From positions 1 through 42,604 of the forward strand of contig CAYGIR010000001.1 in assembly GCA_964349985.1 (NCBI GenBank): a DNA stretch of 42,604 nucleotides, read 5' to 3'. The notes beneath the pieces were generated by a model that was given only the letters and a program-made list of their open reading frames with translations, had not been told where the DNA came from and made no database searches. This stretch comes from an uncultured Candidatus Saccharibacteria bacterium. GTDB taxonomy: Bacteria > Patescibacteriota > Saccharimonadia > Saccharimonadales > CAYGIR01. Below are positions 1-42,604 of the stretch, piece after piece (within the stretch, counting starts at the first letter, position 1; each line of letters opens with the position of its first letter). The position numbers were made by a program, and so were the translations under genes.

Positions 1-566
1 TCGTCCAGCGCGTACACCACACCGTCAACCCTGGCACGGGCAAATCCAGCCCGTTGGTACTGTTCTGGGATATGCTCAAACGCGCCTTTTTTGTCCACAA
101 CCACAGGTGCTAACACCATTAACTTGGCACCAGCCGGTAAAGCCGCGACCTGATCAACAATTGCCACGGTTGTTTGGCGCTCGACAGATTTATGACAAAC
201 AGAACAATGCGGAGTACCGATTCTGGCAAATAATAAACGCAGATAATCGTAAATTTCCGTAACTGTCGCGACCGTACTGCGCGGGTTACGACTGGTAGAT
301 TTTTGGTCAATAGAAATGGCCGGACTTAACCCGTCAATCTGATCCACGTCAGGCTTTTCCATCAAGCCCAAAAACTGCCGGGCGTAAGCCGAGAGCGACT
401 CCACGTAACGCCGTTGCCCTTCGGCGTAAATCGTATCAAAAGCCAGACTGGACTTGCCCGACCCGGAAAGACCGGTAATAACTACAAATTTATCACGCGG
501 GATAGTTACGTCAATATTTTTTAGATTGTGCTCACGAGCACCTTTTACTACTATAAAATCCGCCAT
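1..566 (-). CDS. uvrA: Excinuclease ABC subunit A (UvrA), N-terminal ~188 codons only; the rest lies beyond the window edge
   Basis: Not in the ORF track because it is open at the edge. My minus-strand translation from the ATG (complement of 564-566) gives [67 protein letters not shown]. This is the canonical UvrA N-terminus with Walker [10 protein letters not shown]. Confidence 0.9.
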
Positions 567-693
567 AAAGTCGGTGAATTATACACCAAAATCAAGAAAC
601 TTTCCACCCATATTACGTCGCACACAACGTCAAGCCATAATTTGTTTTACATAAATAGCACATCAGCCTATTATGGGTAATGGAGGATTTACA

Positions 694-1188
694 ATGGAAT
701 CAAATAACAAACAAACCGCAAGCTCGTCTGAGACCAACCAACGCATTTATGACTTTCTGAAAGCCTATCCAATAGGCGTGTTGTCCACTGTAGACCCAAA
801 CGGCAATCCGCACGCGGCGGTCATATATTTCACTGTTGACGAAGAATTCAACATTACGTTCGTTACCAAGCACGACACCAAAAAGTACGATAACTTAAAA
901 CGCCACAATCACGTCATGCTGGTAGCATTTGAGCCAGTTTCGCAGACCACTACCCAAATTACCGGAACAGTTGAAGAAATAACTGATGAGTCTGAGGCCC
1001 AGCGAGCATTTCATGACATGCTGGCAAATGCTGAAAAAACGAGCGAGGAAGGAGTTCCGCCGATCTCCAAACTATACGCCGGAGGTTATACAACTCTCCG
1101 CATAAAGCCCGTGCAAATCCGTATGGCGGTATTCATTCGCCCGGACCCAGGTGGTTATGATGACACCTACGAGACAATCGATTTCTAA
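694..1188 (+). CDS. Pyridoxamine 5'-phosphate oxidase-like (PNPOx/FMN-binding split-barrel) family protein
   Basis: The ORF 673-1188 contains IGVLSTVDPNGNPHAAVIYFTVDEEFNITFVTKHDTKKYDNLKRHNHVMLVAF, typical of the PNPOx-like general-stress family. The ATG at 694 is preferred because GGAGGA (682-687) lies 6 nt upstream. Confidence 0.7.
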   Translation: MESNNKQTASSSETNQRIYDFLKAYPIGVLSTVDPNGNPHAAVIYFTVDEEFNITFVTKHDTKKYDNLKRHNHVMLVAFEPVSQTTTQITGTVEEITDESEAQRAFHDMLANAEKTSEEGVPPISKLYAGGYTTLRIKPVQIRMAVFIRPDPGGYDDTYETIDF

Positions 1189-1201
1189 CATCTTGAAGGG
1201 T

Positions 1202-2074
1202 TTAGGATTTGGTGTAGTCGGTGTATTTGCTTGATGTGGGTTCAATGCGGATTATTGTAAATGCGCCTTCTTTTAGCATAGTTACTGGCGGGAGGCGCAT
1301 CGCGCCGTTATAAGGACGTGGTTTTACGATTTCGCTAAATACATAGTCCTTGATCTTCTGGTCAGTTTCAAATTCAGCATGACCTTGAATGTTAAGCGTT
1401 TGTGCCGTACTTGCCTCGAATATCGTTATTGCCACTTGACTGTGACTTAATACATTACGGGCTTTTGCCGTACCTTGTTTGGTTAAAATATAAATACGGT
1501 TCAACTCATCAACCAAATAATATACTACCGCGCCATAAACATTGCCGGTGCGATCCGCCGAAGAAAACACGGCGATGTCATGCTCTTTCAAAAAAACCAA
1601 AGCTTGCTTGTCGAGAAATGGCATAGAATTAACGACAGTTTTTGATGGTGCTTGCGTTGTAGCTACCGGTGTACCATTATCGGTCTCCAAACGACGAGAC
1701 TCTATGTATCTAACAAAGTGCTGGGCGCATTTGAGATTGACATATCGCAAAGTGTAATCCGCAATTCGAGTATGCAACACGACTGTATTAAATAACCCGC
1801 TTTGGTTGAGTTTGACACCAGAAACAACATCGTAAGTAAGCTCATCATTCGTAGTAAACAGTGGCTTGCGATCCAGGAATATAACCCGATGATTAGTAGC
1901 TACAAGCATAGCCGACCCAACTCCAAATTGCCCGTACACCGCACCGCCAATATGTTCTGTCTCATGAATAATCTGTGGCAAATAACGGCTTTCGGCTTTA
2001 ATAAGTCCGTATCCAGTAACCCCTGCTTTGATTAACTCGTTTTTAACTCTCTTGGCGTGTTCTTTACTTATCAT
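1202..2074 (-). CDS. Two-domain protein: N-terminal bacterial PH-like domain fused to a C-terminal PNPOx-like domain
   Basis: The N-terminal half (GGAVYGQFGVGSAMLVATNHRVIFLDRKPLFTTNDELTYDVVSGVKLNQSGLFNTVVLHT) looks like a bPH/YdbT-type PH domain. The C-terminal half (FLKEHDIAVFSSADRTGNVYGAVVYYLVDELNRIYILTKQGTAKARNVL) is PNPOx-like. Confidence 0.55.
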   Translation of the reverse strand: MISKEHAKRVKNELIKAGVTGYGLIKAESRYLPQIIHETEHIGGAVYGQFGVGSAMLVATNHRVIFLDRKPLFTTNDELTYDVVSGVKLNQSGLFNTVVLHTRIADYTLRYVNLKCAQHFVRYIESRRLETDNGTPVATTQAPSKTVVNSMPFLDKQALVFLKEHDIAVFSSADRTGNVYGAVVYYLVDELNRIYILTKQGTAKARNVLSHSQVAITIFEASTAQTLNIQGHAEFETDQKIKDYVFSEIVKPRPYNGAMRLPPVTMLKEGAFTIIRIEPTSSKYTDYTKS

Positions 2075-2091
2075 TCTCTAATTATACTCCG

Positions 2092-4113
2092 TTAAAGTCT
2101 GATTTTTCGTAATAATTGAGCGTTGGCGGCAACAATTATGGTTGAAAGCGACATCAAAACCGCTCCGACGGCCGGTGACAAAACAAAACCTAAGCCAGCG
2201 GTTACTCCAGTAGCCAGCGGAATTGTAATTACATTATAGCCAACTGCCCAGCCAAGATTTTGAGTCATTTTGCGGTAAGTGGCTTTGGAGAGTTTGACGG
2301 TTTTGGCTACGCCGCGAGGATCGCTACTGGCAAGGACAACACCGGCTGACTCTATGGCGACATCAGTTCCGGCGCCAATCGCGATTCCTACATCGGCCTG
2401 CGTTAGCGCTGGCGCGTCATTGACGCCATCACCAACCATGGCGACTCGGCTACCATCGGTTTGTAATTTTTTAACAACATCGGCCTTATGTTCTGGCAGA
2501 ACTTCGGCGAAATATTCATCAATACCAAGTTCTTTGGCAACCCAGACGGCCACGCCTTTGGCATCGCCAGTCAGCATAGCAACTCGTTTACCAGCTTGTT
2601 TAAGAGAATTAACGGCTTGTTTGGACTCTGGACGAATGACATCCGCCAGCATGATTGCGCCCAATACTACTGTACCCGCAACTACGTAAACTACTGTCTT
2701 TCCAGACGTGTCAGCTTGCCTGGCAGTTTTTCGCACGTCCTCGTCCATGGTCTTGATCTTTAATTCCTCTAGTAAGCGTGGTCCACCAATCGATACGATT
2801 TTGCCATCCACGTTCGCCCTTGCTCCACGCCCAGATAGTGCCGAAAATCCCGTGACTTTTAGTGTTTTAAGTTTACGTTCTTTGGCCGATGATACAATCG
2901 CTCGAGCAATAGGATGCTCAGAGTCAGCCTCAACCGCGGCTGCCAACGTCAAAAGTTCATTGTTATCACCGCTGGTGCTGATAATATCCACCACGCCCTG
3001 CTCGCCCTTGGTTAGCGTGCCGGTTTTGTCAAATAACACGACATCTATATTGCGAGCCGCCTCCAACGCCATACGTTCCCTGATAAGTAATCCGTTTTTA
3101 GCGGCAAGAGTAGTTGAGATAGCCGTAACTAATGGTATTGCTAGGCCCAATGCGTGCGGACAGGCTATAACTAAAACCGTTACCACTCGCTCCAAAATAA
3201 AAGCCGCTGAACGATCCGACAACAACAACCAGCCAAACAATGTCAGCAGTGCCGCGCCAATCGCCACGAAGGTTAAATAAAAAGCCGCTCTATCGGCTAG
3301 AATTTGAGTTTTGGATTTGCTGTTTTGGGCATCAGCAACCAGTTTGATAATTCCTGCCAGAGCGGTATCATTGCCAATTTTGGTAACCTTTACCGTTAGC
3401 GATCCGCTACCGTTGGCCGTGCCGCCAATCACTGCGTCGCCAATCTGTTTTTTGACGGGTTTTGATTCACCGGTGAGCATTGATTGATTTACGTCAGATT
3501 CGCCTTTTATAACCAGGCCGTCGATTGGAACATTGGCTCCCGGACGAATTAATATAATATCTCCGACTTTCAGTTCGCCGACCGTTACTTTGCTCGTACC
3601 GCCACTGGTAACAACTTCCGCCTCATCGGGTAATAACTTTGCCAGTTCCTTGAGCGCGCCTTGAGCATTCATAACTGATGCCATTTCCAGCCAGTGCCCC
3701 AGTAGCATAATTGTTACCAGCGTTGCCAGCTCCCACCAAAAATCCATACCATCAACCAGCTTCAAACTAACCGCCAGGCTATAGCCAAAAGCGACGGTTA
3801 TAGCCATAGATATCAAAGTCATCATACCAGGCAAACGGGCCGCTAACTCGGCTCTGGCACCTTTCAGAAAAACCATCCCGCCATAGAAAAATATCACGAT
3901 TCCCAAGACTGTTGGCAACCACTCGCTTCCAACAAACTCTGGCATCGTAAAGTTCAGCAACTCCATGATGGTATGCGAATACAAAAGCGTCGGTATGGTC
4001 AGAGCGAAGCTCAACCAAAACTTTTGCTTGAACATCTGCGGACTATGCCCAGCATGCTTATCGTGCTGGCTATGATCATGCTCCATTTCATGATGGTGGT
4101 GTGTTTGATTCAT
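2092..4113 (-). CDS. copB: P1B-type heavy-metal (copper) translocating ATPase, CopB-like, with a CPH motif and a His-rich N-terminus
   Basis: Motifs present: DKTGTLT phosphorylation site, GDGVNDAP hinge, TGES actuator motif, and membrane motif ACPHALGLAIP (CPH rather than CPC). The N-terminus MNQTHHHHEMEHDHSQHDKHAGHS replaces an HMA domain. Confidence 0.9.
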   Translation of the reverse strand: MNQTHHHHEMEHDHSQHDKHAGHSPQMFKQKFWLSFALTIPTLLYSHTIMELLNFTMPEFVGSEWLPTVLGIVIFFYGGMVFLKGARAELAARLPGMMTLISMAITVAFGYSLAVSLKLVDGMDFWWELATLVTIMLLGHWLEMASVMNAQGALKELAKLLPDEAEVVTSGGTSKVTVGELKVGDIILIRPGANVPIDGLVIKGESDVNQSMLTGESKPVKKQIGDAVIGGTANGSGSLTVKVTKIGNDTALAGIIKLVADAQNSKSKTQILADRAAFYLTFVAIGAALLTLFGWLLLSDRSAAFILERVVTVLVIACPHALGLAIPLVTAISTTLAAKNGLLIRERMALEAARNIDVVLFDKTGTLTKGEQGVVDIISTSGDNNELLTLAAAVEADSEHPIARAIVSSAKERKLKTLKVTGFSALSGRGARANVDGKIVSIGGPRLLEELKIKTMDEDVRKTARQADTSGKTVVYVVAGTVVLGAIMLADVIRPESKQAVNSLKQAGKRVAMLTGDAKGVAVWVAKELGIDEYFAEVLPEHKADVVKKLQTDGSRVAMVGDGVNDAPALTQADVGIAIGAGTDVAIESAGVVLASSDPRGVAKTVKLSKATYRKMTQNLGWAVGYNVITIPLATGVTAGLGFVLSPAVGAVLMSLSTIIVAANAQLLRKIRL

Positions 4114-5019
4114 TTATTTATGTCTCTCTTTACCTTGATACTCAATTTCTCTAGGGTCTTTTTCTTCTAAATTATCGTCCTCGACTTGGATCGTTGATAA
4201 AGTAAAACCATACTTAGTTTCCAGTATCGCTTTAGCTTCTTGTAGAACGCGACTCGAATTTTTAACATCATCGATAACTAAATGACCAGAAAATGTTTCT
4301 ATACCACCACCGACAGTACGAGCATGTAGGTGGTGTACCTCCGAGACGCCATTGATAGCTCTTAGCTCAGTTGCAATTTTTAACATGTCTTTACTGGCGG
4401 GTGTCATGTCAAACAAAATTCGCACCGAATCTCTGATAATTCCATAAGCCGCGTAAATTAATATGATCGCGAACGCCAGACCGGCCCAGGTATCGGCTTC
4501 GTAAATTTGACCCACCGTAATAAAAATCGCGGCGATAATTACCGCGATACTGCCAAGAAACGCGTTCATGACATGCCAGAAAGCCCCGCGAATATTGAGA
4601 TTGTTTTTTTGCCCCTTATACATAATGAACAATGAAGCAATCTCGAGACCAATCCCACCGAACGCCATAGCAAACATCGGTGTGGCACTCATCTCTATGG
4701 GGTTAGCTAGTCTATCAATACCACGAAAGATAATAAATCCGGCCATTCCAAGCAACAAAACACCGTTTATAAAAGCGGCGATTGTTTCGGCTCTACGGAA
4801 ACCAAAGGTGTGTTTTGCCGTTGGTTTTTGATGAGTTAGACGTATGGCGATTAAGGAAACCCCGATGGCTACGACCGTCGATAATTCATGGGCGGCATCC
4901 GCGAGTAGCGACAAACTACCAGTTACCAAGGCTACGGTTATTTCTGCGATGAAGTAAAGAAAGATCAGAACCGCACTGATCTTGAGTGCTTTTACGTTTG
5001 TGTTAGATCCATGATCCAC
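4114..5019 (-). CDS. Cation diffusion facilitator (CDF) family metal efflux transporter
   Basis: Six predicted TM helices plus a C-terminal cytoplasmic domain. SLSLLADAAHELS (TM2) and RGAFWHVMNAFLGS (TM5) align to CDF signature helices. GTG start (5017-5019) with AAGGAG 7 nt upstream. Its stop abuts the copB start. Confidence 0.85.
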   Translation of the reverse strand: MDHGSNTNVKALKISAVLIFLYFIAEITVALVTGSLSLLADAAHELSTVVAIGVSLIAIRLTHQKPTAKHTFGFRRAETIAAFINGVLLLGMAGFIIFRGIDRLANPIEMSATPMFAMAFGGIGLEIASLFIMYKGQKNNLNIRGAFWHVMNAFLGSIAVIIAAIFITVGQIYEADTWAGLAFAIILIYAAYGIIRDSVRILFDMTPASKDMLKIATELRAINGVSEVHHLHARTVGGGIETFSGHLVIDDVKNSSRVLQEAKAILETKYGFTLSTIQVEDDNLEEKDPREIEYQGKERHK

Positions 5020-5075
5020 GTGTAGTCTCCTTCGACTTTGCTACTAGAACAGTTAGCCCTTTTTTTACAAAACAC

Positions 5076-5258
5076 CTATTGCTTACGGTCATCCTTATTA
5101 TGATTATGACCCATCAATGTCATCATACCTAACATCATCAAAGGACAGATGAGTAATGCTAGCCCAAAACCCCTACCAATATTGAATGCTGGACCAAAAA
5201 ATAACAGTAGCACGGCCAGTATTACTAGTATGATCATTATGGTGTTGTGCGTTTTCAT
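5076..5258 (-). CDS. Small two-TM membrane protein (DUF2933-like) of metal-resistance operons
   Basis: 60 aa with two hydrophobic helices, the motif LLICPLMMLGMMTLMGHNH and a charged tail. It sits inside the metal cassette. Confidence 0.5.
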   Translation of the reverse strand: MKTHNTIMIILVILAVLLLFFGPAFNIGRGFGLALLICPLMMLGMMTLMGHNHNKDDRKQ

Positions 5259-5268
5259 AGTGTTCCCC

Positions 5269-5697
5269 TTAATGCATCATCTGCATGGTTTCGTCAGCGG
5301 TGTAACCCCAGTCTTTTTGCCACTGGCGCATATCGGTAATTTCTTTGGTTTGAGCCGATATCACGGCTTCGCCGAGTTTTTTAATTTCATCATGTTTGGC
5401 ACGAGCGGGGATTAATTTGGCCATATCAATCGCGCCTTCGTGATGGCTAATCATCATTTCTATAAAGGTTTTATCAAACTCATCACCACTTTTGTCACGC
5501 AACTGTCCGGACATTTCCGTCATAGGCATTTCACCGTGATTGCTAGCTACCGGTTGATGGCTATGATTAGTATTCATGCCCATAGTATTCATTAGGGAAT
5601 GGTTGTCGTTATTAACAACAAAAACAGCGGTTGTACCGGCAATAATTACGCCTGCAAGCAGTCCAAGGACCCCATATAATATTGATTCGTTTTTCAT
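5269..5697 (-). CDS. DUF305 family protein (secreted or membrane-anchored helical-bundle metal-related protein)
   Basis: N-terminal TM/signal sequence, a Met/His-rich linker (MNTMGMNTNHSHQPVASNHGEMPMTEM), and the DUF305 core FDKTFIEMMISHHEGAIDMAKL...HDEIKKLGEAVISAQTKEITDMRQW. Confidence 0.75.
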   Translation of the reverse strand: MKNESILYGVLGLLAGVIIAGTTAVFVVNNDNHSLMNTMGMNTNHSHQPVASNHGEMPMTEMSGQLRDKSGDEFDKTFIEMMISHHEGAIDMAKLIPARAKHDEIKKLGEAVISAQTKEITDMRQWQKDWGYTADETMQMMH

Positions 5698-5709
5698 GAC
5701 TTTGCTCCT

Positions 5710-5994
5710 TTATTTACTTCTTATATTTGATATCTCATACAAACCCAGTAGCTCCTCAATGGCCTGTTCTTGAGCTTTTGCTGAGTCGGAACTAAGTTTT
5801 TCTTTGATGTGCGTACGCACATGGTTCTCAAGTATGAGCTTATTTAGCGAACCCGTAGATTTTTGAATAGCTAGGCTCTGGGTCAGTATGTCCATACAAT
5901 AATCTTCGTTTTCAATCATCTTTTGAAGACCACGCATTTGACCCTCTAATATTTTTGCTCTGTGTAACGCTCGTCGCTTAATATCCTGAATCAT
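5710..5994 (-). CDS. CsoR/RcnR-family (DUF156) metal-sensing transcriptional repressor
   Basis: RAKILEGQMRGLQKMIENEDYCMDILTQSLAIQ...LILENHVRTHI matches the CsoR helix pattern (RIEGQ.RG...M.E....C.DIL.Q). It is the first gene of the metal cassette. Confidence 0.85.
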   Translation of the reverse strand: MIQDIKRRALHRAKILEGQMRGLQKMIENEDYCMDILTQSLAIQKSTGSLNKLILENHVRTHIKEKLSSDSAKAQEQAIEELLGLYEISNIRSK

Positions 5995-6002
5995 GCTCTG
6001 AT

Positions 6003-6030
6003 ACTATACCCCCCAGAGGTATCAAGTCAA
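6003..6030 (-). promoter_or_regulatory. Promoter of the metal cassette with an embedded CsoR-type operator
   Basis: The minus strand reads TTGACT-16 nt-TATAGT. The spacer holds the inverted repeat ATACC-TCTGGGG-GGTAT (6006-6022), a GC-tract palindrome of the kind bound by CsoR repressors. The -10 ends only 8 nt before the csoR-like ATG, so the transcript would be near-leaderless. Confidence 0.6.
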
Positions 6031-6080
6031 GCCTAATTCAATACAATAAAACCCATGCAAGGGTCAGACTCTCGCATTAT

Positions 6081-6533
6081 ATGTGGGGTTTGGGAATTTA
6101 TTGGTATAAACTATTAGTTATGAAGCATGTTTTTCGATTTTGGCAAATAATTGTGATTGATATTTTGGGTTTCATTTTTATGATTGCAGCCTTATTGACG
6201 GGCTGGCTACCAGGCCCGGGAGGTATCCCGTTGTTTCTGATAGGACTCGGATTATTTGCTCTAAATCACGATTGGGCTAAACAACATATTGATCTGGCCA
6301 AAAAATACGCCGATCATATCGGTGATTTAGTTTTTATTGATAAACCACGCGTACAATTAGCTTACGACATTATTACTCCGATAATAATTACCGGTGGCAT
6401 TCTGCTACTAATGGAACATGCCAACTTTTGGATACTATGGCTTGGATTTTTTCTAACCTTTTTGGGTGCAACCATCTTACTTGCAAATAGACACAGATAC
6501 CGCAACCTCAAGCGTCGTATCATAAAAAAATAA
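6081..6533 (+). CDS. PGPGW-domain small membrane protein
   Basis: Contains LTGWLPGPGGIPLFLIGLGLFALNHDW plus further TM helices. The true start may be the ATG at 6120 (MKHVF...). Confidence 0.55.
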   Translation: MWGLGIYWYKLLVMKHVFRFWQIIVIDILGFIFMIAALLTGWLPGPGGIPLFLIGLGLFALNHDWAKQHIDLAKKYADHIGDLVFIDKPRVQLAYDIITPIIITGGILLLMEHANFWILWLGFFLTFLGATILLANRHRYRNLKRRIIKK

Positions 6534-6549
6534 ATTTGCTATACAGATG

Positions 6550-7998
6550 TTAGTTAGCGGACATGATTATTTGTCCCCACAGCTGCAGTTCCTCTAGTAA
6601 ATATTGCCGTTGTTTTGTTGTGTCGGGTAACCTTGCTTGCTCTTCTAACTCCATAAAATATCGCATCAACCGATTATTATCACCTGATTCCAGTAATTTA
6701 TGTTTTTTATACTCTTCGAAATGACTATAAATATCGTCTGATTGCTGTTTTGAGTAGTTTTTACTGATATATAGCGGTAATAAGCTGTTTAGCCGAGCGT
6801 CTTGAAATTTCCCCATGTAATTGACCAGGTTTTCTGGGTCCGCCACCACAAGCTTTTTGCTTAATCGCTTATCAGCGTCTGGAATAAAACTATCATACAG
6901 GGCAGCTTCGGGAACTTGTTCTTCATTAAATTTCCCAGCTTGCGCTTGATCTACGCTATCCAATACTTTGATAAATTTTGTATATAGCTTGTCTTTTATC
7001 TTGAGTAATGCAATCTGATGATCATTAATCTGATCCAGGTCAATAGCCAATCTTTTTTGGCTGGCTTGATCTATGACGTTGATTGGTGCCACGGCTGGAC
7101 ATCTATTGAATTGCATTATTTTCAAAGGTATACGGGAGTGCGAGCAAGGTCGCTCCGAGCAGCGATGTTGCCAGCGTTCTAAAAATTCTGCATCACTAAG
7201 TTTTAGTAACTCATCCGGGCTGAAACGTAAATCATAAACTATTACTGCTTGTTTTTTGGGATGCGTCCCCAACACCATTGCCACCGTTGTATGCAAAAAT
7301 GTACTGGAATACTTTCCGCTAGTATAAGTAAAAGGCCCAGGGGTAGTGATCAGCTTCGAAACCAGTTTTTTGTCTCTGTATCGCAATAGATGGTCAAATA
7401 ACTTTGGTTGTTTCTGGCGCAATAACCTGGCTAATTCAATCGTGGCGTTCACGTCACTTAGAGCATCATGTGCTTTATTATGATTGAGGTTGTTGATGCT
7501 TGCCAAATCCTCCAGACGATTGGAGGGTTTACCCTGAGCGGAGTCGAAGGGCCACTTTATGCCATCTGGACGTAACGCCCGTGTCATGCGAACAACATCC
7601 AGCAAATCCCAACGGGAACGCCCATCTAACCAATGCCATTCGTAAGCGTCGTAAAAATTCCGATAATTCAAGAACCTGATGAATTCATCATCAAACCGAA
7701 TATTATTGAAGCCAACAAAAATAGTGCCCGGGGTGGCAATTTCCCGATGAAAGATTGTCAGAAATTCCGCTTCTGTCAGTCCATCGGCAACAGTCATTTG
7801 TGGAGTAATACCAGTTAGCAACACCGCGGTTGGGTCTGGCAGAACGTCCTCCGTTAATTTAATTAGGAAATTATGTGGCTCTCCAATTTCCCGCAAATTC
7901 GCGTCCGTCCTTTGCCCACCAAACTGCATAATACGCTGCTCTCTGGGGCTAAAGCCAGATGTCTCCAAATCATAAAAGTAGAAAGTCGAACTCTGCAT
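6550..7998 (-). CDS. sbcB: Exodeoxyribonuclease I (SbcB)
   Basis: FYFYDLETSGFSPREQRIMQFGGQRTD (Exo I motif), FVGFNNIRFDDEF (Exo II), HDALSDV (Exo III) and the long SH3-like/helical C-terminal part. The start is set at MQSSTF (7998) to avoid the 35-nt overlap with obg implied by the track ORF. Confidence 0.8.
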   Translation of the reverse strand: MQSSTFYFYDLETSGFSPREQRIMQFGGQRTDANLREIGEPHNFLIKLTEDVLPDPTAVLLTGITPQMTVADGLTEAEFLTIFHREIATPGTIFVGFNNIRFDDEFIRFLNYRNFYDAYEWHWLDGRSRWDLLDVVRMTRALRPDGIKWPFDSAQGKPSNRLEDLASINNLNHNKAHDALSDVNATIELARLLRQKQPKLFDHLLRYRDKKLVSKLITTPGPFTYTSGKYSSTFLHTTVAMVLGTHPKKQAVIVYDLRFSPDELLKLSDAEFLERWQHRCSERPCSHSRIPLKIMQFNRCPAVAPINVIDQASQKRLAIDLDQINDHQIALLKIKDKLYTKFIKVLDSVDQAQAGKFNEEQVPEAALYDSFIPDADKRLSKKLVVADPENLVNYMGKFQDARLNSLLPLYISKNYSKQQSDDIYSHFEEYKKHKLLESGDNNRLMRYFMELEEQARLPDTTKQRQYLLEELQLWGQIIMSAN

Positions 7999-8023
7999 AC
8001 TGTTGATGATACACTTTTTATAG

Positions 8024-9301
8024 CTAGTACGTAATAATTCCGATTGCAATCTTACCAAAAATTATTTTGTCATCGGGTTCTATACCTTGGCGACGCAGTT
8101 CATGCATAATCCCCATTTTTTTCATGATATCACGGAGGCGTCTTACTCCAGAAGGATTATCGAAGTCAGTTCTTGTGGCAAAACGCTCAATCTTTTTACC
8201 TGTAACTAGGTATTTTTTATCTAATTTTTTTACGTTCCAGGCGTTTTCATCGCTTATGGTAATGATTGGCAACTGGGCAGTTTCTTCAGCAGTTGTGACT
8301 TGGTGGGCCTGTTCAGCATCAACGATTGTTCTTAGTCTGTACAAGAGATCAGGTAGGTTTTGTTTACTATGAGCCGATATAGCAACCACTGACACGTCCT
8401 TGGAAAGGATTTTTTTGAGAGTTTTTATGTGATCATTAATGATTTCGTCGTCAAGTCCCTCTATTTTTGTTAAAGCAACAATTCGCGGTCGTTTAGACAA
8501 ATCTACCTTGTAAGCTTTTAACTCATTCTGGATGACTTTGTACGATGCTACTATATCTTCGTCATAAGAATCAATTAGTTGCAGAAGTACACCAGTTCGT
8601 TCAACATGTCGCAAAAACTCATCACCGAGCCCCTTGCCATGACTTGCACCTTCAATCAATCCTGGGATATCTGCAATCAGCAAGCTGGATTCGTTATCAA
8701 TATCCACAACACCAAGGTTAGGTGTTAAGGTCGTAAATGGATAGTTCGCAACTTCTGGCCTAGCATTACTCACACTTGCCAAAAAGGTGGACTTACCAGC
8801 ATTTGGTAGCCCAACCAATCCAACATCGGCCACCATTTTTAATTCTAGTGTTACGGTCAGCTGATCTCCTATCTCACCTTTTTCTGCAACCCGTGGAGCT
8901 TGGCGAGTACTGCTAACGAAATGAGCGTTGCCATAACCACCTTGCCCACCGCTGGCCAGAATAAGTCTTTGGGTATTATGAGTAAGGTCTGCCAATAACG
9001 TCCCATCATTATCAATCACACTGGTACCAACCGGTACTGGCACAATTAGATCTTCACCATTCCGACCATGTTTGCGTCGCTTGGAACCTGGCTTACCAGA
9101 TTCCGCTTGTAACTCTTTGTGGAAACGAAAATTCGCCAGCGTATTTTGACTCAGGCTCGCAACGAAGACAACATCCCCACCCTTACCACCATCACCACCA
9201 TCCGGACCTCCGCGATCTATAAATTTCTCATGCCTAAAACTAACGACACCGTTACCGCCATCACCAGCTCTTATTTTTACCTGTGCAATATCAACGAACA
9301 T
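8024..9301 (-). CDS. obg: GTPase Obg/CgtA
   Basis: Gly-rich Obg fold (GDGGNGVVSFRHEKF, GGDGGKGGDV), G1 GLPNAGKST, G3 DIPGLIEGA, G4 TKIE, and the C-terminal OCT domain (KKIERFATRTDFDN...RDIMKKMGI). Confidence 0.95.
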   Translation of the reverse strand: MFVDIAQVKIRAGDGGNGVVSFRHEKFIDRGGPDGGDGGKGGDVVFVASLSQNTLANFRFHKELQAESGKPGSKRRKHGRNGEDLIVPVPVGTSVIDNDGTLLADLTHNTQRLILASGGQGGYGNAHFVSSTRQAPRVAEKGEIGDQLTVTLELKMVADVGLVGLPNAGKSTFLASVSNARPEVANYPFTTLTPNLGVVDIDNESSLLIADIPGLIEGASHGKGLGDEFLRHVERTGVLLQLIDSYDEDIVASYKVIQNELKAYKVDLSKRPRIVALTKIEGLDDEIINDHIKTLKKILSKDVSVVAISAHSKQNLPDLLYRLRTIVDAEQAHQVTTAEETAQLPIITISDENAWNVKKLDKKYLVTGKKIERFATRTDFDNPSGVRRLRDIMKKMGIMHELRRQGIEPDDKIIFGKIAIGIITY

Positions 9302-9326
9302 TAATCCTCAATCCTATAGCGTATTT

Positions 9327-10457
9327 CTACTGTCTGTATATGAATTTTTGGAAAGCAGAATATGTAGGTACCCAATCACTATAACCCACACGCCCCCAGC
9401 CAGCCAGACCATTCATGTCCGAATATTTTATCATGGTTCCGTCATCAGAAACGGCATCGACAATACCTAAATGGCCAGCCCAGCCTGAACCACTCTGAGC
9501 GATGGCGCCAACTCTGGGAGTAGCACTAACAGCCCAGCCAGGGGTACGAGCCGCAAAGAAAGCCCAGGTATTGGCGTTGCCCCACCCACCGGGCGCGCCA
9601 CCTTTTCTAGACGCATAATCCGTACACCATCCTCTGTCATAGCTCCCCCCGCCACCAGCAAAGACATAATAATTATAAGTTACAGCCCTGGCGGCGACCA
9701 CACCATCAGGTATTAATATTTGTTCCCCGATTACCAATCCGGTTACTTCAGCATCATTAAACGTAATTATGGCATCTTTACTCGCGCTAAACCTTTGGGC
9801 TAAACTATCTGGAGTGTCACCGGCTTTGATCTTATAGACTATCCCGCTTGTACCAGCAGGTGGCAAAACAAGTACCCTGCCAGCTGCCACCCAATCACCG
9901 GTCAGACCATTACTCCCCCTGATATTTTCTGATGAAACACCGAATTTGGTAGCAATAGCACTGATGTTTTCTCCAGGTAAAACCGTATATTCATGTATAT
10001 CTTTACGTGATGGTAAGGCCGCTGAAACCAATTGTGGCTTGGCGACTACTGCTTTGTCAGCAGGAGCCACAGCCTCGATTGCACTAACCGAATCAGCATG
10101 ATTAACTACAGAATTCGCTTCTGGCAACCCTACTTCACGTGCTATATGTACCGCGATATCAGCCGAAGATACTTGATCAAGCGGTCCTGCGATTTTAGCT
10201 ATTTCACCAGGGCTGGTAAGAGCATTTTGTTGAATGGATCGACTGCTTGTAGGTGCATTAGTGATAAAGAAAATAACAAGAGCTAACAAACCGCTGTTTG
10301 CGACAAGCAGACTATATCTTATTAACCGTTTGCGTGACCGTACAAACATACGACGAAATCTACGCTTAGAAGCTCGATGGATACTTTTGCGCGTAGCAAA
10401 ACGAGAACTAAAAGTCTGTGGCGTGGTACGAATAAGCGACTCCGTCTCCCGTTTCAA
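9327..10457 (-). CDS. Secreted peptidoglycan hydrolase: TM anchor, two LysM repeats and a C-terminal CHAP domain
   Basis: LysM repeats: YTVLPGENISAIATKFGVSSENI and YKIKAGDTPDSLAQRFSASKDAI. CHAP domain: CTDYASRK...WGNANTW...GAIAQSGSGWAGHLGIVDAV. The track start is a TTG; the real start may be the downstream Met (MFVRSRKR...). Confidence 0.85.
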   Translation of the reverse strand: MKRETESLIRTTPQTFSSRFATRKSIHRASKRRFRRMFVRSRKRLIRYSLLVANSGLLALVIFFITNAPTSSRSIQQNALTSPGEIAKIAGPLDQVSSADIAVHIAREVGLPEANSVVNHADSVSAIEAVAPADKAVVAKPQLVSAALPSRKDIHEYTVLPGENISAIATKFGVSSENIRGSNGLTGDWVAAGRVLVLPPAGTSGIVYKIKAGDTPDSLAQRFSASKDAIITFNDAEVTGLVIGEQILIPDGVVAARAVTYNYYVFAGGGGSYDRGWCTDYASRKGGAPGGWGNANTWAFFAARTPGWAVSATPRVGAIAQSGSGWAGHLGIVDAVSDDGTMIKYSDMNGLAGWGRVGYSDWVPTYSAFQKFIYRQ

Positions 10458-10603
10458 CGGGATAACTCTGTTACTGGGTCTTAGTTATTGTTATAAGGAG
10501 TTCGACCATCCTTATTATAATGTGCTTCGGGCAATAACAGAGATGACTCCTCTATCAATCTTGGGGGCTACCCCTGTAAACAGATGAGTGAGTCACGCAT
10601 AAA

Positions 10604-10631
10604 AGTATACCAAAAACACTCATAAAGGCAA
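10604..10631 (-). promoter_or_regulatory. Candidate sigma70-type promoter for the LysM/CHAP gene
   Basis: The minus strand reads TTGCCT-16 nt-(TGG)TATACT, with an extended -10. It predicts a 5' leader of at least 140 nt. Confidence 0.35.
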
Positions 10632-10669
10632 GCTTTTTATAATTCGTTGACCCCCGTTCTTATTTCCTA

Positions 10670-11752
10670 TTACTGGCAAAGTTTTTTGCAATGCTGCACG
10701 GTTAGCTGTTCGTGCTCTTGAAGGGTCTTAGAAAAATAAGTAATTCCATCATCACCAGCCACAAAATACAGATAATCCGTTGTTGAGGGTGAGGTCACGG
10801 CTTCGATAGACAATTTACCAACATTACTTATTGGCCCGGGCGGAAAACCTACGTGCATTCTTGTGTTGTACGGCGAATTATGCCCCACGGCAATTGTCGC
10901 AGCCTGTCCAGGATTATCTGACAATTCAACTCCGTCAATAATCGCGCCGTAAAATGCCGTAACATCCGAGCCGAGTGGCATACCAGACCGAAACCGCTTC
11001 AGAAAAACTTGAGCAACTACGGGTTTATCTGCCGGTCTACTGACTTCCCGCTCAATAATTGATGCTAGAATAATGCCCTGGTGTAACGTCAGACCTTGTT
11101 TAGCTATATCCGCCCTAACTTGAGGGGTTAGAACTTTTTGTAACTCATCCAAGGAGGCATTGATGATTGATTCTACAGTAGTTTGAGCAGTTTTTTGAAA
11201 TGTTTCTGGATACAAATATCCCTCCAGACTGGCATTTTGAGGCTTATCCCTCAGCGCGGGATGATTTACGTATAAGGCTGGATTGAATGCTTTTTCGACT
11301 TCATCCGGTGTAAATCCATTATTGATAAGCGCGTCCTTAATTTGTGACAAACGCTGCGCCGGCAAGATAGTTATCAAACTACTGGTAACCTTACCCTGTG
11401 TGAGTATGCTGATAATTTCTGCCACGGTTTGGTTTGGTCGTATTGAATACGTACCTGCCTGTAGACTTTCTCGTGCGTTATGGGTACGCACATACCATTC
11501 AAATGCCCAAGTCGAGCGTATTAGTCCTTTTGCCAGCAACTTTTGACCAATTTCCTGGGCTGTTTCACCAGTCGAAATAGTTACCAATATGCTGTGCTCG
11601 GAGGCACTAACCGGATCCAAATTCTTGTAATAAGCTTGTCGAACCACGAATACCGCCATCCCGGAGCCAATCACCGCCAAAATAAGCATTATCAGCAATA
11701 TTTTTGCCCAGTTACGTTGTCGCCTACCCATCTTGTAATTTTTCATCATCAA
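10670..11752 (-). CDS. mltG: Endolytic murein transglycosylase MltG (YceG family)
   Basis: N-terminal TM, a LysM-like fold (ETAQEIGQKLLAKGLIRS), the catalytic region LASIIEREV and a YNTR...PPGPISNVG signature. Confidence 0.9.
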   Translation of the reverse strand: MMMKNYKMGRRQRNWAKILLIMLILAVIGSGMAVFVVRQAYYKNLDPVSASEHSILVTISTGETAQEIGQKLLAKGLIRSTWAFEWYVRTHNARESLQAGTYSIRPNQTVAEIISILTQGKVTSSLITILPAQRLSQIKDALINNGFTPDEVEKAFNPALYVNHPALRDKPQNASLEGYLYPETFQKTAQTTVESIINASLDELQKVLTPQVRADIAKQGLTLHQGIILASIIEREVSRPADKPVVAQVFLKRFRSGMPLGSDVTAFYGAIIDGVELSDNPGQAATIAVGHNSPYNTRMHVGFPPGPISNVGKLSIEAVTSPSTTDYLYFVAGDDGITYFSKTLQEHEQLTVQHCKKLCQ

Positions 11753-12174
11753 TCATGCTCCATAGTTAGGTAATCCGTTAGTATATAGCTGGCAGCCAAC
11801 GCGTCCACGGTTGCTTTACTAAACGACTTGCCACGACTACTTAACTCTGCCTCAGCCTTTACGGAAGTTAGGGCTTCATCCTGCCAAATAATTGGCAACT
11901 TGAAATGAGACTCCAGTTCGCGTCCGAACTCCCTAGTAAGGCGCGTTTGCATGGTATCCTGACCCTCCAAGCCTCTAGGCAGGCCTACCACAATACGCCC
12001 CACCTGGTTTTTGGTTATCACATCTCCAAGATTGTCCCAAAATTCAGTCCCTTGACGCGTCAAGGTTGTCAAAGGCACAGCCACTCGCACCCCTGCATAT
12101 GCCAGCGCCAGACCAACTCTCCGCTCCCCTACATCAAGTGCCAAAACATTATTGATTGGCATTATTCTGATCAA
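11749..12174 (-). CDS. ruvX: Holliday-junction resolvase-like nuclease RuvX (YqgF)
   Basis: LALDVGERRVGLALA, VVGLPRGLEGQDT and WQDEALTS are the YqgF family motifs. There is a 4-nt overlap with mltG. Confidence 0.9.
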   Translation of the reverse strand: MIRIMPINNVLALDVGERRVGLALAYAGVRVAVPLTTLTRQGTEFWDNLGDVITKNQVGRIVVGLPRGLEGQDTMQTRLTREFGRELESHFKLPIIWQDEALTSVKAEAELSSRGKSFSKATVDALAASYILTDYLTMEHD

Positions 12175-13852
12175 ATGTTATCGTGATGTGCTTTTGATTC
12201 TTTGGGGTAGAGTATACCCAGAAAGGGCTGTAGGTAATGGTTACGTCTTTGATGCCTGGACGCGCCAATATAAGTCCCTGTGCTTCACCTTTCTTCTTGC
12301 CGGCAATTTGTTTTTTGATACCATCCGCATCAAGTTGTGGACCGGCGATCGCCAGTGCCTTTACCTCAAACTTTATCTCATTAGCAGACGTTTTTTCCAG
12401 GATTTGAATTACGGCGTTGCTCAGACCATTATCCTGGATAACCTGTTTTGATACGTCAATATGTTTTTTAATATCTGTTTCTACTAACTCTTTCAGATCA
12501 TCTTCTTTAACACCGATTTGCCCAAATGTAATGGTTGCCGATACATTTACATCTGTCGCGGGCTCATTTACGTTTGGAGTACTCACTACTACCGGAGGGC
12601 TGGCAGTAAAAGTATCTGGCAATACCCGCAATTTTTCAGATGCGAACTGCGTCTTTAATTCGTTGGTTGCGCTTGTCGTAAGCCTGTCAATAATTTTTTG
12701 CCTGGCTTTGTCTATGTCCGCCTGGCTGGCAACTTGCACCAATTTACTTGTCCCGCCGGTCATAGCACTGCTTCCAGTGCCACTGACACCACTAATAGCG
12801 ATGCTGAACTGACGATTGGCACTCAGGTTGTACTGACCACCAGCACCCTGAGCGACCACTCCAACATTTCTGAATGAATCGTTTTTGCATGTTTCGCTGG
12901 GAAGTGTGAAATTACTCTGTGGAATAGCTACCGTTTCAGTAGTCACGAAGGCTATGGCAGTACCGGCGTTCGTAGTACTTAGGACCGTACCAGCTGGCAA
13001 AGTTATGCCATCCTCATTGTCTTTATTGCAATTAGTAATAGTCACCGTGCCCGTTGCTCGATTACCTTCATCACGCTGACCAGTGGCAGGCGTTTTTTCG
13101 GTGTCAGTTTTTTTGAGCTGCTTATTGATGGCGGGAATCAGTAGCTGTTCTCTATCGACGGACTTAGCGTCAACTTTGGCAGTAACGCGCAGAGTAGTAC
13201 TGACGTTTGTAGTATCGGTCTTGATGACAATCTTAGCTTTCGGCAAAATTACAAATGCAAATACTCCACCGACAATCAGCAATATTAATAACCCAATACC
13301 ACAAAAAAGCAACACCCTGAAACGATCAAAGTTGGGTATTTTTAGTTTTTTATTGATAGATTTTTTATTGTCTTTTTCTATTTTTGTCACCGCATCGTTA
13401 TCAATCACCGGCTCATCATTATCCAGATCTATAGTTTCTTCGGTAGCCACGTGTCCAGCCAACTGACCAATCGGCGCACGAGGATCAAGTGCCATATCGG
13501 GCTCGTCAACTACTTCATTTTCTACAATAACGCTGGTTTGTTTCAAAGCTGGAGACTCTGGAACTACAGGTTTACTTTGAAGCGTTTTGGATACGAGCAT
13601 ACCTGCCGCACCAGCGATTGGCAAAAGACCCGGATCAGAGGTAACAAGCACTAGATTTTTCCTGGCTTCAGTAGCGGTACGTTTAAGCAGCTTTAAATTA
13701 ACTATCGAATGCAAAGTGGCTGCTCGTTTAGGTAAAACTAAAGCGATAATTTTTGCATTCGAGCTACGAACCTTATCAATAATAAACGTAATTTCATCAT
13801 CCGCATCAATATAGATAGTGTCTTTGCTAGCTGGAGCTTTTTTTACACTCAT
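12149..13852 (-). CDS. Conserved hypothetical bitopic membrane protein (~190 aa cytoplasmic N-domain, one TM, ~350 aa extracellular region)
   Basis: The start is set at MSVKK (13852) because AGGA lies 8 nt upstream. N-domain: IYIDADDEITFIIDKVRSSNAKIIALVLPKRAATLHSIVNLKLLKRTA. TM: LLFCGIGLLILLIVGGVFAFVIL. No confident family assignment from sequence alone. Confidence 0.6.
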   Translation of the reverse strand: MSVKKAPASKDTIYIDADDEITFIIDKVRSSNAKIIALVLPKRAATLHSIVNLKLLKRTATEARKNLVLVTSDPGLLPIAGAAGMLVSKTLQSKPVVPESPALKQTSVIVENEVVDEPDMALDPRAPIGQLAGHVATEETIDLDNDEPVIDNDAVTKIEKDNKKSINKKLKIPNFDRFRVLLFCGIGLLILLIVGGVFAFVILPKAKIVIKTDTTNVSTTLRVTAKVDAKSVDREQLLIPAINKQLKKTDTEKTPATGQRDEGNRATGTVTITNCNKDNEDGITLPAGTVLSTTNAGTAIAFVTTETVAIPQSNFTLPSETCKNDSFRNVGVVAQGAGGQYNLSANRQFSIAISGVSGTGSSAMTGGTSKLVQVASQADIDKARQKIIDRLTTSATNELKTQFASEKLRVLPDTFTASPPVVVSTPNVNEPATDVNVSATITFGQIGVKEDDLKELVETDIKKHIDVSKQVIQDNGLSNAVIQILEKTSANEIKFEVKALAIAGPQLDADGIKKQIAGKKKGEAQGLILARPGIKDVTITYSPFWVYSTPKNQKHITITFDQNNANQ

Positions 13853-13871
13853 GAGTTTATTCCTATCACTT

Positions 13872-13954
13872 TGAGCAGTGAGCATTGAGCAGTGAGCAGT
13901 GAAATAAAATTACCGAACTGGGCTAACTCATTGCTCATTGCTCTTTGCTCTTTG
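13872..13954. repeat. Two inverted arrays of four tandem heptamers separated by a 24-nt spacer
   Basis: Left array TGAGCAG TGAGCAT TGAGCAG TGAGCAG (13872-13899). Right array CTCATTG CTCATTG CTCTTTG CTCTTTG (13927-13954). The arms are imperfectly complementary. Confidence 0.8.
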
Positions 13955-13957
13955 TTG

Positions 13958-15256
13958 TCATATTTGTAACATCCTGTCTAACCGATCCCTGACAGATCCT
14001 GGTCGTCTTGAACTATCCTGTGTCTGTAATGTATCCAAACCCACTCTTAGCAGACCCATCGCCGTAATAAACGTGTGATCATTTACATCTCCGGTCGCAT
14101 CAGTGATACCGACTACTTCGTCTGGTTGAATATGCTGGATGATCGGACGTTTCGTAAATGGCAATTCGCGGTACCAACTTGATTGTTCGAGCCGTTCCAT
14201 CAACATGTCCAGCGATGACCCACCTCCACATAGCAATATCTGGTTAGGTAGATGATCAGACATAGTAAACTCTCCCAATGCCAACTCTATACCACTAATC
14301 CAAACATCCAAAGTTTTATCCAATGCATGCTTGACTGTTGTAGCTTTAGCGGCGGTCAAATGCCGTGCTCCATAAGCTAGTTTAAACTCTTCTGCTTCCT
14401 TAAAACTAATCCCGAGTTGCCTTTCGATAGATCGCGTAAATGCCCGACCACCGATACCAAACATTTTTGTTCCCTGTACACCACCATCTTGTAGCACAGC
14501 GATGTCCGTCGTACCACCACCTACATCCATCAATATAGCACTCATGTTCGCATCAGTATCATTGCCTATGACAGACCTTGCTACTGCGAAAGGCTCAGCC
14601 GCAACCGCAACTAAATCCAGATCCAACTCCTGCGCTGTCCGCTCTAATGCCCCGATATGAATTAATGGTGCGAATGCCGTATAAAGTTGCACAACAACTT
14701 CCTTGCCCTGAAAACCAATTGGATTTGTAACGACGTAGCCATCAATGTCAATTCGAACCAGCGCGCTATTGACCAATCGTATCTCTACGTCTTTGCCACC
14801 GAGCTCCCAAGCTAGTTGCTGTTTTGCTTTCAACAGTGCCTTTTCTTGCACCAGACTAATTATTTGATCCGTTTCCTCCGTGTCCAAAGGCTTACTTGGA
14901 TTTTTGCGACGCACCCTCACCGTAGTTGTCGTACCTTTGACCAATTCGCCCGCTATCCCAATCACCGCCGTACGTACGCTTATGCCAGCTTGTTGTTCGG
15001 CGGTACTCAACGCGGTATCACAGTTACGCACTACGCCAGCAATATCAGAAATAGCACCAGCCTGCATATCCGCAAGCCCTTGATGCGCCCGTCCAACCCC
15101 AATAACTTGCAACTGATCACCTGCTACTTTGGCAATCAACACTTTTACAAACTCCGTGCCAATATCCAATCCAACAATATACTGTGGCTTAGAGCTGGAT
15201 TTTTTGCCACGAACCTTAGCAGCAATCTTTTTAATGTCTTTTAACTTCGTAACCAT
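13958..15256 (-). CDS. Actin-like ATPase of the FtsA family
   Basis: IVGLDIGTEFVKVLIA (phosphate 1), MDVGGGTTDIAV (phosphate 2), LLCGGGSSL (adenosine motif), AEEFKLAYG, and a C-terminal basic/amphipathic tail. No ftsZ lies downstream, so a cell-division role is not certain. Confidence 0.6.
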   Translation of the reverse strand: MVTKLKDIKKIAAKVRGKKSSSKPQYIVGLDIGTEFVKVLIAKVAGDQLQVIGVGRAHQGLADMQAGAISDIAGVVRNCDTALSTAEQQAGISVRTAVIGIAGELVKGTTTTVRVRRKNPSKPLDTEETDQIISLVQEKALLKAKQQLAWELGGKDVEIRLVNSALVRIDIDGYVVTNPIGFQGKEVVVQLYTAFAPLIHIGALERTAQELDLDLVAVAAEPFAVARSVIGNDTDANMSAILMDVGGGTTDIAVLQDGGVQGTKMFGIGGRAFTRSIERQLGISFKEAEEFKLAYGARHLTAAKATTVKHALDKTLDVWISGIELALGEFTMSDHLPNQILLCGGGSSLDMLMERLEQSSWYRELPFTKRPIIQHIQPDEVVGITDATGDVNDHTFITAMGLLRVGLDTLQTQDSSRRPGSVRDRLDRMLQI

Positions 15257-15307
15257 AACTGTTACAAGTATACCATAAACAGAGGTGCGCGATAATTGAC
15301 CTAATTC

Positions 15308-17218
15308 CTATTGCAGGATCGCTTTTATACGACGAATTCCGGCAGAAGAAGATTCTTCTTTTATGATTTTGAATTTTCCTGGTGGTGAGCCTGTCGAACC
15401 ATTGTCATCTTCGGCAAGTTGGTTGGTGTGGTCTACGTGCGGACCACCGCAGATTTCAAAACTGAAGGGTTTTTCTGCGCCATCAGCTATCATTTTGTAA
15501 ACTTTTACGGTATCGCCGTAACGGTCGCCAAACTGCCCCAGCGCGCCCAGCTTGCCGGTGGCTTCCTCAGTGGGATATTCCGCCCAGGTAACTTTTAAAT
15601 CTTTAGATATTTGCTCGTTCACAATAGCTTCAACTCTTTCTAATTGCTCTGGCGTAACTTTTTCTGGATGAGAAAAATCGAACCTTAGACGTTCCTCGGT
15701 AATATTACTGCCACGTTGTATAACATGATCGCCCAACACATCCCGCAAAGCCTGATACATCAAATGCGTAGCAGTGTGATATTTCTTGTGTTGCAACGTC
15801 TGACCGCCCAAACCACCTTTGAAAGTTCCTTTGCTCGCCGTCTGACTACGTTCGCGCTGCTCGGCCATTTTAGTGTCAAAAGCCATCCGCCAGTCCTCGT
15901 CCAAATCAATTCCTTGCTTAAACGCTTCTTCCAAACTCAGCTCAACCGGAAACCCAAAAGTATCATACAAATGAAACACAATCCCACCTGTCAGGGTACG
16001 TCCTTGACAGGTTTTGGTGAAGTGTTTTACGCCGGCTCGCAGGGTTTGGCGGAAGACTTTTTCTTCTTTGACCAAAATGTCTATAACTTCCTGGCGTTTG
16101 GTGGCTACCTCTGGAAAATCTTCGTGGTACATATCGGCAATTACTGGCACAACTTGCTCTAAAAAGTTCTGTTCTATCCCTAGCTCAAAAGCATATCGAA
16201 TAGCTCGGCGCAGCAACCGGCGCATTACATAACCCTGTTCTTTATTGCTCGGCACTACGCCATCAACCGCCAAAAACGTCGCACCACGCAGATGATCGGC
16301 AATCACTCGCATGGCATTGGTATGATTATCATAGCTTTTGTCGGATAATTTTTGCAATTGCTCGATAATTGGCCACAGCAAACTAATCCTAAACACGTCC
16401 GGGCTGTCGATAGCGGCGGCGGCGATCCGCTCCAGCCCGCCTCCATAATCGACGTTTTTGGCTGGTAATTTCTCAAACCCCTTATCAGTTTTTAGGTATT
16501 CCATAAAAACCGAATTACCTAGTTCGATGTATCGTCCACAATCACAGTTCGGATGACAATATTTGCCCCATTTAGTATCGTGCTGAACACTTGGGAAAAG
16601 ATAAAACATCTCGGTATCAGGACCGCACGGTTCACCGTTTTTAACGTCCTTGGGCGCGCCGTTACGACTCCACCAGTTTTTCTCGTCATAAAAGAAAATC
16701 CGTCCGCCTTGCTCACCCACCTTATAACCATTGGCTTCGGAGCCAATCTCTACCTGTTTTGCGTCCAAACCCTTAGCCTTAAATAATTTTGCCCAAATAT
16801 CGGCCGACTCGCTGTCTTTTGGAACTTTATATTCAGAAAAACCGCTACAACAGGTTACAAAAATACGCTCCGGATCCAGCCCAATTTTGTCAGTCAGAAA
16901 TTCAAAAAACCAAGGTATTTGCTCAGCCTTAAAATAATCGCCCAGCGACCAATTGCCTAGCATCTCAAAAAAAGTAGTATGACGATTATCACCAACTTCA
17001 TCGATATCTTGTGCCCGTAGACACGTCTGGCTATCCACCAACCTAGTACCATCCTGATGTGGCTCACCTAGCAAATATGGAATTAGCGGTTGCATGCCAG
17101 AACCAGTAAACAACGTGGTTGGATCGTTATATGGTACCAAAAGTGCCCGTGGGATGACTTTGTGTCCCCGCTCCATAAAAAAATCTAAATAAGCCTGCCG
17201 TATTTCCTGCGCATTCAT
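15308..17218 (-). CDS. alaS: Alanine--tRNA ligase, short form ending right after the editing domain
   Basis: MNAQEIRQAYLDFFMERGHKVIP, the FTGSGMQPL-type class II core, editing-domain motifs HTATHLM and CGGPHV, and termination at GIRRIKAILQ. It is 636 aa. Confidence 0.95.
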   Translation of the reverse strand: MNAQEIRQAYLDFFMERGHKVIPRALLVPYNDPTTLFTGSGMQPLIPYLLGEPHQDGTRLVDSQTCLRAQDIDEVGDNRHTTFFEMLGNWSLGDYFKAEQIPWFFEFLTDKIGLDPERIFVTCCSGFSEYKVPKDSESADIWAKLFKAKGLDAKQVEIGSEANGYKVGEQGGRIFFYDEKNWWSRNGAPKDVKNGEPCGPDTEMFYLFPSVQHDTKWGKYCHPNCDCGRYIELGNSVFMEYLKTDKGFEKLPAKNVDYGGGLERIAAAAIDSPDVFRISLLWPIIEQLQKLSDKSYDNHTNAMRVIADHLRGATFLAVDGVVPSNKEQGYVMRRLLRRAIRYAFELGIEQNFLEQVVPVIADMYHEDFPEVATKRQEVIDILVKEEKVFRQTLRAGVKHFTKTCQGRTLTGGIVFHLYDTFGFPVELSLEEAFKQGIDLDEDWRMAFDTKMAEQRERSQTASKGTFKGGLGGQTLQHKKYHTATHLMYQALRDVLGDHVIQRGSNITEERLRFDFSHPEKVTPEQLERVEAIVNEQISKDLKVTWAEYPTEEATGKLGALGQFGDRYGDTVKVYKMIADGAEKPFSFEICGGPHVDHTNQLAEDDNGSTGSPPGKFKIIKEESSSAGIRRIKAILQ

Positions 17219-17280
17219 GTCTAATATAGTTTAGCAGATTGTCCCTCCCCTGAGCTATTGGTATTTTTTTGAAAAAATTA

Positions 17281-17469
17281 TTAATCAGTAGCAAAAGTGG
17301 ATTTACTGAACTTACGCAAAGTTCTACCAGCCAATAAAGTGGCAGTATCATCGATTGAACCGTCATTCACAACAACTTCTTCAACATTTAAGGAACCCCG
17401 AGCAGCCACAATTACATCATCTATTCTACTGCCTTAGTTATAACTCGGGATAACAACTGCAGTTTGCAT
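17281..17469 (-). pseudogene. Relic of a family-2 glycosyltransferase N-terminus with an in-frame stop and truncation
   Basis: My translation of the minus strand: MQTAVVIPSYN*GSRIDDVIVAARGSLNVEEVVVNDGSIDDTATLLAGRTLRKFSKSTFATD*. VVIPSYN(E) and EVVVVNDGSIDDT are the hallmark GT2 N-terminal motifs. TAA replaces the expected GAA (Glu), and the frame ends after 62 codons. Confidence 0.6.
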
Positions 17470-17511
17470 TATTTTAGTAATTTTAACAGATTGTGGTTAA
17501 ATGTACATATC

Positions 17512-18195
17512 ATGCGCGATCTTAGATTTACTGGACTAATGCTCAAACCCTCCCTTTCAAGTTTAGCGGTGTCCTTTGGATTAACCGGTACATTTTTGGG
17601 CATACTAGCATTATCATACACCGCAAAAACCGGCTTAATTTATGATTATATTTTTGGTCCTGATAGTTCTGCGTCACTAATTGAAACTTCAAAAAGCTCA
17701 ATAGAAGCTCTTAACCAGGTAATTTTTGGTAACCCAACCCTGAACAAAATCCTGTTTTTTGGATTTTGGATGGCAATTGGATTGATTGTATATTTAACCT
17801 TGACGGGCATTTGGTCAAGTGTCAATTCAGCCTATTCAACCGTCAACGAGATCAATTACGCCACGGCCCACAAGTTGCGTATTGATAATGATCTAAAATA
17901 TCGTATCATCTTGCGTATTGTAGCTGCTATGCTGTGGTTCATATATTCTGTATTTTTTCTGAAAATATTTTTACCATTCAGTATATTATGTGGCAGGATT
18001 AGCGTAGGCACACTCAATTTACCCAGTGGTTGGTTATATGGTCTTATTAGTATAGTGGTTCTGGAAGTTAGCCTTCATCTGCATGTAGTTTTTGCACGCT
18101 TTTTTATGCTTCGCCCTCGTTTAGTAGGTGGATGGGATGATATCCTGGAAACGCAATTGGAAGACAAAACCCCCACACCTGATGATTCGCATTAG
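17512..18195 (+). CDS. Hypothetical polytopic membrane protein
   Basis: About five hydrophobic helices. The track ORF starts at a TTG (17464); the first ATG is at 17512. No recognisable family. Confidence 0.5.
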   Translation: MRDLRFTGLMLKPSLSSLAVSFGLTGTFLGILALSYTAKTGLIYDYIFGPDSSASLIETSKSSIEALNQVIFGNPTLNKILFFGFWMAIGLIVYLTLTGIWSSVNSAYSTVNEINYATAHKLRIDNDLKYRIILRIVAAMLWFIYSVFFLKIFLPFSILCGRISVGTLNLPSGWLYGLISIVVLEVSLHLHVVFARFFMLRPRLVGGWDDILETQLEDKTPTPDDSH

Positions 18196-18224
18196 TCACA
18201 AGGCGTTATACTGAGGTCTTGCGC

Positions 18225-19436
18225 TTAAATTACAATACCACCACCCAAAACTCGTTCTCCGTCATATATTACGGCAGACTGTCCGAGAGTTATCGCCCGC
18301 ACCTGTTCAATTAATTCAACTTGGATGGTTGACGCATTTTGATGCATGCTCGTTTTAATAGACCTACCCAAAGCCTCCTCATCACCAGACCGACCCAGTC
18401 CGACGGTCCACGGTTCTTCTGCTTTCGATGCAATGGCTACGTCTTTTGCAGCCAAAACTGTTTTCGCATGGTCTGAATCACTCTGAGGATGAGTGATTTT
18501 AGGTAAGCCTAGTTTAAATCGAGCACCCACTAAAGGGGCTCTGTAACGTGTTCGAATTTGAAAAGGTCGATTCACGTCAGGTTGTTCGTTGATCCAATGA
18601 ACATCACTTAGCTGGATAGTGCTACGCCATAATCCGTCATCATTCAAATTCGTAGTCACATAAACTTCATTTTTGGACATATCCTTACCAATAACATAGT
18701 ACGGCAATCCGCCTCCAACTCTCATGCCATGTCGTTGCCCAGTAGTATAAAATATCGCTCCATCATGTTCACCAACTATTAAGCCGTGCTGATCTATCAA
18801 GGGTCCCGGTTCGGCCGTCACATATTGTTCCAAAAATTCCCGAATCCCTACTCTGCCGACAAAGCAAATCCCTTGACTGTCTTTTTTATCGGCCGTTGCC
18901 AGGCCCATTTTTTTGGCTATATGCCGGACTTCTTCCTTGGTTTTGAACTCCCCGATAGGCATCAATGACTTAGCCAAAGCAGTTTCTGTAACTCTATACA
19001 AAAAATAACTCTGATCCTTGTCTTTATTTTTTGCCGTCAGTAATTGACTATTCAGAATCCGACTGTAGTGACCAGTAGCAATCATATCGGCACCATCTGC
19101 CAGTGCCGTGCTCAAAAATAATTTAAACTTAATCTCTTGGTTACACATTACATCAGGATTAGGCGTGCGACCAGATCGATATTCAGCAATCATATAATCA
19201 ACGACTTTTTGTTTATATTCACCTTCAAAATCATACATCTTAAAATCTATGCCTAGTTGCACAGCCACTCGTTTGGCGTCTTGATAGTCTTCTTTCCAAG
19301 TACAAGCCATGCCTGGTATGTCCTGACTCCAATTTTTCATATAAACACCAACTACAGAATAACCTTGTTCCTTTAGCAATGCCGCCGTCACGGAGCTATC
19401 TACGCCACCACTCATTCCTACATAAACTGTCATCAT
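18225..19436 (-). CDS. mnmA: tRNA-specific 2-thiouridylase MnmA
   Basis: PP-loop VGMSGGVDSSV, the CNQEIKF catalytic-Cys region, QSYFLY, and C-terminal ITLGQSAVIYDGERVLGGGIV. Confidence 0.9.
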   Translation of the reverse strand: MMTVYVGMSGGVDSSVTAALLKEQGYSVVGVYMKNWSQDIPGMACTWKEDYQDAKRVAVQLGIDFKMYDFEGEYKQKVVDYMIAEYRSGRTPNPDVMCNQEIKFKLFLSTALADGADMIATGHYSRILNSQLLTAKNKDKDQSYFLYRVTETALAKSLMPIGEFKTKEEVRHIAKKMGLATADKKDSQGICFVGRVGIREFLEQYVTAEPGPLIDQHGLIVGEHDGAIFYTTGQRHGMRVGGGLPYYVIGKDMSKNEVYVTTNLNDDGLWRSTIQLSDVHWINEQPDVNRPFQIRTRYRAPLVGARFKLGLPKITHPQSDSDHAKTVLAAKDVAIASKAEEPWTVGLGRSGDEEALGRSIKTSMHQNASTIQVELIEQVRAITLGQSAVIYDGERVLGGGIVI

Positions 19437-19471
19437 TTGATATATTCTAACAGATGAATATTGGGGCCTTA

Positions 19472-20386
19472 CTAAAAGGGTCGCTGACCACGTTCAATTT
19501 TCTTGCGAAGCATGCGCAGTTCATAGCGTTTTCCAAGCCAAAAAGTCGTAAGTATCAACGGTATACTAATCGCCGCTGGTTGCCAAACAATGCGCGTTTT
19601 GGGGGTGGTAGTGGTAGCATCATCCTTTTTTTGACCGCCCGACGTACTATCTTGAGTTAACGCACCATTAGCTATGGCAACCAATTGCAAAAACGCACTT
19701 TCACCATTCTTGTCTGTTGCTTTTATGATGACATTGTATATACCAGGGCTATCGTAAGCATGCTCTATATTGAACGTACCGGGTGATTGTTGGCTTTTTA
19801 GATCAAGTGCCTTGCCGTCACCCCAATCTATACTAATAGCATACGGCACGATTCCGCCAGATAATATTATCGGCCAGCTTAAAGATTCGCCAGGATTAGC
19901 TCCGCGTTTTGCATAATTACTGGTCAAGGTTATACGCGCTCCCGTTCCTTGCCTGGAGTCATTGAAGCTTACGGTAACTTTGTTGGAATCTGGTCCGGCT
20001 TGATCCAGCGCATCATAAACCCGAGCAATAAGCTCATCCGTACCCGTAAACAGATCGATGCTGATAGAGAAGCTACCACTTGTACAAATCTGCGAACCGG
20101 CAAATACATTGTTTTTAAATAGTTTTACCAACAAGTCCTTAGGACAAATACCACTAACCGTAATTGGTAGAGTTGTAAACACCTGTCCATCCCTGGGCAA
20201 GCTAATAGTAGCGGCCTGCGTTGGCGGTGGCGCAGAAATCTTCCCTTCGAGCCCAACAGATCCGGTCGCTTGGGCGGCCCACGCGACATCGCCTAAGAGA
20301 ACAAATGCTCCAATACCGATCAACCATGCTATGACCATGAATAGTTTGCGTAATTTATTTAAATCAGCCATGTCCGTAGTACACAC
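19472..20386 (-). CDS. Surface protein with a PKD-like domain and a C-terminal TM anchor
   Basis: N-terminal signal/TM (FMVIAWLIGIGAFVLLGDVAWA), PKD-like ISIDWGDGKALDL...NIEHAYDSPGIYNVIIKATDKNGES, a Thr-rich linker, then ISIPLILTTFWLGKRYELRMLRKK. Confidence 0.6.
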   Translation of the reverse strand: MCTTDMADLNKLRKLFMVIAWLIGIGAFVLLGDVAWAAQATGSVGLEGKISAPPPTQAATISLPRDGQVFTTLPITVSGICPKDLLVKLFKNNVFAGSQICTSGSFSISIDLFTGTDELIARVYDALDQAGPDSNKVTVSFNDSRQGTGARITLTSNYAKRGANPGESLSWPIILSGGIVPYAISIDWGDGKALDLKSQQSPGTFNIEHAYDSPGIYNVIIKATDKNGESAFLQLVAIANGALTQDSTSGGQKKDDATTTTPKTRIVWQPAAISIPLILTTFWLGKRYELRMLRKKIERGQRPF

Positions 20387-20421
20387 CCTACATTAGCATA
20401 ATCCTAAAATAGTTTGAAAGA

Positions 20422-21417
20422 TTAAGCACGTTTCTTTTTATACGAACGAAAAACTTTCTTTCTGTACAGTATATAAGCTAGACCAGCCAATACTACAACC
20501 AAAATCACAACTATTAGCAAAAGCCATGTCGGTATGTACCAAAATGTACTTCTATGCGTAACCACTTCTCCGCCATTTCCGTAAGCCACCGAAACAATCA
20601 AACTGTACCTACCTGGTCGACGAATATTCTTGATGGGATCTGAAAAACTGCGCGAAGAATTGGCTAATATGATACCTTTTGGATCAGTATTATTAATTTC
20701 GTATCCGTAAACCTCTTTGCCCAAACTATCGTTTACAGTAACGCGTCCAAACGGTCTCGAAAAACCATTACCCATATTCTTAATAGCCACTACTGCCGTA
20801 TTAGGGCTTCTTATAAAAAATGTTCCGCCCTGCTTATCACGCTTCACTCCCGCACTAGTTATCTCGATTTGCTGATTTATGTCACCAGGCACATCAACAA
20901 AGACAAGATGCGCGACGCTTGCCGTTAAAGCTACCTGCCTTTGTTCGTTACGCACTTCAGACCCTCTAGGTATACTGGTGTATCTCAAGGCCCCAAAATA
21001 CGCGCCAGGGGATGCGCCAACAGGCATACTTATGGTTTGTTTAACTTCTTTGGTCTCTCCAGGCATTAAATCCAGGTCATTCATATCAGTAAGCATTGAT
21101 CGGAGCGAATTTTGTGTTGGCGGCTGTGTTTGATCTACAATAATTTGTGGGGTTCCACTTATACCATCTGAATTAAAATCATTTAATGATACCTTTATGG
21201 TTAGTGGATTTGGCGTAATGTTCTTTAGAAAGACGGAGAACACCTTTTGTTCGCCTGGTTGCATCACCAATTCTGTTCTAGTTGGTGATAGATATAAAGC
21301 ACTACCACCTCCCTGTTGGTTAGAGTCCTGTGCATGCACAGCCGAGATAGTCGGCAATAGCATAAGAACCGTAAAAAAAAGCGCTGATAATACTAACAAG
21401 GGTTTACGCAATGACAC
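20422..21417 (-). CDS. Secreted two-domain beta-sandwich protein with a C-terminal TM anchor, resembling DUF916/DUF3324 (CscA-type)
   Basis: GTG start with GGAGG 8 nt upstream and signal peptide ...PTISAVHA. Motifs: LVMQPGEQKVFSVFLKNITPNPLTIKVSLNDF, GAYFGALRY, GRYSLIVSVAY. C-terminal TM LLLIVVILVVVLAGLAYILY followed by RKKVFRSYKKKRA. The family call is by eye only. Confidence 0.5.
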   Translation of the reverse strand: MSLRKPLLVLSALFFTVLMLLPTISAVHAQDSNQQGGGSALYLSPTRTELVMQPGEQKVFSVFLKNITPNPLTIKVSLNDFNSDGISGTPQIIVDQTQPPTQNSLRSMLTDMNDLDLMPGETKEVKQTISMPVGASPGAYFGALRYTSIPRGSEVRNEQRQVALTASVAHLVFVDVPGDINQQIEITSAGVKRDKQGGTFFIRSPNTAVVAIKNMGNGFSRPFGRVTVNDSLGKEVYGYEINNTDPKGIILANSSRSFSDPIKNIRRPGRYSLIVSVAYGNGGEVVTHRSTFWYIPTWLLLIVVILVVVLAGLAYILYRKKVFRSYKKKRA

Positions 21418-21558
21418 TTATATATCCTCCAATTTATCTAGCATTCTTATGATTTATTAGTATAAGCACCTAGCCAAGGTCTGTCAATTTACATAATCCG
21501 AAGTTAAATGATCTACTGTTGTATAATACACAATATGATAGTTACTTGGATGATGGAT

Positions 21559-22602
21559 TCAAAAAGCGGCTACCGCAATATAGGTTAGCGTTGTAGTATA
21601 TATACCTGGTTGCTGATCGGGAGATATATTAATAATATAACTCGCTGTAAAATAGTTCATTTCTGATGGCATAGGGGCTGATGTTAATACTTGCGGACTA
21701 CCGAAAAAGAACTTATTTGAAATAGCATAATTAGGCGTTATTATTCCAACCCCCCCACCAAGAGGATCAGAGCCAACAACTGGGTTCGAGTTGGATCTTA
21801 GATTCATACCGAACTGACTAACCCCCGGTTGCGAAGCCTGTTGTGTAAGTAATCCCGGTATACTATTATTTCCTGAGGTCATGGTAGATCCCGTGATACT
21901 GGTCGAATAGCCTCCGGGATCATTTGTGGCAACCGCGAACTGTGATGTTAAAAAACTAGGTCGGACAATCGAAAGCTCTCCAAAGTTGAGCGAGAAACCT
22001 GATACGGTTTCACAATTAGTTGTAACCGTGACACCAACACAGAATGTCAGATAAGGTGGCACAAAACCGCTAACCGAAAGTGGTTCGACTGTAGCCAGAG
22101 CAATAGCCCCACTATCAGTTATCAAGCCGGTACCATCACTACTTGCGTACGTCGCCATGCGGACATATACGGTACTTGAAGGTAAATCATGATTTTTGAC
22201 ATTATCAAATGTAAATGAAACGGGTATATTCCCCAATAAGCTAGGGATGCGACTAATCACAATTCTGTTAACAGTACTGACCGGATCAATCACAAACCCA
22301 GTACCTCCTGTCTGATTACTCAGACCTGCTAAACTAGCAGAAAAGCCCGCAGGTGCCGTGCAAACAGTACCGACAAATGGCGTATTACTACAATATTCAA
22401 ATTCAATTGATCCAACCAAGCTAGATGTACCGATAGTAAAATCGAAACGATGGGTAGACATGGCACCAGGCATCGAGGTAGAAACCGTTACGGATCTATT
22501 ACTTAAAGTAGCAGCACTTACAGGCATAAACGACATTAGGGGGGTAACGACTATCAGTAAACACCCTAATATACAGATAGTTAATCTACTTAACCGTTGC
22601 AT
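21559..22602 (-). CDS. Secreted beta-rich protein, paralog A of the surface cluster
   Basis: Signal peptide ending VSA, mature N-terminus ATLSNRSVTVSTSMPGA, paired Cys (EYCSNTPFVGTVCT; TFCVGVTVTTNCE), and C-terminus GIYTTTLTYIAVAAF. Confidence 0.65.
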   Translation of the reverse strand: MQRLSRLTICILGCLLIVVTPLMSFMPVSAATLSNRSVTVSTSMPGAMSTHRFDFTIGTSSLVGSIEFEYCSNTPFVGTVCTAPAGFSASLAGLSNQTGGTGFVIDPVSTVNRIVISRIPSLLGNIPVSFTFDNVKNHDLPSSTVYVRMATYASSDGTGLITDSGAIALATVEPLSVSGFVPPYLTFCVGVTVTTNCETVSGFSLNFGELSIVRPSFLTSQFAVATNDPGGYSTSITGSTMTSGNNSIPGLLTQQASQPGVSQFGMNLRSNSNPVVGSDPLGGGVGIITPNYAISNKFFFGSPQVLTSAPMPSEMNYFTASYIINISPDQQPGIYTTTLTYIAVAAF

Positions 22603-22630
22603 GTAATATTCAGCCCCGTACTATCGTAAC

Positions 22631-24070
22631 TTAGAAAGTAGGAGTAGCAATGAAAGTGCTTGCAACGGTATATGTACCAGTAGGCGTAGTAGCGGCGGCG
22701 GCGGCACCAAAACGTAGCTTGACTAACTCATCATCTACAACAGTCGTAGAGCTAATTATTGCCTGTGCCACTCCGGTATCCCTCCATGCCATAAGATTAC
22801 CAGCTTCGGTGTTCTCGCAATTATCAGTCGCTACAGTATCCTGCAATTGAGCTAGAGTAGTATCACCGTTAGCATAGGAAGAGAAAAATCCTCCTGATGT
22901 CCCCGTGCCATTAGAACCAGCCGTTCCTAGATTAGATGTTGTACCAGCTGTTGTAGTGGCGGAATCGGTCACGCATACAATTTGCATCCCAAAACGTTCT
23001 GTACCGATGGCTAATGTTTCGCCAGCAGTATTATCAGTACTCACGAAACAGGAGTCACCAACAAATGCCGCTGACGCGTTACACGTACTACCGGCCACCC
23101 TAAAGGACTGTAGCTGGTTAGTACCGCTCGTCGCAGGAGTAGCATAGTAGCTCAAGGTCACCCCGTTAGCGGCATTTGTATTAATCATTGCGGCACCAAA
23201 TCGAGCGTTCCCAAGTGCTGTTGGGGGGGAGTTAGCAACTGGCGATCTAGCGATACTTGTATTATCAATAACGCCAAGATCTACGTTGGAACTGGCGGTT
23301 GCTTCCGCAGCCGTACAATCAGTTGGAAAATTTGTCGCTGCAGTACCTACGGTAGCTGATGACCCAGCAGCATCATCAAGCGCGAATACGCAAAATACCA
23401 ATCGCTCCTGTACCCTTCCAGTAACCGTGAGTTGATTAACTATAGAAGCTGCAACCGTACCAGTATCTACGGCTGTCGCAAAGCTAGAATCAGAGTATGT
23501 TGTAATACGTACGTAAATTTGTTCGTTATTCCCCGCCGCGATAATGGGGTTGCTGATACTGTTAATCACGAAGGTTTTAGCACCAGCAGCTTCGTTAGCA
23601 GCTTGAGTACGTTGTACGCAGTACATGGTTGCTACTCCAGATCCACCATCACCTTCTGAACAGGCACCCAAATCCGCGCCAGAATATTCTGTAAATGCCG
23701 TAGCATTGGTACCGGTGAAAGCACCTGGAGCGGCAGTTACGTTCGACACATCGATCTTTTCTGAGGCAAGCGGGCTACCGTCAGTGCCTGGCAGTACACA
23801 AGTCCCTAATGGTGTATTGCAAAATTGGAACGTCATGGATTGAATAGCCGCAACCGTAATAGTTGTAAACCCGAATGAATAGTTCACTCCGGTTGCGTCA
23901 GGCTGTGAAGTCGCAATGGTCACGCTACGACTTGATAAAGTCGCGGCGCTAGCACTACTCTGAAATAATAATGGTAGCAAACCACTCACAGATAACATTA
24001 AAGCTAAAGTTACAAGTCTTGCTTTTCGCCCTATCTGGCGGAAATTATAATCTTTGAAAAAATCTATCAT
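22631..24070 (-). CDS. Secreted beta-rich protein, paralog B of the surface cluster
   Basis: Signal peptide ending ASA, mature N-terminus ATLSSRSVTIATSQPDA, paired Cys (QFCNTPLGTCV; VFCVFALDD...TDCT), and C-terminus GTYTVASTFIATPTF. Rich in Ala, Thr, Gly and Ser. Confidence 0.65.
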   Translation of the reverse strand: MIDFFKDYNFRQIGRKARLVTLALMLSVSGLLPLLFQSSASAATLSSRSVTIATSQPDATGVNYSFGFTTITVAAIQSMTFQFCNTPLGTCVLPGTDGSPLASEKIDVSNVTAAPGAFTGTNATAFTEYSGADLGACSEGDGGSGVATMYCVQRTQAANEAAGAKTFVINSISNPIIAAGNNEQIYVRITTYSDSSFATAVDTGTVAASIVNQLTVTGRVQERLVFCVFALDDAAGSSATVGTAATNFPTDCTAAEATASSNVDLGVIDNTSIARSPVANSPPTALGNARFGAAMINTNAANGVTLSYYATPATSGTNQLQSFRVAGSTCNASAAFVGDSCFVSTDNTAGETLAIGTERFGMQIVCVTDSATTTAGTTSNLGTAGSNGTGTSGGFFSSYANGDTTLAQLQDTVATDNCENTEAGNLMAWRDTGVAQAIISSTTVVDDELVKLRFGAAAAATTPTGTYTVASTFIATPTF

Positions 24071-24161
24071 GCTATATTACATTCCTTTTTGTTTATTTTT
24101 TATTAATCATCGATTCATTTATAGCATAAGTATATTACTAAAACAAGTACTTATCCACATA

Positions 24162-24950
24162 TCAGTAGGTTGGGACAACAATAAGATCGTGACGCATAGT
24201 ATAAGTTCCAGCCTTAGAAATATTGCTCGCTTTAGCGATATAACTTATCGTATAATTAGTTTTCCCCACTCCTTGATTACCGGCAGTTGCCTGCGAACGC
24301 GCTATGATATCGCCAACCCCGTATTTAAATTGATTGGTGGTCTGATAGCCATTAGCCACTTGTCCGTCAGCGAAACTATTGTCTGGGTCATTTGTAAGAT
24401 TCGCTCCAAAAACCCCGGGAGATGTATTGCTCACCAAATTTATACCAAATTCCTCAACGCTAGTACTACCGGATGGTGGTCCTTGCGTGCCTTTTGCCGT
24501 TAGCGAATTATTGCTTTCGCTCGTCGGTGGCTGGCTAGCCGTCACAACCGTATAGCCAGAAGATGTATAAGTTCTAACATAAAATGTACAATTGCACGTT
24601 CCGCCCTGTGATGAAATATACGATGTTGTTGAGGCTGATAAAGTACCCAAATCTACATTCGGTCCAGTTATCCCAACCTCAAGAAAGGGCTCCCCCGCGG
24701 TTAAGTATCCTGCCTCAGAGTCATAATTAGTACTGGATCCCGAGCCAACGCCCAGACCACCAACCGAGCTCTGAGCTCGATAAGATCCCGCAGTGGCATC
24801 AAGCTCCCCGCCGGTGCCAAACATTACTTGATTGACCTGATAATTACCGGATGAATATGTTTGCGCCAAGGCACCCCTAGGAGTAGCCAACAACAATACA
24901 ACCAAGAGATTTATAAAACCCAACCATTTCATGACTATCAATAATAACAC
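24162..24950 (-). CDS. Secreted beta-rich protein, third related member of the surface cluster
   Basis: Signal peptide ...PRGALAQ, an N-terminal S-x-NY/SY repeat region (SSGNYQVNQVMFGTGGELDATAGSYRAQSSVGGLGVGSGSSTNYDSEAGY), EEFGINL as in the paralogs, and C-terminus GTYTMRHDLIVVPTY. The GTG start directly follows the upstream TAG; an alternative ATG is at 24932. Confidence 0.6.
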   Translation of the reverse strand: MLLLIVMKWLGFINLLVVLLLATPRGALAQTYSSGNYQVNQVMFGTGGELDATAGSYRAQSSVGGLGVGSGSSTNYDSEAGYLTAGEPFLEVGITGPNVDLGTLSASTTSYISSQGGTCNCTFYVRTYTSSGYTVVTASQPPTSESNNSLTAKGTQGPPSGSTSVEEFGINLVSNTSPGVFGANLTNDPDNSFADGQVANGYQTTNQFKYGVGDIIARSQATAGNQGVGKTNYTISYIAKASNISKAGTYTMRHDLIVVPTY

Positions 24951-25637
24951 CTATCTGGTCTGAAAGGTATCCATGATAGCTTGTAGTTCTTGTCCATCCA
25001 AAGTCGCCTTGAGACTACGATAATAGATAAAATAGGCTACTATTTCTCCGCCAGGTCGCTTAATACGCAATGAAGTATCGCCACCCTTCAAGCCAACCAC
25101 AACAGTGTATTCAGTACCATCAACATCGCAAAGCATAGTAACCCCGCCAATAACAACTTGTTGTCGACTTTGTTTATTTGAATTATTTAAGTCCTTACCG
25201 CAATGATCAGACACGGAATCTGAAGTTACTATTCCGTTAATATCAAAGCCTATGGGTAATACTCGTGTTGCCTCCTGCGTCTCGGGAGATAGGCTCTGAT
25301 TGACATATATTTTCAATTCGCTTTCAACCAAACCGAATCTAAAGTTACGATAAACGAACGTACTCGCGGTTGATTCATTGTTGATAGATCTCCATGTTTT
25401 GGCTGCCTGAAATTGAAAATATTGAGTACTAAACACTTCCGTAGAAGCAAGATATTTCGATTTGACTATTTGCGTTGGATTTGAAGGCCGTTGTGATTGT
25501 TTATTTGCCCTATAGCTATCCTGTACAAAATACCCGCCTAGCAATAAAAACAATACAATGACAAAAAAGATTATTTTGTGGGCATATTTAGAGATAAGCA
25601 ACCGATAATGACTCTGTTCATACCTATATCTAGACAT
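24951..25637 (-). CDS. Hypothetical N-terminally anchored protein, first gene of the surface cluster
   Basis: AGAGG RBS, TM IIFFVIVLFLLLGGYFV, then a ~180 aa extracytoplasmic domain. No family recognised. Confidence 0.5.
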   Translation of the reverse strand: MSRYRYEQSHYRLLISKYAHKIIFFVIVLFLLLGGYFVQDSYRANKQSQRPSNPTQIVKSKYLASTEVFSTQYFQFQAAKTWRSINNESTASTFVYRNFRFGLVESELKIYVNQSLSPETQEATRVLPIGFDINGIVTSDSVSDHCGKDLNNSNKQSRQQVVIGGVTMLCDVDGTEYTVVVGLKGGDTSLRIKRPGGEIVAYFIYYRSLKATLDGQELQAIMDTFQTR

Positions 25638-25840
25638 ACTTACCTCTTTAGAAACATCTTCTAATTACGTATTATCGCAGAAGTTAATAAAAAAACAATG
25701 TATCTGAAGGGGCTGCTTGTAAGATATATTATTAAGCATCACCGATTTACCACAAATCCACCAAATCTGTTTATGCTTTTAGGGCTAGCATAGTATTATA
25801 AGATGAGATGATAGGCAAATATGGGTAAATTATAGGAATT

Positions 25841-26830
25841 ATGGAAAATCAACCGTCGGACGAAAATGAACTGAATACGTTGGAGGAGTCAAGCACAGAG
25901 CTTGACGGTCAAGAACCAACCACGACTGGGACAACTAACGAACCTGTGTCTACCGCTGTTCCTAGCCCAAAAAAACAATTTAGCCTCAAGGGCGGCATTC
26001 AGGGCTTAATTGGACGTCTTAATATATATTTGCTCATATTCGTGCTAATCATCGTACTGACCACCGGCTTTACAATCGCGAGTATCCAGCGAAACAAAAA
26101 AGAAGACACTCCGGTGTCCATAGAAACTCAGGCTCTAACAGAAGAAACCCTCAAAAAGCTTAATTCCAGCGATGCCAAAATTGGTGATCCAAAACAAACA
26201 TTATTGGTAGAGTCCAACGCAATATTCGCTGGCAAAGTATTGATAAAGGATAGCCTTGACGTAGCCGGAACCATAAAAGTTGGCGGAGCACTAAGTTTGC
26301 CTGGATTAACGGTCGCCGGAAATAGCACTTTGGACCAGATTCAAGGCAATAGCTTGACTATATCCGGAGATGCCAACATTCAAGGTCAGCTGACAGCCCA
26401 AAAAGGCATCACAGTCACTGGGGGCGGTAGTTTTGGCGGACCAATATCCGCGCCACAAATCACAATCCAGAGCCTTCAACTAAGTGGAGATTTGCAGCTA
26501 CAACGCCATATTGATGCCGGCGGCACGGCTCCAGGCAAAACCGATGGTCCCAAACTCGGTTCTGGTGGCACATCCAGCGTCAGCGGAACAGACACAGCAG
26601 GTACCGTAACAATTAATCTAGGGGGCAACCTTCCGCAAGGTGATGGCTGTTTTGTAACTATTAACTTCACCCAAAAATTCAACGATATTCCACATGTTGT
26701 AATTACGCCGATTGGACCCGGTGCCGCTGGTCTAAACTATTATGTCAACCGAACGAATACAAATTTTCAGGTTTGCGCTACCAATGCTTCATCCGGTAGT
26801 TTCTCATTCGACTATATAGTCATCGATTAA
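25841..26830 (+). CDS. Membrane-anchored protein with a beta-helix-like repeat stalk and a C-terminal H-type-lectin-like domain
   Basis: Acidic, Thr-rich N-terminus and TM IYLLIFVLIIVLTTGFTIASI. Repeats: VLIKDSLDVAGTIKVGGALSLPGLTVAGNSTLDQIQGNSLTISGDANIQGQLTAQKGITVTGG. The C-terminus VTINFTQKFNDIPHVVITPIG...VNRTNTNFQVCA...FSFDYIVI fits the H_lectin pattern by eye. Confidence 0.5.
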   Translation: MENQPSDENELNTLEESSTELDGQEPTTTGTTNEPVSTAVPSPKKQFSLKGGIQGLIGRLNIYLLIFVLIIVLTTGFTIASIQRNKKEDTPVSIETQALTEETLKKLNSSDAKIGDPKQTLLVESNAIFAGKVLIKDSLDVAGTIKVGGALSLPGLTVAGNSTLDQIQGNSLTISGDANIQGQLTAQKGITVTGGGSFGGPISAPQITIQSLQLSGDLQLQRHIDAGGTAPGKTDGPKLGSGGTSSVSGTDTAGTVTINLGGNLPQGDGCFVTINFTQKFNDIPHVVITPIGPGAAGLNYYVNRTNTNFQVCATNASSGSFSFDYIVID

Positions 26831-27114
26831 ACATCCAGAAACACGACGACCTCGTCTTTTTTTACATGCATAATGCCACGTGTAATTGTCACCTTTTCTT
26901 CTTGCTCGCCATTGCGTATAACAATCTCACAAGGGCTTAAAAGCGTCATGAAATTGTGATGACCCGCCAAAATATCAAACGGACCAGTGAGATTTTCGGC
27001 CGATATGCTTTCTGCCTGCCCATCGTAATAGACTTTAAACGGAGCATAGACTTTGACATGCATATCACTCAATGATTTTGGTGCTTGTGTCTTAGTTACT
27101 AATTCATCGGACAT
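26827..27114 (-). CDS. atpC: F1 epsilon-like subunit (beta-sandwich domain only)
   Basis: The 95 aa sequence VKVYAPFKVYYDGQAESISAENLTGPFDILAGHHNFMTLLSPCEIVI...ITRGIMHVKKDEVVVFLD matches the epsilon N-terminal domain. There is no C-terminal helical hairpin. Confidence 0.7.
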   Translation of the reverse strand: MSDELVTKTQAPKSLSDMHVKVYAPFKVYYDGQAESISAENLTGPFDILAGHHNFMTLLSPCEIVIRNGEQEEKVTITRGIMHVKKDEVVVFLDV

Positions 27115-27127
27115 AATTAATAATCTG

Positions 27128-29294
<2,167 letters not shown>

Positions 29295-29298
<4 letters not shown>

Positions 29299-30815
29299 TT
29301 TGTTGCCTCTTCTTTATCCTTGGCAGCAGATTTTGTTGTAACATCAAACTCAGTAGGGGGCGGAACAACAACGGGTGCCGGAGACGCGCCTTTTAGTTCT
29401 ACCCTTACTTTAGCCGATAACTCGTCTCGTAGCTTGTCATACTTTGTGTCATCAGTAATTTTTCCTGCGTATTCAGAAACATGTAGTTTCAAGGCTGAGG
29501 TATCCAAAACATCGCCATCATTGAGGTTCAGAATAATATCTAGCATTAGTTGCTGTGCCATGAACGAATAAGTATCTGAGGGGCTCTGCGTGAGCATCTC
29601 AAAAATGTATTTACCAGTTTGGAGAGCCTTCTTAGCCTCCAGTGCAAGTTCTGAGCCAAAGTGTGAAAACTCCTCCGCCTGACGATAATCAGCCAGAAGT
29701 TTTAACGTTTGGGCCGCCAGAGCTTTTTGACGCTTGTTGTGTCCAACCCCACCCACGCGAGTCACGCTCAGACCTATATTAATTGCCGGACGTATACCAT
29801 TTCTAAAAATATCCATGTCTAAAATCCATTGCCCATCTGTAATCGACATAATGTTAGTAGGTAAATATGCGGTTATATCACCACCGGCGGCATTCACTAG
29901 AGGCAAACTGGTCAAATGCGCACCATTAGAGTCCAAACGCCCGGCTCGTTCAAGCAGGCTGGAGTGCGCAAAGAACATATCGCCAGGATATGAATCACGC
30001 CCCGGACTGATGCCACTCATCAAGGCCACCTCTCTATAAGCATGTGCGTGACTAGTGAGATCATCATAAATAATGATTGTATCTTGGGCCAGTTGTTGCC
30101 AAAGATACTCTGCCATAGCCACTCCCACATACGGTGCTATATAGCTCATGATCAAGGACTCAAACATAGTGCTCACTATAACGATAGCCTTTTCCAGCCC
30201 ACCGTTTTCTTTGAGGCGGGTCAGCAAAGTGTCCACATCGCTTCGACGTTTGGCAATCAGTACATACACCACTACTTGATCGGTATTTTTTTGATTGATA
30301 GTAAGTTGGGTTACGAGCGTACTTTTGCCAGATTTGCCATCTCCCAATAGTGCCATACGTTGTCCGCGTAAGACCGGAAAAAGAGCATCGATAACCGTTA
30401 CACCACTTTCGAGTTGCGTATCAAGCAATTTACGAGCATACAATGGTGGCGCCGTATTAAAGACCGGCCAGACCGCGTCGGCCGCGATTGGACCCTTACC
30501 ATCCATTGGTTCGCCCATAACAGTTATCACTCGACCAACAAAATCCTTCCCCACCTTGCAAACCAATTCTTGATGTTGTACAACTCCAACCATGCCAGGT
30601 CGTAACGTAATCGCACCTAAATGCAACACAACGACATAATCTGTCTGAATTTGATTTACAAAACCCTTACTACCATCTTCGAACATAACAAGAGCATGAA
30701 TATTACAAGGCTGCAAACCACGAACACGCACCAAAAACTTGTCTACCGCGATAACTTCACCAACTGGATTCCCTCCGGCGACAAGCTTATCAAAATGTTG
30801 ATTACCGGAATTCAT
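29295..30815 (-). CDS. atpA: F1 alpha-like subunit (divergent P-loop, C-terminal extension)
   Basis: The P-loop is GDGKSGKST, where canonical alpha has GDRQTGKT. Also [40 protein letters not shown] and ITDGQWILD. There is an extra ~35 aa Pro/Lys/Glu tail. Confidence 0.85.
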
Positions 30816-31399
30816 GCGACAGATCCTTCAGTCACAGTTACTGTAGCTACCGGTTTGGCCGGTTCAATGAGGTGCAGTTTAGAAATAAGTAACTCCTTTT
30901 GTGCGCTGAATCTGGTACGCAAACTAAAATCATGATATTTATTTGTAGTACGAACTACACAACCCGCACCAATGTTAGGATGCAGACCTATCTGCAATAA
31001 TACGAGTGGGTGAATCTGCTGACGAATCCATGTAATCAAACGTTGCTGAAACATCGGCGAAGGATCCGTACTAAAACTAATGTGCAAGGTTGGAGCAGTC
31101 GAACGAACAGCTACCAAAAAACGCATGAGCAATTGCCGGTCGGCTTGCTGTAACATATTGAGCTTGTTGATCGCAACGACTTCATCAAACAAACGGCTTG
31201 ATTTAGGAAGTTGGATAGGGTTTCCTGTCTGCCGAATAGCCGCTTGACCTAGAAAGTTATCCACTGCCTCAGCTTCTTGAACCAATCGTCCGACATCACT
31301 ATGCGTAACAACCCCCAATGGTAGTTGCAATCCTGTCGTGACAGATTTTGATATGAATTCATTCGAGTTAGCAGATTGAGGTATCGGTTCAACTCCCAT
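30812..31399 (-). CDS. Delta/OSCP-like subunit (only the C-terminal part is recognisable)
   Basis: It occupies the delta position between the b-like and alpha genes. The C-terminal [30 protein letters not shown] resembles the OSCP motif (d..l.GG.vv..g....D.S....l). The N-terminal half is not recognisably OSCP. Confidence 0.5.
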
Positions 31400-32009
31400 T
31401 GGTGATATCCTCTATAATGTCCTTTTTGTTCTCATTCAGCTCACTCAAAATGTATTCCAACTGATCATTCAGGTCAATTTGATTGCCAATAGCTGCCAAA
31501 ACGTAATGATTGACGATATCCGCCATGTTTTCTTCAAAGTGCTTTAGTAAACGTGATTTTTCATTGGCAATCTCTTGGGCCATCTGTTGACTCATCATTT
31601 GTCGTTGTTGCTCAATAGCCGCTTGCGTTTTGGTAATTGATTCTAGTGCTAATTCCTTGGCATCAGATATGGATTCTTCGTATTTAGCAAACTCTTCTTG
31701 TAATTTTTGAGTAATTTCCGACTTCATGTATTCGTTTAGCTGAGAAGTGGTCAATCTTAGATCTTGCTGAAGAAACATCGCGTTTTCACCAATTATTTTT
31801 TCAAAGTGCAACCGCCCCCGATTACGTAGCTCCTCCCGGAACTCCTCATTAAATAAGTGTTCCGTGTCTCTTTCTGCTAGTTCAGTCAGTGATTCACTGG
31901 AGCCAGTGGACTTGTGGCTTGCCTTTAATTGGGTAGCTAAATACACAAAAGCGGCTGTAGCGGCCCCGATTATACCGAGTGTTAGTATAAGTCCGTATAT
32001 GTCAGTCAT
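31389..32009 (-). CDS. b-like stator-stalk subunit (single N-terminal TM plus long coiled coil)
   Basis: TM LILTLGIIGAATAAFVYLA followed by ~170 aa of Glu/Gln/Lys-rich heptad-like helix. It occupies the atpF position. Confidence 0.55.
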   Translation of the reverse strand: MTDIYGLILTLGIIGAATAAFVYLATQLKASHKSTGSSESLTELAERDTEHLFNEEFREELRNRGRLHFEKIIGENAMFLQQDLRLTTSQLNEYMKSEITQKLQEEFAKYEESISDAKELALESITKTQAAIEQQRQMMSQQMAQEIANEKSRLLKHFEENMADIVNHYVLAAIGNQIDLNDQLEYILSELNENKKDIIEDITNGS

Positions 32010-32032
32010 CTATGCCCACCCCGTTACTTGTC

Positions 32033-32881
32033 TTATAACCTTAAGATTAAATATACTCCAAAAACTCCCGTAATGAAAATAATTATACCAGTCAAAACTA
32101 CTTGTAGCATACCGCGGATAATGGATTTTCGACTTAAAGGGTTACGACCTATAGAGATAATCCCACTACGCACCCCACTAAACAATAAACTACCCGCCAC
32201 AACTGCGGTAATCCCGAAAACAAGAACGCTCACGTATACCCTAGCGGCATTAACCGGCTTACCAGCTATTGTTTCGGCAACTTTTCGTAAAGCACCAGGT
32301 AGGTTTGGTTCTACTGCTTTGAGTAGAGGGTTTTTGGCAATTCCTACATCAACTTCAATACGCCCGATATCCACCCGGTGTGATGCTCCGGTGCTATCCT
32401 TGACATCCATAGTACTGATAACCCCTTTGCTGCCATCAAATTCGGCAACCGCTCTACCGATTACGAATGGTTGAATCGTCCCAGCTTTCATGCCAATACC
32501 CGCTAAAGCTGATACTACAATATAATCACCAATTACAATCTTACCCGCTTGAGTGCTCACCAAAACTTCACTACGGCCATTATTCGCGACGAAAACTTTC
32601 TGCCCATCGCTTGCCAAGGATATCGGGGAATCGTTGGAATTTACCACGACTCCATGCATGTGTTCAGAAGCGTCACTATCTACCGGCTCAACTTTTGTGA
32701 CATCGTTCTTTTTCAATCGCACAATCATGCCACGTTGCAGGGCTTGATCCGCATAATAACCTGTTGTAACAGATTGCGCGCTAATCGGCGAATAAACACT
32801 GGCAGCAATCAACAACTGTAGTCCAATCAATGCGAGTATGCGTTGCCAAGTAAGATAGTTCTTTATTTTTGTCTTGATCAT
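32033..32881 (-). CDS. Signal-peptide protein: ~190 aa extracytoplasmic beta-rich domain fused to a C-terminal c-subunit-like helical hairpin lacking the carboxylate
   Basis: Signal peptide ...SVYSPISAQS. The C-terminus VLVFGITAVVAGSLLFSGVRSGIISIGRNPLSRKSIIRGMLQVVLTGIIIFITGVFGVYLILRL has two Gly-rich TM helices joined by an R-N-P loop, like F/V-type c subunits. Neither helix contains a D or E. Confidence 0.55.
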   Translation of the reverse strand: MIKTKIKNYLTWQRILALIGLQLLIAASVYSPISAQSVTTGYYADQALQRGMIVRLKKNDVTKVEPVDSDASEHMHGVVVNSNDSPISLASDGQKVFVANNGRSEVLVSTQAGKIVIGDYIVVSALAGIGMKAGTIQPFVIGRAVAEFDGSKGVISTMDVKDSTGASHRVDIGRIEVDVGIAKNPLLKAVEPNLPGALRKVAETIAGKPVNAARVYVSVLVFGITAVVAGSLLFSGVRSGIISIGRNPLSRKSIIRGMLQVVLTGIIIFITGVFGVYLILRL

Positions 32882-32909
32882 AGGACTTTGGTATTTTAGT
32901 TATAATAAA

Positions 32910-32938
32910 ATTATAGACTTAATTAACCAGCTTCGCAA
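32910..32938 (-). promoter_or_regulatory. Candidate promoter of the F1-like operon
   Basis: The minus strand reads TTGCGA-17 nt-TATAAT. The -35 lies inside the 3' end of the upstream cysteine desulfurase gene, and the -10 is 28 nt upstream of the 282-aa gene ATG. Confidence 0.55.
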
Positions 32939-34067
32939 GCACTCTCACTGTATCACTCAAATCTTGTGATGTCGTCTGTCTACCCATACTAAAGCGAAGA
33001 GAAGACTGCGCCCGTACATCCGATAACCCTATTGCCTTTAGTACATGAGAGGGTTCGTCCTTGCTGGCACTACAGGCCGAACCAGCCGAACATAATATGC
33101 CGGCTTCATCAAGCCCAAAAACCAAGCGCTCGTTGTCACAATCAGGAATTGTGATATGAATATTGTTGGGAAGTCGATGTTTCACGGACCCGTTGATTGA
33201 TACCGATGATATTCGTGACACCAATAATTTCATAAACTCATTTTGCAATTTGCTCAATCTGATTGATTCGGATTTTTGCTTGAACACAGCAATCTCCAGA
33301 GCTTTAGTAAAACCAATTATGCCAGCAACGTTTTCCGTACCACTACGCCTGTTAAATTCCTGCCCGCCACCATGTACCAACGGCATAAGTTTGACATGTG
33401 ACGCCACAAACAAAACCCCACTCTGTTTCGGACCATAAATCTTACCACCGTTGAGTGTCATCAAATCCACACCCAACCGATGTACATGAAGATCAAGATA
33501 ATTAGGAGCCTGGCAGGCATCAATATGAAAATACAATGGTAGGTTATTGCCTTTTTGCAAGCGATCCTTACGAATTATCTGCAATGCCGTTGCGATTCTT
33601 TTGATAGGCTGAACTGTACCTATTTCGTTATTGGCGTACATGACGCTTACCAGTACAGTTTTGTCAGTGATCGCCGCCACAACCTTACTGGGCTCAACTA
33701 GGCCGTCTGGCTTAGGCACTACCTCTGTTTGTGACCAACCCCGTTCAGCCATAAACTCCAAGGGGGCACGGATAGAATCATGCTCCAAGGCTGTAGTCAC
33801 AACATGACTGTCAGGAAAAGCTTGCAAAATCCCAATCAAAGCCTGGTTGTTCGCCTCTGTCCCTCCAGCCGTGAAGATCACTTCTATCGGTCTAGCTCCA
33901 AGTAAACTGGCAACCGTCCTCCGAGCCACATTCAAATCTTCGCGTACGGATTTAGCAGCCAGATAAGTTGCCGACGGATTATAAAACTTTTGAGTCAAAT
34001 ACGGTTGCATAGCTTCAACCACCAATCTATCCATCGGTGTAGCCGCCGCATAATCCAAGTAAGTCAT
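32919..34067 (-). CDS. Cysteine desulfurase (class V aminotransferase, NifS/IscS-like)
   Basis: FTAGGTEANN, HIDACQAP, PLP-Lys region LNGGKIYGPKQSGVLFV, and the catalytic Cys loop SAGSACSA. Confidence 0.9.
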   Translation of the reverse strand: MTYLDYAAATPMDRLVVEAMQPYLTQKFYNPSATYLAAKSVREDLNVARRTVASLLGARPIEVIFTAGGTEANNQALIGILQAFPDSHVVTTALEHDSIRAPLEFMAERGWSQTEVVPKPDGLVEPSKVVAAITDKTVLVSVMYANNEIGTVQPIKRIATALQIIRKDRLQKGNNLPLYFHIDACQAPNYLDLHVHRLGVDLMTLNGGKIYGPKQSGVLFVASHVKLMPLVHGGGQEFNRRSGTENVAGIIGFTKALEIAVFKQKSESIRLSKLQNEFMKLLVSRISSVSINGSVKHRLPNNIHITIPDCDNERLVFGLDEAGILCSAGSACSASKDEPSHVLKAIGLSDVRAQSSLRFSMGRQTTSQDLSDTVRVLAKLVN

Positions 34068-34095
34068 CTGTATAGATTAAGGGTTATTATAATAA

Positions 34096-34464
34096 TTAGG
34101 CAATGTTGGCGTACATTTCACGATTGACACGCTCAACGTAAATGTGGGCAGCCTGACGCAAACGCCTAGCCTCATCGTTCGATAATTTTTGATAATGCCC
34201 GTTTTGAGCTTTCAGAACACCATCCGGTCGCACGTCGTAGCGCGTGGTTCGGACTTGATGTTGATTGTTGGTATCCCTCCACTCCTCGTGCCATACCCAT
34301 GTGTGTTCATCCAAACAGAAAAATTCTCGTCTGTGCCCAGCAGGTATTGGCCCAAAGACCTCACCGCCGATTTTTGCCTCGTGACGAATAAGATTGCGAT
34401 ACAGATCAGCCTCGCGCTGATCCGCCCGCTGACCTAAAACGTTATTAAGCAGCTTTTGGAACAT
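34096..34464 (-). CDS. Hypothetical protein (~122 aa)
   Basis: The start is taken at MFQKLL (34464), which gives a 20-nt overlap with the upstream ORF. The Trp/His-rich core is FFCLDEHTWVWHEEWRD. No family recognised. Confidence 0.4.
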   Translation of the reverse strand: MFQKLLNNVLGQRADQREADLYRNLIRHEAKIGGEVFGPIPAGHRREFFCLDEHTWVWHEEWRDTNNQHQVRTTRYDVRPDGVLKAQNGHYQKLSNDEARRLRQAAHIYVERVNREMYANIA

Positions 34465-34765
34465 CACGTACCCTTTCTTTTGCCTCTTCTGCTGGCACAG
34501 CCAAGTTTTGTGCCTCAAGAGCAAGACGTCGACGTCTTGAAAACTCATCATTACCCTCATCGACAGTCAACCCCCCCAATTCAGGATATACATCAGGTTT
34601 TATGTCTGTTGGTACAGTGGGTACGTCCTCATATATGCCTACTAGAGGCTCCTCTGGCGTAGCCCGGTCTATTAGCCCCAGCGCGTGCGGCAAAACACTC
34701 AACTTACGCTGCTGCGCAGGATTGTAGGATGCTGGTACTTGTTCTCCGCTATATTGATTATTCAT
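34445..34765 (-). CDS. Hypothetical Pro/Glu-rich protein (106 aa)
   Basis: The ORF begins 4 nt after the tatD stop. It is low-complexity and probably disordered. Confidence 0.35.
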   Translation of the reverse strand: MNNQYSGEQVPASYNPAQQRKLSVLPHALGLIDRATPEEPLVGIYEDVPTVPTDIKPDVYPELGGLTVDEGNDEFSRRRRLALEAQNLAVPAEEAKERVRDVPKAA

Positions 34766-34768
34766 AAT

Positions 34769-35593
34769 CTACTCCAGTGAAAATAAATTGCAGGCATTCT
34801 GGGTCGTTATTTTGGCAAGGTCTGCCAAATCTTCGTCCCGTAAGCCTGCTAAAAACTCCGCCGTAACACGCAAATGTTTAGGCTGACAGATTGTACCACG
34901 CTCGGGCACAGGTGTCAAGAACGGCGCGTCTGTTTCCAATAGTAATATGTCGATTGGCACCGCCTTAGCCACCTCTAATTGTTGGGTATTTTTCGTAAAT
35001 GTCATTATCCCATTTAGGCCTACGTACAACCCCCTGGACAAGACTTGCTCCAACTCCGCTCTATCAGAGGAAAAACTATGTACAACGCCCCTAAACCTTC
35101 CAAAATTGTCCAAAATGCGCCAAAAGTCCGGAAACGCTTCCCGAACATGAAAAATCAACGGTAAATCGTGTTTCTGGGCAAGTTCCAGCTGAAATTCCAA
35201 TATTTCCCTTTGAGCAGGTTTGGGTGAATGTAAATAATAATAATCCAACCCGCATTCGCCAATAGACACCACTCTGGGACGGCTCACAAGCTCGGCGAAC
35301 GTGGTTTGAGTAGCTTTACTCAGATGATATTTAGCCTCATGCGGATGAATTCCAACACTAGCCCAGCAATTTGGCTGCGTTCCCGCCAAATCCACAGCCA
35401 TCTCGCTGTCGCGAAGCGTGCATCCTACACAAATAAGCCGTGTTATTCCTGCCACCTCAGCATCTTTAATCAGTCGATCCGGACTGGTTATCCCTGCTTT
35501 TTCCCACTTATTCCGAACAAACTCATCTCCGCCAGTCCCCATAGTAGCTTCGTGAATATGACAATGCGTATCCACAAATTCCAAACTTCCCAT
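34769..35593 (-). CDS. tatD: TatD-family metal-dependent hydrolase (DNase)
   Basis: FVDTHCHI, IGECGLDYYY, FHVREAF, VHSFS and LLLETDAPFL are the TatD motifs. Confidence 0.85.
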   Translation of the reverse strand: MGSLEFVDTHCHIHEATMGTGGDEFVRNKWEKAGITSPDRLIKDAEVAGITRLICVGCTLRDSEMAVDLAGTQPNCWASVGIHPHEAKYHLSKATQTTFAELVSRPRVVSIGECGLDYYYLHSPKPAQREILEFQLELAQKHDLPLIFHVREAFPDFWRILDNFGRFRGVVHSFSSDRAELEQVLSRGLYVGLNGIMTFTKNTQQLEVAKAVPIDILLLETDAPFLTPVPERGTICQPKHLRVTAEFLAGLRDEDLADLAKITTQNACNLFSLE

Positions 35594-35604
35594 CTCTCTA
35601 TTCT

Positions 35605-35765
35605 ACACGAGTTTCGCGCTTAACCATTGATGCCAGCTTGCTCATGAACGAGCGAGAGCTTTCAATCTGAGTGAGACTTGGGCCATAAGTTATGTTAAGG
35701 GAGGAGTGAAAGTTCGAAGCCGTTCAGGTGTGACCTGGGGCAATGGAAAAGTGCGAAACTCGTGT
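35605..35765. other. 161-nt element closed by 15-bp inverted repeats: a candidate structured small RNA or a MITE-like insertion
   Basis: ACACGAGTTTCGCGC (35605-35619) pairs with GTGCGAAACTCGTGT (35751-35765). Nested helices: CCATTG/CAATGG (35624-29 / 35741-46), GAGCTTTCA/TGAAAGTTC (35656-64 / 35707-15), and three local hairpins. No ORF inside. Confidence 0.5.
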
Positions 35766-35848
35766 CTACAGCAACCCTTTATTGCATAGGATTTTGATCA
35801 TGATAAGTCGGAGAAAGGTGTTTCTAAGAGCTAATACTTATATATCTG

Positions 35849-36610
35849 TTAGCTCCTAGATAGTATAGACATCAGTTTATCAAAATTTTGGGGGTGGGCT
35901 ACCAAGAAACTGGGGTTTGTGTAGTCGTAACTATCGCTACCGAAGTTCGCTATCTTTGCACCTGCCTCTTGGTACAACAAAGATCGTGGCGCATAGTCCC
36001 ACGAACTGCCGTTTCCCATAAACGAAATTAAACCGTCTATTTTTCCCGTAAACATCAGTGATAAATCGTGAAATCCACCAAAATTAGCAATGTGTGGTCT
36101 TAACGCAATAATTTTTGCTGTAAATTCCGAATCGGATAAAGCCGATGTTACGTCAATCCAAGACCGATTAAGCGGTCGATAGAAAATTTGGATCTTATCG
36201 CCGTTGCATACAGCACCCTTGCCCCGACGAGCTAAATAAAACTCATCCCTGACAAAAAAATATATTAATGACCAAATAACCTGCCCGTTATCGATTAAAC
36301 ATATTTGTGTCCGGCATGAGGGTATGCCACGGATAAACTGCTCTGTCCCGTCTATTGGATCAACTAGCCAGTATGTTTTGCGACTACCTTCTTGGGCAAA
36401 TTCTTCGCCCTCAATACCAATTCCAGGATCAATAGTGCGCAACAGTTCACGAAGTTGTTGCTCTAGCTGTTTGTCCAAGTGCGTAACAACCGTTCGATCC
36501 GCTTTTGATGTATAGTCCACTTTCCCAAAGAACTGCATGAGTTCCGGACGAGCGGATCGCAGAAAAGCAACTATTCTAGCCTCGGCATCCGTAATAAAAT
36601 CATCGTTCAT
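35849..36610 (-). CDS. Inositol monophosphatase family protein
   Basis: Contains WLVDPIDGTEQFIRGIP and SSWDYAP motifs. Confidence 0.8.
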   Translation of the reverse strand: MNDDFITDAEARIVAFLRSARPELMQFFGKVDYTSKADRTVVTHLDKQLEQQLRELLRTIDPGIGIEGEEFAQEGSRKTYWLVDPIDGTEQFIRGIPSCRTQICLIDNGQVIWSLIYFFVRDEFYLARRGKGAVCNGDKIQIFYRPLNRSWIDVTSALSDSEFTAKIIALRPHIANFGGFHDLSLMFTGKIDGLISFMGNGSSWDYAPRSLLYQEAGAKIANFGSDSYDYTNPSFLVAHPQNFDKLMSILSRS

Positions 36611-38064
36611 AATTGTGGCTTTTCAGACTTTTCTTTTCTAGGAAACAGTGTTCCAGAAGCAGGACGTATAATACCCTCTTTAAATATTTGGTGTATCTTT
36701 TTGGCAGTTTCGGGCATAAAAGGCACTAGCATGTCGGCGATTTCCAGCAAACAGCCAACTTGATATGCCAAAACTTCGCGCAGGTGATCGGCATCCCCCG
36801 TTTTGTTAATAACCCAGGGCTTTTCCTCGTCAATATACTGATTTAGGCCACGAACCTGCTCCCAAACCGCATCAAGTGCTCTATCAAAACGACATTCTCC
36901 CAAAGCATCAAAATACCCTGCTTGATCATGTTCGGGCTCAGGAATCGTACCAATTATTCCATTTTGATACTGTGTAATCATGGCAGCCGTCCGCTGGACC
37001 GCGTTACCAAGTTCATTCCCAAGTTCGTTGTTGTACGCGGCATGCATTCGATCCCAGCCAAACTCTCCATCTTCGTATGATGGAATGTGTCGAAGCAAGA
37101 AATACCGAAATGCATCTGTACCATATTCAGCTATAACCACTGATGGCAAAACCGAATTGCCCAAACTTTTGCTCATTTTGACACCGCCCTCAGCATTAAT
37201 AAATCCATGCACGTAAAGTGTTTTTGCCAGCGGCAAATCCAGAGCCAACAACATTCCTGGCCAAATCGCGGCGTGAAATCTCAAAATGTCTTTACCAATT
37301 ACCTGAACATCTGCCGGCCAATATTTTTTGAAATCTTCGTGTTCAGGATAACCGAGCACCGTTATATAGTTCATTAACGCCTCAAACCAAACGTACATGA
37401 CCTGCGTGGCGTCTCCGGGTACGGCAACACCCCAAGAAATCTTATCCTTTGGACGTGAAATGCTAACATCCTCCAGACCATCCTTGAACACCTGTAATAT
37501 CTCGTTTCTGCGAGTTCTGGGTATGATTCTAAACTCTTCGTTCTCTATAGCCTCCTGAATCTTGGTAGCATACGCGCTCAGCCTAAAGAAATAATTTTCT
37601 TCTTCGATTTTTTCATATTTTCGATTGTGATTTGGACAAATACCATTGTTGGCTTTTACGATGGCATCAGTAAAAAACGCCTCATCACCTGTGCAATACC
37701 AACCGGTATATTTAGCCTTGTATATATCTTTTGCTAAGGCATTCCAAATCAACTGCGCACGCTGTTCGTGACCAGAATCGGTGGTACGGATAAACCTATC
37801 GTTGCTGATATTAAGTGCTTTGGCAAGCTCCCGAAAGTTTTGACTCATTTTATCGGCAAATTCTTTTGGCGTAATACCCGCTTCTTCGGCTTTTTCGGCG
37901 ATTTTGCCACCATGTTCATCGGTGCCGATACTAAAAAGCACGGATTCATTCTGAGCCCTAGCGGCCCGCGCCAAAACATCAGCCATTATAAATTCCAAAG
38001 CGTGTCCCAGATGTGGCTCACCATTTACGTACGGTATCGACGTCGTTACAAAGTAGTTCCCCAT
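36607..38064 (-). CDS. metG: Methionine--tRNA ligase (short form without the C-terminal tRNA-binding domain)
   Basis: HIGH motif PHLGHALE, KMSKS motif KMSKSLGN, and a typical MetRS connective-peptide region and anticodon-binding helices. Confidence 0.95.
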   Translation of the reverse strand: MGNYFVTTSIPYVNGEPHLGHALEFIMADVLARAARAQNESVLFSIGTDEHGGKIAEKAEEAGITPKEFADKMSQNFRELAKALNISNDRFIRTTDSGHEQRAQLIWNALAKDIYKAKYTGWYCTGDEAFFTDAIVKANNGICPNHNRKYEKIEEENYFFRLSAYATKIQEAIENEEFRIIPRTRRNEILQVFKDGLEDVSISRPKDKISWGVAVPGDATQVMYVWFEALMNYITVLGYPEHEDFKKYWPADVQVIGKDILRFHAAIWPGMLLALDLPLAKTLYVHGFINAEGGVKMSKSLGNSVLPSVVIAEYGTDAFRYFLLRHIPSYEDGEFGWDRMHAAYNNELGNELGNAVQRTAAMITQYQNGIIGTIPEPEHDQAGYFDALGECRFDRALDAVWEQVRGLNQYIDEEKPWVINKTGDADHLREVLAYQVGCLLEIADMLVPFMPETAKKIHQIFKEGIIRPASGTLFPRKEKSEKPQL

Positions 38065-38073
38065 TGTCTTAGT

Positions 38074-38979
38074 TTACCCGTTTACAGATTCAAGACCAAA
38101 TGATGCTGATATCAACACCTCGTCGCCTATGCTCAATCCAAACTCGTCAGCCGCTCGACCCTTCTGCTTAACTACCTCCAGAAACCGTTTATCACCATAG
38201 CCTGAGCTACCGATGGTCAGCCCGAATTCACTCGTCGGTACATCTGTCAGGCGTTCATAACAAGTCACTTCTTGATTGTTTATTATTACCTTTTTACCTG
38301 CCTCGAAATCAACATCACCAGACAGCAAAGTTGTCTTAACATTACCAAAACTGTCGACAAACCAAACTTGCGCACCCACATTCTGCGGTCCCACCAATTC
38401 AATTTGCTCGGCAGGAATGAACCTGCCACCAAGTAGCTCGCGGGCCACAAGTGGCAGAAACTCCAAACTCCTAAATTGCGTATTATTAATATTTTCGGCT
38501 TCCCGTGCTGACAATATATCCTCAGCGGTCAAGTGACGAGTTACCTGTGGAACATCCAGCAAGTTTACAATACTTACCATCCCAAGCTTATGCGCTAATG
38601 ACAAGGCTCGCCCTTCGTACGGAGCCAGCACGGTAGCGATATCATAATGAAAATAACAAAATGGGGTGCCGTTTTCCCATTTACTCCGAATATCATCGCC
38701 TCGGGGTGCTACATTTACCAACACGGCTATTGGCGTACTCGGATACGCTACGGGCGTGCTGACAGCGTCAAGCACATCTACGAGTTGTCCCGCCGCCTCA
38801 AGATCAGGATTATCCGGACCCAGACCAATAAATTCAGGCCTAACGCCAAATAAACTTCCAAATCTGAGTTGCTGACGCGTACGAGCGTTCTGATCACCGC
38901 AATCCGTAATAATTACGCCCTGTGAACCTTCCAGCAGCGCAGAGGCTTTAGTCCCTAAGTCTATTGTTTCATGTGTCAT
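38074..38979 (-). CDS. DUF62-like protein (SAM hydroxide adenosyltransferase / SAM-cleaving family)
   Basis: N-terminal VIITDCGDQN (compare TDFG) and C-terminal WFVDSFGNVKTTL (compare vD.FGN..Tn). The size fits. Assignment is by motif only. Confidence 0.5.
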   Translation of the reverse strand: MTHETIDLGTKASALLEGSQGVIITDCGDQNARTRQQLRFGSLFGVRPEFIGLGPDNPDLEAAGQLVDVLDAVSTPVAYPSTPIAVLVNVAPRGDDIRSKWENGTPFCYFHYDIATVLAPYEGRALSLAHKLGMVSIVNLLDVPQVTRHLTAEDILSAREAENINNTQFRSLEFLPLVARELLGGRFIPAEQIELVGPQNVGAQVWFVDSFGNVKTTLLSGDVDFEAGKKVIINNQEVTCYERLTDVPTSEFGLTIGSSGYGDKRFLEVVKQKGRAADEFGLSIGDEVLISASFGLESVNG

Positions 38980-39011
38980 AATTGTTCATTCACTCCTTAA
39001 ATTATATGTAC

Positions 39012-39040
39012 AAAAAAACAAAAACCGGCCCCTGGGCCGG
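39012..39040 (-). terminator. Intrinsic terminator or attenuator in the leader of the DUF62-metG operon
   Basis: The minus strand reads CCGGCC-CAGG-GGCCGG (6-bp GC stem, tetraloop) followed by TTTTTGTTTTTTT. It lies 33 nt upstream of the DUF62 ATG. Confidence 0.75.
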
Positions 39041-39061
39041 TAGATTTGAGATGTACTATTA

Positions 39062-39103
39062 TTAGAATAAAACTGGCCCAGGGCAAAGCATGGACATCAT
39101 CAT
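39062..39103 (-). promoter_or_regulatory. Candidate 13-codon Met-rich leader peptide ORF (MMMSMLCPGPVLF)
   Basis: The minus strand reads ATG ATG ATG TCC ATG CTT TGC CCT GGG CCA GTT TTA TTC TAA. Codons 7-10 contain CCCUGGGCC, the exact complement of GGCCCAGGG in the terminator 5' arm and loop. Confidence 0.4.
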
Positions 39104-39136
39104 TACGGTAAATTCACTACCCTTGATCACACATCG

Positions 39137-39165
39137 ATAGTAAATGAGTACCACCAATCTGTCAA
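39137..39165 (-). promoter_or_regulatory. Strong sigma70-type promoter for the leader and DUF62-metG operon
   Basis: The minus strand reads TTGACA-17 nt-TACTAT. It sits downstream of the small 39205-39366 ORF and ~100 nt upstream of the terminator. Confidence 0.6.
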
Positions 39166-39204
39166 CTTATCATAGAACGAAACTCGTGCATAGATAAAAC
39201 CAGT

Positions 39205-39366
39205 TCACGCACTCGCGAGATGCCACATACTGCAATGCCTGCATTTATACACCCTGAGTTTAGTGCCTCGCTGCCAGTCTACAGTAACGGCCGCCCCTTC
39301 TGCCTGAACTTTTGAATCATAAGTTATTTTATCCGAGCAGGGTAAGGCAGTTGCTTCTGTGGTCAT
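39205..39366 (-). CDS. Small Cys-containing (zinc-ribbon-like) hypothetical protein
   Basis: MTTEATALPCSDKITYDS...LRVYKCRHCSMWHLASA. The start is taken at MTT (39366) to avoid overlap with the trehalase stop. Confidence 0.4.
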   Translation of the reverse strand: MTTEATALPCSDKITYDSKVQAEGAAVTVDWQRGTKLRVYKCRHCSMWHLASA

Positions 39367-39371
39367 ATTAT

Positions 39372-40640
39372 CTACCGTTTTGAATCTATAAATTCTTGGC
39401 AAAAGTATTCAAAAACGGCATTCGTCCAACCAAAACCGGTTTGTGAAGGATATAAGCCCTTGTTGGGGGGCTTGTCTGGAGAAACAACATTATATTTTTC
39501 CAAAAACACACCGTGATTATTGTACCAATCTAGGTTTGTCTTGAGCCATTTCATAGCGATACGCTCCGCGTCTTCTCGATAGCCATAATTAAGCAGACCT
39601 TTGATAATCAAAAAATGCAGTGGTGCCCAACCATTAGGATGTGCCCACTGAGTCGGAGTCATGCCCGGCATAAACTGGCTCAACGGCTGTACGTCCGTTG
39701 CTGCAAGCCCACCACGATTCTCAAACCTACGCAACGCCTTGATCATTTGTGTGGCTTGTCGCTTATCGACCATTCCCGCCCATAAGGGGTAAAATCCAGC
39801 TAGTGAACTTACCGTTCCGCGTTTTTCTTTGGAATAATTATAATCATAATACTGACCACGCAAATTGTTCCACATCAATTCATTGACAGTTGTTTTACGA
39901 TGTTCCGCGGCAACTTCCCATTTGGCGGCTCCTCTCAGATCATTAATATGTCTGTAGAACTTAGCTAAATCAACCTCATACTTATATAGCAACGCATTCA
40001 AGTCAATTGGTACAAAACTCAAGGCCTTGCGGCCAAATCGTGGTGTCATATCCCATCCGCTCTCTGTCTCGGCCAGATCATTCAATAAATTAATATCGTA
40101 ATATCGTGATAAACCCCTATAAACTTGGCGGGCATTTGGCTTAGTCGTACCCATCCAAACCGTGTGGTATTCTGCTTCAGCAACAGCCATATTATTCCTA
40201 AGCCACTTGTCATTCAAATCATAAGTATTGTACAAATCCCAGATAAAGCTCGTCAGAAAGGGTGGCTGAGAACGTCCCGTTAAATAGGTGCGTGACGCGT
40301 TCGGTATGACATTCAAGCGTCTGTACAGAGCGGTCAGATTTTCTAAAATACCAAGCACTAAATCTTTGTGCTGTTCATCGAGCAAACCTTGCGCAATGAA
40401 ATAACTATCCCAATAATACAGCTCATTGAAATCAAACTCATGCCCCTCCTCATAGGCGGGCACCAAATAGGGTTTAGGTAGCCCCAACAAACTCTCGTCA
40501 TCTTTGGGGTGAAATCGCTTTAATTTATCCCAATATTTGGCGATATACTCCCTAGCAGGTGCGACATCTTGAGCACTCAAACTAACCCTGCCGGGCCAAA
40601 ATCTATTAGCAAAATCTCTTGTTGTTTGTAGCATACTCAT
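39372..40640 (-). CDS. Alpha,alpha-trehalase (glycoside hydrolase family 37-like)
   Basis: Contains YYWDSYF, RSQPPFL, ESGWDMTPRF, WAHPNGWAPLHF and GFGWTNAVF signatures. Confidence 0.85.
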   Translation of the reverse strand: MSMLQTTRDFANRFWPGRVSLSAQDVAPAREYIAKYWDKLKRFHPKDDESLLGLPKPYLVPAYEEGHEFDFNELYYWDSYFIAQGLLDEQHKDLVLGILENLTALYRRLNVIPNASRTYLTGRSQPPFLTSFIWDLYNTYDLNDKWLRNNMAVAEAEYHTVWMGTTKPNARQVYRGLSRYYDINLLNDLAETESGWDMTPRFGRKALSFVPIDLNALLYKYEVDLAKFYRHINDLRGAAKWEVAAEHRKTTVNELMWNNLRGQYYDYNYSKEKRGTVSSLAGFYPLWAGMVDKRQATQMIKALRRFENRGGLAATDVQPLSQFMPGMTPTQWAHPNGWAPLHFLIIKGLLNYGYREDAERIAMKWLKTNLDWYNNHGVFLEKYNVVSPDKPPNKGLYPSQTGFGWTNAVFEYFCQEFIDSKR

Positions 40641-40679
40641 AGCCTAGGCGAGTAAGCCATCTTGGTCAATAGGAGAGGT

Positions 40680-41879
40680 CTAGTGTGCAACAAATGTCAA
40701 AGCATAGCCAATACGACCGGCTCTACCAGTTCGACCAATACGGTGTACATAATCTTCATACGATTGTGGCAACGAAAAATTAACAACATGCGTAATATCC
40801 ACCACATCAATACCACGGGCAGCAACATCAGTAGCTACCAAAATATTCACCTGATTGGTCTTGAATCTCTGGAGTGCCCGCTGCCGCTGGCTTTGTGATT
40901 TACCACCATGTATAGCATCAGCCGAAAAACCACGCTCAACCAGTTCATGGCTCAATCGTTCGACTTTACGTTGAGTGTCATCAAAGACAATGATTTTCTC
41001 TACATCAGCTTGTAGTAAAAGGTCGTGGAGCTTATCAAGCTTATCGTGAGGAGTGGCGTATTTGACAACATCCTGGTGAACGCTCTCGGTTGTATCACCT
41101 GTTTTAACAGAAATAGTAATTGGCTCATGCGCAAAGGTTTGGATCAAGCCATTAACTTTTGCCTCTAGGGTCGCGGAGAAAAAGAACGATTGCCTATTGG
41201 TATTAAGCTGGCTCAAAATATACCGCACATCGTTGATGAAGCCCATATCGAGCATACGATCAACTTCATCAAGAACAACGGTATTGAATCCATTGAGTCG
41301 TAAACTACCGCGCTCAATGTGATCCTTTATACGTCCCGGAGTCCCGATAACAACACGTGGATTTTCACGTAGATCACGTAGTTGAATCCCCATATTTGAC
41401 CCACCTATAAGCAAAGCTCCTAGCAATCCGCTACCTTTGCCCAATGATTTAAACTCGTCTTGGATTTGTTCAGCCAATTCACGTGTTGGTGCGACCACCA
41501 AAGCACGGGCAGTTTTGTCCAGAATGAGTTTAGTGAGAATCGGTAATGCGAACGCAGCCGTTTTGCCAGTACCCGTATTTGCAATACCTATGATATCTTT
41601 GCCTAATAACGCCTGAGGGATAGTTTGGTCTTGAATTGGTGAGGGCTTAACATAGCCTTTGGCACTCAAGTTCTGCTTGAGTATGGGCGCAATTGTAAAA
41701 TCATTAAACTGATGAGTCGGGGTATACTCCTCTTGCTCAACCCCCTTAGCAACCTTTACAAAACGAGTCGGGTCAATATATTGCCCCCGGCGATTAGTAG
41801 ACCGTGGCGTACGACTTTGTCTACGATCTCTAGATTGAGGACCAGGTCGACGACTACCGCGAAATGAATATGTGGACAT
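40680..41879 (-). CDS. DEAD-box ATP-dependent RNA helicase with an Arg-rich N-terminal extension
   Basis: Q-motif region FNDF...PSPIQ, motif I ANTGTGKT, motif II DEVD, motif III SAT, and motif VI HRIGRTGRAG. Confidence 0.9.
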   Translation of the reverse strand: MSTYSFRGSRRPGPQSRDRRQSRTPRSTNRRGQYIDPTRFVKVAKGVEQEEYTPTHQFNDFTIAPILKQNLSAKGYVKPSPIQDQTIPQALLGKDIIGIANTGTGKTAAFALPILTKLILDKTARALVVAPTRELAEQIQDEFKSLGKGSGLLGALLIGGSNMGIQLRDLRENPRVVIGTPGRIKDHIERGSLRLNGFNTVVLDEVDRMLDMGFINDVRYILSQLNTNRQSFFFSATLEAKVNGLIQTFAHEPITISVKTGDTTESVHQDVVKYATPHDKLDKLHDLLLQADVEKIIVFDDTQRKVERLSHELVERGFSADAIHGGKSQSQRQRALQRFKTNQVNILVATDVAARGIDVVDITHVVNFSLPQSYEDYVHRIGRTGRAGRIGYALTFVAH

Positions 41880-42087
41880 AAAAAAAGAATCCTTTGTTTA
41901 ATTAGTTATTACTTCGATTGCCGAAATGAAATCGAGTAATCTACTAACAAACCCGGATTCATCTAAAACAATTAAATCTATATTAGCATAATAATTTTCT
42001 ACCGTCAACCAAAAATTAAATTCGTGTTCCGAATTTGGAGATTAACACTTTTAGGAGCATACTATTGTTTAGATGAAGGGAGACATT

Positions 42088-42150
42088 ATGTCTAAAGACA
42101 AGGGTCGCAAAGAAGTCAAAAAACCTAAAAAGCCAAAGGCGCAATTATGA
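42088..42150 (+). CDS. Candidate 20-aa Lys-rich micropeptide (MSKDKGRKEVKKPKKPKAQL)
   Basis: AAGGGAG lies 6 nt upstream of the ATG. Its TGA overlaps the next ORF's ATG (ATGA at 42147-42150). Confidence 0.3.
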   Translation: MSKDKGRKEVKKPKKPKAQL

Positions 42151-42368
42151 TTACAATGGAAGAACCGGATATTTTAACAGCCTTACAGTCGATGGAAACC
42201 GACAGCACGTTAGTCACCAAATCAGCCTATCGTGCCAATGGAGAACTTTGGCCCGGCAACCGCATTTCATTTGTAGATTCTCACCTGGCATATCTAAAAA
42301 GCCATCCAGCCGTAAACCCCAGCCATTATTTATCAAACCTCCGCCTCATGCTCCGCAAAAAACCCTAG
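42147..42368 (+). CDS. Hypothetical 73-aa protein
   Basis: The ORF is translationally coupled to the micropeptide. No family recognised. Confidence 0.4.
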   Translation: MITMEEPDILTALQSMETDSTLVTKSAYRANGELWPGNRISFVDSHLAYLKSHPAVNPSHYLSNLRLMLRKKP

Positions 42369-42385
42369 TCCATCTCTCCGCGCAC

Positions 42386-42604
42386 ATGGACTGGAACACC
42401 AAAACTATACGTACCTATGACAAGTCCGCAGAAGCACTTGCTACGTATTTTGGCGGTATTGGTGCCAGAATTGCCGATATTGAGCGAGGGCTTGGGCTTG
42501 CCGGAAGTGGTAAAAATAGTCGAGTGATAGAAATTGGTTGTGGCGATGGTGTCAAGCTACCACTTTCTCGGACACTCGTTCTAAACCCAGCGGAGCTGGG
42601 GTGA
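42386..42604 (+). CDS. Class I SAM-dependent methyltransferase N-terminal fragment, ending abnormally early
   Basis: MDWNTKTIRTYDKSAEALATYFGG...SRVIEIGCGDG contains motif I. The frame then runs VKLPLSRTLVLNPAELG and stops at the last 3 nt of the window, only ~72 codons in. Confidence 0.45.
   Translation: MDWNTKTIRTYDKSAEALATYFGGIGARIADIERGLGLAGSGKNSRVIEIGCGDGVKLPLSRTLVLNPAELG

Follow-up and report, generated by a model that had tools for sequence, protein, structure and literature searches.

Introduction

The pam operon of Candidatus Mycosynbacter amalyticus (M. amalyticus) encodes a CPR pilus that is built by donor-strand exchange (Troman et al., bioRxiv 10.64898/2026.03.03.709456). PamA and PamB are its filament subunits by cryo-EM, and only these PamA/PamB filaments are experimental, the other roles and the assembly pathway being AlphaFold predictions. 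[quoted passage not shown]

Further points of comparison are the chaperone-usher pili and the Csc/WxL clusters of Firmicutes. The WxLIP of the latter, also named CscA, has the layout DUF916-DUF3324-TM (Siezen 2006; Hassan et al. 2023). To count as a Csc/WxL cluster, a locus must have one or more WxLIPs and two or more WxL proteins in a span of four genes (Hassan et al. 2023, PMC10599100).

Here we analyse a six-gene cluster in a window of 42,604 nucleotides, the whole stretch of DNA studied (contig CAYGIR010000001.1, assembly GCA_964349985.1). The cluster, which the initial annotation had read as a very distant or convergent relative of the Csc/WxL system, is not new; it has already been described as the Pam pilus operon of Saccharibacteria, an identity which that annotation missed, and Pam pilus operon is the better name. 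We consider it highly probable that the cluster represents a compact pam operon belonging to an uncultured member of the Saccharimonadia (CPR/Patescibacteria) and specifying an extracellular, usher-free donor-strand-exchange pilus whose filaments are extrapolated from the M. amalyticus preprint. This assignment rests on NCBIfam models and on the descriptions in the preprint, the M. amalyticus Pam proteins being compared by description. For the locus itself we computed gene content, orthology to Pam families in NCBIfam, gene order and neighbourhood, folds, and the kinship of the chaperone to WxLIPs and to chaperone-usher chaperones.

Organisation and conservation of the locus

The six open reading frames are co-directional and together span 19472-25637 (Table 1), with intergenic gaps, from p228 to p304, of 0, 91, 28, 141 and 35 bp. 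Hydropathy of the products and AlphaFold2 models of p331 and p347 agree with the minus-strand array and the topologies first described for it, and the motifs quoted at that time are all present. When tblastn was run against 47 independent Saccharimonadia loci the six genes were recovered at 24-70% identity, and every one of the 47 loci derives from Saccharibacteria/Patescibacteria MAGs, in agreement with the earlier impression of a non-Firmicute genome. Gene order, counted only in the 28 loci with the cluster fully contained, is identical in 20, the other eight showing minor permutations or pilin duplications. The clustering of the six genes is far beyond chance, and their conserved co-occurrence, which the initial annotation had singled out as a point for checking, is borne out.

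Table 1. Features of the six-gene cluster and its immediate surroundings, in window coordinates
Feature	Length	Position	Strand	Description
p228	228 aa	24951-25637	-	First gene of cluster; N-terminal TM 22-40, single-pass
p262, PamT-like tip pilin	262 aa	24162-24950	-	Signal peptide, Gly/Ser-rich N-terminal region, single Pam pilin C-terminal (truncated-Ig) domain
p479, large two-domain pilin, PamA position	479 aa	22631-24070	-	Signal peptide, N-terminal beta-sandwich, conserved hinge, enlarged C-terminal pilin domain
p347, small two-domain pilin, PamE position (PamE/PamB class)	347 aa	21559-22602	-	Signal peptide, NTD ~34-171, hinge 175-179, CTD ~185-345
p331, membrane-anchored chaperone, PamD position (PamC/PamD class)	331 aa	20422-21417	-	WxLIP/CscA-like; signal peptide, two Ig domains
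p304, PamR	304 aa	19472-20386	-	RbmA-like; signal peptide, tandem Ig/FnIII-PKD-like domains, C-terminal membrane anchor
Sigma-70-like promoter match, TTGACA-17-TATACT		21459..21487	-	11/12 consensus; in the 141 bp between the p347 and chaperone genes, upstream of the latter
Tail-fibre-like protein	329 aa	25841..26830	+	N-anchored, TM 64-82; divergently transcribed

In the window the cluster is adjoined by atpC, atpD, atpG and atpA and by a tail-fibre-like gene, in agreement with the published pam neighbourhood, and mnmA is the gene directly after PamR. The nearer flanks consist of core housekeeping genes, and GC content is uniform over the window. The tail-fibre-like gene adjoins the cluster in 28 of the 28 fully contained loci and its product has a weak bactofilin-like beta-helix match in Pfam (PF04519, E=2.5e-4); it is a conserved neighbour whose membership of the pilus system is uncertain. 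The promoter entry in Table 1 stands as a consensus match only, since sigma-70-like sites in the region do not in total exceed the shuffled expectation.

The secreted pilins

Hydropathy assigns signal-peptide-like N-terminal segments to p262, p479 and p347, and no cell-wall anchor of their own. A G-x-Y motif followed by a terminal aromatic residue closes 123 of 124 pilin sequences, p262 itself ending in G-x-Y...Y-COOH, and resembles the C-terminal motif of chaperone-usher pilins.

Over residues 12-262 of its 262, p262 aligns with the PamT model (NF058579, CPR_pilus_PamT) at 221.2 bits against a cutoff of 240, and its residues 95-262 match the Pam pilin C-terminal model (NF058581, CPR_Pam_pilin_C) at 105.4 bits against a cutoff of 55. 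What it shares with the other pilins is its C-terminal domain only, residues 87-262 aligning with the p347 CTD (182-347; hhalign, E=1e-26). Judged by sequence, p262 is very likely the PamT orthologue, though it scores under the curated NF058579 threshold. The large pilin p479, which contains ten cysteines and is present in one to three copies in related loci, proves paralogous to p347 over its full length (hhalign, probability 100%, E=2e-40, 325 columns); its CTD (257-479) matches PamT (hhalign, E=2e-7), and its direct match to NF058581 is weak (14.8 bits, cutoff 55).

For p347 the match to NF058581 reaches 145.8 bits (cutoff 55) over residues 201-347. Its AlphaFold2 model (pLDDT 89.1) is all-beta, with two beta domains and a flexible hinge round which the invariant residues V181, P182, P183, C188, G190 and C197 gather, consistent with the conserved linker and C-terminal binding site reported for Pam pilins. 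Its homologues run to about 346 aa, which favours a start at the 22602 ATG rather than the 325-aa version in the public annotation. In Foldseek the p347 model matches generic adhesins with two Ig domains, integrin legs and MSCRAMMs among them.

The proposal that these three proteins are relatives of WxL proteins did not hold on any of four counts. PF13731 (WxL) has no match among the cluster proteins at E<=1 in Pfam; the W-x-L motif was not found in p262, p479 or p347, the last having no Trp at all; the pilin families align with 13 authentic WxL domains at less than 1% probability in hhalign; and there are no WxL chains among the best 50 Foldseek matches of the p347 model.

The putative chaperone and its kinship to WxLIPs

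In p331, whose AlphaFold2 model has a pLDDT of 87.9, beta-sandwiches at 41-150 (a DUF916-like Ig domain) and 167-294 are followed by a TM helix (297-330) and the basic tail YRKKVFRSYKKKRA; authentic WxLIPs likewise carry a C-terminal TM helix and basic tail. The protein has no match among NCBIfam models, and its best Pfam match is PF06030 (DUF916/WxLIP_PGBD), at 23.8 bits just under the 27.3 cutoff. Across the family this model matches 44 of 47 members (best E=6.5e-10), and about half of the p331 homologues listed bear a precomputed PF06030 annotation. In hhalign the family aligns with 37 authentic Firmicute WxLIPs at 97% probability (E=3e-11 to 5e-12, ~227 co-linear columns), where as controls the other Pam families reach at most 13%, save for one 55% match limited to a TM helix. 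The N domains alone align at 93.9% (E=1.6e-7). The second domain alone gives a non-significant 7.5% and aligns with that of WxLIPs only co-linearly, in the full-length hhalign and Foldseek alignments; PF11797 (DUF3324) matches 0 of 47 family members at E<=0.01. Of the two domain profiles anticipated for this protein, PF06030 is thus found and PF11797 is not.

The top PDB matches of the p331 model in Foldseek are to the E. faecium WxLIP crystal structure (9i1y, 9i25; E=1.5e-11), the next being the chaperones CfaA, YadV, Caf1M, CsuC, DraB, FimC and PapD (E=3e-9 to 4e-7). The likeness to the latter lies at the level of fold only, PapD_N (PF00345) and PapD_C (PF02753) matching 0 of 47 family members at E<=0.01. 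RbmA is also among the Foldseek matches of p331 to two-Ig proteins. The ectodomain of p331 is modelled with least confidence at ~151-166, a segment that overlaps the most conserved block, R160-V176, and which is therefore a candidate donor strand. A relationship of p331 to the CscA/WxLIP of Gram-positive Csc/WxL clusters is supported, as the initial annotation had suspected from its resemblance to CscA. The wider suggestion of a distant relative of the Csc/WxL system survives for this protein and fails for the secreted ones.

The first and last genes

The product of the last gene, p304, exceeds the cutoff of the PamR equivalog (NF058578, CPR_pilus_PamR; 399.7 bits, cutoff 300) over residues 34-299 of 304, and its Pfam PKD matches are weak (E=4e-5, below cutoff). 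Its C-terminus is a hydrophobic stretch and then a basic tail. PamR is kept at 38-70% identity and lies directly downstream of the chaperone, with one exception among the loci that extend past the chaperone gene. By analogy with M. amalyticus, PamR is proposed to be the pilus terminator and anchor. It is described as RbmA-like and has tandem FnIII/Ig domains like those of the RbmA protein that scaffolds Vibrio cholerae biofilms (PDB 4kkp), but differs in its C-terminal membrane anchor and extra N-terminal strand, the likeness being one of description.

The stop codon of p228 abuts the PamT start. Its extracytoplasmic domain of ~185 aa contains two invariant cysteines, C146 and C170, and it is found in 30 related loci at 24-43% identity, mostly directly upstream of PamT. 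No credible match was obtained in Pfam, NCBIfam or the PDB, and comparison with the other Pam families and the small proteins of WxL clusters showed it to be unrelated to them; in a set of 1.84 billion proteins the family counts just 236 representatives, each ~225 aa long. This N-anchored first gene product goes unnamed in the text of the M. amalyticus preprint. It is a conserved cluster component, and it may be an initiation or assembly factor.

Comparison with related systems

The locus resembles the M. amalyticus pam operon in having a PamR equivalog (NF058578), the Pam pilin C-terminal domain (NF058581) in small and two-domain pilins, a PamT-like protein (NF058579, below cutoff) composed of the C-terminal domain only, large and small paralogous two-domain pilins, a chaperone in which two Ig domains precede a C-terminal TM helix, an ATP synthase and tail-fibre-like neighbourhood, and a Saccharimonadia host. 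Its gene order, T-A-E-D-R, appears to be the one that can be read from the accession numbers of M. amalyticus (289, 287, 285, 284 and 282). The two differ in that M. amalyticus has two chaperones, whereas the present locus has one chaperone and no PamB/PamC pair, mnmA standing after PamR in place of a PamB/PamC module; the assembly order proposed for M. amalyticus may therefore not carry over. There are differences too in p262, which falls under the PamT equivalog cutoff, and in the 479-aa p479 precursor, which is smaller than PamA (55 kDa).

The kinship of p331 to WxLIPs gives some substance to a reading in which this anchored protein would retain secreted, non-polymerising proteins at the cell surface in a Csc/WxL-type complex, much as the WxLIP of Firmicutes keeps WxL proteins on peptidoglycan, with no filament being formed. 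The architecture of p331 recurs in the Firmicute WxLIP, from signal peptide through a pair of Ig domains to TM helix and basic tail, and the two share a homologous DUF916 domain. In both systems the anchored protein is paired with one small and at least one large secreted protein having a C-terminal domain that a donated strand is predicted to complete. The layout is parallel as well, a small secreted protein composed of the C-terminal domain only being followed by larger ones with N-terminal domains and then by the anchored two-Ig protein, the order of parts seen in authentic WxL loci, and for the WxLIP AlphaFold predicts a strand that fills out the beta-sandwich of the WxL domain (PMC10599100). 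We nevertheless regard this reading as improbable. The cluster has no WxL domain or W-x-L motif and its pilins no detectable similarity to WxL domains; DUF3324 is undetected by sequence in the p331 family; the cluster yielded neither an LPXTG protein nor a sortase, nor a Mga regulator; and the host belongs to the CPR, not to the Firmicutes. By the NCBIfam models PamT, PamR and the pilin C-terminal domain are parts of the Pam system, of which PamA and PamB are the cryo-EM filament subunits in M. amalyticus, and by orthology the product would be a long filament rather than the wall-bound complex of Csc/WxL clusters. That family assignment also speaks against the secreted proteins being monomeric surface adhesins that work like MSCRAMMs or antigen I/II, in which strand insertion would serve 'dock, lock and latch' ligand binding and the anchored Ig protein would be unrelated. 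The top Foldseek matches of p347 do include ClfA, SdrG, SdrC, FnBPA, CNA and antigen I/II C-terminal domains, but at TM-scores of 0.15-0.26, which are low and typical of generic tandem Ig domains; the pilins lack a cell-wall anchor of their own, and the terminal G-x-Y...aromatic strand, the form of PamT and the co-conserved chaperone-like gene point to complementation between subunits. We hold the adhesin reading to be very improbable.

Patescibacteria are generally held to lack an outer membrane. The idea that a chaperone-usher pilus of the classical kind was taken up from a Gram-negative bacterium is effectively refuted here, even though p331 matches the fold of CfaA, Caf1M, CsuC, FimC and PapD. 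The cluster shares with chaperone-usher pili (Pap/Fim, CFA/I, Caf1, Csu) the two-Ig chaperone fold, an assembly logic in which donor strands complement subunits and are exchanged, a tip subunit that has no such strand to give, and a conserved C-terminal strand with a Gly 14 residues before the terminal aromatic. It differs in that its longest open reading frame, of 479 aa, falls short of usher size and the Pfam and NCBIfam matches of the six proteins include no usher family; there is also no outer membrane and no Pfam PapD signal, and the chaperone is anchored in the membrane. Chaperone-usher pilins donate an N-terminal extension, whereas the two-domain Pam pilins donate an inter-domain linker, according to the preprint. 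Moreover, the housekeeping flanks and even GC content argue that the cluster is not an island, and its relatives are all CPR.

Proposed assembly of the pilus

For the pam operon favoured here, filament formation, the order of subunits and the roles of chaperone and terminator are taken over by analogy from the M. amalyticus preprint. All cluster products would be exported by Sec, and p331 would stay fixed in the cytoplasmic membrane through its C-terminal helix. There it would serve as a chaperone of the PapD/FimC kind, each pilin that emerges from export having its open C-terminal Ig-like domain filled by a beta-strand that p331 inserts. PamT would cap the tip, and the two-domain pilins p479 and p347 would polymerise, the inter-domain linker strand of each passing into the C-terminal domain of the neighbouring filament subunit. 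Growth would stop once PamR donates an N-terminal strand, which would also fix the filament to the membrane.

The link between the Pam chaperone and WxLIPs is absent from the Troman et al. preprint and is a useful by-product of the present analysis. The pilus is likely to serve for contacting the host bacterium and adhering to it.

Identity of the cluster as a pam operon

The six minus-strand genes encode a Pam pilus system. Pfam was nearly silent on their products, the notable results being a sub-threshold match to PF06030 in p331 and weak PKD matches in p304, and it was NCBIfam that proved decisive. p304, which carries a C-terminal anchor, is PamR (NF058578, 399.7 bits against a cutoff of 300), while p262 scores 221 bits with the PamT model NF058579 (cutoff 240) and 105 bits with the Pam pilin C-terminal domain model NF058581 (cutoff 55), which p347 matches at 146 bits. 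The models go back to a preprint of 2026 on Candidatus Mycosynbacter amalyticus, the thin filaments of which were identified by cryo-EM as polymers of PamA (55 kDa) and PamB (39 kDa) (Troman et al., bioRxiv 10.64898/2026.03.03.709456). The same work describes PamE, a further pilin also present in the M. amalyticus operon; PamT, a tip subunit consisting of the C-terminal domain only; PamC and PamD, PapD/FimC-like chaperones with a C-terminal transmembrane (TM) helix; and PamR, an anchored RbmA-like protein proposed as terminator (Troman et al., bioRxiv 10.64898/2026.03.03.709456). The pam system is already described and has curated models, and the window locus is a new example of it in compact form: it ends at PamR, whereas M. 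amalyticus has in addition a PamB/PamC module. The ATP synthase genes and tail-fibre-like gene of the M. amalyticus pam neighbourhood also flank the window cluster, and the window order T-A-E-D-R appears to agree with that deduced from the numbering of the M. amalyticus accessions.

Features of the pam cluster and its surroundings in the window
Feature	Coordinates	Strand	Product
ORF adjoining the FtsA/PilM-like gene	12149-13885	minus	578 aa
FtsA/PilM-like actin-fold gene	13958-15256	minus	
MnmA	18225-19436	minus	403 aa
p304 (PamR)	19472-20386	minus	304 aa
p331 (anchored chaperone, PamD position)	20422-21417	minus	331 aa
Sigma-70-like site, TTGACA-17-TATACT	21459-21487	minus	
p347 (small two-domain pilin, PamE position)	21559-22602	minus	347 aa
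p479 (large two-domain pilin, PamA position)	22631-24070	minus	479 aa
p262 (PamT-like)	24162-24950	minus	262 aa
p228 (first cluster gene)	24951-25637	minus	228 aa
Tail-fibre-like protein	25841-26830	plus	329 aa, N-anchored, TM 64-82
Three ORFs in the ATP synthase operon	30812-32881	minus	195, 206 and 282 aa

The six cluster ORFs lie where the initial annotation had placed them, separated in order from p228 to p304 by 0, 91, 28, 141 and 35 bp, and hydropathy together with two AlphaFold2 models bore out the topologies it had assigned; signal peptides are present in p262, p479 and p347, the last of which is all-beta in its model. GC content is uniform along the window and the flanks hold housekeeping genes (alaS, mnmA, the ATP synthase operon, obg, ruvX, metG and others), so the cluster belongs to the chromosomal core rather than to an island. 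No second chaperone, pilin module or other Pam-like gene was found elsewhere in the window, and a scan for promoters and terminators gave counts no higher than shuffled expectation. Ahead of the chaperone gene, the 141-bp spacer holds an 11/12 match to a sigma-70-like site, a hint of a separate transcript for the chaperone and PamR. In the public annotation p347 is 325 aa long and loses the hydrophobic core of its signal peptide; the ATG at 22602 is the better start because homologues are about 346 aa in length. For PamT the public call gives 259 aa against 262 aa.

Among the surrounding genes, the 578-aa ORF has no Pfam match. The three ORFs listed for the ATP synthase operon, presumed to encode subunits delta, b and a, have no Pfam match at E<=1e-5, which suggests that the stator subunits are very divergent. 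MnmA is long compared with its relatives, whose median length is about 355 aa, and tblastn coverage of the window protein is only about 75% in many loci, pointing to a probable lineage-specific insertion near its C-terminus.

Conservation among relatives

A pattern scan with the p331 family over 185,579 species genomes returned 47 loci, every one from Saccharibacteria/Saccharimonadia/Patescibacteria metagenome-assembled genomes. By tblastn the six cluster genes are 24-70% identical in related loci, and almost everywhere the arrangement is atpD-atpC-(tail-fibre-like, opposite strand)-p228-PamT-p479(x1-3)-p347-p331-PamR-mnmA-alaS. The initial annotation had made conserved co-occurrence of the six genes a test of its reading, and this survey found it: the order is the same in 20 of the 28 loci that hold the whole cluster, the others having p228 moved or absent, a pilin added or the chaperone gene inverted. 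The main variable of the system is pilin copy number, with tandem duplicates or triplicates of the p479-type large pilin in 10 of 28 loci (L009, L013, L017, L019, L025, L032, L039-L041 and L044). The compact form, with one chaperone and without PamB/PamC, predominates among the related loci sampled; given this layout, a single anchored chaperone appears to be enough. In locus L032 another PamR-like gene lies beyond alaS (13411-14343, 30% identity).

The N-anchored p228, the stop codon of which abuts the PamT start, has invariant cysteines at C146 and C170, and in a few loci its gene lies between the last pilin and the chaperone. An exhaustive search of 1.84 billion proteins found only 236 representatives, all of about 225 aa and of one architecture. 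It has no Pfam, NCBIfam or PDB assignment, is unrelated to the other Pam families by hhalign and is not named in the text of the preprint (Troman et al., bioRxiv 10.64898/2026.03.03.709456). A match to 6m6z, a designed TM protein, reflects the TM helix only, and assignment to PsbP_2 (3 of 24 members at E of about 0.01) is too weak to adopt. With low confidence, p228 is put forward as a candidate initiation or assembly factor. The tail-fibre-like gene is divergent from p228 and adjoins the pam cluster in 28/28 fully contained loci; its product has a weak bactofilin-type beta-helix match (PF04519, E=2.5e-4) and a faint C-terminal H-type lectin match.

Pilin subunits and the WxL domain

In family alignments built from the 47 related loci, p347 and p479 align as paralogues along their whole length (hhalign, 100%, E=2e-40), with insertions in both domains making p479 the longer; residues 87-262 of PamT match only the C-terminal domains (E=1e-26 with p347, E=2e-7 with p479). 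The terminal "G-x-Y-T...[FY]" strand picked out in the initial annotation does exist and is almost invariable: of 124 pilins, 123 have F or Y as the last residue and a Gly 14 residues before it. In chaperone-usher subunits this layout is the classical C-terminal motif; it is not that of WxL proteins. The p347 model (pLDDT 89.1) matches generic tandem-Ig adhesins in Foldseek, including CfaE, PapG and BslA.

The initial annotation had read the locus as a very distant or convergent relative of the Csc/WxL clusters of Firmicutes, with the three secreted proteins in the role of WxL proteins. This comparison fails for the secreted proteins, which have no PF13731 match at E<=1 and no W-x-L motif, p347 being devoid of tryptophan. 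Four authentic WxL loci, from E. faecalis, Carnobacterium gallinarum, Peribacillus simplex and E. pallens, yielded 13 WxL domains, all with W-x-L motifs and all but one with both. Against these 13 domains each Pam pilin family scored <1% by hhalign, a weak negative given the shallow WxL alignment, and WxL chains are absent from the top 50 Foldseek matches of the p347 model. p228 and PamR likewise scored <2% against the small LPXTG and ~148-aa proteins of WxL clusters. Membership of the WxL clusters therefore fails on the defining subunit, since none of the three secreted proteins gives a WxL domain signal.

The anchored chaperone and WxLIP

The chaperone itself tells a different story. p331 consists of a signal peptide, beta-sandwich domains at 41-150 and 167-294, a TM helix at 297-330 and a basic tail. 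Its likeness to CscA, or WxLIP, proposed in the initial annotation, stands for the fold, the architecture and the DUF916 domain (PF06030, now WxLIP_PGBD), matched by 44 of 47 p331-family members with a best E of 6.5e-10 and annotated on about half of the listed database homologues, but not for DUF3324 (PF11797), matched by 0 of 47. Pfam detected no PapD domains in the family. The p331 AlphaFold2 model (pLDDT 87.9) matches best, at E=1.5e-11 and over about 273 aligned columns, two PDB entries of 2026, 9i1y and 9i25, which are crystal structures of WxLIP from E. faecium, in 9i25 bound to a long WxL protein; RbmA ranks after these, followed by many chaperone-usher chaperones. Searched by sequence with p331, p479, p347 and the A1, A2 and A3 family profiles, the PDB yielded nothing meaningful, neither PamA/PamB nor WxLIP/WxL chains being recovered.

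Authentic WxLIPs were recovered via the EfmWxLIP3 tryptic peptides in Table S13 of Hassan et al. (2023; PMC10599100). The Pam-chaperone family aligns with 37 of them at 97.2% (hhalign, E=2.9e-11, 227 co-linear columns), and an independently built alignment gave 97.6% (E=4.7e-12). As a control, five other Pam families reached <=13%, and the 55% of the tail-fibre-like family is confined to the TM helix. Taken domain by domain, DUF916 at the N-terminus carries the signal (93.9%, E=1.6e-7); the second domains alone gave a non-significant 7.5% and cross-domain comparisons <1%. Our conclusion is that homology between p331 and WxLIP covers at least the first domain, where common descent is probable, and that the two have an overall architecture in common.

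The least confident part of the modelled p331 ectodomain (~151-166) overlaps its most conserved block, RQVALTASVAHLVFVDV, and aligns with a WxLIP region in the full-length comparison. It is plausible that this stretch is a candidate G1-like donor strand. In WxLIP a hairpin is predicted to become the strand that completes the WxL sandwich (Hassan et al., 2023; PMC10599100).

Assembly and wider relationships

While the gene content, folds and orthology of the cluster are established here, polymerisation and subunit order at the window locus would follow the preprint, in which the experimental work concerns PamA and PamB filaments only (Troman et al., bioRxiv 10.64898/2026.03.03.709456). On the mechanism that is best supported for the cluster, Sec would export all pam products, the anchored chaperone would cap the open C-terminal domain of each pilin, PamT would start the filament, p479-type and p347-type pilins would join by donor-strand exchange of linker strands, and PamR would end growth and anchor the filament, the whole proceeding with no usher and no outer membrane.

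WxL clusters follow a parallel logic: a small subunit has the C-terminal domain only, larger ones add N-terminal domains, and an anchored protein of two Ig domains is predicted to donate a strand. The authentic loci (L051, L053, L054 and L055) mostly run from a small LPXTG protein of 111-113 aa through a pair of small WxL proteins and a single large WxL adhesin, the position of which varies, to WxLIP, and a sortase, a ~148-aa protein or an Mga-type regulator often comes next. Their progression from small to large subunit and on to the anchored two-Ig protein parallels that in the pam operon. The CPR Pam pilus and Firmicute Csc/WxL could be two branches of one ancient usher-less, single-membrane system built around an anchored strand-donating WxLIP/PamC-D chaperone, a possibility that we regard as rather doubtful: the evidence backs homology of the chaperones and speaks neither for nor against that of the subunits.

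As one more case of a pilus described in 2026 and modelled in NCBIfam, the window locus adds little alone. The chaperone homology might be the one result here that a specialist would find new; the link is absent from the Pam preprint, and among the papers searched those that use the term WxLIP deal with neither CPR bacteria nor Pam pili. It joins a CPR filament of characterised structure to a cluster for adhesion and virulence that is widespread but little understood in Gram-positive bacteria. It also suggests a strand-donating chaperone role for WxLIP and a chaperone-like strand donor at work in the WxL clusters of Firmicutes, and it qualifies the preprint's claim that Pam is exclusive to CPR. 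Were the two systems indeed branches of one, the WxL domain would correspond, after great divergence, to the C-terminal domain of Pam pilins, donor-strand complementation might serve to assemble and even to polymerise WxL proteins, and the CPR exclusivity of Pam would hold for the pilins only.

Follow-up and report, generated by a model that had tools for sequence, protein, structure and literature searches.

What does a secreted protein with a subunit-c-shaped membrane hairpin do at the head of an F1-type ATPase operon that has no genes for subunits a and c? The question is raised by a 42.6-kb stretch of DNA, the whole of which is here called the window, from an uncultured Candidatus Saccharibacteria bacterium, a member of a group of very small parasites. 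The first gene of the operon (32033..32881, minus strand) is a single ORF of 282 codons; its product, X282, has no Pfam family above threshold in this member. An earlier note on this DNA had described the protein as a signal peptide, a beta-rich ectodomain and a two-helix hairpin, without giving a strand; the ORF and an AlphaFold2 (AF2) model bear this out, and the sequence is exactly as quoted there.

The putative signal peptide of X282 (residues 1-36; 32774..32881, minus strand) consists of a K-rich start, a hydrophobic segment at residues 15-35 that ends in ...SPISAQS, and a conserved A-Q-(A/S) cleavage-like site, as judged by hydropathy. A35 and Q36 are invariant in the family alignment, and the peptide is presumably cleaved. 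The beta-rich ectodomain (residues 37-195; 32297..32773, minus strand) was assigned from the AF2 model and Foldseek. The two-helix membrane hairpin (residues 212-282; 32036..32248, minus strand) was assigned by AF2, hydropathy and Foldseek. The AF2 model of the whole protein (pLDDT 79) has beta strands over residues 39-183 and long helices at 212-246 and 248-281; the hairpin modelled by itself reached a pLDDT of 90.6. Hydropathy places membrane helix 1 at 216-237 and helix 2 at 258-280. The interhelix loop (238-257, RSGIISIGRNPLSRKSIIRG) contains five Lys/Arg and no Asp/Glu. The positive-inside rule, together with the signal peptide, therefore places the ectodomain and the C-terminus outside and the R-N-P loop in the cytoplasm, where the earlier note had also put it. 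The codons of R246-N247-P248 lie at 32138..32146 (minus strand) and encode the near-invariant tip of the hairpin, I-G-R-N-P-L in the alignments. Residues 212-282 contain no Asp or Glu at all. Upstream of the gene, a consensus scan and reading of the sequence found a promoter-like site (TTGCGA, a 17-nt spacer and TATAAT; 32910..32938, minus strand), a pattern match with 10 of 12 positions agreeing that lies 29-57 nt from the start codon.

Six genes follow X282 on the minus strand, and their products resemble the remaining subunits of an F1-type ATPase and its peripheral stalk. The b-like protein (206 aa, 31389..32009) has one N-terminal membrane helix (3-26) and a long helical region, and matched PF00430 at E = 1e-3 and TIGR03321 at E = 6e-3. 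It is separated from X282 by 23 nt, which hold a ribosome-binding-like site (GGGGTGGG). The delta/OSCP-like protein (195 aa, 30812..31399) matched NF004402 (F0F1 delta) at E = 0.03 over residues 25-169, and its orthologue in the divergent locus L091 gave an unmarked PF00213 OSCP match. The alpha-like (506 aa, 29295..30815) and beta-like (435 aa, 27128..28435) proteins both belong to PF00006, scoring 378 bits against the atpA model (cut-off 484) and 407.5 bits against the atpD model (cut-off 462.85), respectively. The gamma-like protein (287 aa, 28435..29298; PF00231) reached 89.5 bits with TIGR01146, for which the cut-off is 194. The epsilon-like protein (95 aa, 26827..27114; PF02823) reached 47.8 bits with TIGR01216 (cut-off 67.25) over model positions 2-79 of 130; it comprises the beta-sandwich only and lacks the C-terminal regulatory helices. 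Thus, alpha, beta, gamma and epsilon all fall below the NCBIfam equivalog cut-offs. Alignment with PDB sequences revealed that the alpha-like N-terminus is about 10 residues shorter than that of canonical alpha and is accompanied by a Pro-rich C-terminal extension, and that the DELSEED motif of beta is degenerate (NELSAAD). The F1 subunits of this operon diverge from canonical ones.

The order X282, b, delta, alpha, gamma, beta, epsilon was found in all 75 informative GTDB Saccharibacteria loci. It was also kept in divergent orthologues with 31-35% identity, including those of loci L090 and L091, whose upstream neighbors differ. The NifS-like and TatD-like genes upstream of X282 are conserved as well; because Saccharibacteria keep gene order well, part of this neighborhood conservation may be plain synteny. 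Genes for a and c were looked for and found neither in the X282 cluster nor elsewhere in the window, nor in the surrounding 10 kb at more than 80 loci, and a small c-subunit HMM revealed no c-like ORF in 1.38 Mb of loci. Compared with the order atpB-atpE-atpF, X282 lies directly upstream of the b-like gene, and the gene upstream of X282 is NifS-like rather than an a gene. X282 stands in the atpB/atpE place at the head of an F1-type operon that lacks a and c, which favors the reading of the earlier note.

Could the operon nevertheless encode an ordinary F1Fo ATP synthase whose a and c genes were missed, or could X282 be a degenerate c subunit with no special role? Published papers routinely label such genes "F-type ATPase" or "ATP synthase", which favors this explanation. 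Against it, there is neither room nor an ORF for a or c in the cluster, the window or any locus. X282 is also under strong purifying selection and widely conserved, it has no carboxylate, and the F1 subunits score below their equivalog cut-offs. Moreover, the canonical Saccharibacteria operon, as described in Southlakia, is different (AtpI, a, c, b, delta, alpha, gamma, beta, epsilon) and does not lie beside fiber or pilus genes. We consider an ordinary synthase barely credible, and it was rejected on the lack of a/c ORFs in the cluster, the window and the loci, the missing carboxylate and the sub-cut-off F1 subunits.

The resemblance of the hairpin to F-type subunit c (AtpE; PF00137) is one of fold. 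When the hairpin alone was searched with Foldseek against 350,542 PDB chains, the best matches were almost exclusively F-type c subunits and ranks 1-38 were all rotary-ATPase c subunits, with TM-scores mostly of 0.7-0.86 and best rmsd values of 1.3-1.8 Å; the E-values of these matches were only 0.05-1, and helical hairpins hold little fold information. In the model, both proteins are hairpins of two helices of about 35 residues with both ends outside. They share a short loop with R-(N/Q)-P, predicted to be cytoplasmic in X282, and the gene of each stands directly upstream of b, with those for delta, alpha, gamma, beta and epsilon in the same operon. At the level of sequence the picture is different. 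Neither the hairpin from the window nor any of 21 family hairpins matched PF00137 at E <= 10, whereas c subunits run as controls were matched in eight of eight cases at E <= 1e-19. A profile of the X282 hairpin searched against PDB sequences found no c subunit at E <= 10, only chance matches to membrane proteins. Comparison of the hairpin with c-subunit profiles by hhalign placed the RNP of X282 over the RQP of subunit c. The alignment covered just 22-26 columns of the loop, its probability was 2-6% and its P value 0.006-0.03, and P weakened to 0.03 with the larger c profile. The c profiles were seeded with eight or nine c-subunit sequences, which were confirmed as PF00137 members. The hhalign score of 18.5 exceeded all 200 column-shuffled controls (mean 9.2, s.d. 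2.0), and reversed controls were also run; the signal is marginal overall. These sequence comparisons do not show that X282 descends from subunit c. The c-like hairpin of the earlier note therefore stands as a fold and falls as a profile match, and the c-type packing motif of helix 1 is missing: the helix has only scattered small residues (A229, G236, S243, G245) and no GxGxGxG. X282 further differs from subunit c in having no mid-membrane Asp/Glu, in bearing a signal peptide and an ectodomain of about 160 residues, in having no a gene beside it, and in having paralogues outside ATPase operons. A relationship to AtpI/AtpZ was considered and rejected, the Pfam signal being absent. JGI labels on X282 paralogues read "ATP synthase subunit c/K", "VirB2 pilin" (one paralogue) and "YphA"; they contradict one another and are thus unusable as evidence. 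Published tables also give VirB2 pilins the "subunit c" fold label.

X282 is a genuine gene family and not a chance ORF. Family matches comprised 1,471 clusters (90% identity) at E <= 1e-3; at 50% identity, there were 4,663 representatives at E <= 1e-3, 479 of which reached E <= 1e-30. The hairpin is the best-conserved part of the protein, and G-R-N-P-L was found in almost all intact members, the one exception being SRNPM. I244, I254 and Y277-L-x-L280 are also strongly conserved. The conservation maximum of the hairpin is at its cytoplasmic tip and not in mid-membrane, which points to a cytoplasmic partner. No conserved mid-membrane polar residue was found in 258 family hairpins. At the canonical carboxylate position, 18 residues past the loop, X282 has T264/G265/I266. 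The polar residue Q260, 12 residues past RNP, is Glu in some distant members and Lys/Arg in others; this variation indicates an interface position rather than an ion-binding carboxylate, and the Lys/Arg substitutions rule out a displaced ion site. The absence of the carboxylate claimed in the earlier note thus holds for the window protein and across the family.

The ectodomain appears to be related to the cement, decoration and fiber-anchor domains of phages. Foldseek against the PDB matched the Pam3 cement protein at E = 6e-5, as well as HFTV1, BB1, T1, TW1 and lambda gpD, and a search against BFVD gave E = 6e-9. In profile searches, the window X282 matched PF23982 at E = 0.068 (13.4 bits, below the cut-off of 27), and two relatives scored 30.3 (P0423) and 25.4 (P0491) bits against the same cut-off; family members also matched PF22758/PF09956 at E of about 1e-3. 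The fold match is strong: the modeled ectodomain has the fold of cement, decoration and minor capsid proteins of phages (PF23982 XM1 gp53, PF22758 E217 gp24/Pam3 gp6, PF09956, lambda gpD-like), with which the anchor domains at the N-termini of phage fibers and appendages are grouped too. Unlike the phage proteins, X282 is anchored in the membrane through its C-terminal hairpin, its gene is part of a cellular ATPase operon, and no other phage genes lie near it. Searches with the whole protein or the hairpin against Pfam, NCBIfam and PHROGs returned nothing significant, and no NCBIfam model matched X282 at E <= 0.1. The phage-cement relationship, like the family tie to membrane-anchored tail-fiber-like proteins and Pam pili described below, was absent from the earlier note.

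Members of the family also occur outside ATPase operons. A second X282 copy was found neither in the window nor within 10 kb at 80 GTDB loci, and one is present in L090. Distant paralogues with 28-37% identity occur without F1 genes. The expectation that orthologues always stand beside F1 genes was therefore correct for all orthologues sampled down to 31% identity and incorrect for these distant paralogues. All six stand-alone paralogues examined lie beside surface-fiber or pilin genes: the neighbor is a membrane-anchored tail-fiber-like protein in three cases, and a tailspike-like protein, a weakly similar beta-helix fiber-like protein and a set of Pam-pilin-like proteins in one case each. 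The six share the architecture of X282 and its GRNPL tip. Since the tip is kept in paralogues without F1 genes, it may serve something other than docking of gamma/epsilon.

The ATPase operon itself has a neighbor of the same kind. Convergent with the epsilon gene, a gene on the plus strand (25841..26830) encodes a membrane-anchored tail-fiber-like protein of 329 aa, with a membrane helix within residues 52-84 and weak bactofilin and H-lectin Pfam matches. A tblastn search found matches to it in 54 loci, mostly directly after epsilon and convergent with it, and its homologs adjoin stand-alone X282 paralogues; the protein is a candidate partner of X282. Next to it lies a Pam-pilus-like operon, recognized from its ORFs (19472..25637, minus strand), which may also be linked to X282. 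This operon encodes three secreted proteins that resemble pilins (262, 479 and 347 aa) and a membrane protein of 228 aa. Its other two products are a chaperone-like protein of 331 aa, which has a signal peptide and, by hydropathy, a membrane helix at its C-terminus, and a protein of 304 aa, in which a hydrophobic stretch close to the C-terminus was seen by eye and not called by hydropathy. Its architecture and neighborhood agree with the pam operon of Troman et al. 2026. Homologs of the 479-aa pilin-like protein flank one stand-alone X282 paralogue. PDB sequence searches with the pilin-like and fiber-like neighbors gave no match.

Rates of evolution were compared across 30 loci with the housekeeping background removed. 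The X282 hairpin covaried with beta (0.65), gamma (0.64), alpha (0.62) and b (0.57). Values for X282 against all ATPase subunits were 0.47-0.65, compared with 0.12 for a control neighbor gene, and the fiber gene reached 0.67 with the hairpin and 0.74 with beta; the covarying pairs tested gave Mantel p <= 0.0005, and such covariation can also reflect the shared history of a gene block instead of physical contact.

We tentatively propose, at somewhat less than an even chance, that Saccharibacteria have a second F1-like ATPase, which is non-chemiosmotic, and that X282 serves it as membrane and output subunit ("X0"). The F1-like motor probably drives a surface fiber rather than ATP synthesis. The alpha3-beta3-gamma-epsilon head would hydrolyze ATP, and the b/delta-like stalk would hold the head to the membrane. 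Because the cluster contains neither an a subunit nor an ion-binding c subunit, no ions would be moved. Gamma and epsilon may dock on the I-G-R-N-P-L tips of an X282 hairpin oligomer that would be c-ring-like in shape and unable to bind ions. Torque, or possibly a non-rotary push, would then pass across the membrane to the cement-like ectodomains, which may hold or act on the membrane-anchored tail-fiber-like protein and possibly on Pam pili. A weak point of this proposal is the stator: a b/delta stalk without an a subunit leaves it without a known membrane partner.

Alternatively, X282 may belong to the F1-like complex as a stator or anchor instead of a rotor. It would then either stand in for subunit a and bind b through the membrane helix of the latter, or clamp gamma/epsilon, with a non-rotary push comparable to that of FliI/FliJ on the type III export gate. 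The cluster offers the b helix no other partner. Y277-L-x-L280, at the extracellular end of helix 2, is as strongly conserved as expected for an intramembrane protein contact, and the Gly-x-Gly motifs of ring packing are missing. Phage cement proteins form trimers, and trimers of this type do not naturally give an 8-15-mer ring. Yet the strongest conservation is found at the cytoplasmic tip with its c-type R-N-P, where c subunits meet gamma/epsilon; the hairpin geometry agrees with that of c subunits; and the central (gamma/epsilon) and peripheral (b/delta) stalks are both kept, as a rotary device needs. We regard a stator or anchor as rather unlikely.

X282 might also be independent of the ATPase, being a surface or membrane protein associated with fibers, for example a socket or anchor, whose only tie to a spare F1 would be the common operon; this F1 would be soluble or sit on a canonical a/c sector encoded elsewhere. 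The six paralogues beside fiber or pilin genes fit this, as does an ectodomain that resembles a phage cement-type binding domain, and some complete Saccharibacteria genomes do carry a canonical a/b/c set together with a second alpha/beta/gamma set. But X282 stands first in the operon for all orthologues sampled, down to 31% identity and also where the upstream neighbors are different, and the gap between X282 and b is just 23 nt. The operon also has its own b and delta, which is not what would be expected of a head that borrows another stalk. The covariation of X282 with the ATPase genes stands well above the control, and a simple anchor would not need a conservation peak at the cytoplasmic tip. 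We judge an independent fiber protein rather unlikely.

The proposed output subunit can be taken one step further, to an ATP-driven rotary surface appendage. Here the b/delta-held F1-like motor would spin an ion-blind, c-ring-like crown of X282, the ectodomains of which would grip the tail-fiber-like protein or the base of a Pam pilus, so that a cytoplasmic F1 would turn or reel an extracellular fiber to reach or work on the host. The stand-alone pairs of X282 paralogue and fiber would then be interchangeable "tool heads" with a GRNPL docking tip. This elaboration is speculative, and we think it improbable in this full form.

The closest known parallels to an F1-like output subunit are the Type 2 and Type 3 "F1-like X0" ATPases of Mycoplasma, namely the gliding G1-ATPase of M. 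mobile and the MIB-MIP-associated ATPase. As in Mycoplasma, the Saccharibacteria cluster is a divergent extra alpha/beta/gamma/epsilon set without a and c, and it has a link to cell-surface machinery. A canonical F1Fo may also coexist with it in some genomes, judging by KO counts in the literature: Table S5 of PMC12592800 lists five complete Saccharimonadales genomes, and in three of them alpha/beta/gamma are present in two sets and a/b/c in one, counts that do not distinguish the X282 type. The Mycoplasma "Protein 5" (MMOB1650, MSC_0620/MMCAP2_0577) starts with a signal peptide, continues with a large ectodomain and ends in two membrane helices, and X282 resembles it in this architecture, by which alone the two were compared. 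X282 is only 282 aa long, whereas Protein 5 has roughly 770-1,100 aa. In contrast to the Mycoplasma systems, the Saccharibacteria cluster retains b-like and delta-like stalk subunits, and it has no counterpart of their membrane protein with 12 helices or of their small cytoplasmic protein. Canonical atpA/atpD models outscored the Mycoplasma models for alpha and beta of the X282 operon.

FliI/FliJ, which works on the FlhA export-gate ring in type III secretion, offers an analogy only: here, too, an ATPase related to F1 and equipped with a gamma-like stalk meets a non-Fo membrane assembly at its cytoplasmic face. Its subunits are different and have no homology to X282, and the X282 cluster has a full gene set of the alpha3-beta3 heterohexamer type together with epsilon, b and delta.

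Literature searches for an ATPase lacking a and c in Saccharibacteria or Patescibacteria found no account of one, only indirect traces. Surveys of Saccharibacteria and related ultra-small bacteria of the candidate phyla radiation count such alpha/beta/gamma genes as "F-type ATP synthase" and argue from them for proton motive force, respiration and energy coupling. If the cluster has no ion path, these chemiosmotic inferences are wrong for the X282-type gene set. In that case, what was recently reported as "coupling of Pam pilus assembly to ATP production" is instead likely to be a coupling to a mechanical ATPase. If the proposal is correct, Saccharibacteria would follow Mycoplasma as a second lineage that re-uses an F1 head for cell-surface work, here with the peripheral stalk kept and with a small output subunit that resembles a c subunit minus its carboxylate. 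Such an enzyme would be a compact system for studying rotary torque beyond ion transport, and it provides a lead on how epibionts handle their host-contact fibers. Cultivable relatives exist, for example Ca. Mycosynbacter amalyticus, on which cryo-ET has already been done.

The open reading frame at 32033..32881, a lone ORF on the minus strand, encodes a 282-aa protein (X282), and its sequence matches that quoted in the earlier note. The N-terminus is Lys-rich and is followed by hydrophobic residues 15-35, closing in ...SPISAQS; a beta-rich region separates this signal-like segment from two C-terminal hydrophobic helices (residues 216-237 and 258-280). The loop between the helices, RSGIISIGRNPLSRKSIIRG, contains five Lys/Arg and is free of acidic residues. 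Together with the signal peptide, the positive-inside rule predicts a topology with the ectodomain and the C-terminus outside and the RNP loop in the cytoplasm, in agreement with the one proposed earlier. In an AlphaFold2 model of the whole protein (pLDDT 79.2), strands extend over 39-183 and helices over 212-246 and 248-281; the hairpin modelled alone reached a pLDDT of 90.6. X282 belongs to a real and large family, with 1,471 clusters at 90% identity and 4,663 representatives at 50% identity (E <= 1e-3), 479 of them at E <= 1e-30. The organism names on its members are Saccharimonadales or Patescibacteria, and the source labels, where present, read "hypothetical" almost throughout.

The earlier note had described the hairpin as c-subunit-like, with the ion-binding carboxylate lost. 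The carboxylate is indeed absent: Asp and Glu do not occur across residues 212-282, and the family hairpins have no conserved polar mid-membrane residue. The expected profile match was not obtained. Neither the window hairpin nor any of 21 family hairpins matched PF00137 at E <= 10, a search in which 8/8 control c subunits matched at E <= 1e-19, and the hairpin profile found no c subunit among 177,635 PDB sequences. With hhalign, only 22-26 columns around the loop were aligned to subunit c, with RNP in register with RQP (probability 6%, P = 0.006). All 200 column-shuffled controls scored below the 18.5 obtained here (mean 9.2, sd 2.0, maximum 16.7), as did both reversed controls; against an 84-sequence c profile the result was weaker (P = 0.03). 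Kinship to subunit c is thus not demonstrable by sequence. In the modelled structure, the shape match is striking: in a Foldseek search with the hairpin alone, ranks 1-38 of 350,542 PDB chains were rotary-ATPase c subunits (best matches rmsd 1.3-1.8 A over 65-70 residues, identity 14-26%), and rank 39 was the first unrelated protein. The E-values were only 0.05-1, since a helical hairpin holds little information, and published tables give VirB2 pilins this fold label as well. In form, position and loop motif, the hairpin therefore resembles subunit c; it lacks the GxGxGxG motif, and its membership in the c family is not established. The JGI automatic names of three family members (P0479, P0488, P0395) contradict one another, and include "type IV secretory pathway VirB2 component (pilin)" and "membrane protein YphA (DoxX/SURF4)"; this indicates that hairpins of this type draw weak matches from several hairpin families.

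X282 heads a minus-strand operon, with a candidate promoter-like site (10/12 matches) closely 5' of it. After a gap of 23 nt containing a ribosome-binding-like site, GGGGTGGG, follow genes for a b-like protein with one N-terminal membrane helix (32009-31389), a delta/OSCP-like protein (31399-30812), alpha (30815-29295), gamma (29298-28435), beta (28435-27128) and epsilon (27114-26827). The operon contains no a or c gene, and X282 occupies exactly the slot of these missing genes. The order is kept in 75/75 informative loci from 80 GTDB Saccharibacteria genomes and also for orthologues at 31-35% identity (P0204, P0260, P0253, P0264, P0180), so the predicted adjacency of orthologues to F1 genes holds. 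The genes upstream of the operon in two loci, L090 and L091, differ greatly from the others, indicating that the link between X282 and the ATPase is more than genome-wide synteny. In a divergent orthologous operon (L086, 5480-7072), no epsilon was called 3' of beta; tblastn detected an epsilon-like stretch at 6816-7046, and epsilon is therefore probably an uncalled short gene there.

The F1 part of this operon departs from a standard ATP synthase. Its subunits fall below the NCBI equivalog cut-offs for atpA (378 against 484 bits), atpD (407.5 against 462.85 bits), gamma (89.5 against 194 bits) and epsilon (47.8 against 67 bits). Epsilon (95 aa) is without the C-terminal regulatory/inhibitory helices. 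Beta, at 435 aa, is about 30 residues below the usual length and has a degenerate NELSAAD where DELSEED is expected. Alpha is about 10 residues short at the N-terminus, in the region by which canonical alpha binds delta, and has gained a Pro-rich C-terminal tail. These features suggest altered regulation and stalk attachment.

The ectodomain resembles phage capsid cement/decoration proteins, which are small, usually trimeric and bind other structural proteins. Foldseek matched it to that of Pam3 (E = 6e-5) and further to HFTV1, BB1, T1, TW1 and lambda gpD; among predicted viral structures it matched many phage proteins (E down to 6e-9), including preneck-appendage, Mtd N-terminal, DUF2190 and tail proteins. 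With 30.3 bits, part of the family scores above the PF23982 threshold and also gives marginal matches to PF22758 and PF09956 "phage cement" (E ~1e-3).

Convergent with epsilon lies a plus-strand gene (25841-26830) for a 329-aa membrane-anchored, tail-fibre-like protein; the two 3' ends overlap by 4 nt. From an acidic, disordered N-terminus this protein continues through a single membrane helix and a beta-helix (weak bactofilin match) to an H-lectin-like end, and its tblastn matches in 54 loci mostly stand directly after epsilon, also convergent. Beyond it, a minus-strand operon (19472-25637) encodes secreted/membrane proteins, none with a Pfam match: three pilin-like proteins (262, 479 and 347 aa) with a common N-terminal motif "L-S-x-R-S-V-T" and similar hydrophobic C-termini (...VPTY, ...ATPTF, ...AVAAF), a 331-aa protein combining a signal peptide with a C-terminal membrane helix, a 304-aa protein that has a hydrophobic stretch close to the C-terminus (seen by eye only), and an N-terminally anchored 228-aa protein. 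The arrangement corresponds to that of the recently described pam pilus operon of Ca. Mycosynbacter amalyticus, and the genes may be termed pam-like by architecture and neighbourhood rather than by sequence match.

F1 genes do not stand beside every family member: distant paralogues (28-37% identity) with the same architecture and a GRNPL or SRNPM tip exist without them. A surface-fibre or pilin gene adjoins 6/6 stand-alone paralogues examined. The neighbour of P0258 is a 731-aa tailspike-like protein; that of P0268, a membrane-anchored beta-helix fibre-like protein weakly similar to the window fibre (blastp E = 0.095); that of P0241, a homologue of the window fibre (34% identity, E = 8e-42). 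P0240 adjoins two homologues of the 479-aa pilin-like protein. L090 has, at 3 kb from an X282-led ATPase operon, a second copy that adjoins a fibre gene. P0479 stands beside a protein of 2,933 aa whose N-terminus is cytoplasmic and which has one membrane helix and a membrane-proximal motif, "...VNGQL..S..L.L.P...P....G..YYD...N....Y.G..". Three fibres carry this motif: two accompany stand-alone paralogues, in L090 and L094, and one comes after epsilon in L091, where a tail-fibre-like protein of >1,100 aa lies 3' of epsilon on the same strand. The two-gene unit of paralogue and fibre/pilin gene recurs in L084, L085, L088, L089, L090 (3-1706) and L094 (10001-19849); in several units the partner is a fibre protein of 200 to 2,933 aa anchored by an N-terminal membrane helix.

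Rate covariation was calculated over 30 loci after the divergence of two housekeeping neighbours was regressed out. The X282 hairpin covaried with beta (0.65), gamma (0.64), alpha (0.62), b (0.57), epsilon (0.47) and the tail-fibre gene (0.67); values for an independent neighbour gene and a pilin gene were 0.12 (p = 0.14) and 0.27, and the reference pair alpha and beta gave 0.94. For the pairs with beta, gamma, epsilon, b and the fibre, Mantel tests gave p <= 0.0005, the alpha pair being outside the permutation set. The fibre gene itself covaried with the ATPase subunits at 0.52-0.77. Thus, X282 forms one co-evolving block with the F1-like subunits and the fibre protein, a pattern with which both physical contact and a common block history are compatible. 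It is doubtful that X282 pairs with b as a stator in a device without rotation. That X282 is a fibre socket which merely shares the operon, as the stand-alone paralogues beside fibre genes might suggest, is unlikely given the conserved order. An ordinary ATP synthase is hardly credible with subunits below the cut-offs and a and c missing.

The best-supported reading, which we hold tentatively, is that a second, non-chemiosmotic F1-like ATPase has X282 as its membrane and output subunit. X282 would oligomerise, and its conserved GRNPL tips would form the docking site for gamma/epsilon; torque or push from ATP could then pass the membrane without ion flow, possibly by rotation, and would arrive at cement-like ectodomains holding the tail-fibre-like protein, directed at a putative extracellular target. 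Comparable devices are the Mycoplasma Type 2/Type 3 "F1-like X0" ATPases. These additional F1-like sets have no a, b, c or delta and are tied to gliding legs or the MIB-MIP antibody-cleavage system; one of their subunits combines a signal peptide and a large ectodomain with two membrane helices at the C-terminus (PMC3369863, PMC12994834). The window beta scores higher with canonical F1 beta (344 bits) than with the beta of the M. mobile G1-ATPase (284 bits).

Southlakia epibionticum has a canonical operon, AtpI-a-c-b-delta-alpha-gamma-beta-epsilon, without which growth is possible and which has no adjoining fibre genes (PMC10633639). No mention of the missing a/c genes or of the X282 protein was found in the searchable literature; the authors' reading in Troman et al. 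is a link to ATP production. The consulted passages of PMC12592800 contain no comment on uneven counts of a/b/c and alpha/beta/gamma. Its KO table (Table S5) gives each set once for TM7x and RAAC3 and, for several CAILAD01 bins, alpha/beta/gamma with zero a/b/c. Duplicated alpha/beta/gamma with single a/b/c are listed there for three complete Saccharimonadales genomes, Ca. S. aalborgensis, GWC2_44_17 and Ca. M. amalyticus.

Follow-up and report, generated by a model that had tools for sequence, protein, structure and literature searches.

The window, by which we mean the whole stretch of 42,604 nucleotides that was analysed, carries on its minus strand a short leader upstream of a gene for a DUF62/SAM-hydrolase-like protein, which is followed by metG and by a gene of the inositol monophosphatase (IMPase) family in a probable operon. 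The ATG of the DUF62-like gene, at 38979, lies only 32 nt downstream of the U-tract of an intrinsic terminator; metG begins 9 nt past the DUF62-like stop codon, and the overlap between the IMPase gene and the metG stop is 4 nt. A sequence-only reading of the locus had described a TTGACA-17-TACTAT promoter at 39165-39137, a Met-rich leader ORF, a GC hairpin with a U-run, and an AAGGAG preceding the DUF62-like ATG, and had proposed from these a Met-codon terminator/antiterminator switch. The promoter was present as claimed, as were the AAGGAG and the ATG, and the hairpin was confirmed with a stem of 7 bp; the ORF required revision at its 5′ end, as described below. The features, in order of transcription, are as follows.

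39165-39160, minus strand: −35 box TTGACA; most relatives have a TTGnnn box at the equivalent place
39142-39137, minus strand: −10 box TACTAT, after a 17-nt spacer; the promoter is the sole 10/12 match in 38000-40000, and in relatives the −10 box ends 6-8 nt, in a few cases 9 nt, ahead of the leader start
39130-39128, minus strand: GTG, 6 nt past the −10 box and sharing the frame of the Met run; start codon of the leader ORF, coinciding with the predicted start of transcription
39130-39062, minus strand: leader ORF of 22 codons plus stop, (M)IKGSEFTVMMMSMLCPGPVLF*
39103-39095, minus strand: three consecutive Met codons (codons 10-12), ATGATGATG, the proposed sensing site
39095-39091, minus strand: region 1 (GUCCA), which pairs with UGGGC (39080-39076) in region 2 in the MFE fold
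39083-39075, minus strand: region 2 (CCCUGGGCC), the antiterminator 5′ strand inside the leader ORF, ending 10 nt before the stop codon
39064-39062, minus strand: TAA, stop codon of the leader ORF, where a ribosome would lie over region 2
39041-39012, minus strand: intrinsic terminator with stem ACCGGCC/GGCCGGU, loop CAGG and U-tract UUUUUGUUUUUUU
39038-39030, minus strand: region 3 (GGCCCAGGG), the terminator 5′ arm plus loop, partner of region 2
38997-38992, minus strand: Shine-Dalgarno (SD) sequence AAGGAG of the DUF62-like gene
38979-38074, minus strand: DUF62/SAM-hydrolase-like gene (301 amino acids, Pfam SAM_HAT_C), the predicted first regulated gene
38064-36607, minus strand: metG, methionyl-tRNA synthetase (485 amino acids), the predicted second regulated gene
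36610-35849, minus strand: IMPase gene, third gene of the probable operon

The hairpin itself, ACCGGCC-CAGG-GGCCGGT, occupies 39041-39024, with six of its seven pairs GC, and is followed by TTTTTGTTTTTTT to 39012. The sequence ATGATGATG occurs only once in the entire 42.6-kb window, and a fourth Met codon, codon 14, is located at 39091-39089. There were no tRNA genes in the window; the tRNA that adjoins the leader in loci L092 and L100 is tRNA-Val, which is irrelevant to the element.

The N-terminal Pfam domain of the DUF62-like protein went undetected by sequence. When an AF2 model of the 301-amino acid protein (pLDDT 90.5, pTM 0.89) was compared with the PDB using Foldseek, the best 22 matches were all SAM hydrolases, DUF62 proteins, fluorinases or chlorinases, with E values from 8e-12 to 3e-7. 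A profile search matched 2zbu and 2cw5, and identity to the solved structures of the superfamily was 12-19%. On this model, the protein shares its two-domain fold with SAM hydrolases, fluorinases and chlorinases and is a divergent DUF62, or SAM hydroxide adenosyltransferase-like, protein. Characterised DUF62 enzymes convert SAM to L-methionine and adenosine; by analogy we infer that the divergent protein would carry out the reaction SAM + H2O → adenosine + L-methionine.

Recurrence of the Met run and the start of the leader ORF

A Met run was scored as at least three ATG within five in-frame codons in the 300 nt upstream of a gene. By this definition a Met run preceded 47 of the 86 loci encoding DUF62-like homologues, against a background of 0.016 per 300 nt, and about 40% of the homologous loci were without one. 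The element was present in Saccharimonadia, in Kaiser-, Taylor- and Nomurabacteria, and in Paceibacterota. The composite signature of a Met run, a short ORF and a terminator occurred 56 times in about 1 Mb, with 54-55 of these occurrences upstream of DUF62-like genes, and 35 unique leaders combined the Met run with a terminator. Comparison of the upstream regions of relatives, which the sequence-only reading had put forward as a check, showed that dozens of Patescibacteria have the Met run, the stop position, the antiterminator segment and the terminator upstream of homologous genes. The order DUF62-like gene then metG was also observed at other loci (L001, L004, L009, L011, L037, L040, L045, L092, L093, L095 and others). 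In loci without metG the genes downstream of the DUF62-like gene were heterogeneous, and no second conserved target was recognised among them. Judged by gene order, the conserved regulated gene is the DUF62-like gene, and metG is a passenger in some lineages, the window's included. Of the DUF62-metG target originally named, then, the DUF62-like gene is conserved downstream of the leader, but metG follows it only in Saccharimonadia-type loci.

The leader ORF had been drawn from the ATG run to the TAA (39103-39062). The ATG run, the Met codons and the TAA stand, but the start was moved about nine codons upstream, as the frame preceding the ATG run is open and contains an in-frame GTG at 39130. 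Translation from this GTG gives (M/V)IKGSEFTV-MMM-S-M-LCPGPVLF. Read from the GTG, the window ORF agrees with most relatives, in which 8-10 codons come before the Met run; across the leaders the run usually begins 7-12 codons in, and in E. coli trpL, hisL and leuL the regulatory codons lie similarly far into the leader ORF. The start codon is GTG in the window's leader versus ATG in nearly all relatives; leader peptides of clade relatives that are homologous to the window's include MSRISEVVKMMMPMLCPGLVSL and MTKSVEVFVMMMPMLRPGLVPC. When the best promoter of each of the 35 leaders was located regardless of reading frame, an ATG or GTG was found 4-9 nt past the −10 box in 31 of them. Such promoter-adjacent start codons were in frame with the Met run in 30 of 32 cases, and in 29 leaders the in-frame start was also followed by a stop-free frame up to the Met run. 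An SD-driven start at the ATG run was rejected: of 33 leaders whose start was linked to a promoter, one had an SD-like motif nearby, and the window's leader had none. We conclude from the sequence comparisons that translation of the leader most likely begins with GTG 39130, at the 5′ end of a leaderless mRNA whose own start is placed by promoter geometry. The position of the only SD-like sequence, ~17 nt upstream of the first AUG, had been held to be the weak point of the proposal; with a leaderless GTG start 6 nt past the −10 box, an SD sequence is not expected and its absence is no weakness. Essentially no leaderless-type promoters were found on the long genes of the window, so these promoters lend no support to leaderless translation in this organism.

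The Met run could also be read as the core of a ligand-sensing arrest peptide of the TnaC or SpeFL type, in which MMM(P/S)M would stall the ribosome at high Met or SAM, and the operon would be induced by excess rather than by starvation. In tnaCAB and speFL, a substrate is known to act as inducer through an arrest peptide. The product of the first gene under control here looks like a catabolic SAM-cleaving enzyme, and a (D/T)MMMP motif is well conserved inside Saccharimonadia. Known arrest peptides, however, require specific conserved residues, whereas across Patescibacteria only the Met run is held in common and the residues flanking it vary freely (MMMEMMT, MMMAKLL, MMMEHD, MMMATD, MMMSLL). 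As co-transcription of metG also fits a shortage of charging better than an excess of Met, we consider an arrest peptide unlikely.

Alternative pairing between the leader ORF and the terminator

The 9-nt complementarity that had been claimed for a segment of the leader ORF and the terminator 5′ arm plus loop proved exact: CCCTGGGCC (39083-39075) is the reverse complement of GGCCCAGGG (39038-39030), and when the leader segment was shuffled 200 times the scored 8-nt complementary run was never reached. The placement of the corresponding segment is similar among the 35 unique leaders. It starts 18-34 nt past the Met run in 34 of them, and it either ends 3-17 nt before the stop codon (22 nt in one leader) or lies just past the stop. 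Its sequence changes with the class of terminator, the pairs being GCGGAG/CTCCGC, CCTGGGCC/GGCCCAGG, CTAGGCCG/CGGCCTAG and GCGAAGGC/GCCTTCGC.

A single MAFFT alignment of 33 diverse leaders was set aside, as the register of the antiterminator differs by terminator class and no one consensus structure could be counted. Because of this class-dependent register, we used an alignment-free swapped-partner test, in which each segment was compared with its own terminator and with the terminators of other classes, and an alignment (A4) restricted to 12 sequences from the window's own clade. In the swapped-partner test, the mean complementarity was 6.9 nt with the leader's own terminator versus 4.05 nt with those of other classes (35 leaders), and the own-terminator value exceeded the cross-class mean in all 35. 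In A4 the 11-bp antiterminator was 96.2% paired and the terminator had 96.4% of its cells paired. Compensatory combinations occurred in the antiterminator at pair 63-112 (AU:5, GC:5, CG:1, GU:1) and at pair 67-108 (CG:6, UG:5, UA:1), and the observed covariation score was reached by 1 of 500 shuffles. Since column 112 lies in the terminator loop, the terminator itself offers no explanation for the covariation at pair 63-112.

Folding of the window's leader under a stalled-ribosome mask gave 10 nt of antiterminator pairing and no terminator pairs, and with the ribosome placed at the stop codon 7 of the 7 terminator pairs formed. Across the family, a ribosome placed at the stop codon allowed the terminator to form in 28 of 33 leaders. 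In an equilibrium model of the stalled state the terminator was still favoured in 14 of 33, and kinetics would therefore have to matter. The fold stability of the whole leader was not unusual (z = −1.14) and is uninformative. The 5-bp pairing of region 1 with UGGGC in region 2 is possibly an anti-antiterminator or a pause hairpin. In the 12-sequence clade alignment 90% of its cells were paired, with one covarying pair (CG:6, GC:1, UA:1), and its score was equalled by 18 of 500 shuffles, a modest result; across the whole family the region 1:2 pairing was no better than in shuffles. In the other Saccharimonadia subgroup RNAalifold gave a different long-range helix, GACAUG/CGUGUC.

These pairings also bear on whether the leader might be an independent micropeptide or sRNA gene, with the DUF62-metG operon transcribed from its own promoter. 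The unit does have its own strong promoter and strong terminator, and past the terminator, ahead of the SD sequence of the DUF62-like gene, there is a perfect TATAAT (39006-39001). A start driven by that TATAAT, however, would land inside the SD sequence, and the hexamer is unconserved in relatives. Moreover, the unit is always directly upstream of, and co-oriented with, the DUF62-like gene, its peptide is unconserved outside the Met run, and a simple small gene would have no use for a covarying match of the inside of the ORF to the 5′ arm and loop of the terminator. We regard such a gene as very unlikely.

Least likely of all is an RNA switch that works without translation, be it a riboswitch, a T-box-like element or a leader bound by a protein, with AUGAUGAUG as a recognition motif rather than codons: SAM riboswitches and Met T-boxes commonly control Met and SAM genes in other phyla (PMC1262725, PMC2965389) and the terminator/antiterminator pair would serve equally well as an expression platform, but no Rfam model matched the leader even at E <= 10, terminator look-alikes aside, the fold is of ordinary stability, the gap of about 12-25 nt between Met run and antiterminator and the unconserved 25-30 nt upstream leave no space in which an aptamer or Stem I of a T-box could fit, and the in-frame promoter-adjacent starts and the stop codon fixed relative to region 2 are features of translation. 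The Rfam scan had been named beforehand as the way to exclude a riboswitch or T-box, and no family matched the leader. With Rfam 15, no family reached its gathering score in the whole window, and neither T-box nor SAM or SAM-SAH riboswitch models gave a match there or, at E <= 10, in 38900-39420, which includes the leader of ~115 nt. The sub-threshold matches to STnc450, rnk_pseudo, SNORA20 and isrC were discarded, as they aligned to the terminator hairpin alone.

A probable Met-codon attenuator compared with known systems

We think it probable, from the sequence evidence, that the element attenuates transcription in the ribosome-mediated (leader-peptide) manner and that it responds to how much charged elongator tRNA-Met is available. 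The Met-codon switch first proposed for the locus is thus supported by its recurrence, by antiterminator-terminator covariation and by the lack of a riboswitch or T-box match, the parts, their conservation, their geometry and the covariation of the alternative pairing all having been shown computationally. The following scheme goes beyond this in four inferred points: where transcription starts, that the ORF is translated, how the element responds to Met, and what the enzyme does. Transcription from TTGACA-17-TACTAT would begin, by promoter geometry, at about 39130, giving a transcript with GUG at its 5′ end, on which the leaderless 22-codon ORF would be translated with AUG as codons 10-12 and 14. 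With plentiful Met-tRNA, the ribosome would reach the UAA (39064-39062) and cover region 2 (39083-39075); the terminator (39041-39012) would then fold and a transcript of ~115 nt would be released. With scarce Met-tRNA, the ribosome would halt at the AUG run, covering region 1 and leaving region 2 free, and region 2 (CCCUGGGCC) would pair with the newly made 39038-39030 (GGCCCAGGG), thereby blocking the terminator. RNA polymerase would then continue into the DUF62/SAM-hydrolase-like gene, metG and the IMPase gene. Since characterised DUF62 enzymes make L-methionine from SAM, the induced operon would raise the Met supply, and with metG also the capacity for charging tRNA-Met.

In its short ORF rich in the cognate codon, its mutually exclusive antiterminator and terminator hairpins, and its regulatory codons located about ten codons into the ORF, the element resembles the E. 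coli pheST (pheM) attenuator and those of trp, his, leu, thr, ilv and pheA; like pheST, it has an aminoacyl-tRNA synthetase operon as target. It differs from them in its codon, Met rather than Phe, Trp, His, Leu or Thr, in its predicted leaderless ORF without SD sequence, in its Patescibacterial host, in a region 1:2 hairpin that is weak or absent in most members, and in a first target that is a SAM-cleaving-like enzyme. It has no sequence similarity to any Rfam leader family. Met T-box leaders and SAM riboswitches (S-box and others) likewise place Met/SAM metabolism, transport or metG under terminator/antiterminator control, but they sense uncharged tRNA or SAM directly via large structured RNAs, whereas here the sensor would be a translated ORF.

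Leaderless attenuators have been described in Actinobacteria, as polycysteine sORFs in mycobacteria (bioRxiv 10.1101/834739) and as the Streptomyces leaders leuL, trpL, alaL and thrL preceding leuS, trpS, alaS and thrS (PMC8079986, PMC1262725). They share with the present element, as predicted, an ORF at the transcript 5′ end (AUG or GUG), a run of regulatory codons, and operonic targets that include aminoacyl-tRNA synthetases. They differ in amino acid, phylum and target genes; moreover, several are without a recognisable intrinsic terminator (PMC1262725, PMC8079986), whereas here a strong terminator is accompanied by a covarying antiterminator.

The only precedents that literature searches on Met leader peptides or Patescibacteria regulatory RNAs brought up are two predictions, both unverified: MetL of C. 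jejuni, which precedes metBA (PMC3847290), and metL of S. lividans, which precedes metNIQ (PMC8079986). In each, a short ORF with Met codons precedes methionine-related genes and attenuation was proposed. Each was reported from one narrow lineage (C. jejuni/coli/doylei and a single Streptomyces strain), and the S. lividans metL has few and scattered Met codons (MSTTSDRTPATEATTTPGARCMCRRMCAF) and no typical intrinsic terminator (PMC8079986). No comparative covariation test of either leader was found in the cited passages of PMC3847290 and PMC8079986. The present element, unlike these, is phylum-wide, with consecutive AUGs, covariation and other target genes. The remark that a Met-codon attenuator for metG would be unusual thus holds in that only two unrelated, unverified predictions were found in the literature searched, but such an attenuator is not wholly without precedent (PMC3847290, PMC8079986). 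By these comparisons the element is a new variant of ribosome-mediated attenuation.

Implications for Patescibacteria

Almost nothing is known of gene regulation in Patescibacteria (CPR), and a conserved attenuator that can be defined by sequence would provide a first handle on how these reduced epibionts, thought to be incapable of making methionine, sense this amino acid. The attenuator would give a widespread, divergent DUF62-like enzyme a testable physiological role: at times of Met-tRNA shortage it would free both Met and adenosine from SAM. Its signature of Met run, terminator and complement may be used to annotate leaders in MAGs that are now unannotated or appear as hypothetical mini-ORFs. 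It would also extend leader-peptide attenuation to methionine, for which the earlier cases brought up by the searches are the two unverified, lineage-restricted predictions (PMC3847290, PMC8079986).

Limitation for Met should also hamper initiation with fMet-tRNA, which complicates a simple attenuation model. We tentatively propose, as possible rather than probable, that leaderless Met-codon attenuators form a Patescibacteria-wide family that is default ON, with the window's leader as its first example, and that the DUF62-like enzyme is a SAM salvage enzyme induced by Met starvation. The nascent RNA would then form the antiterminator unless a ribosome gets to the stop codon, a folding behaviour predicted for 26 of 33 leaders, the window's included. 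With a default-ON element, failed initiation in severe Met starvation would also induce the operon, and the paradox of sensing the initiator amino acid would be removed. If this proposal is true, no cis-regulatory nutrient sensor would, by the literature found, have been defined before this one in these bacteria, which depend on hosts and are poor in biosynthesis.

Leader anatomy and operon

Re-reading the minus strand confirmed all coordinates that the sequence-only reading had assigned to a Met-codon attenuator upstream of the DUF62-like gene. Its 9-nt complement was also exact, CCCTGGGCC (39083-39075) being the reverse complement of GGCCCAGGG (39038-39030). The 10/12 promoter match was the sole one within 38000-40000, and the Met run occurred once in 42.6 kb.

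Features of the leader and operon (all minus strand)
39165-39160: -35 box TTGACA, followed by a 17-nt spacer
39142-39137: -10 box TACTAT
39103-39095: Met run ATGATGATG
39064-39062: stop of the leader ORF, which ends TCC ATG CTT TGC CCT GGG CCA GTT TTA TTC TAA
39041-39024: hairpin ACCGGCC-CAGG-GGCCGGT, with a U-tract down to 39012
38997-38992: AAGGAG
38979: ATG of a 301-aa ORF
38979-38074: DUF62-like gene (Pfam SAM_HAT_C)
38064-36607: metG, beginning 9 nt past the DUF62-like stop
35849-36610: inositol-monophosphatase-family (IMPase) gene, overlapping the metG stop by 4 nt

The metG product is a short form (485 aa) whose anticodon-binding domain was sub-threshold, at 23.7 bits against a 25.1-bit cut-off, and the 4-nt overlap suggests translational coupling of metG and the IMPase gene inside the attenuated operon. 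Protein matches placed the window in Saccharibacteria / Saccharimonadales. Upstream of the leader lie genes for a DEAD-box helicase and a trehalase, with a Cys-rich ORF of 65 codons (39205-39402, minus; start probably ATG 39366) between the latter and the leader promoter; it ends in KLRVYKCRHCSMWHLASA and gave no Pfam match. At L093, one of the collected loci encoding DUF62-like homologues, a homologous C-terminus, KVYKCRYCELWHLASAE, is found ahead of the leader promoter, and small ORFs occupy the equivalent position at two others, L092 and L100; the ORF may encode a conserved zinc-ribbon-like micro-protein. At L092 (1650-1726) and L100 (720-796) the leader promoter is immediately preceded by a gene for tRNA-Val (CAC); tRNA genes are absent from the window.

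The DUF62-like protein (38074-38979) is highly divergent, with only its C-terminal domain matched by Pfam, yet its AlphaFold model was confident (pLDDT 90.5). The predicted fold matched full-length SAM hydrolases, fluorinases and chlorinases, and the best 22 PDB matches were all SAM hydrolases, DUF62 proteins, fluorinases or chlorinases. It has clade-specific invariant motifs (TDCGD..., NVAPRGD, WxNGTPFCY) and appears to be a distinct Patescibacteria subfamily.

Recurrence and start of the leader ORF

We collected 90 loci encoding DUF62-like homologues from genome and metagenome contigs, plus 10 from close relatives, and counted as a Met run at least 3 ATG in a span of five in-frame codons, anywhere in the 300 nt that precede the DUF62-like gene. 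Such a run was present in 47 of the 86 loci with sufficient upstream sequence, against a background of 0.016 per 300 nt in the remainder of the same loci; a few additional loci had just two adjacent Met codons. Among the hosts are Saccharimonadia, Kaiser-, Taylor- and Nomurabacteria and Paceibacterota. A composite signature, consisting of a Met run with a stop no more than 30 codons and a terminator no more than 150 nt away, occurred 56 times in all collected sequence, 54-55 of these before DUF62-like genes. The comparison of related loci suggested for the original reading found the AUG run, complement and terminator recurring among relatives. That reading had taken the DUF62-metG operon as target; because metG follows in many Saccharimonadia-type loci and not elsewhere, the neighbour being otherwise heterogeneous, we retained the DUF62-like gene, and not metG, as the conserved target.

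Typical peptides across the family are MNKLTNAVVDMMMPLVTQRSFSLS, MVTYNPQAMDMMMPPGPSRSLSSVS, MHPHLRAVMMMEMMTLRAEDYFV and MTFGRNSNMMMEMMT, and those of the window's clade MSRISEVVKMMMPMLCPGLVSL, MTKSVEVFVMMMPMLRPGLVPC and MITLATTGRMMMPMPMLRPRPTS; the Met run is all that the whole family shares. A ribosome-arresting peptide that senses free Met or SAM is therefore disfavoured, since conservation is confined to that run. At L063 (~2134) a Met leader (MMMEMMT...) and its terminator precede the DUF62-like gene by ~370 nt, versus the usual 60-80 nt, and L061 has the same peptide class. Six MAG loci (L016, L017, L020, L022, L038, L039), 4 with an upstream Met run, are labelled 'uncultured Gammaproteobacteria', probably wrongly, because their gene content resembles Patescibacteria.

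In each of 35 unique leaders we took the best sigma-70-type promoter ahead of the Met run, ignoring frame. An ATG or GTG lay 4-9 nt (mostly 6-8) past the -10 box in 31 of the 35, and 30 of 32 promoter-adjacent start codons were in frame with the run, where chance would give one third; in 29 leaders the frame was also stop-free up to the run. Of the 33 leaders whose start codon is linked to the promoter, 1 had an SD-like motif. The window's reading frame stays open ahead of the ATG run and has an in-frame GTG at 39130, 6 nt past TACTAT; the leader ORF is therefore most likely 39130-39062 and leaderless, and MMM then follows nine codons, as it does in most relatives. The stop of the ORF first proposed (39103-39062) stood, its start moved to the GTG, and the distant SD noted as its weak point ceased to matter with a leaderless start at the promoter-defined 5' end. 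The long genes of the window did not show this geometry, which is thus specific to the leader; equally, they lend no independent support to leaderless translation in this organism.

Terminator and antiterminator pairing

In 35 unique leaders that have a terminator, we looked for the best ungapped complement of its 5' arm and loop and found it inside or just after the leader ORF, beginning 18-34 nt past the first base of the Met run in 34 leaders and ending 3-17 nt before the stop (22 nt in one leader) or a few nt past it in the shortest ORFs. It varied with terminator class: GCGGAG with CTCCGC, CCTGGGCC with GGCCCAGG, CTAGGCCG with CGGCCTAG, GCGAAGGC with GCCTTCGC, and CGGAGGCCT with AGGCCTCCG. 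When partners were swapped, complementarity averaged 6.9 nt with a leader's own terminator versus 4.05 nt with other classes, the own value exceeding the cross-class mean in 35/35.

In A4, the 12-sequence alignment of the window's clade, the terminator had 96.4% of cells paired and the 11-bp antiterminator 96.2%, with covariation at pairs 63-112 (AU:5, GC:5, CG:1, GU:1) and 67-108 (CG:6, UG:5, UA:1); the score was reached by 1 of 500 shuffles. Because column 112 falls in the terminator loop, this covariation is specific to the alternative pairing. That the leader is an independent micro-gene, with the operon on a separate promoter, is thus very improbable: the covarying complement would have no role, and the sole downstream -10-like hexamer, a perfect TATAAT (39006-39001, minus) between the U-tract and the SD of the DUF62-like gene, is without a good -35 box, would start transcription inside that SD and is unconserved among relatives. 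An RNA-only switch is likewise very improbable, as no known riboswitch or T-box matched the leader in Rfam, space for an aptamer is lacking, and the start-codon frame and stop position are features of translation.

A further hairpin of the classical kind in the window's clade pairs GYCCA, right after the third AUG, with UGGGC (90% paired), with one covarying pair at the third base of a Pro/Ser codon; this region 1:2 pairing was not significant family-wide. In the other Saccharimonadia subgroup, by contrast, a long-range GACAUG/CGUGUC helix encloses the Met run and region 2, the 5' strand of the antiterminator. Within the window's clade, after the region 1:2 hairpin comes a short U-rich GUUUU stretch (Val/Leu codons; 39065-39075, minus; A4 columns 67-73), an arrangement that resembles a pause hairpin and, speculatively, could synchronise transcription with translation.

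We folded 33 family leaders, the window's included, with ViennaRNA, masking positions to mimic the ribosome.

Structures predicted under ribosome masks
Ribosome stalled on AUG run: window, antiterminator (pairing over 10 nt and no terminator pairs); family, 17 antiterminator, 14 terminator
Ribosome at stop codon: window, terminator (7/7 pairs); family, 28 terminator
Nascent RNA to terminator loop, ribosome absent: window, antiterminator; family, 26 antiterminator

The stalled state was mixed at equilibrium, and therefore kinetics must contribute.

Proposed regulation and its meaning

The comparisons establish the component parts, how these are conserved and arranged, and their covariation. On these computational grounds we consider the leader probably a Met-codon, ribosome-mediated transcription attenuator, and from them we infer its transcription start, translation and response to Met. 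When Met-tRNA is plentiful, the ribosome would read the leaderless ORF to UAA and mask region 2, so that the terminator forms and a ~115-nt transcript is released. When Met-tRNA is scarce, the ribosome would stall at codons 10-12, leaving region 2 free to capture the terminator 5' arm and loop, and RNA polymerase would go on to transcribe the DUF62-like gene, metG and the IMPase gene. The DUF62 enzymes characterised so far turn SAM into adenosine and L-Met; if this protein does likewise, induction would provide Met and increase the capacity for charging. Archaeal members have been argued to clear (R)-SAM (2025 preprint, bioRxiv 10.1101/2025.08.29.672840).

Ribosome-mediated attenuation is a textbook principle, and the closest analogues are the E. 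coli synthetase operon pheST with pheM and the leaderless leader peptides of Actinobacteria. Mycobacteria have polycysteine sORFs as leaderless leader peptides (bioRxiv 10.1101/834739), and Streptomyces has leuS, trpS, alaS and thrS leaders (PMC8079986, PMC1262725). In the literature that our searches covered, Met-specific leader peptides amount to two single-lineage suggestions: MetL before metBA in C. jejuni (PMC3847290) and, doubtfully, metL before metNIQ in S. lividans (PMC8079986). Literature searches on Patescibacteria found neither leader peptides nor riboswitches native to the group. The leader is without homology to curated families; new in it are, in practice, the Met specificity, and also the joining of a leaderless ORF to a canonical terminator switch that covaries, the DUF62-like target enzyme and the phylum. 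To a specialist the principle will come as no surprise, yet the finding is solid, extends across the family and can be tested directly. For a bacterial radiation that is poorly understood, it provides a first regulatory handle and a clue to the function of a DUF62-like enzyme.
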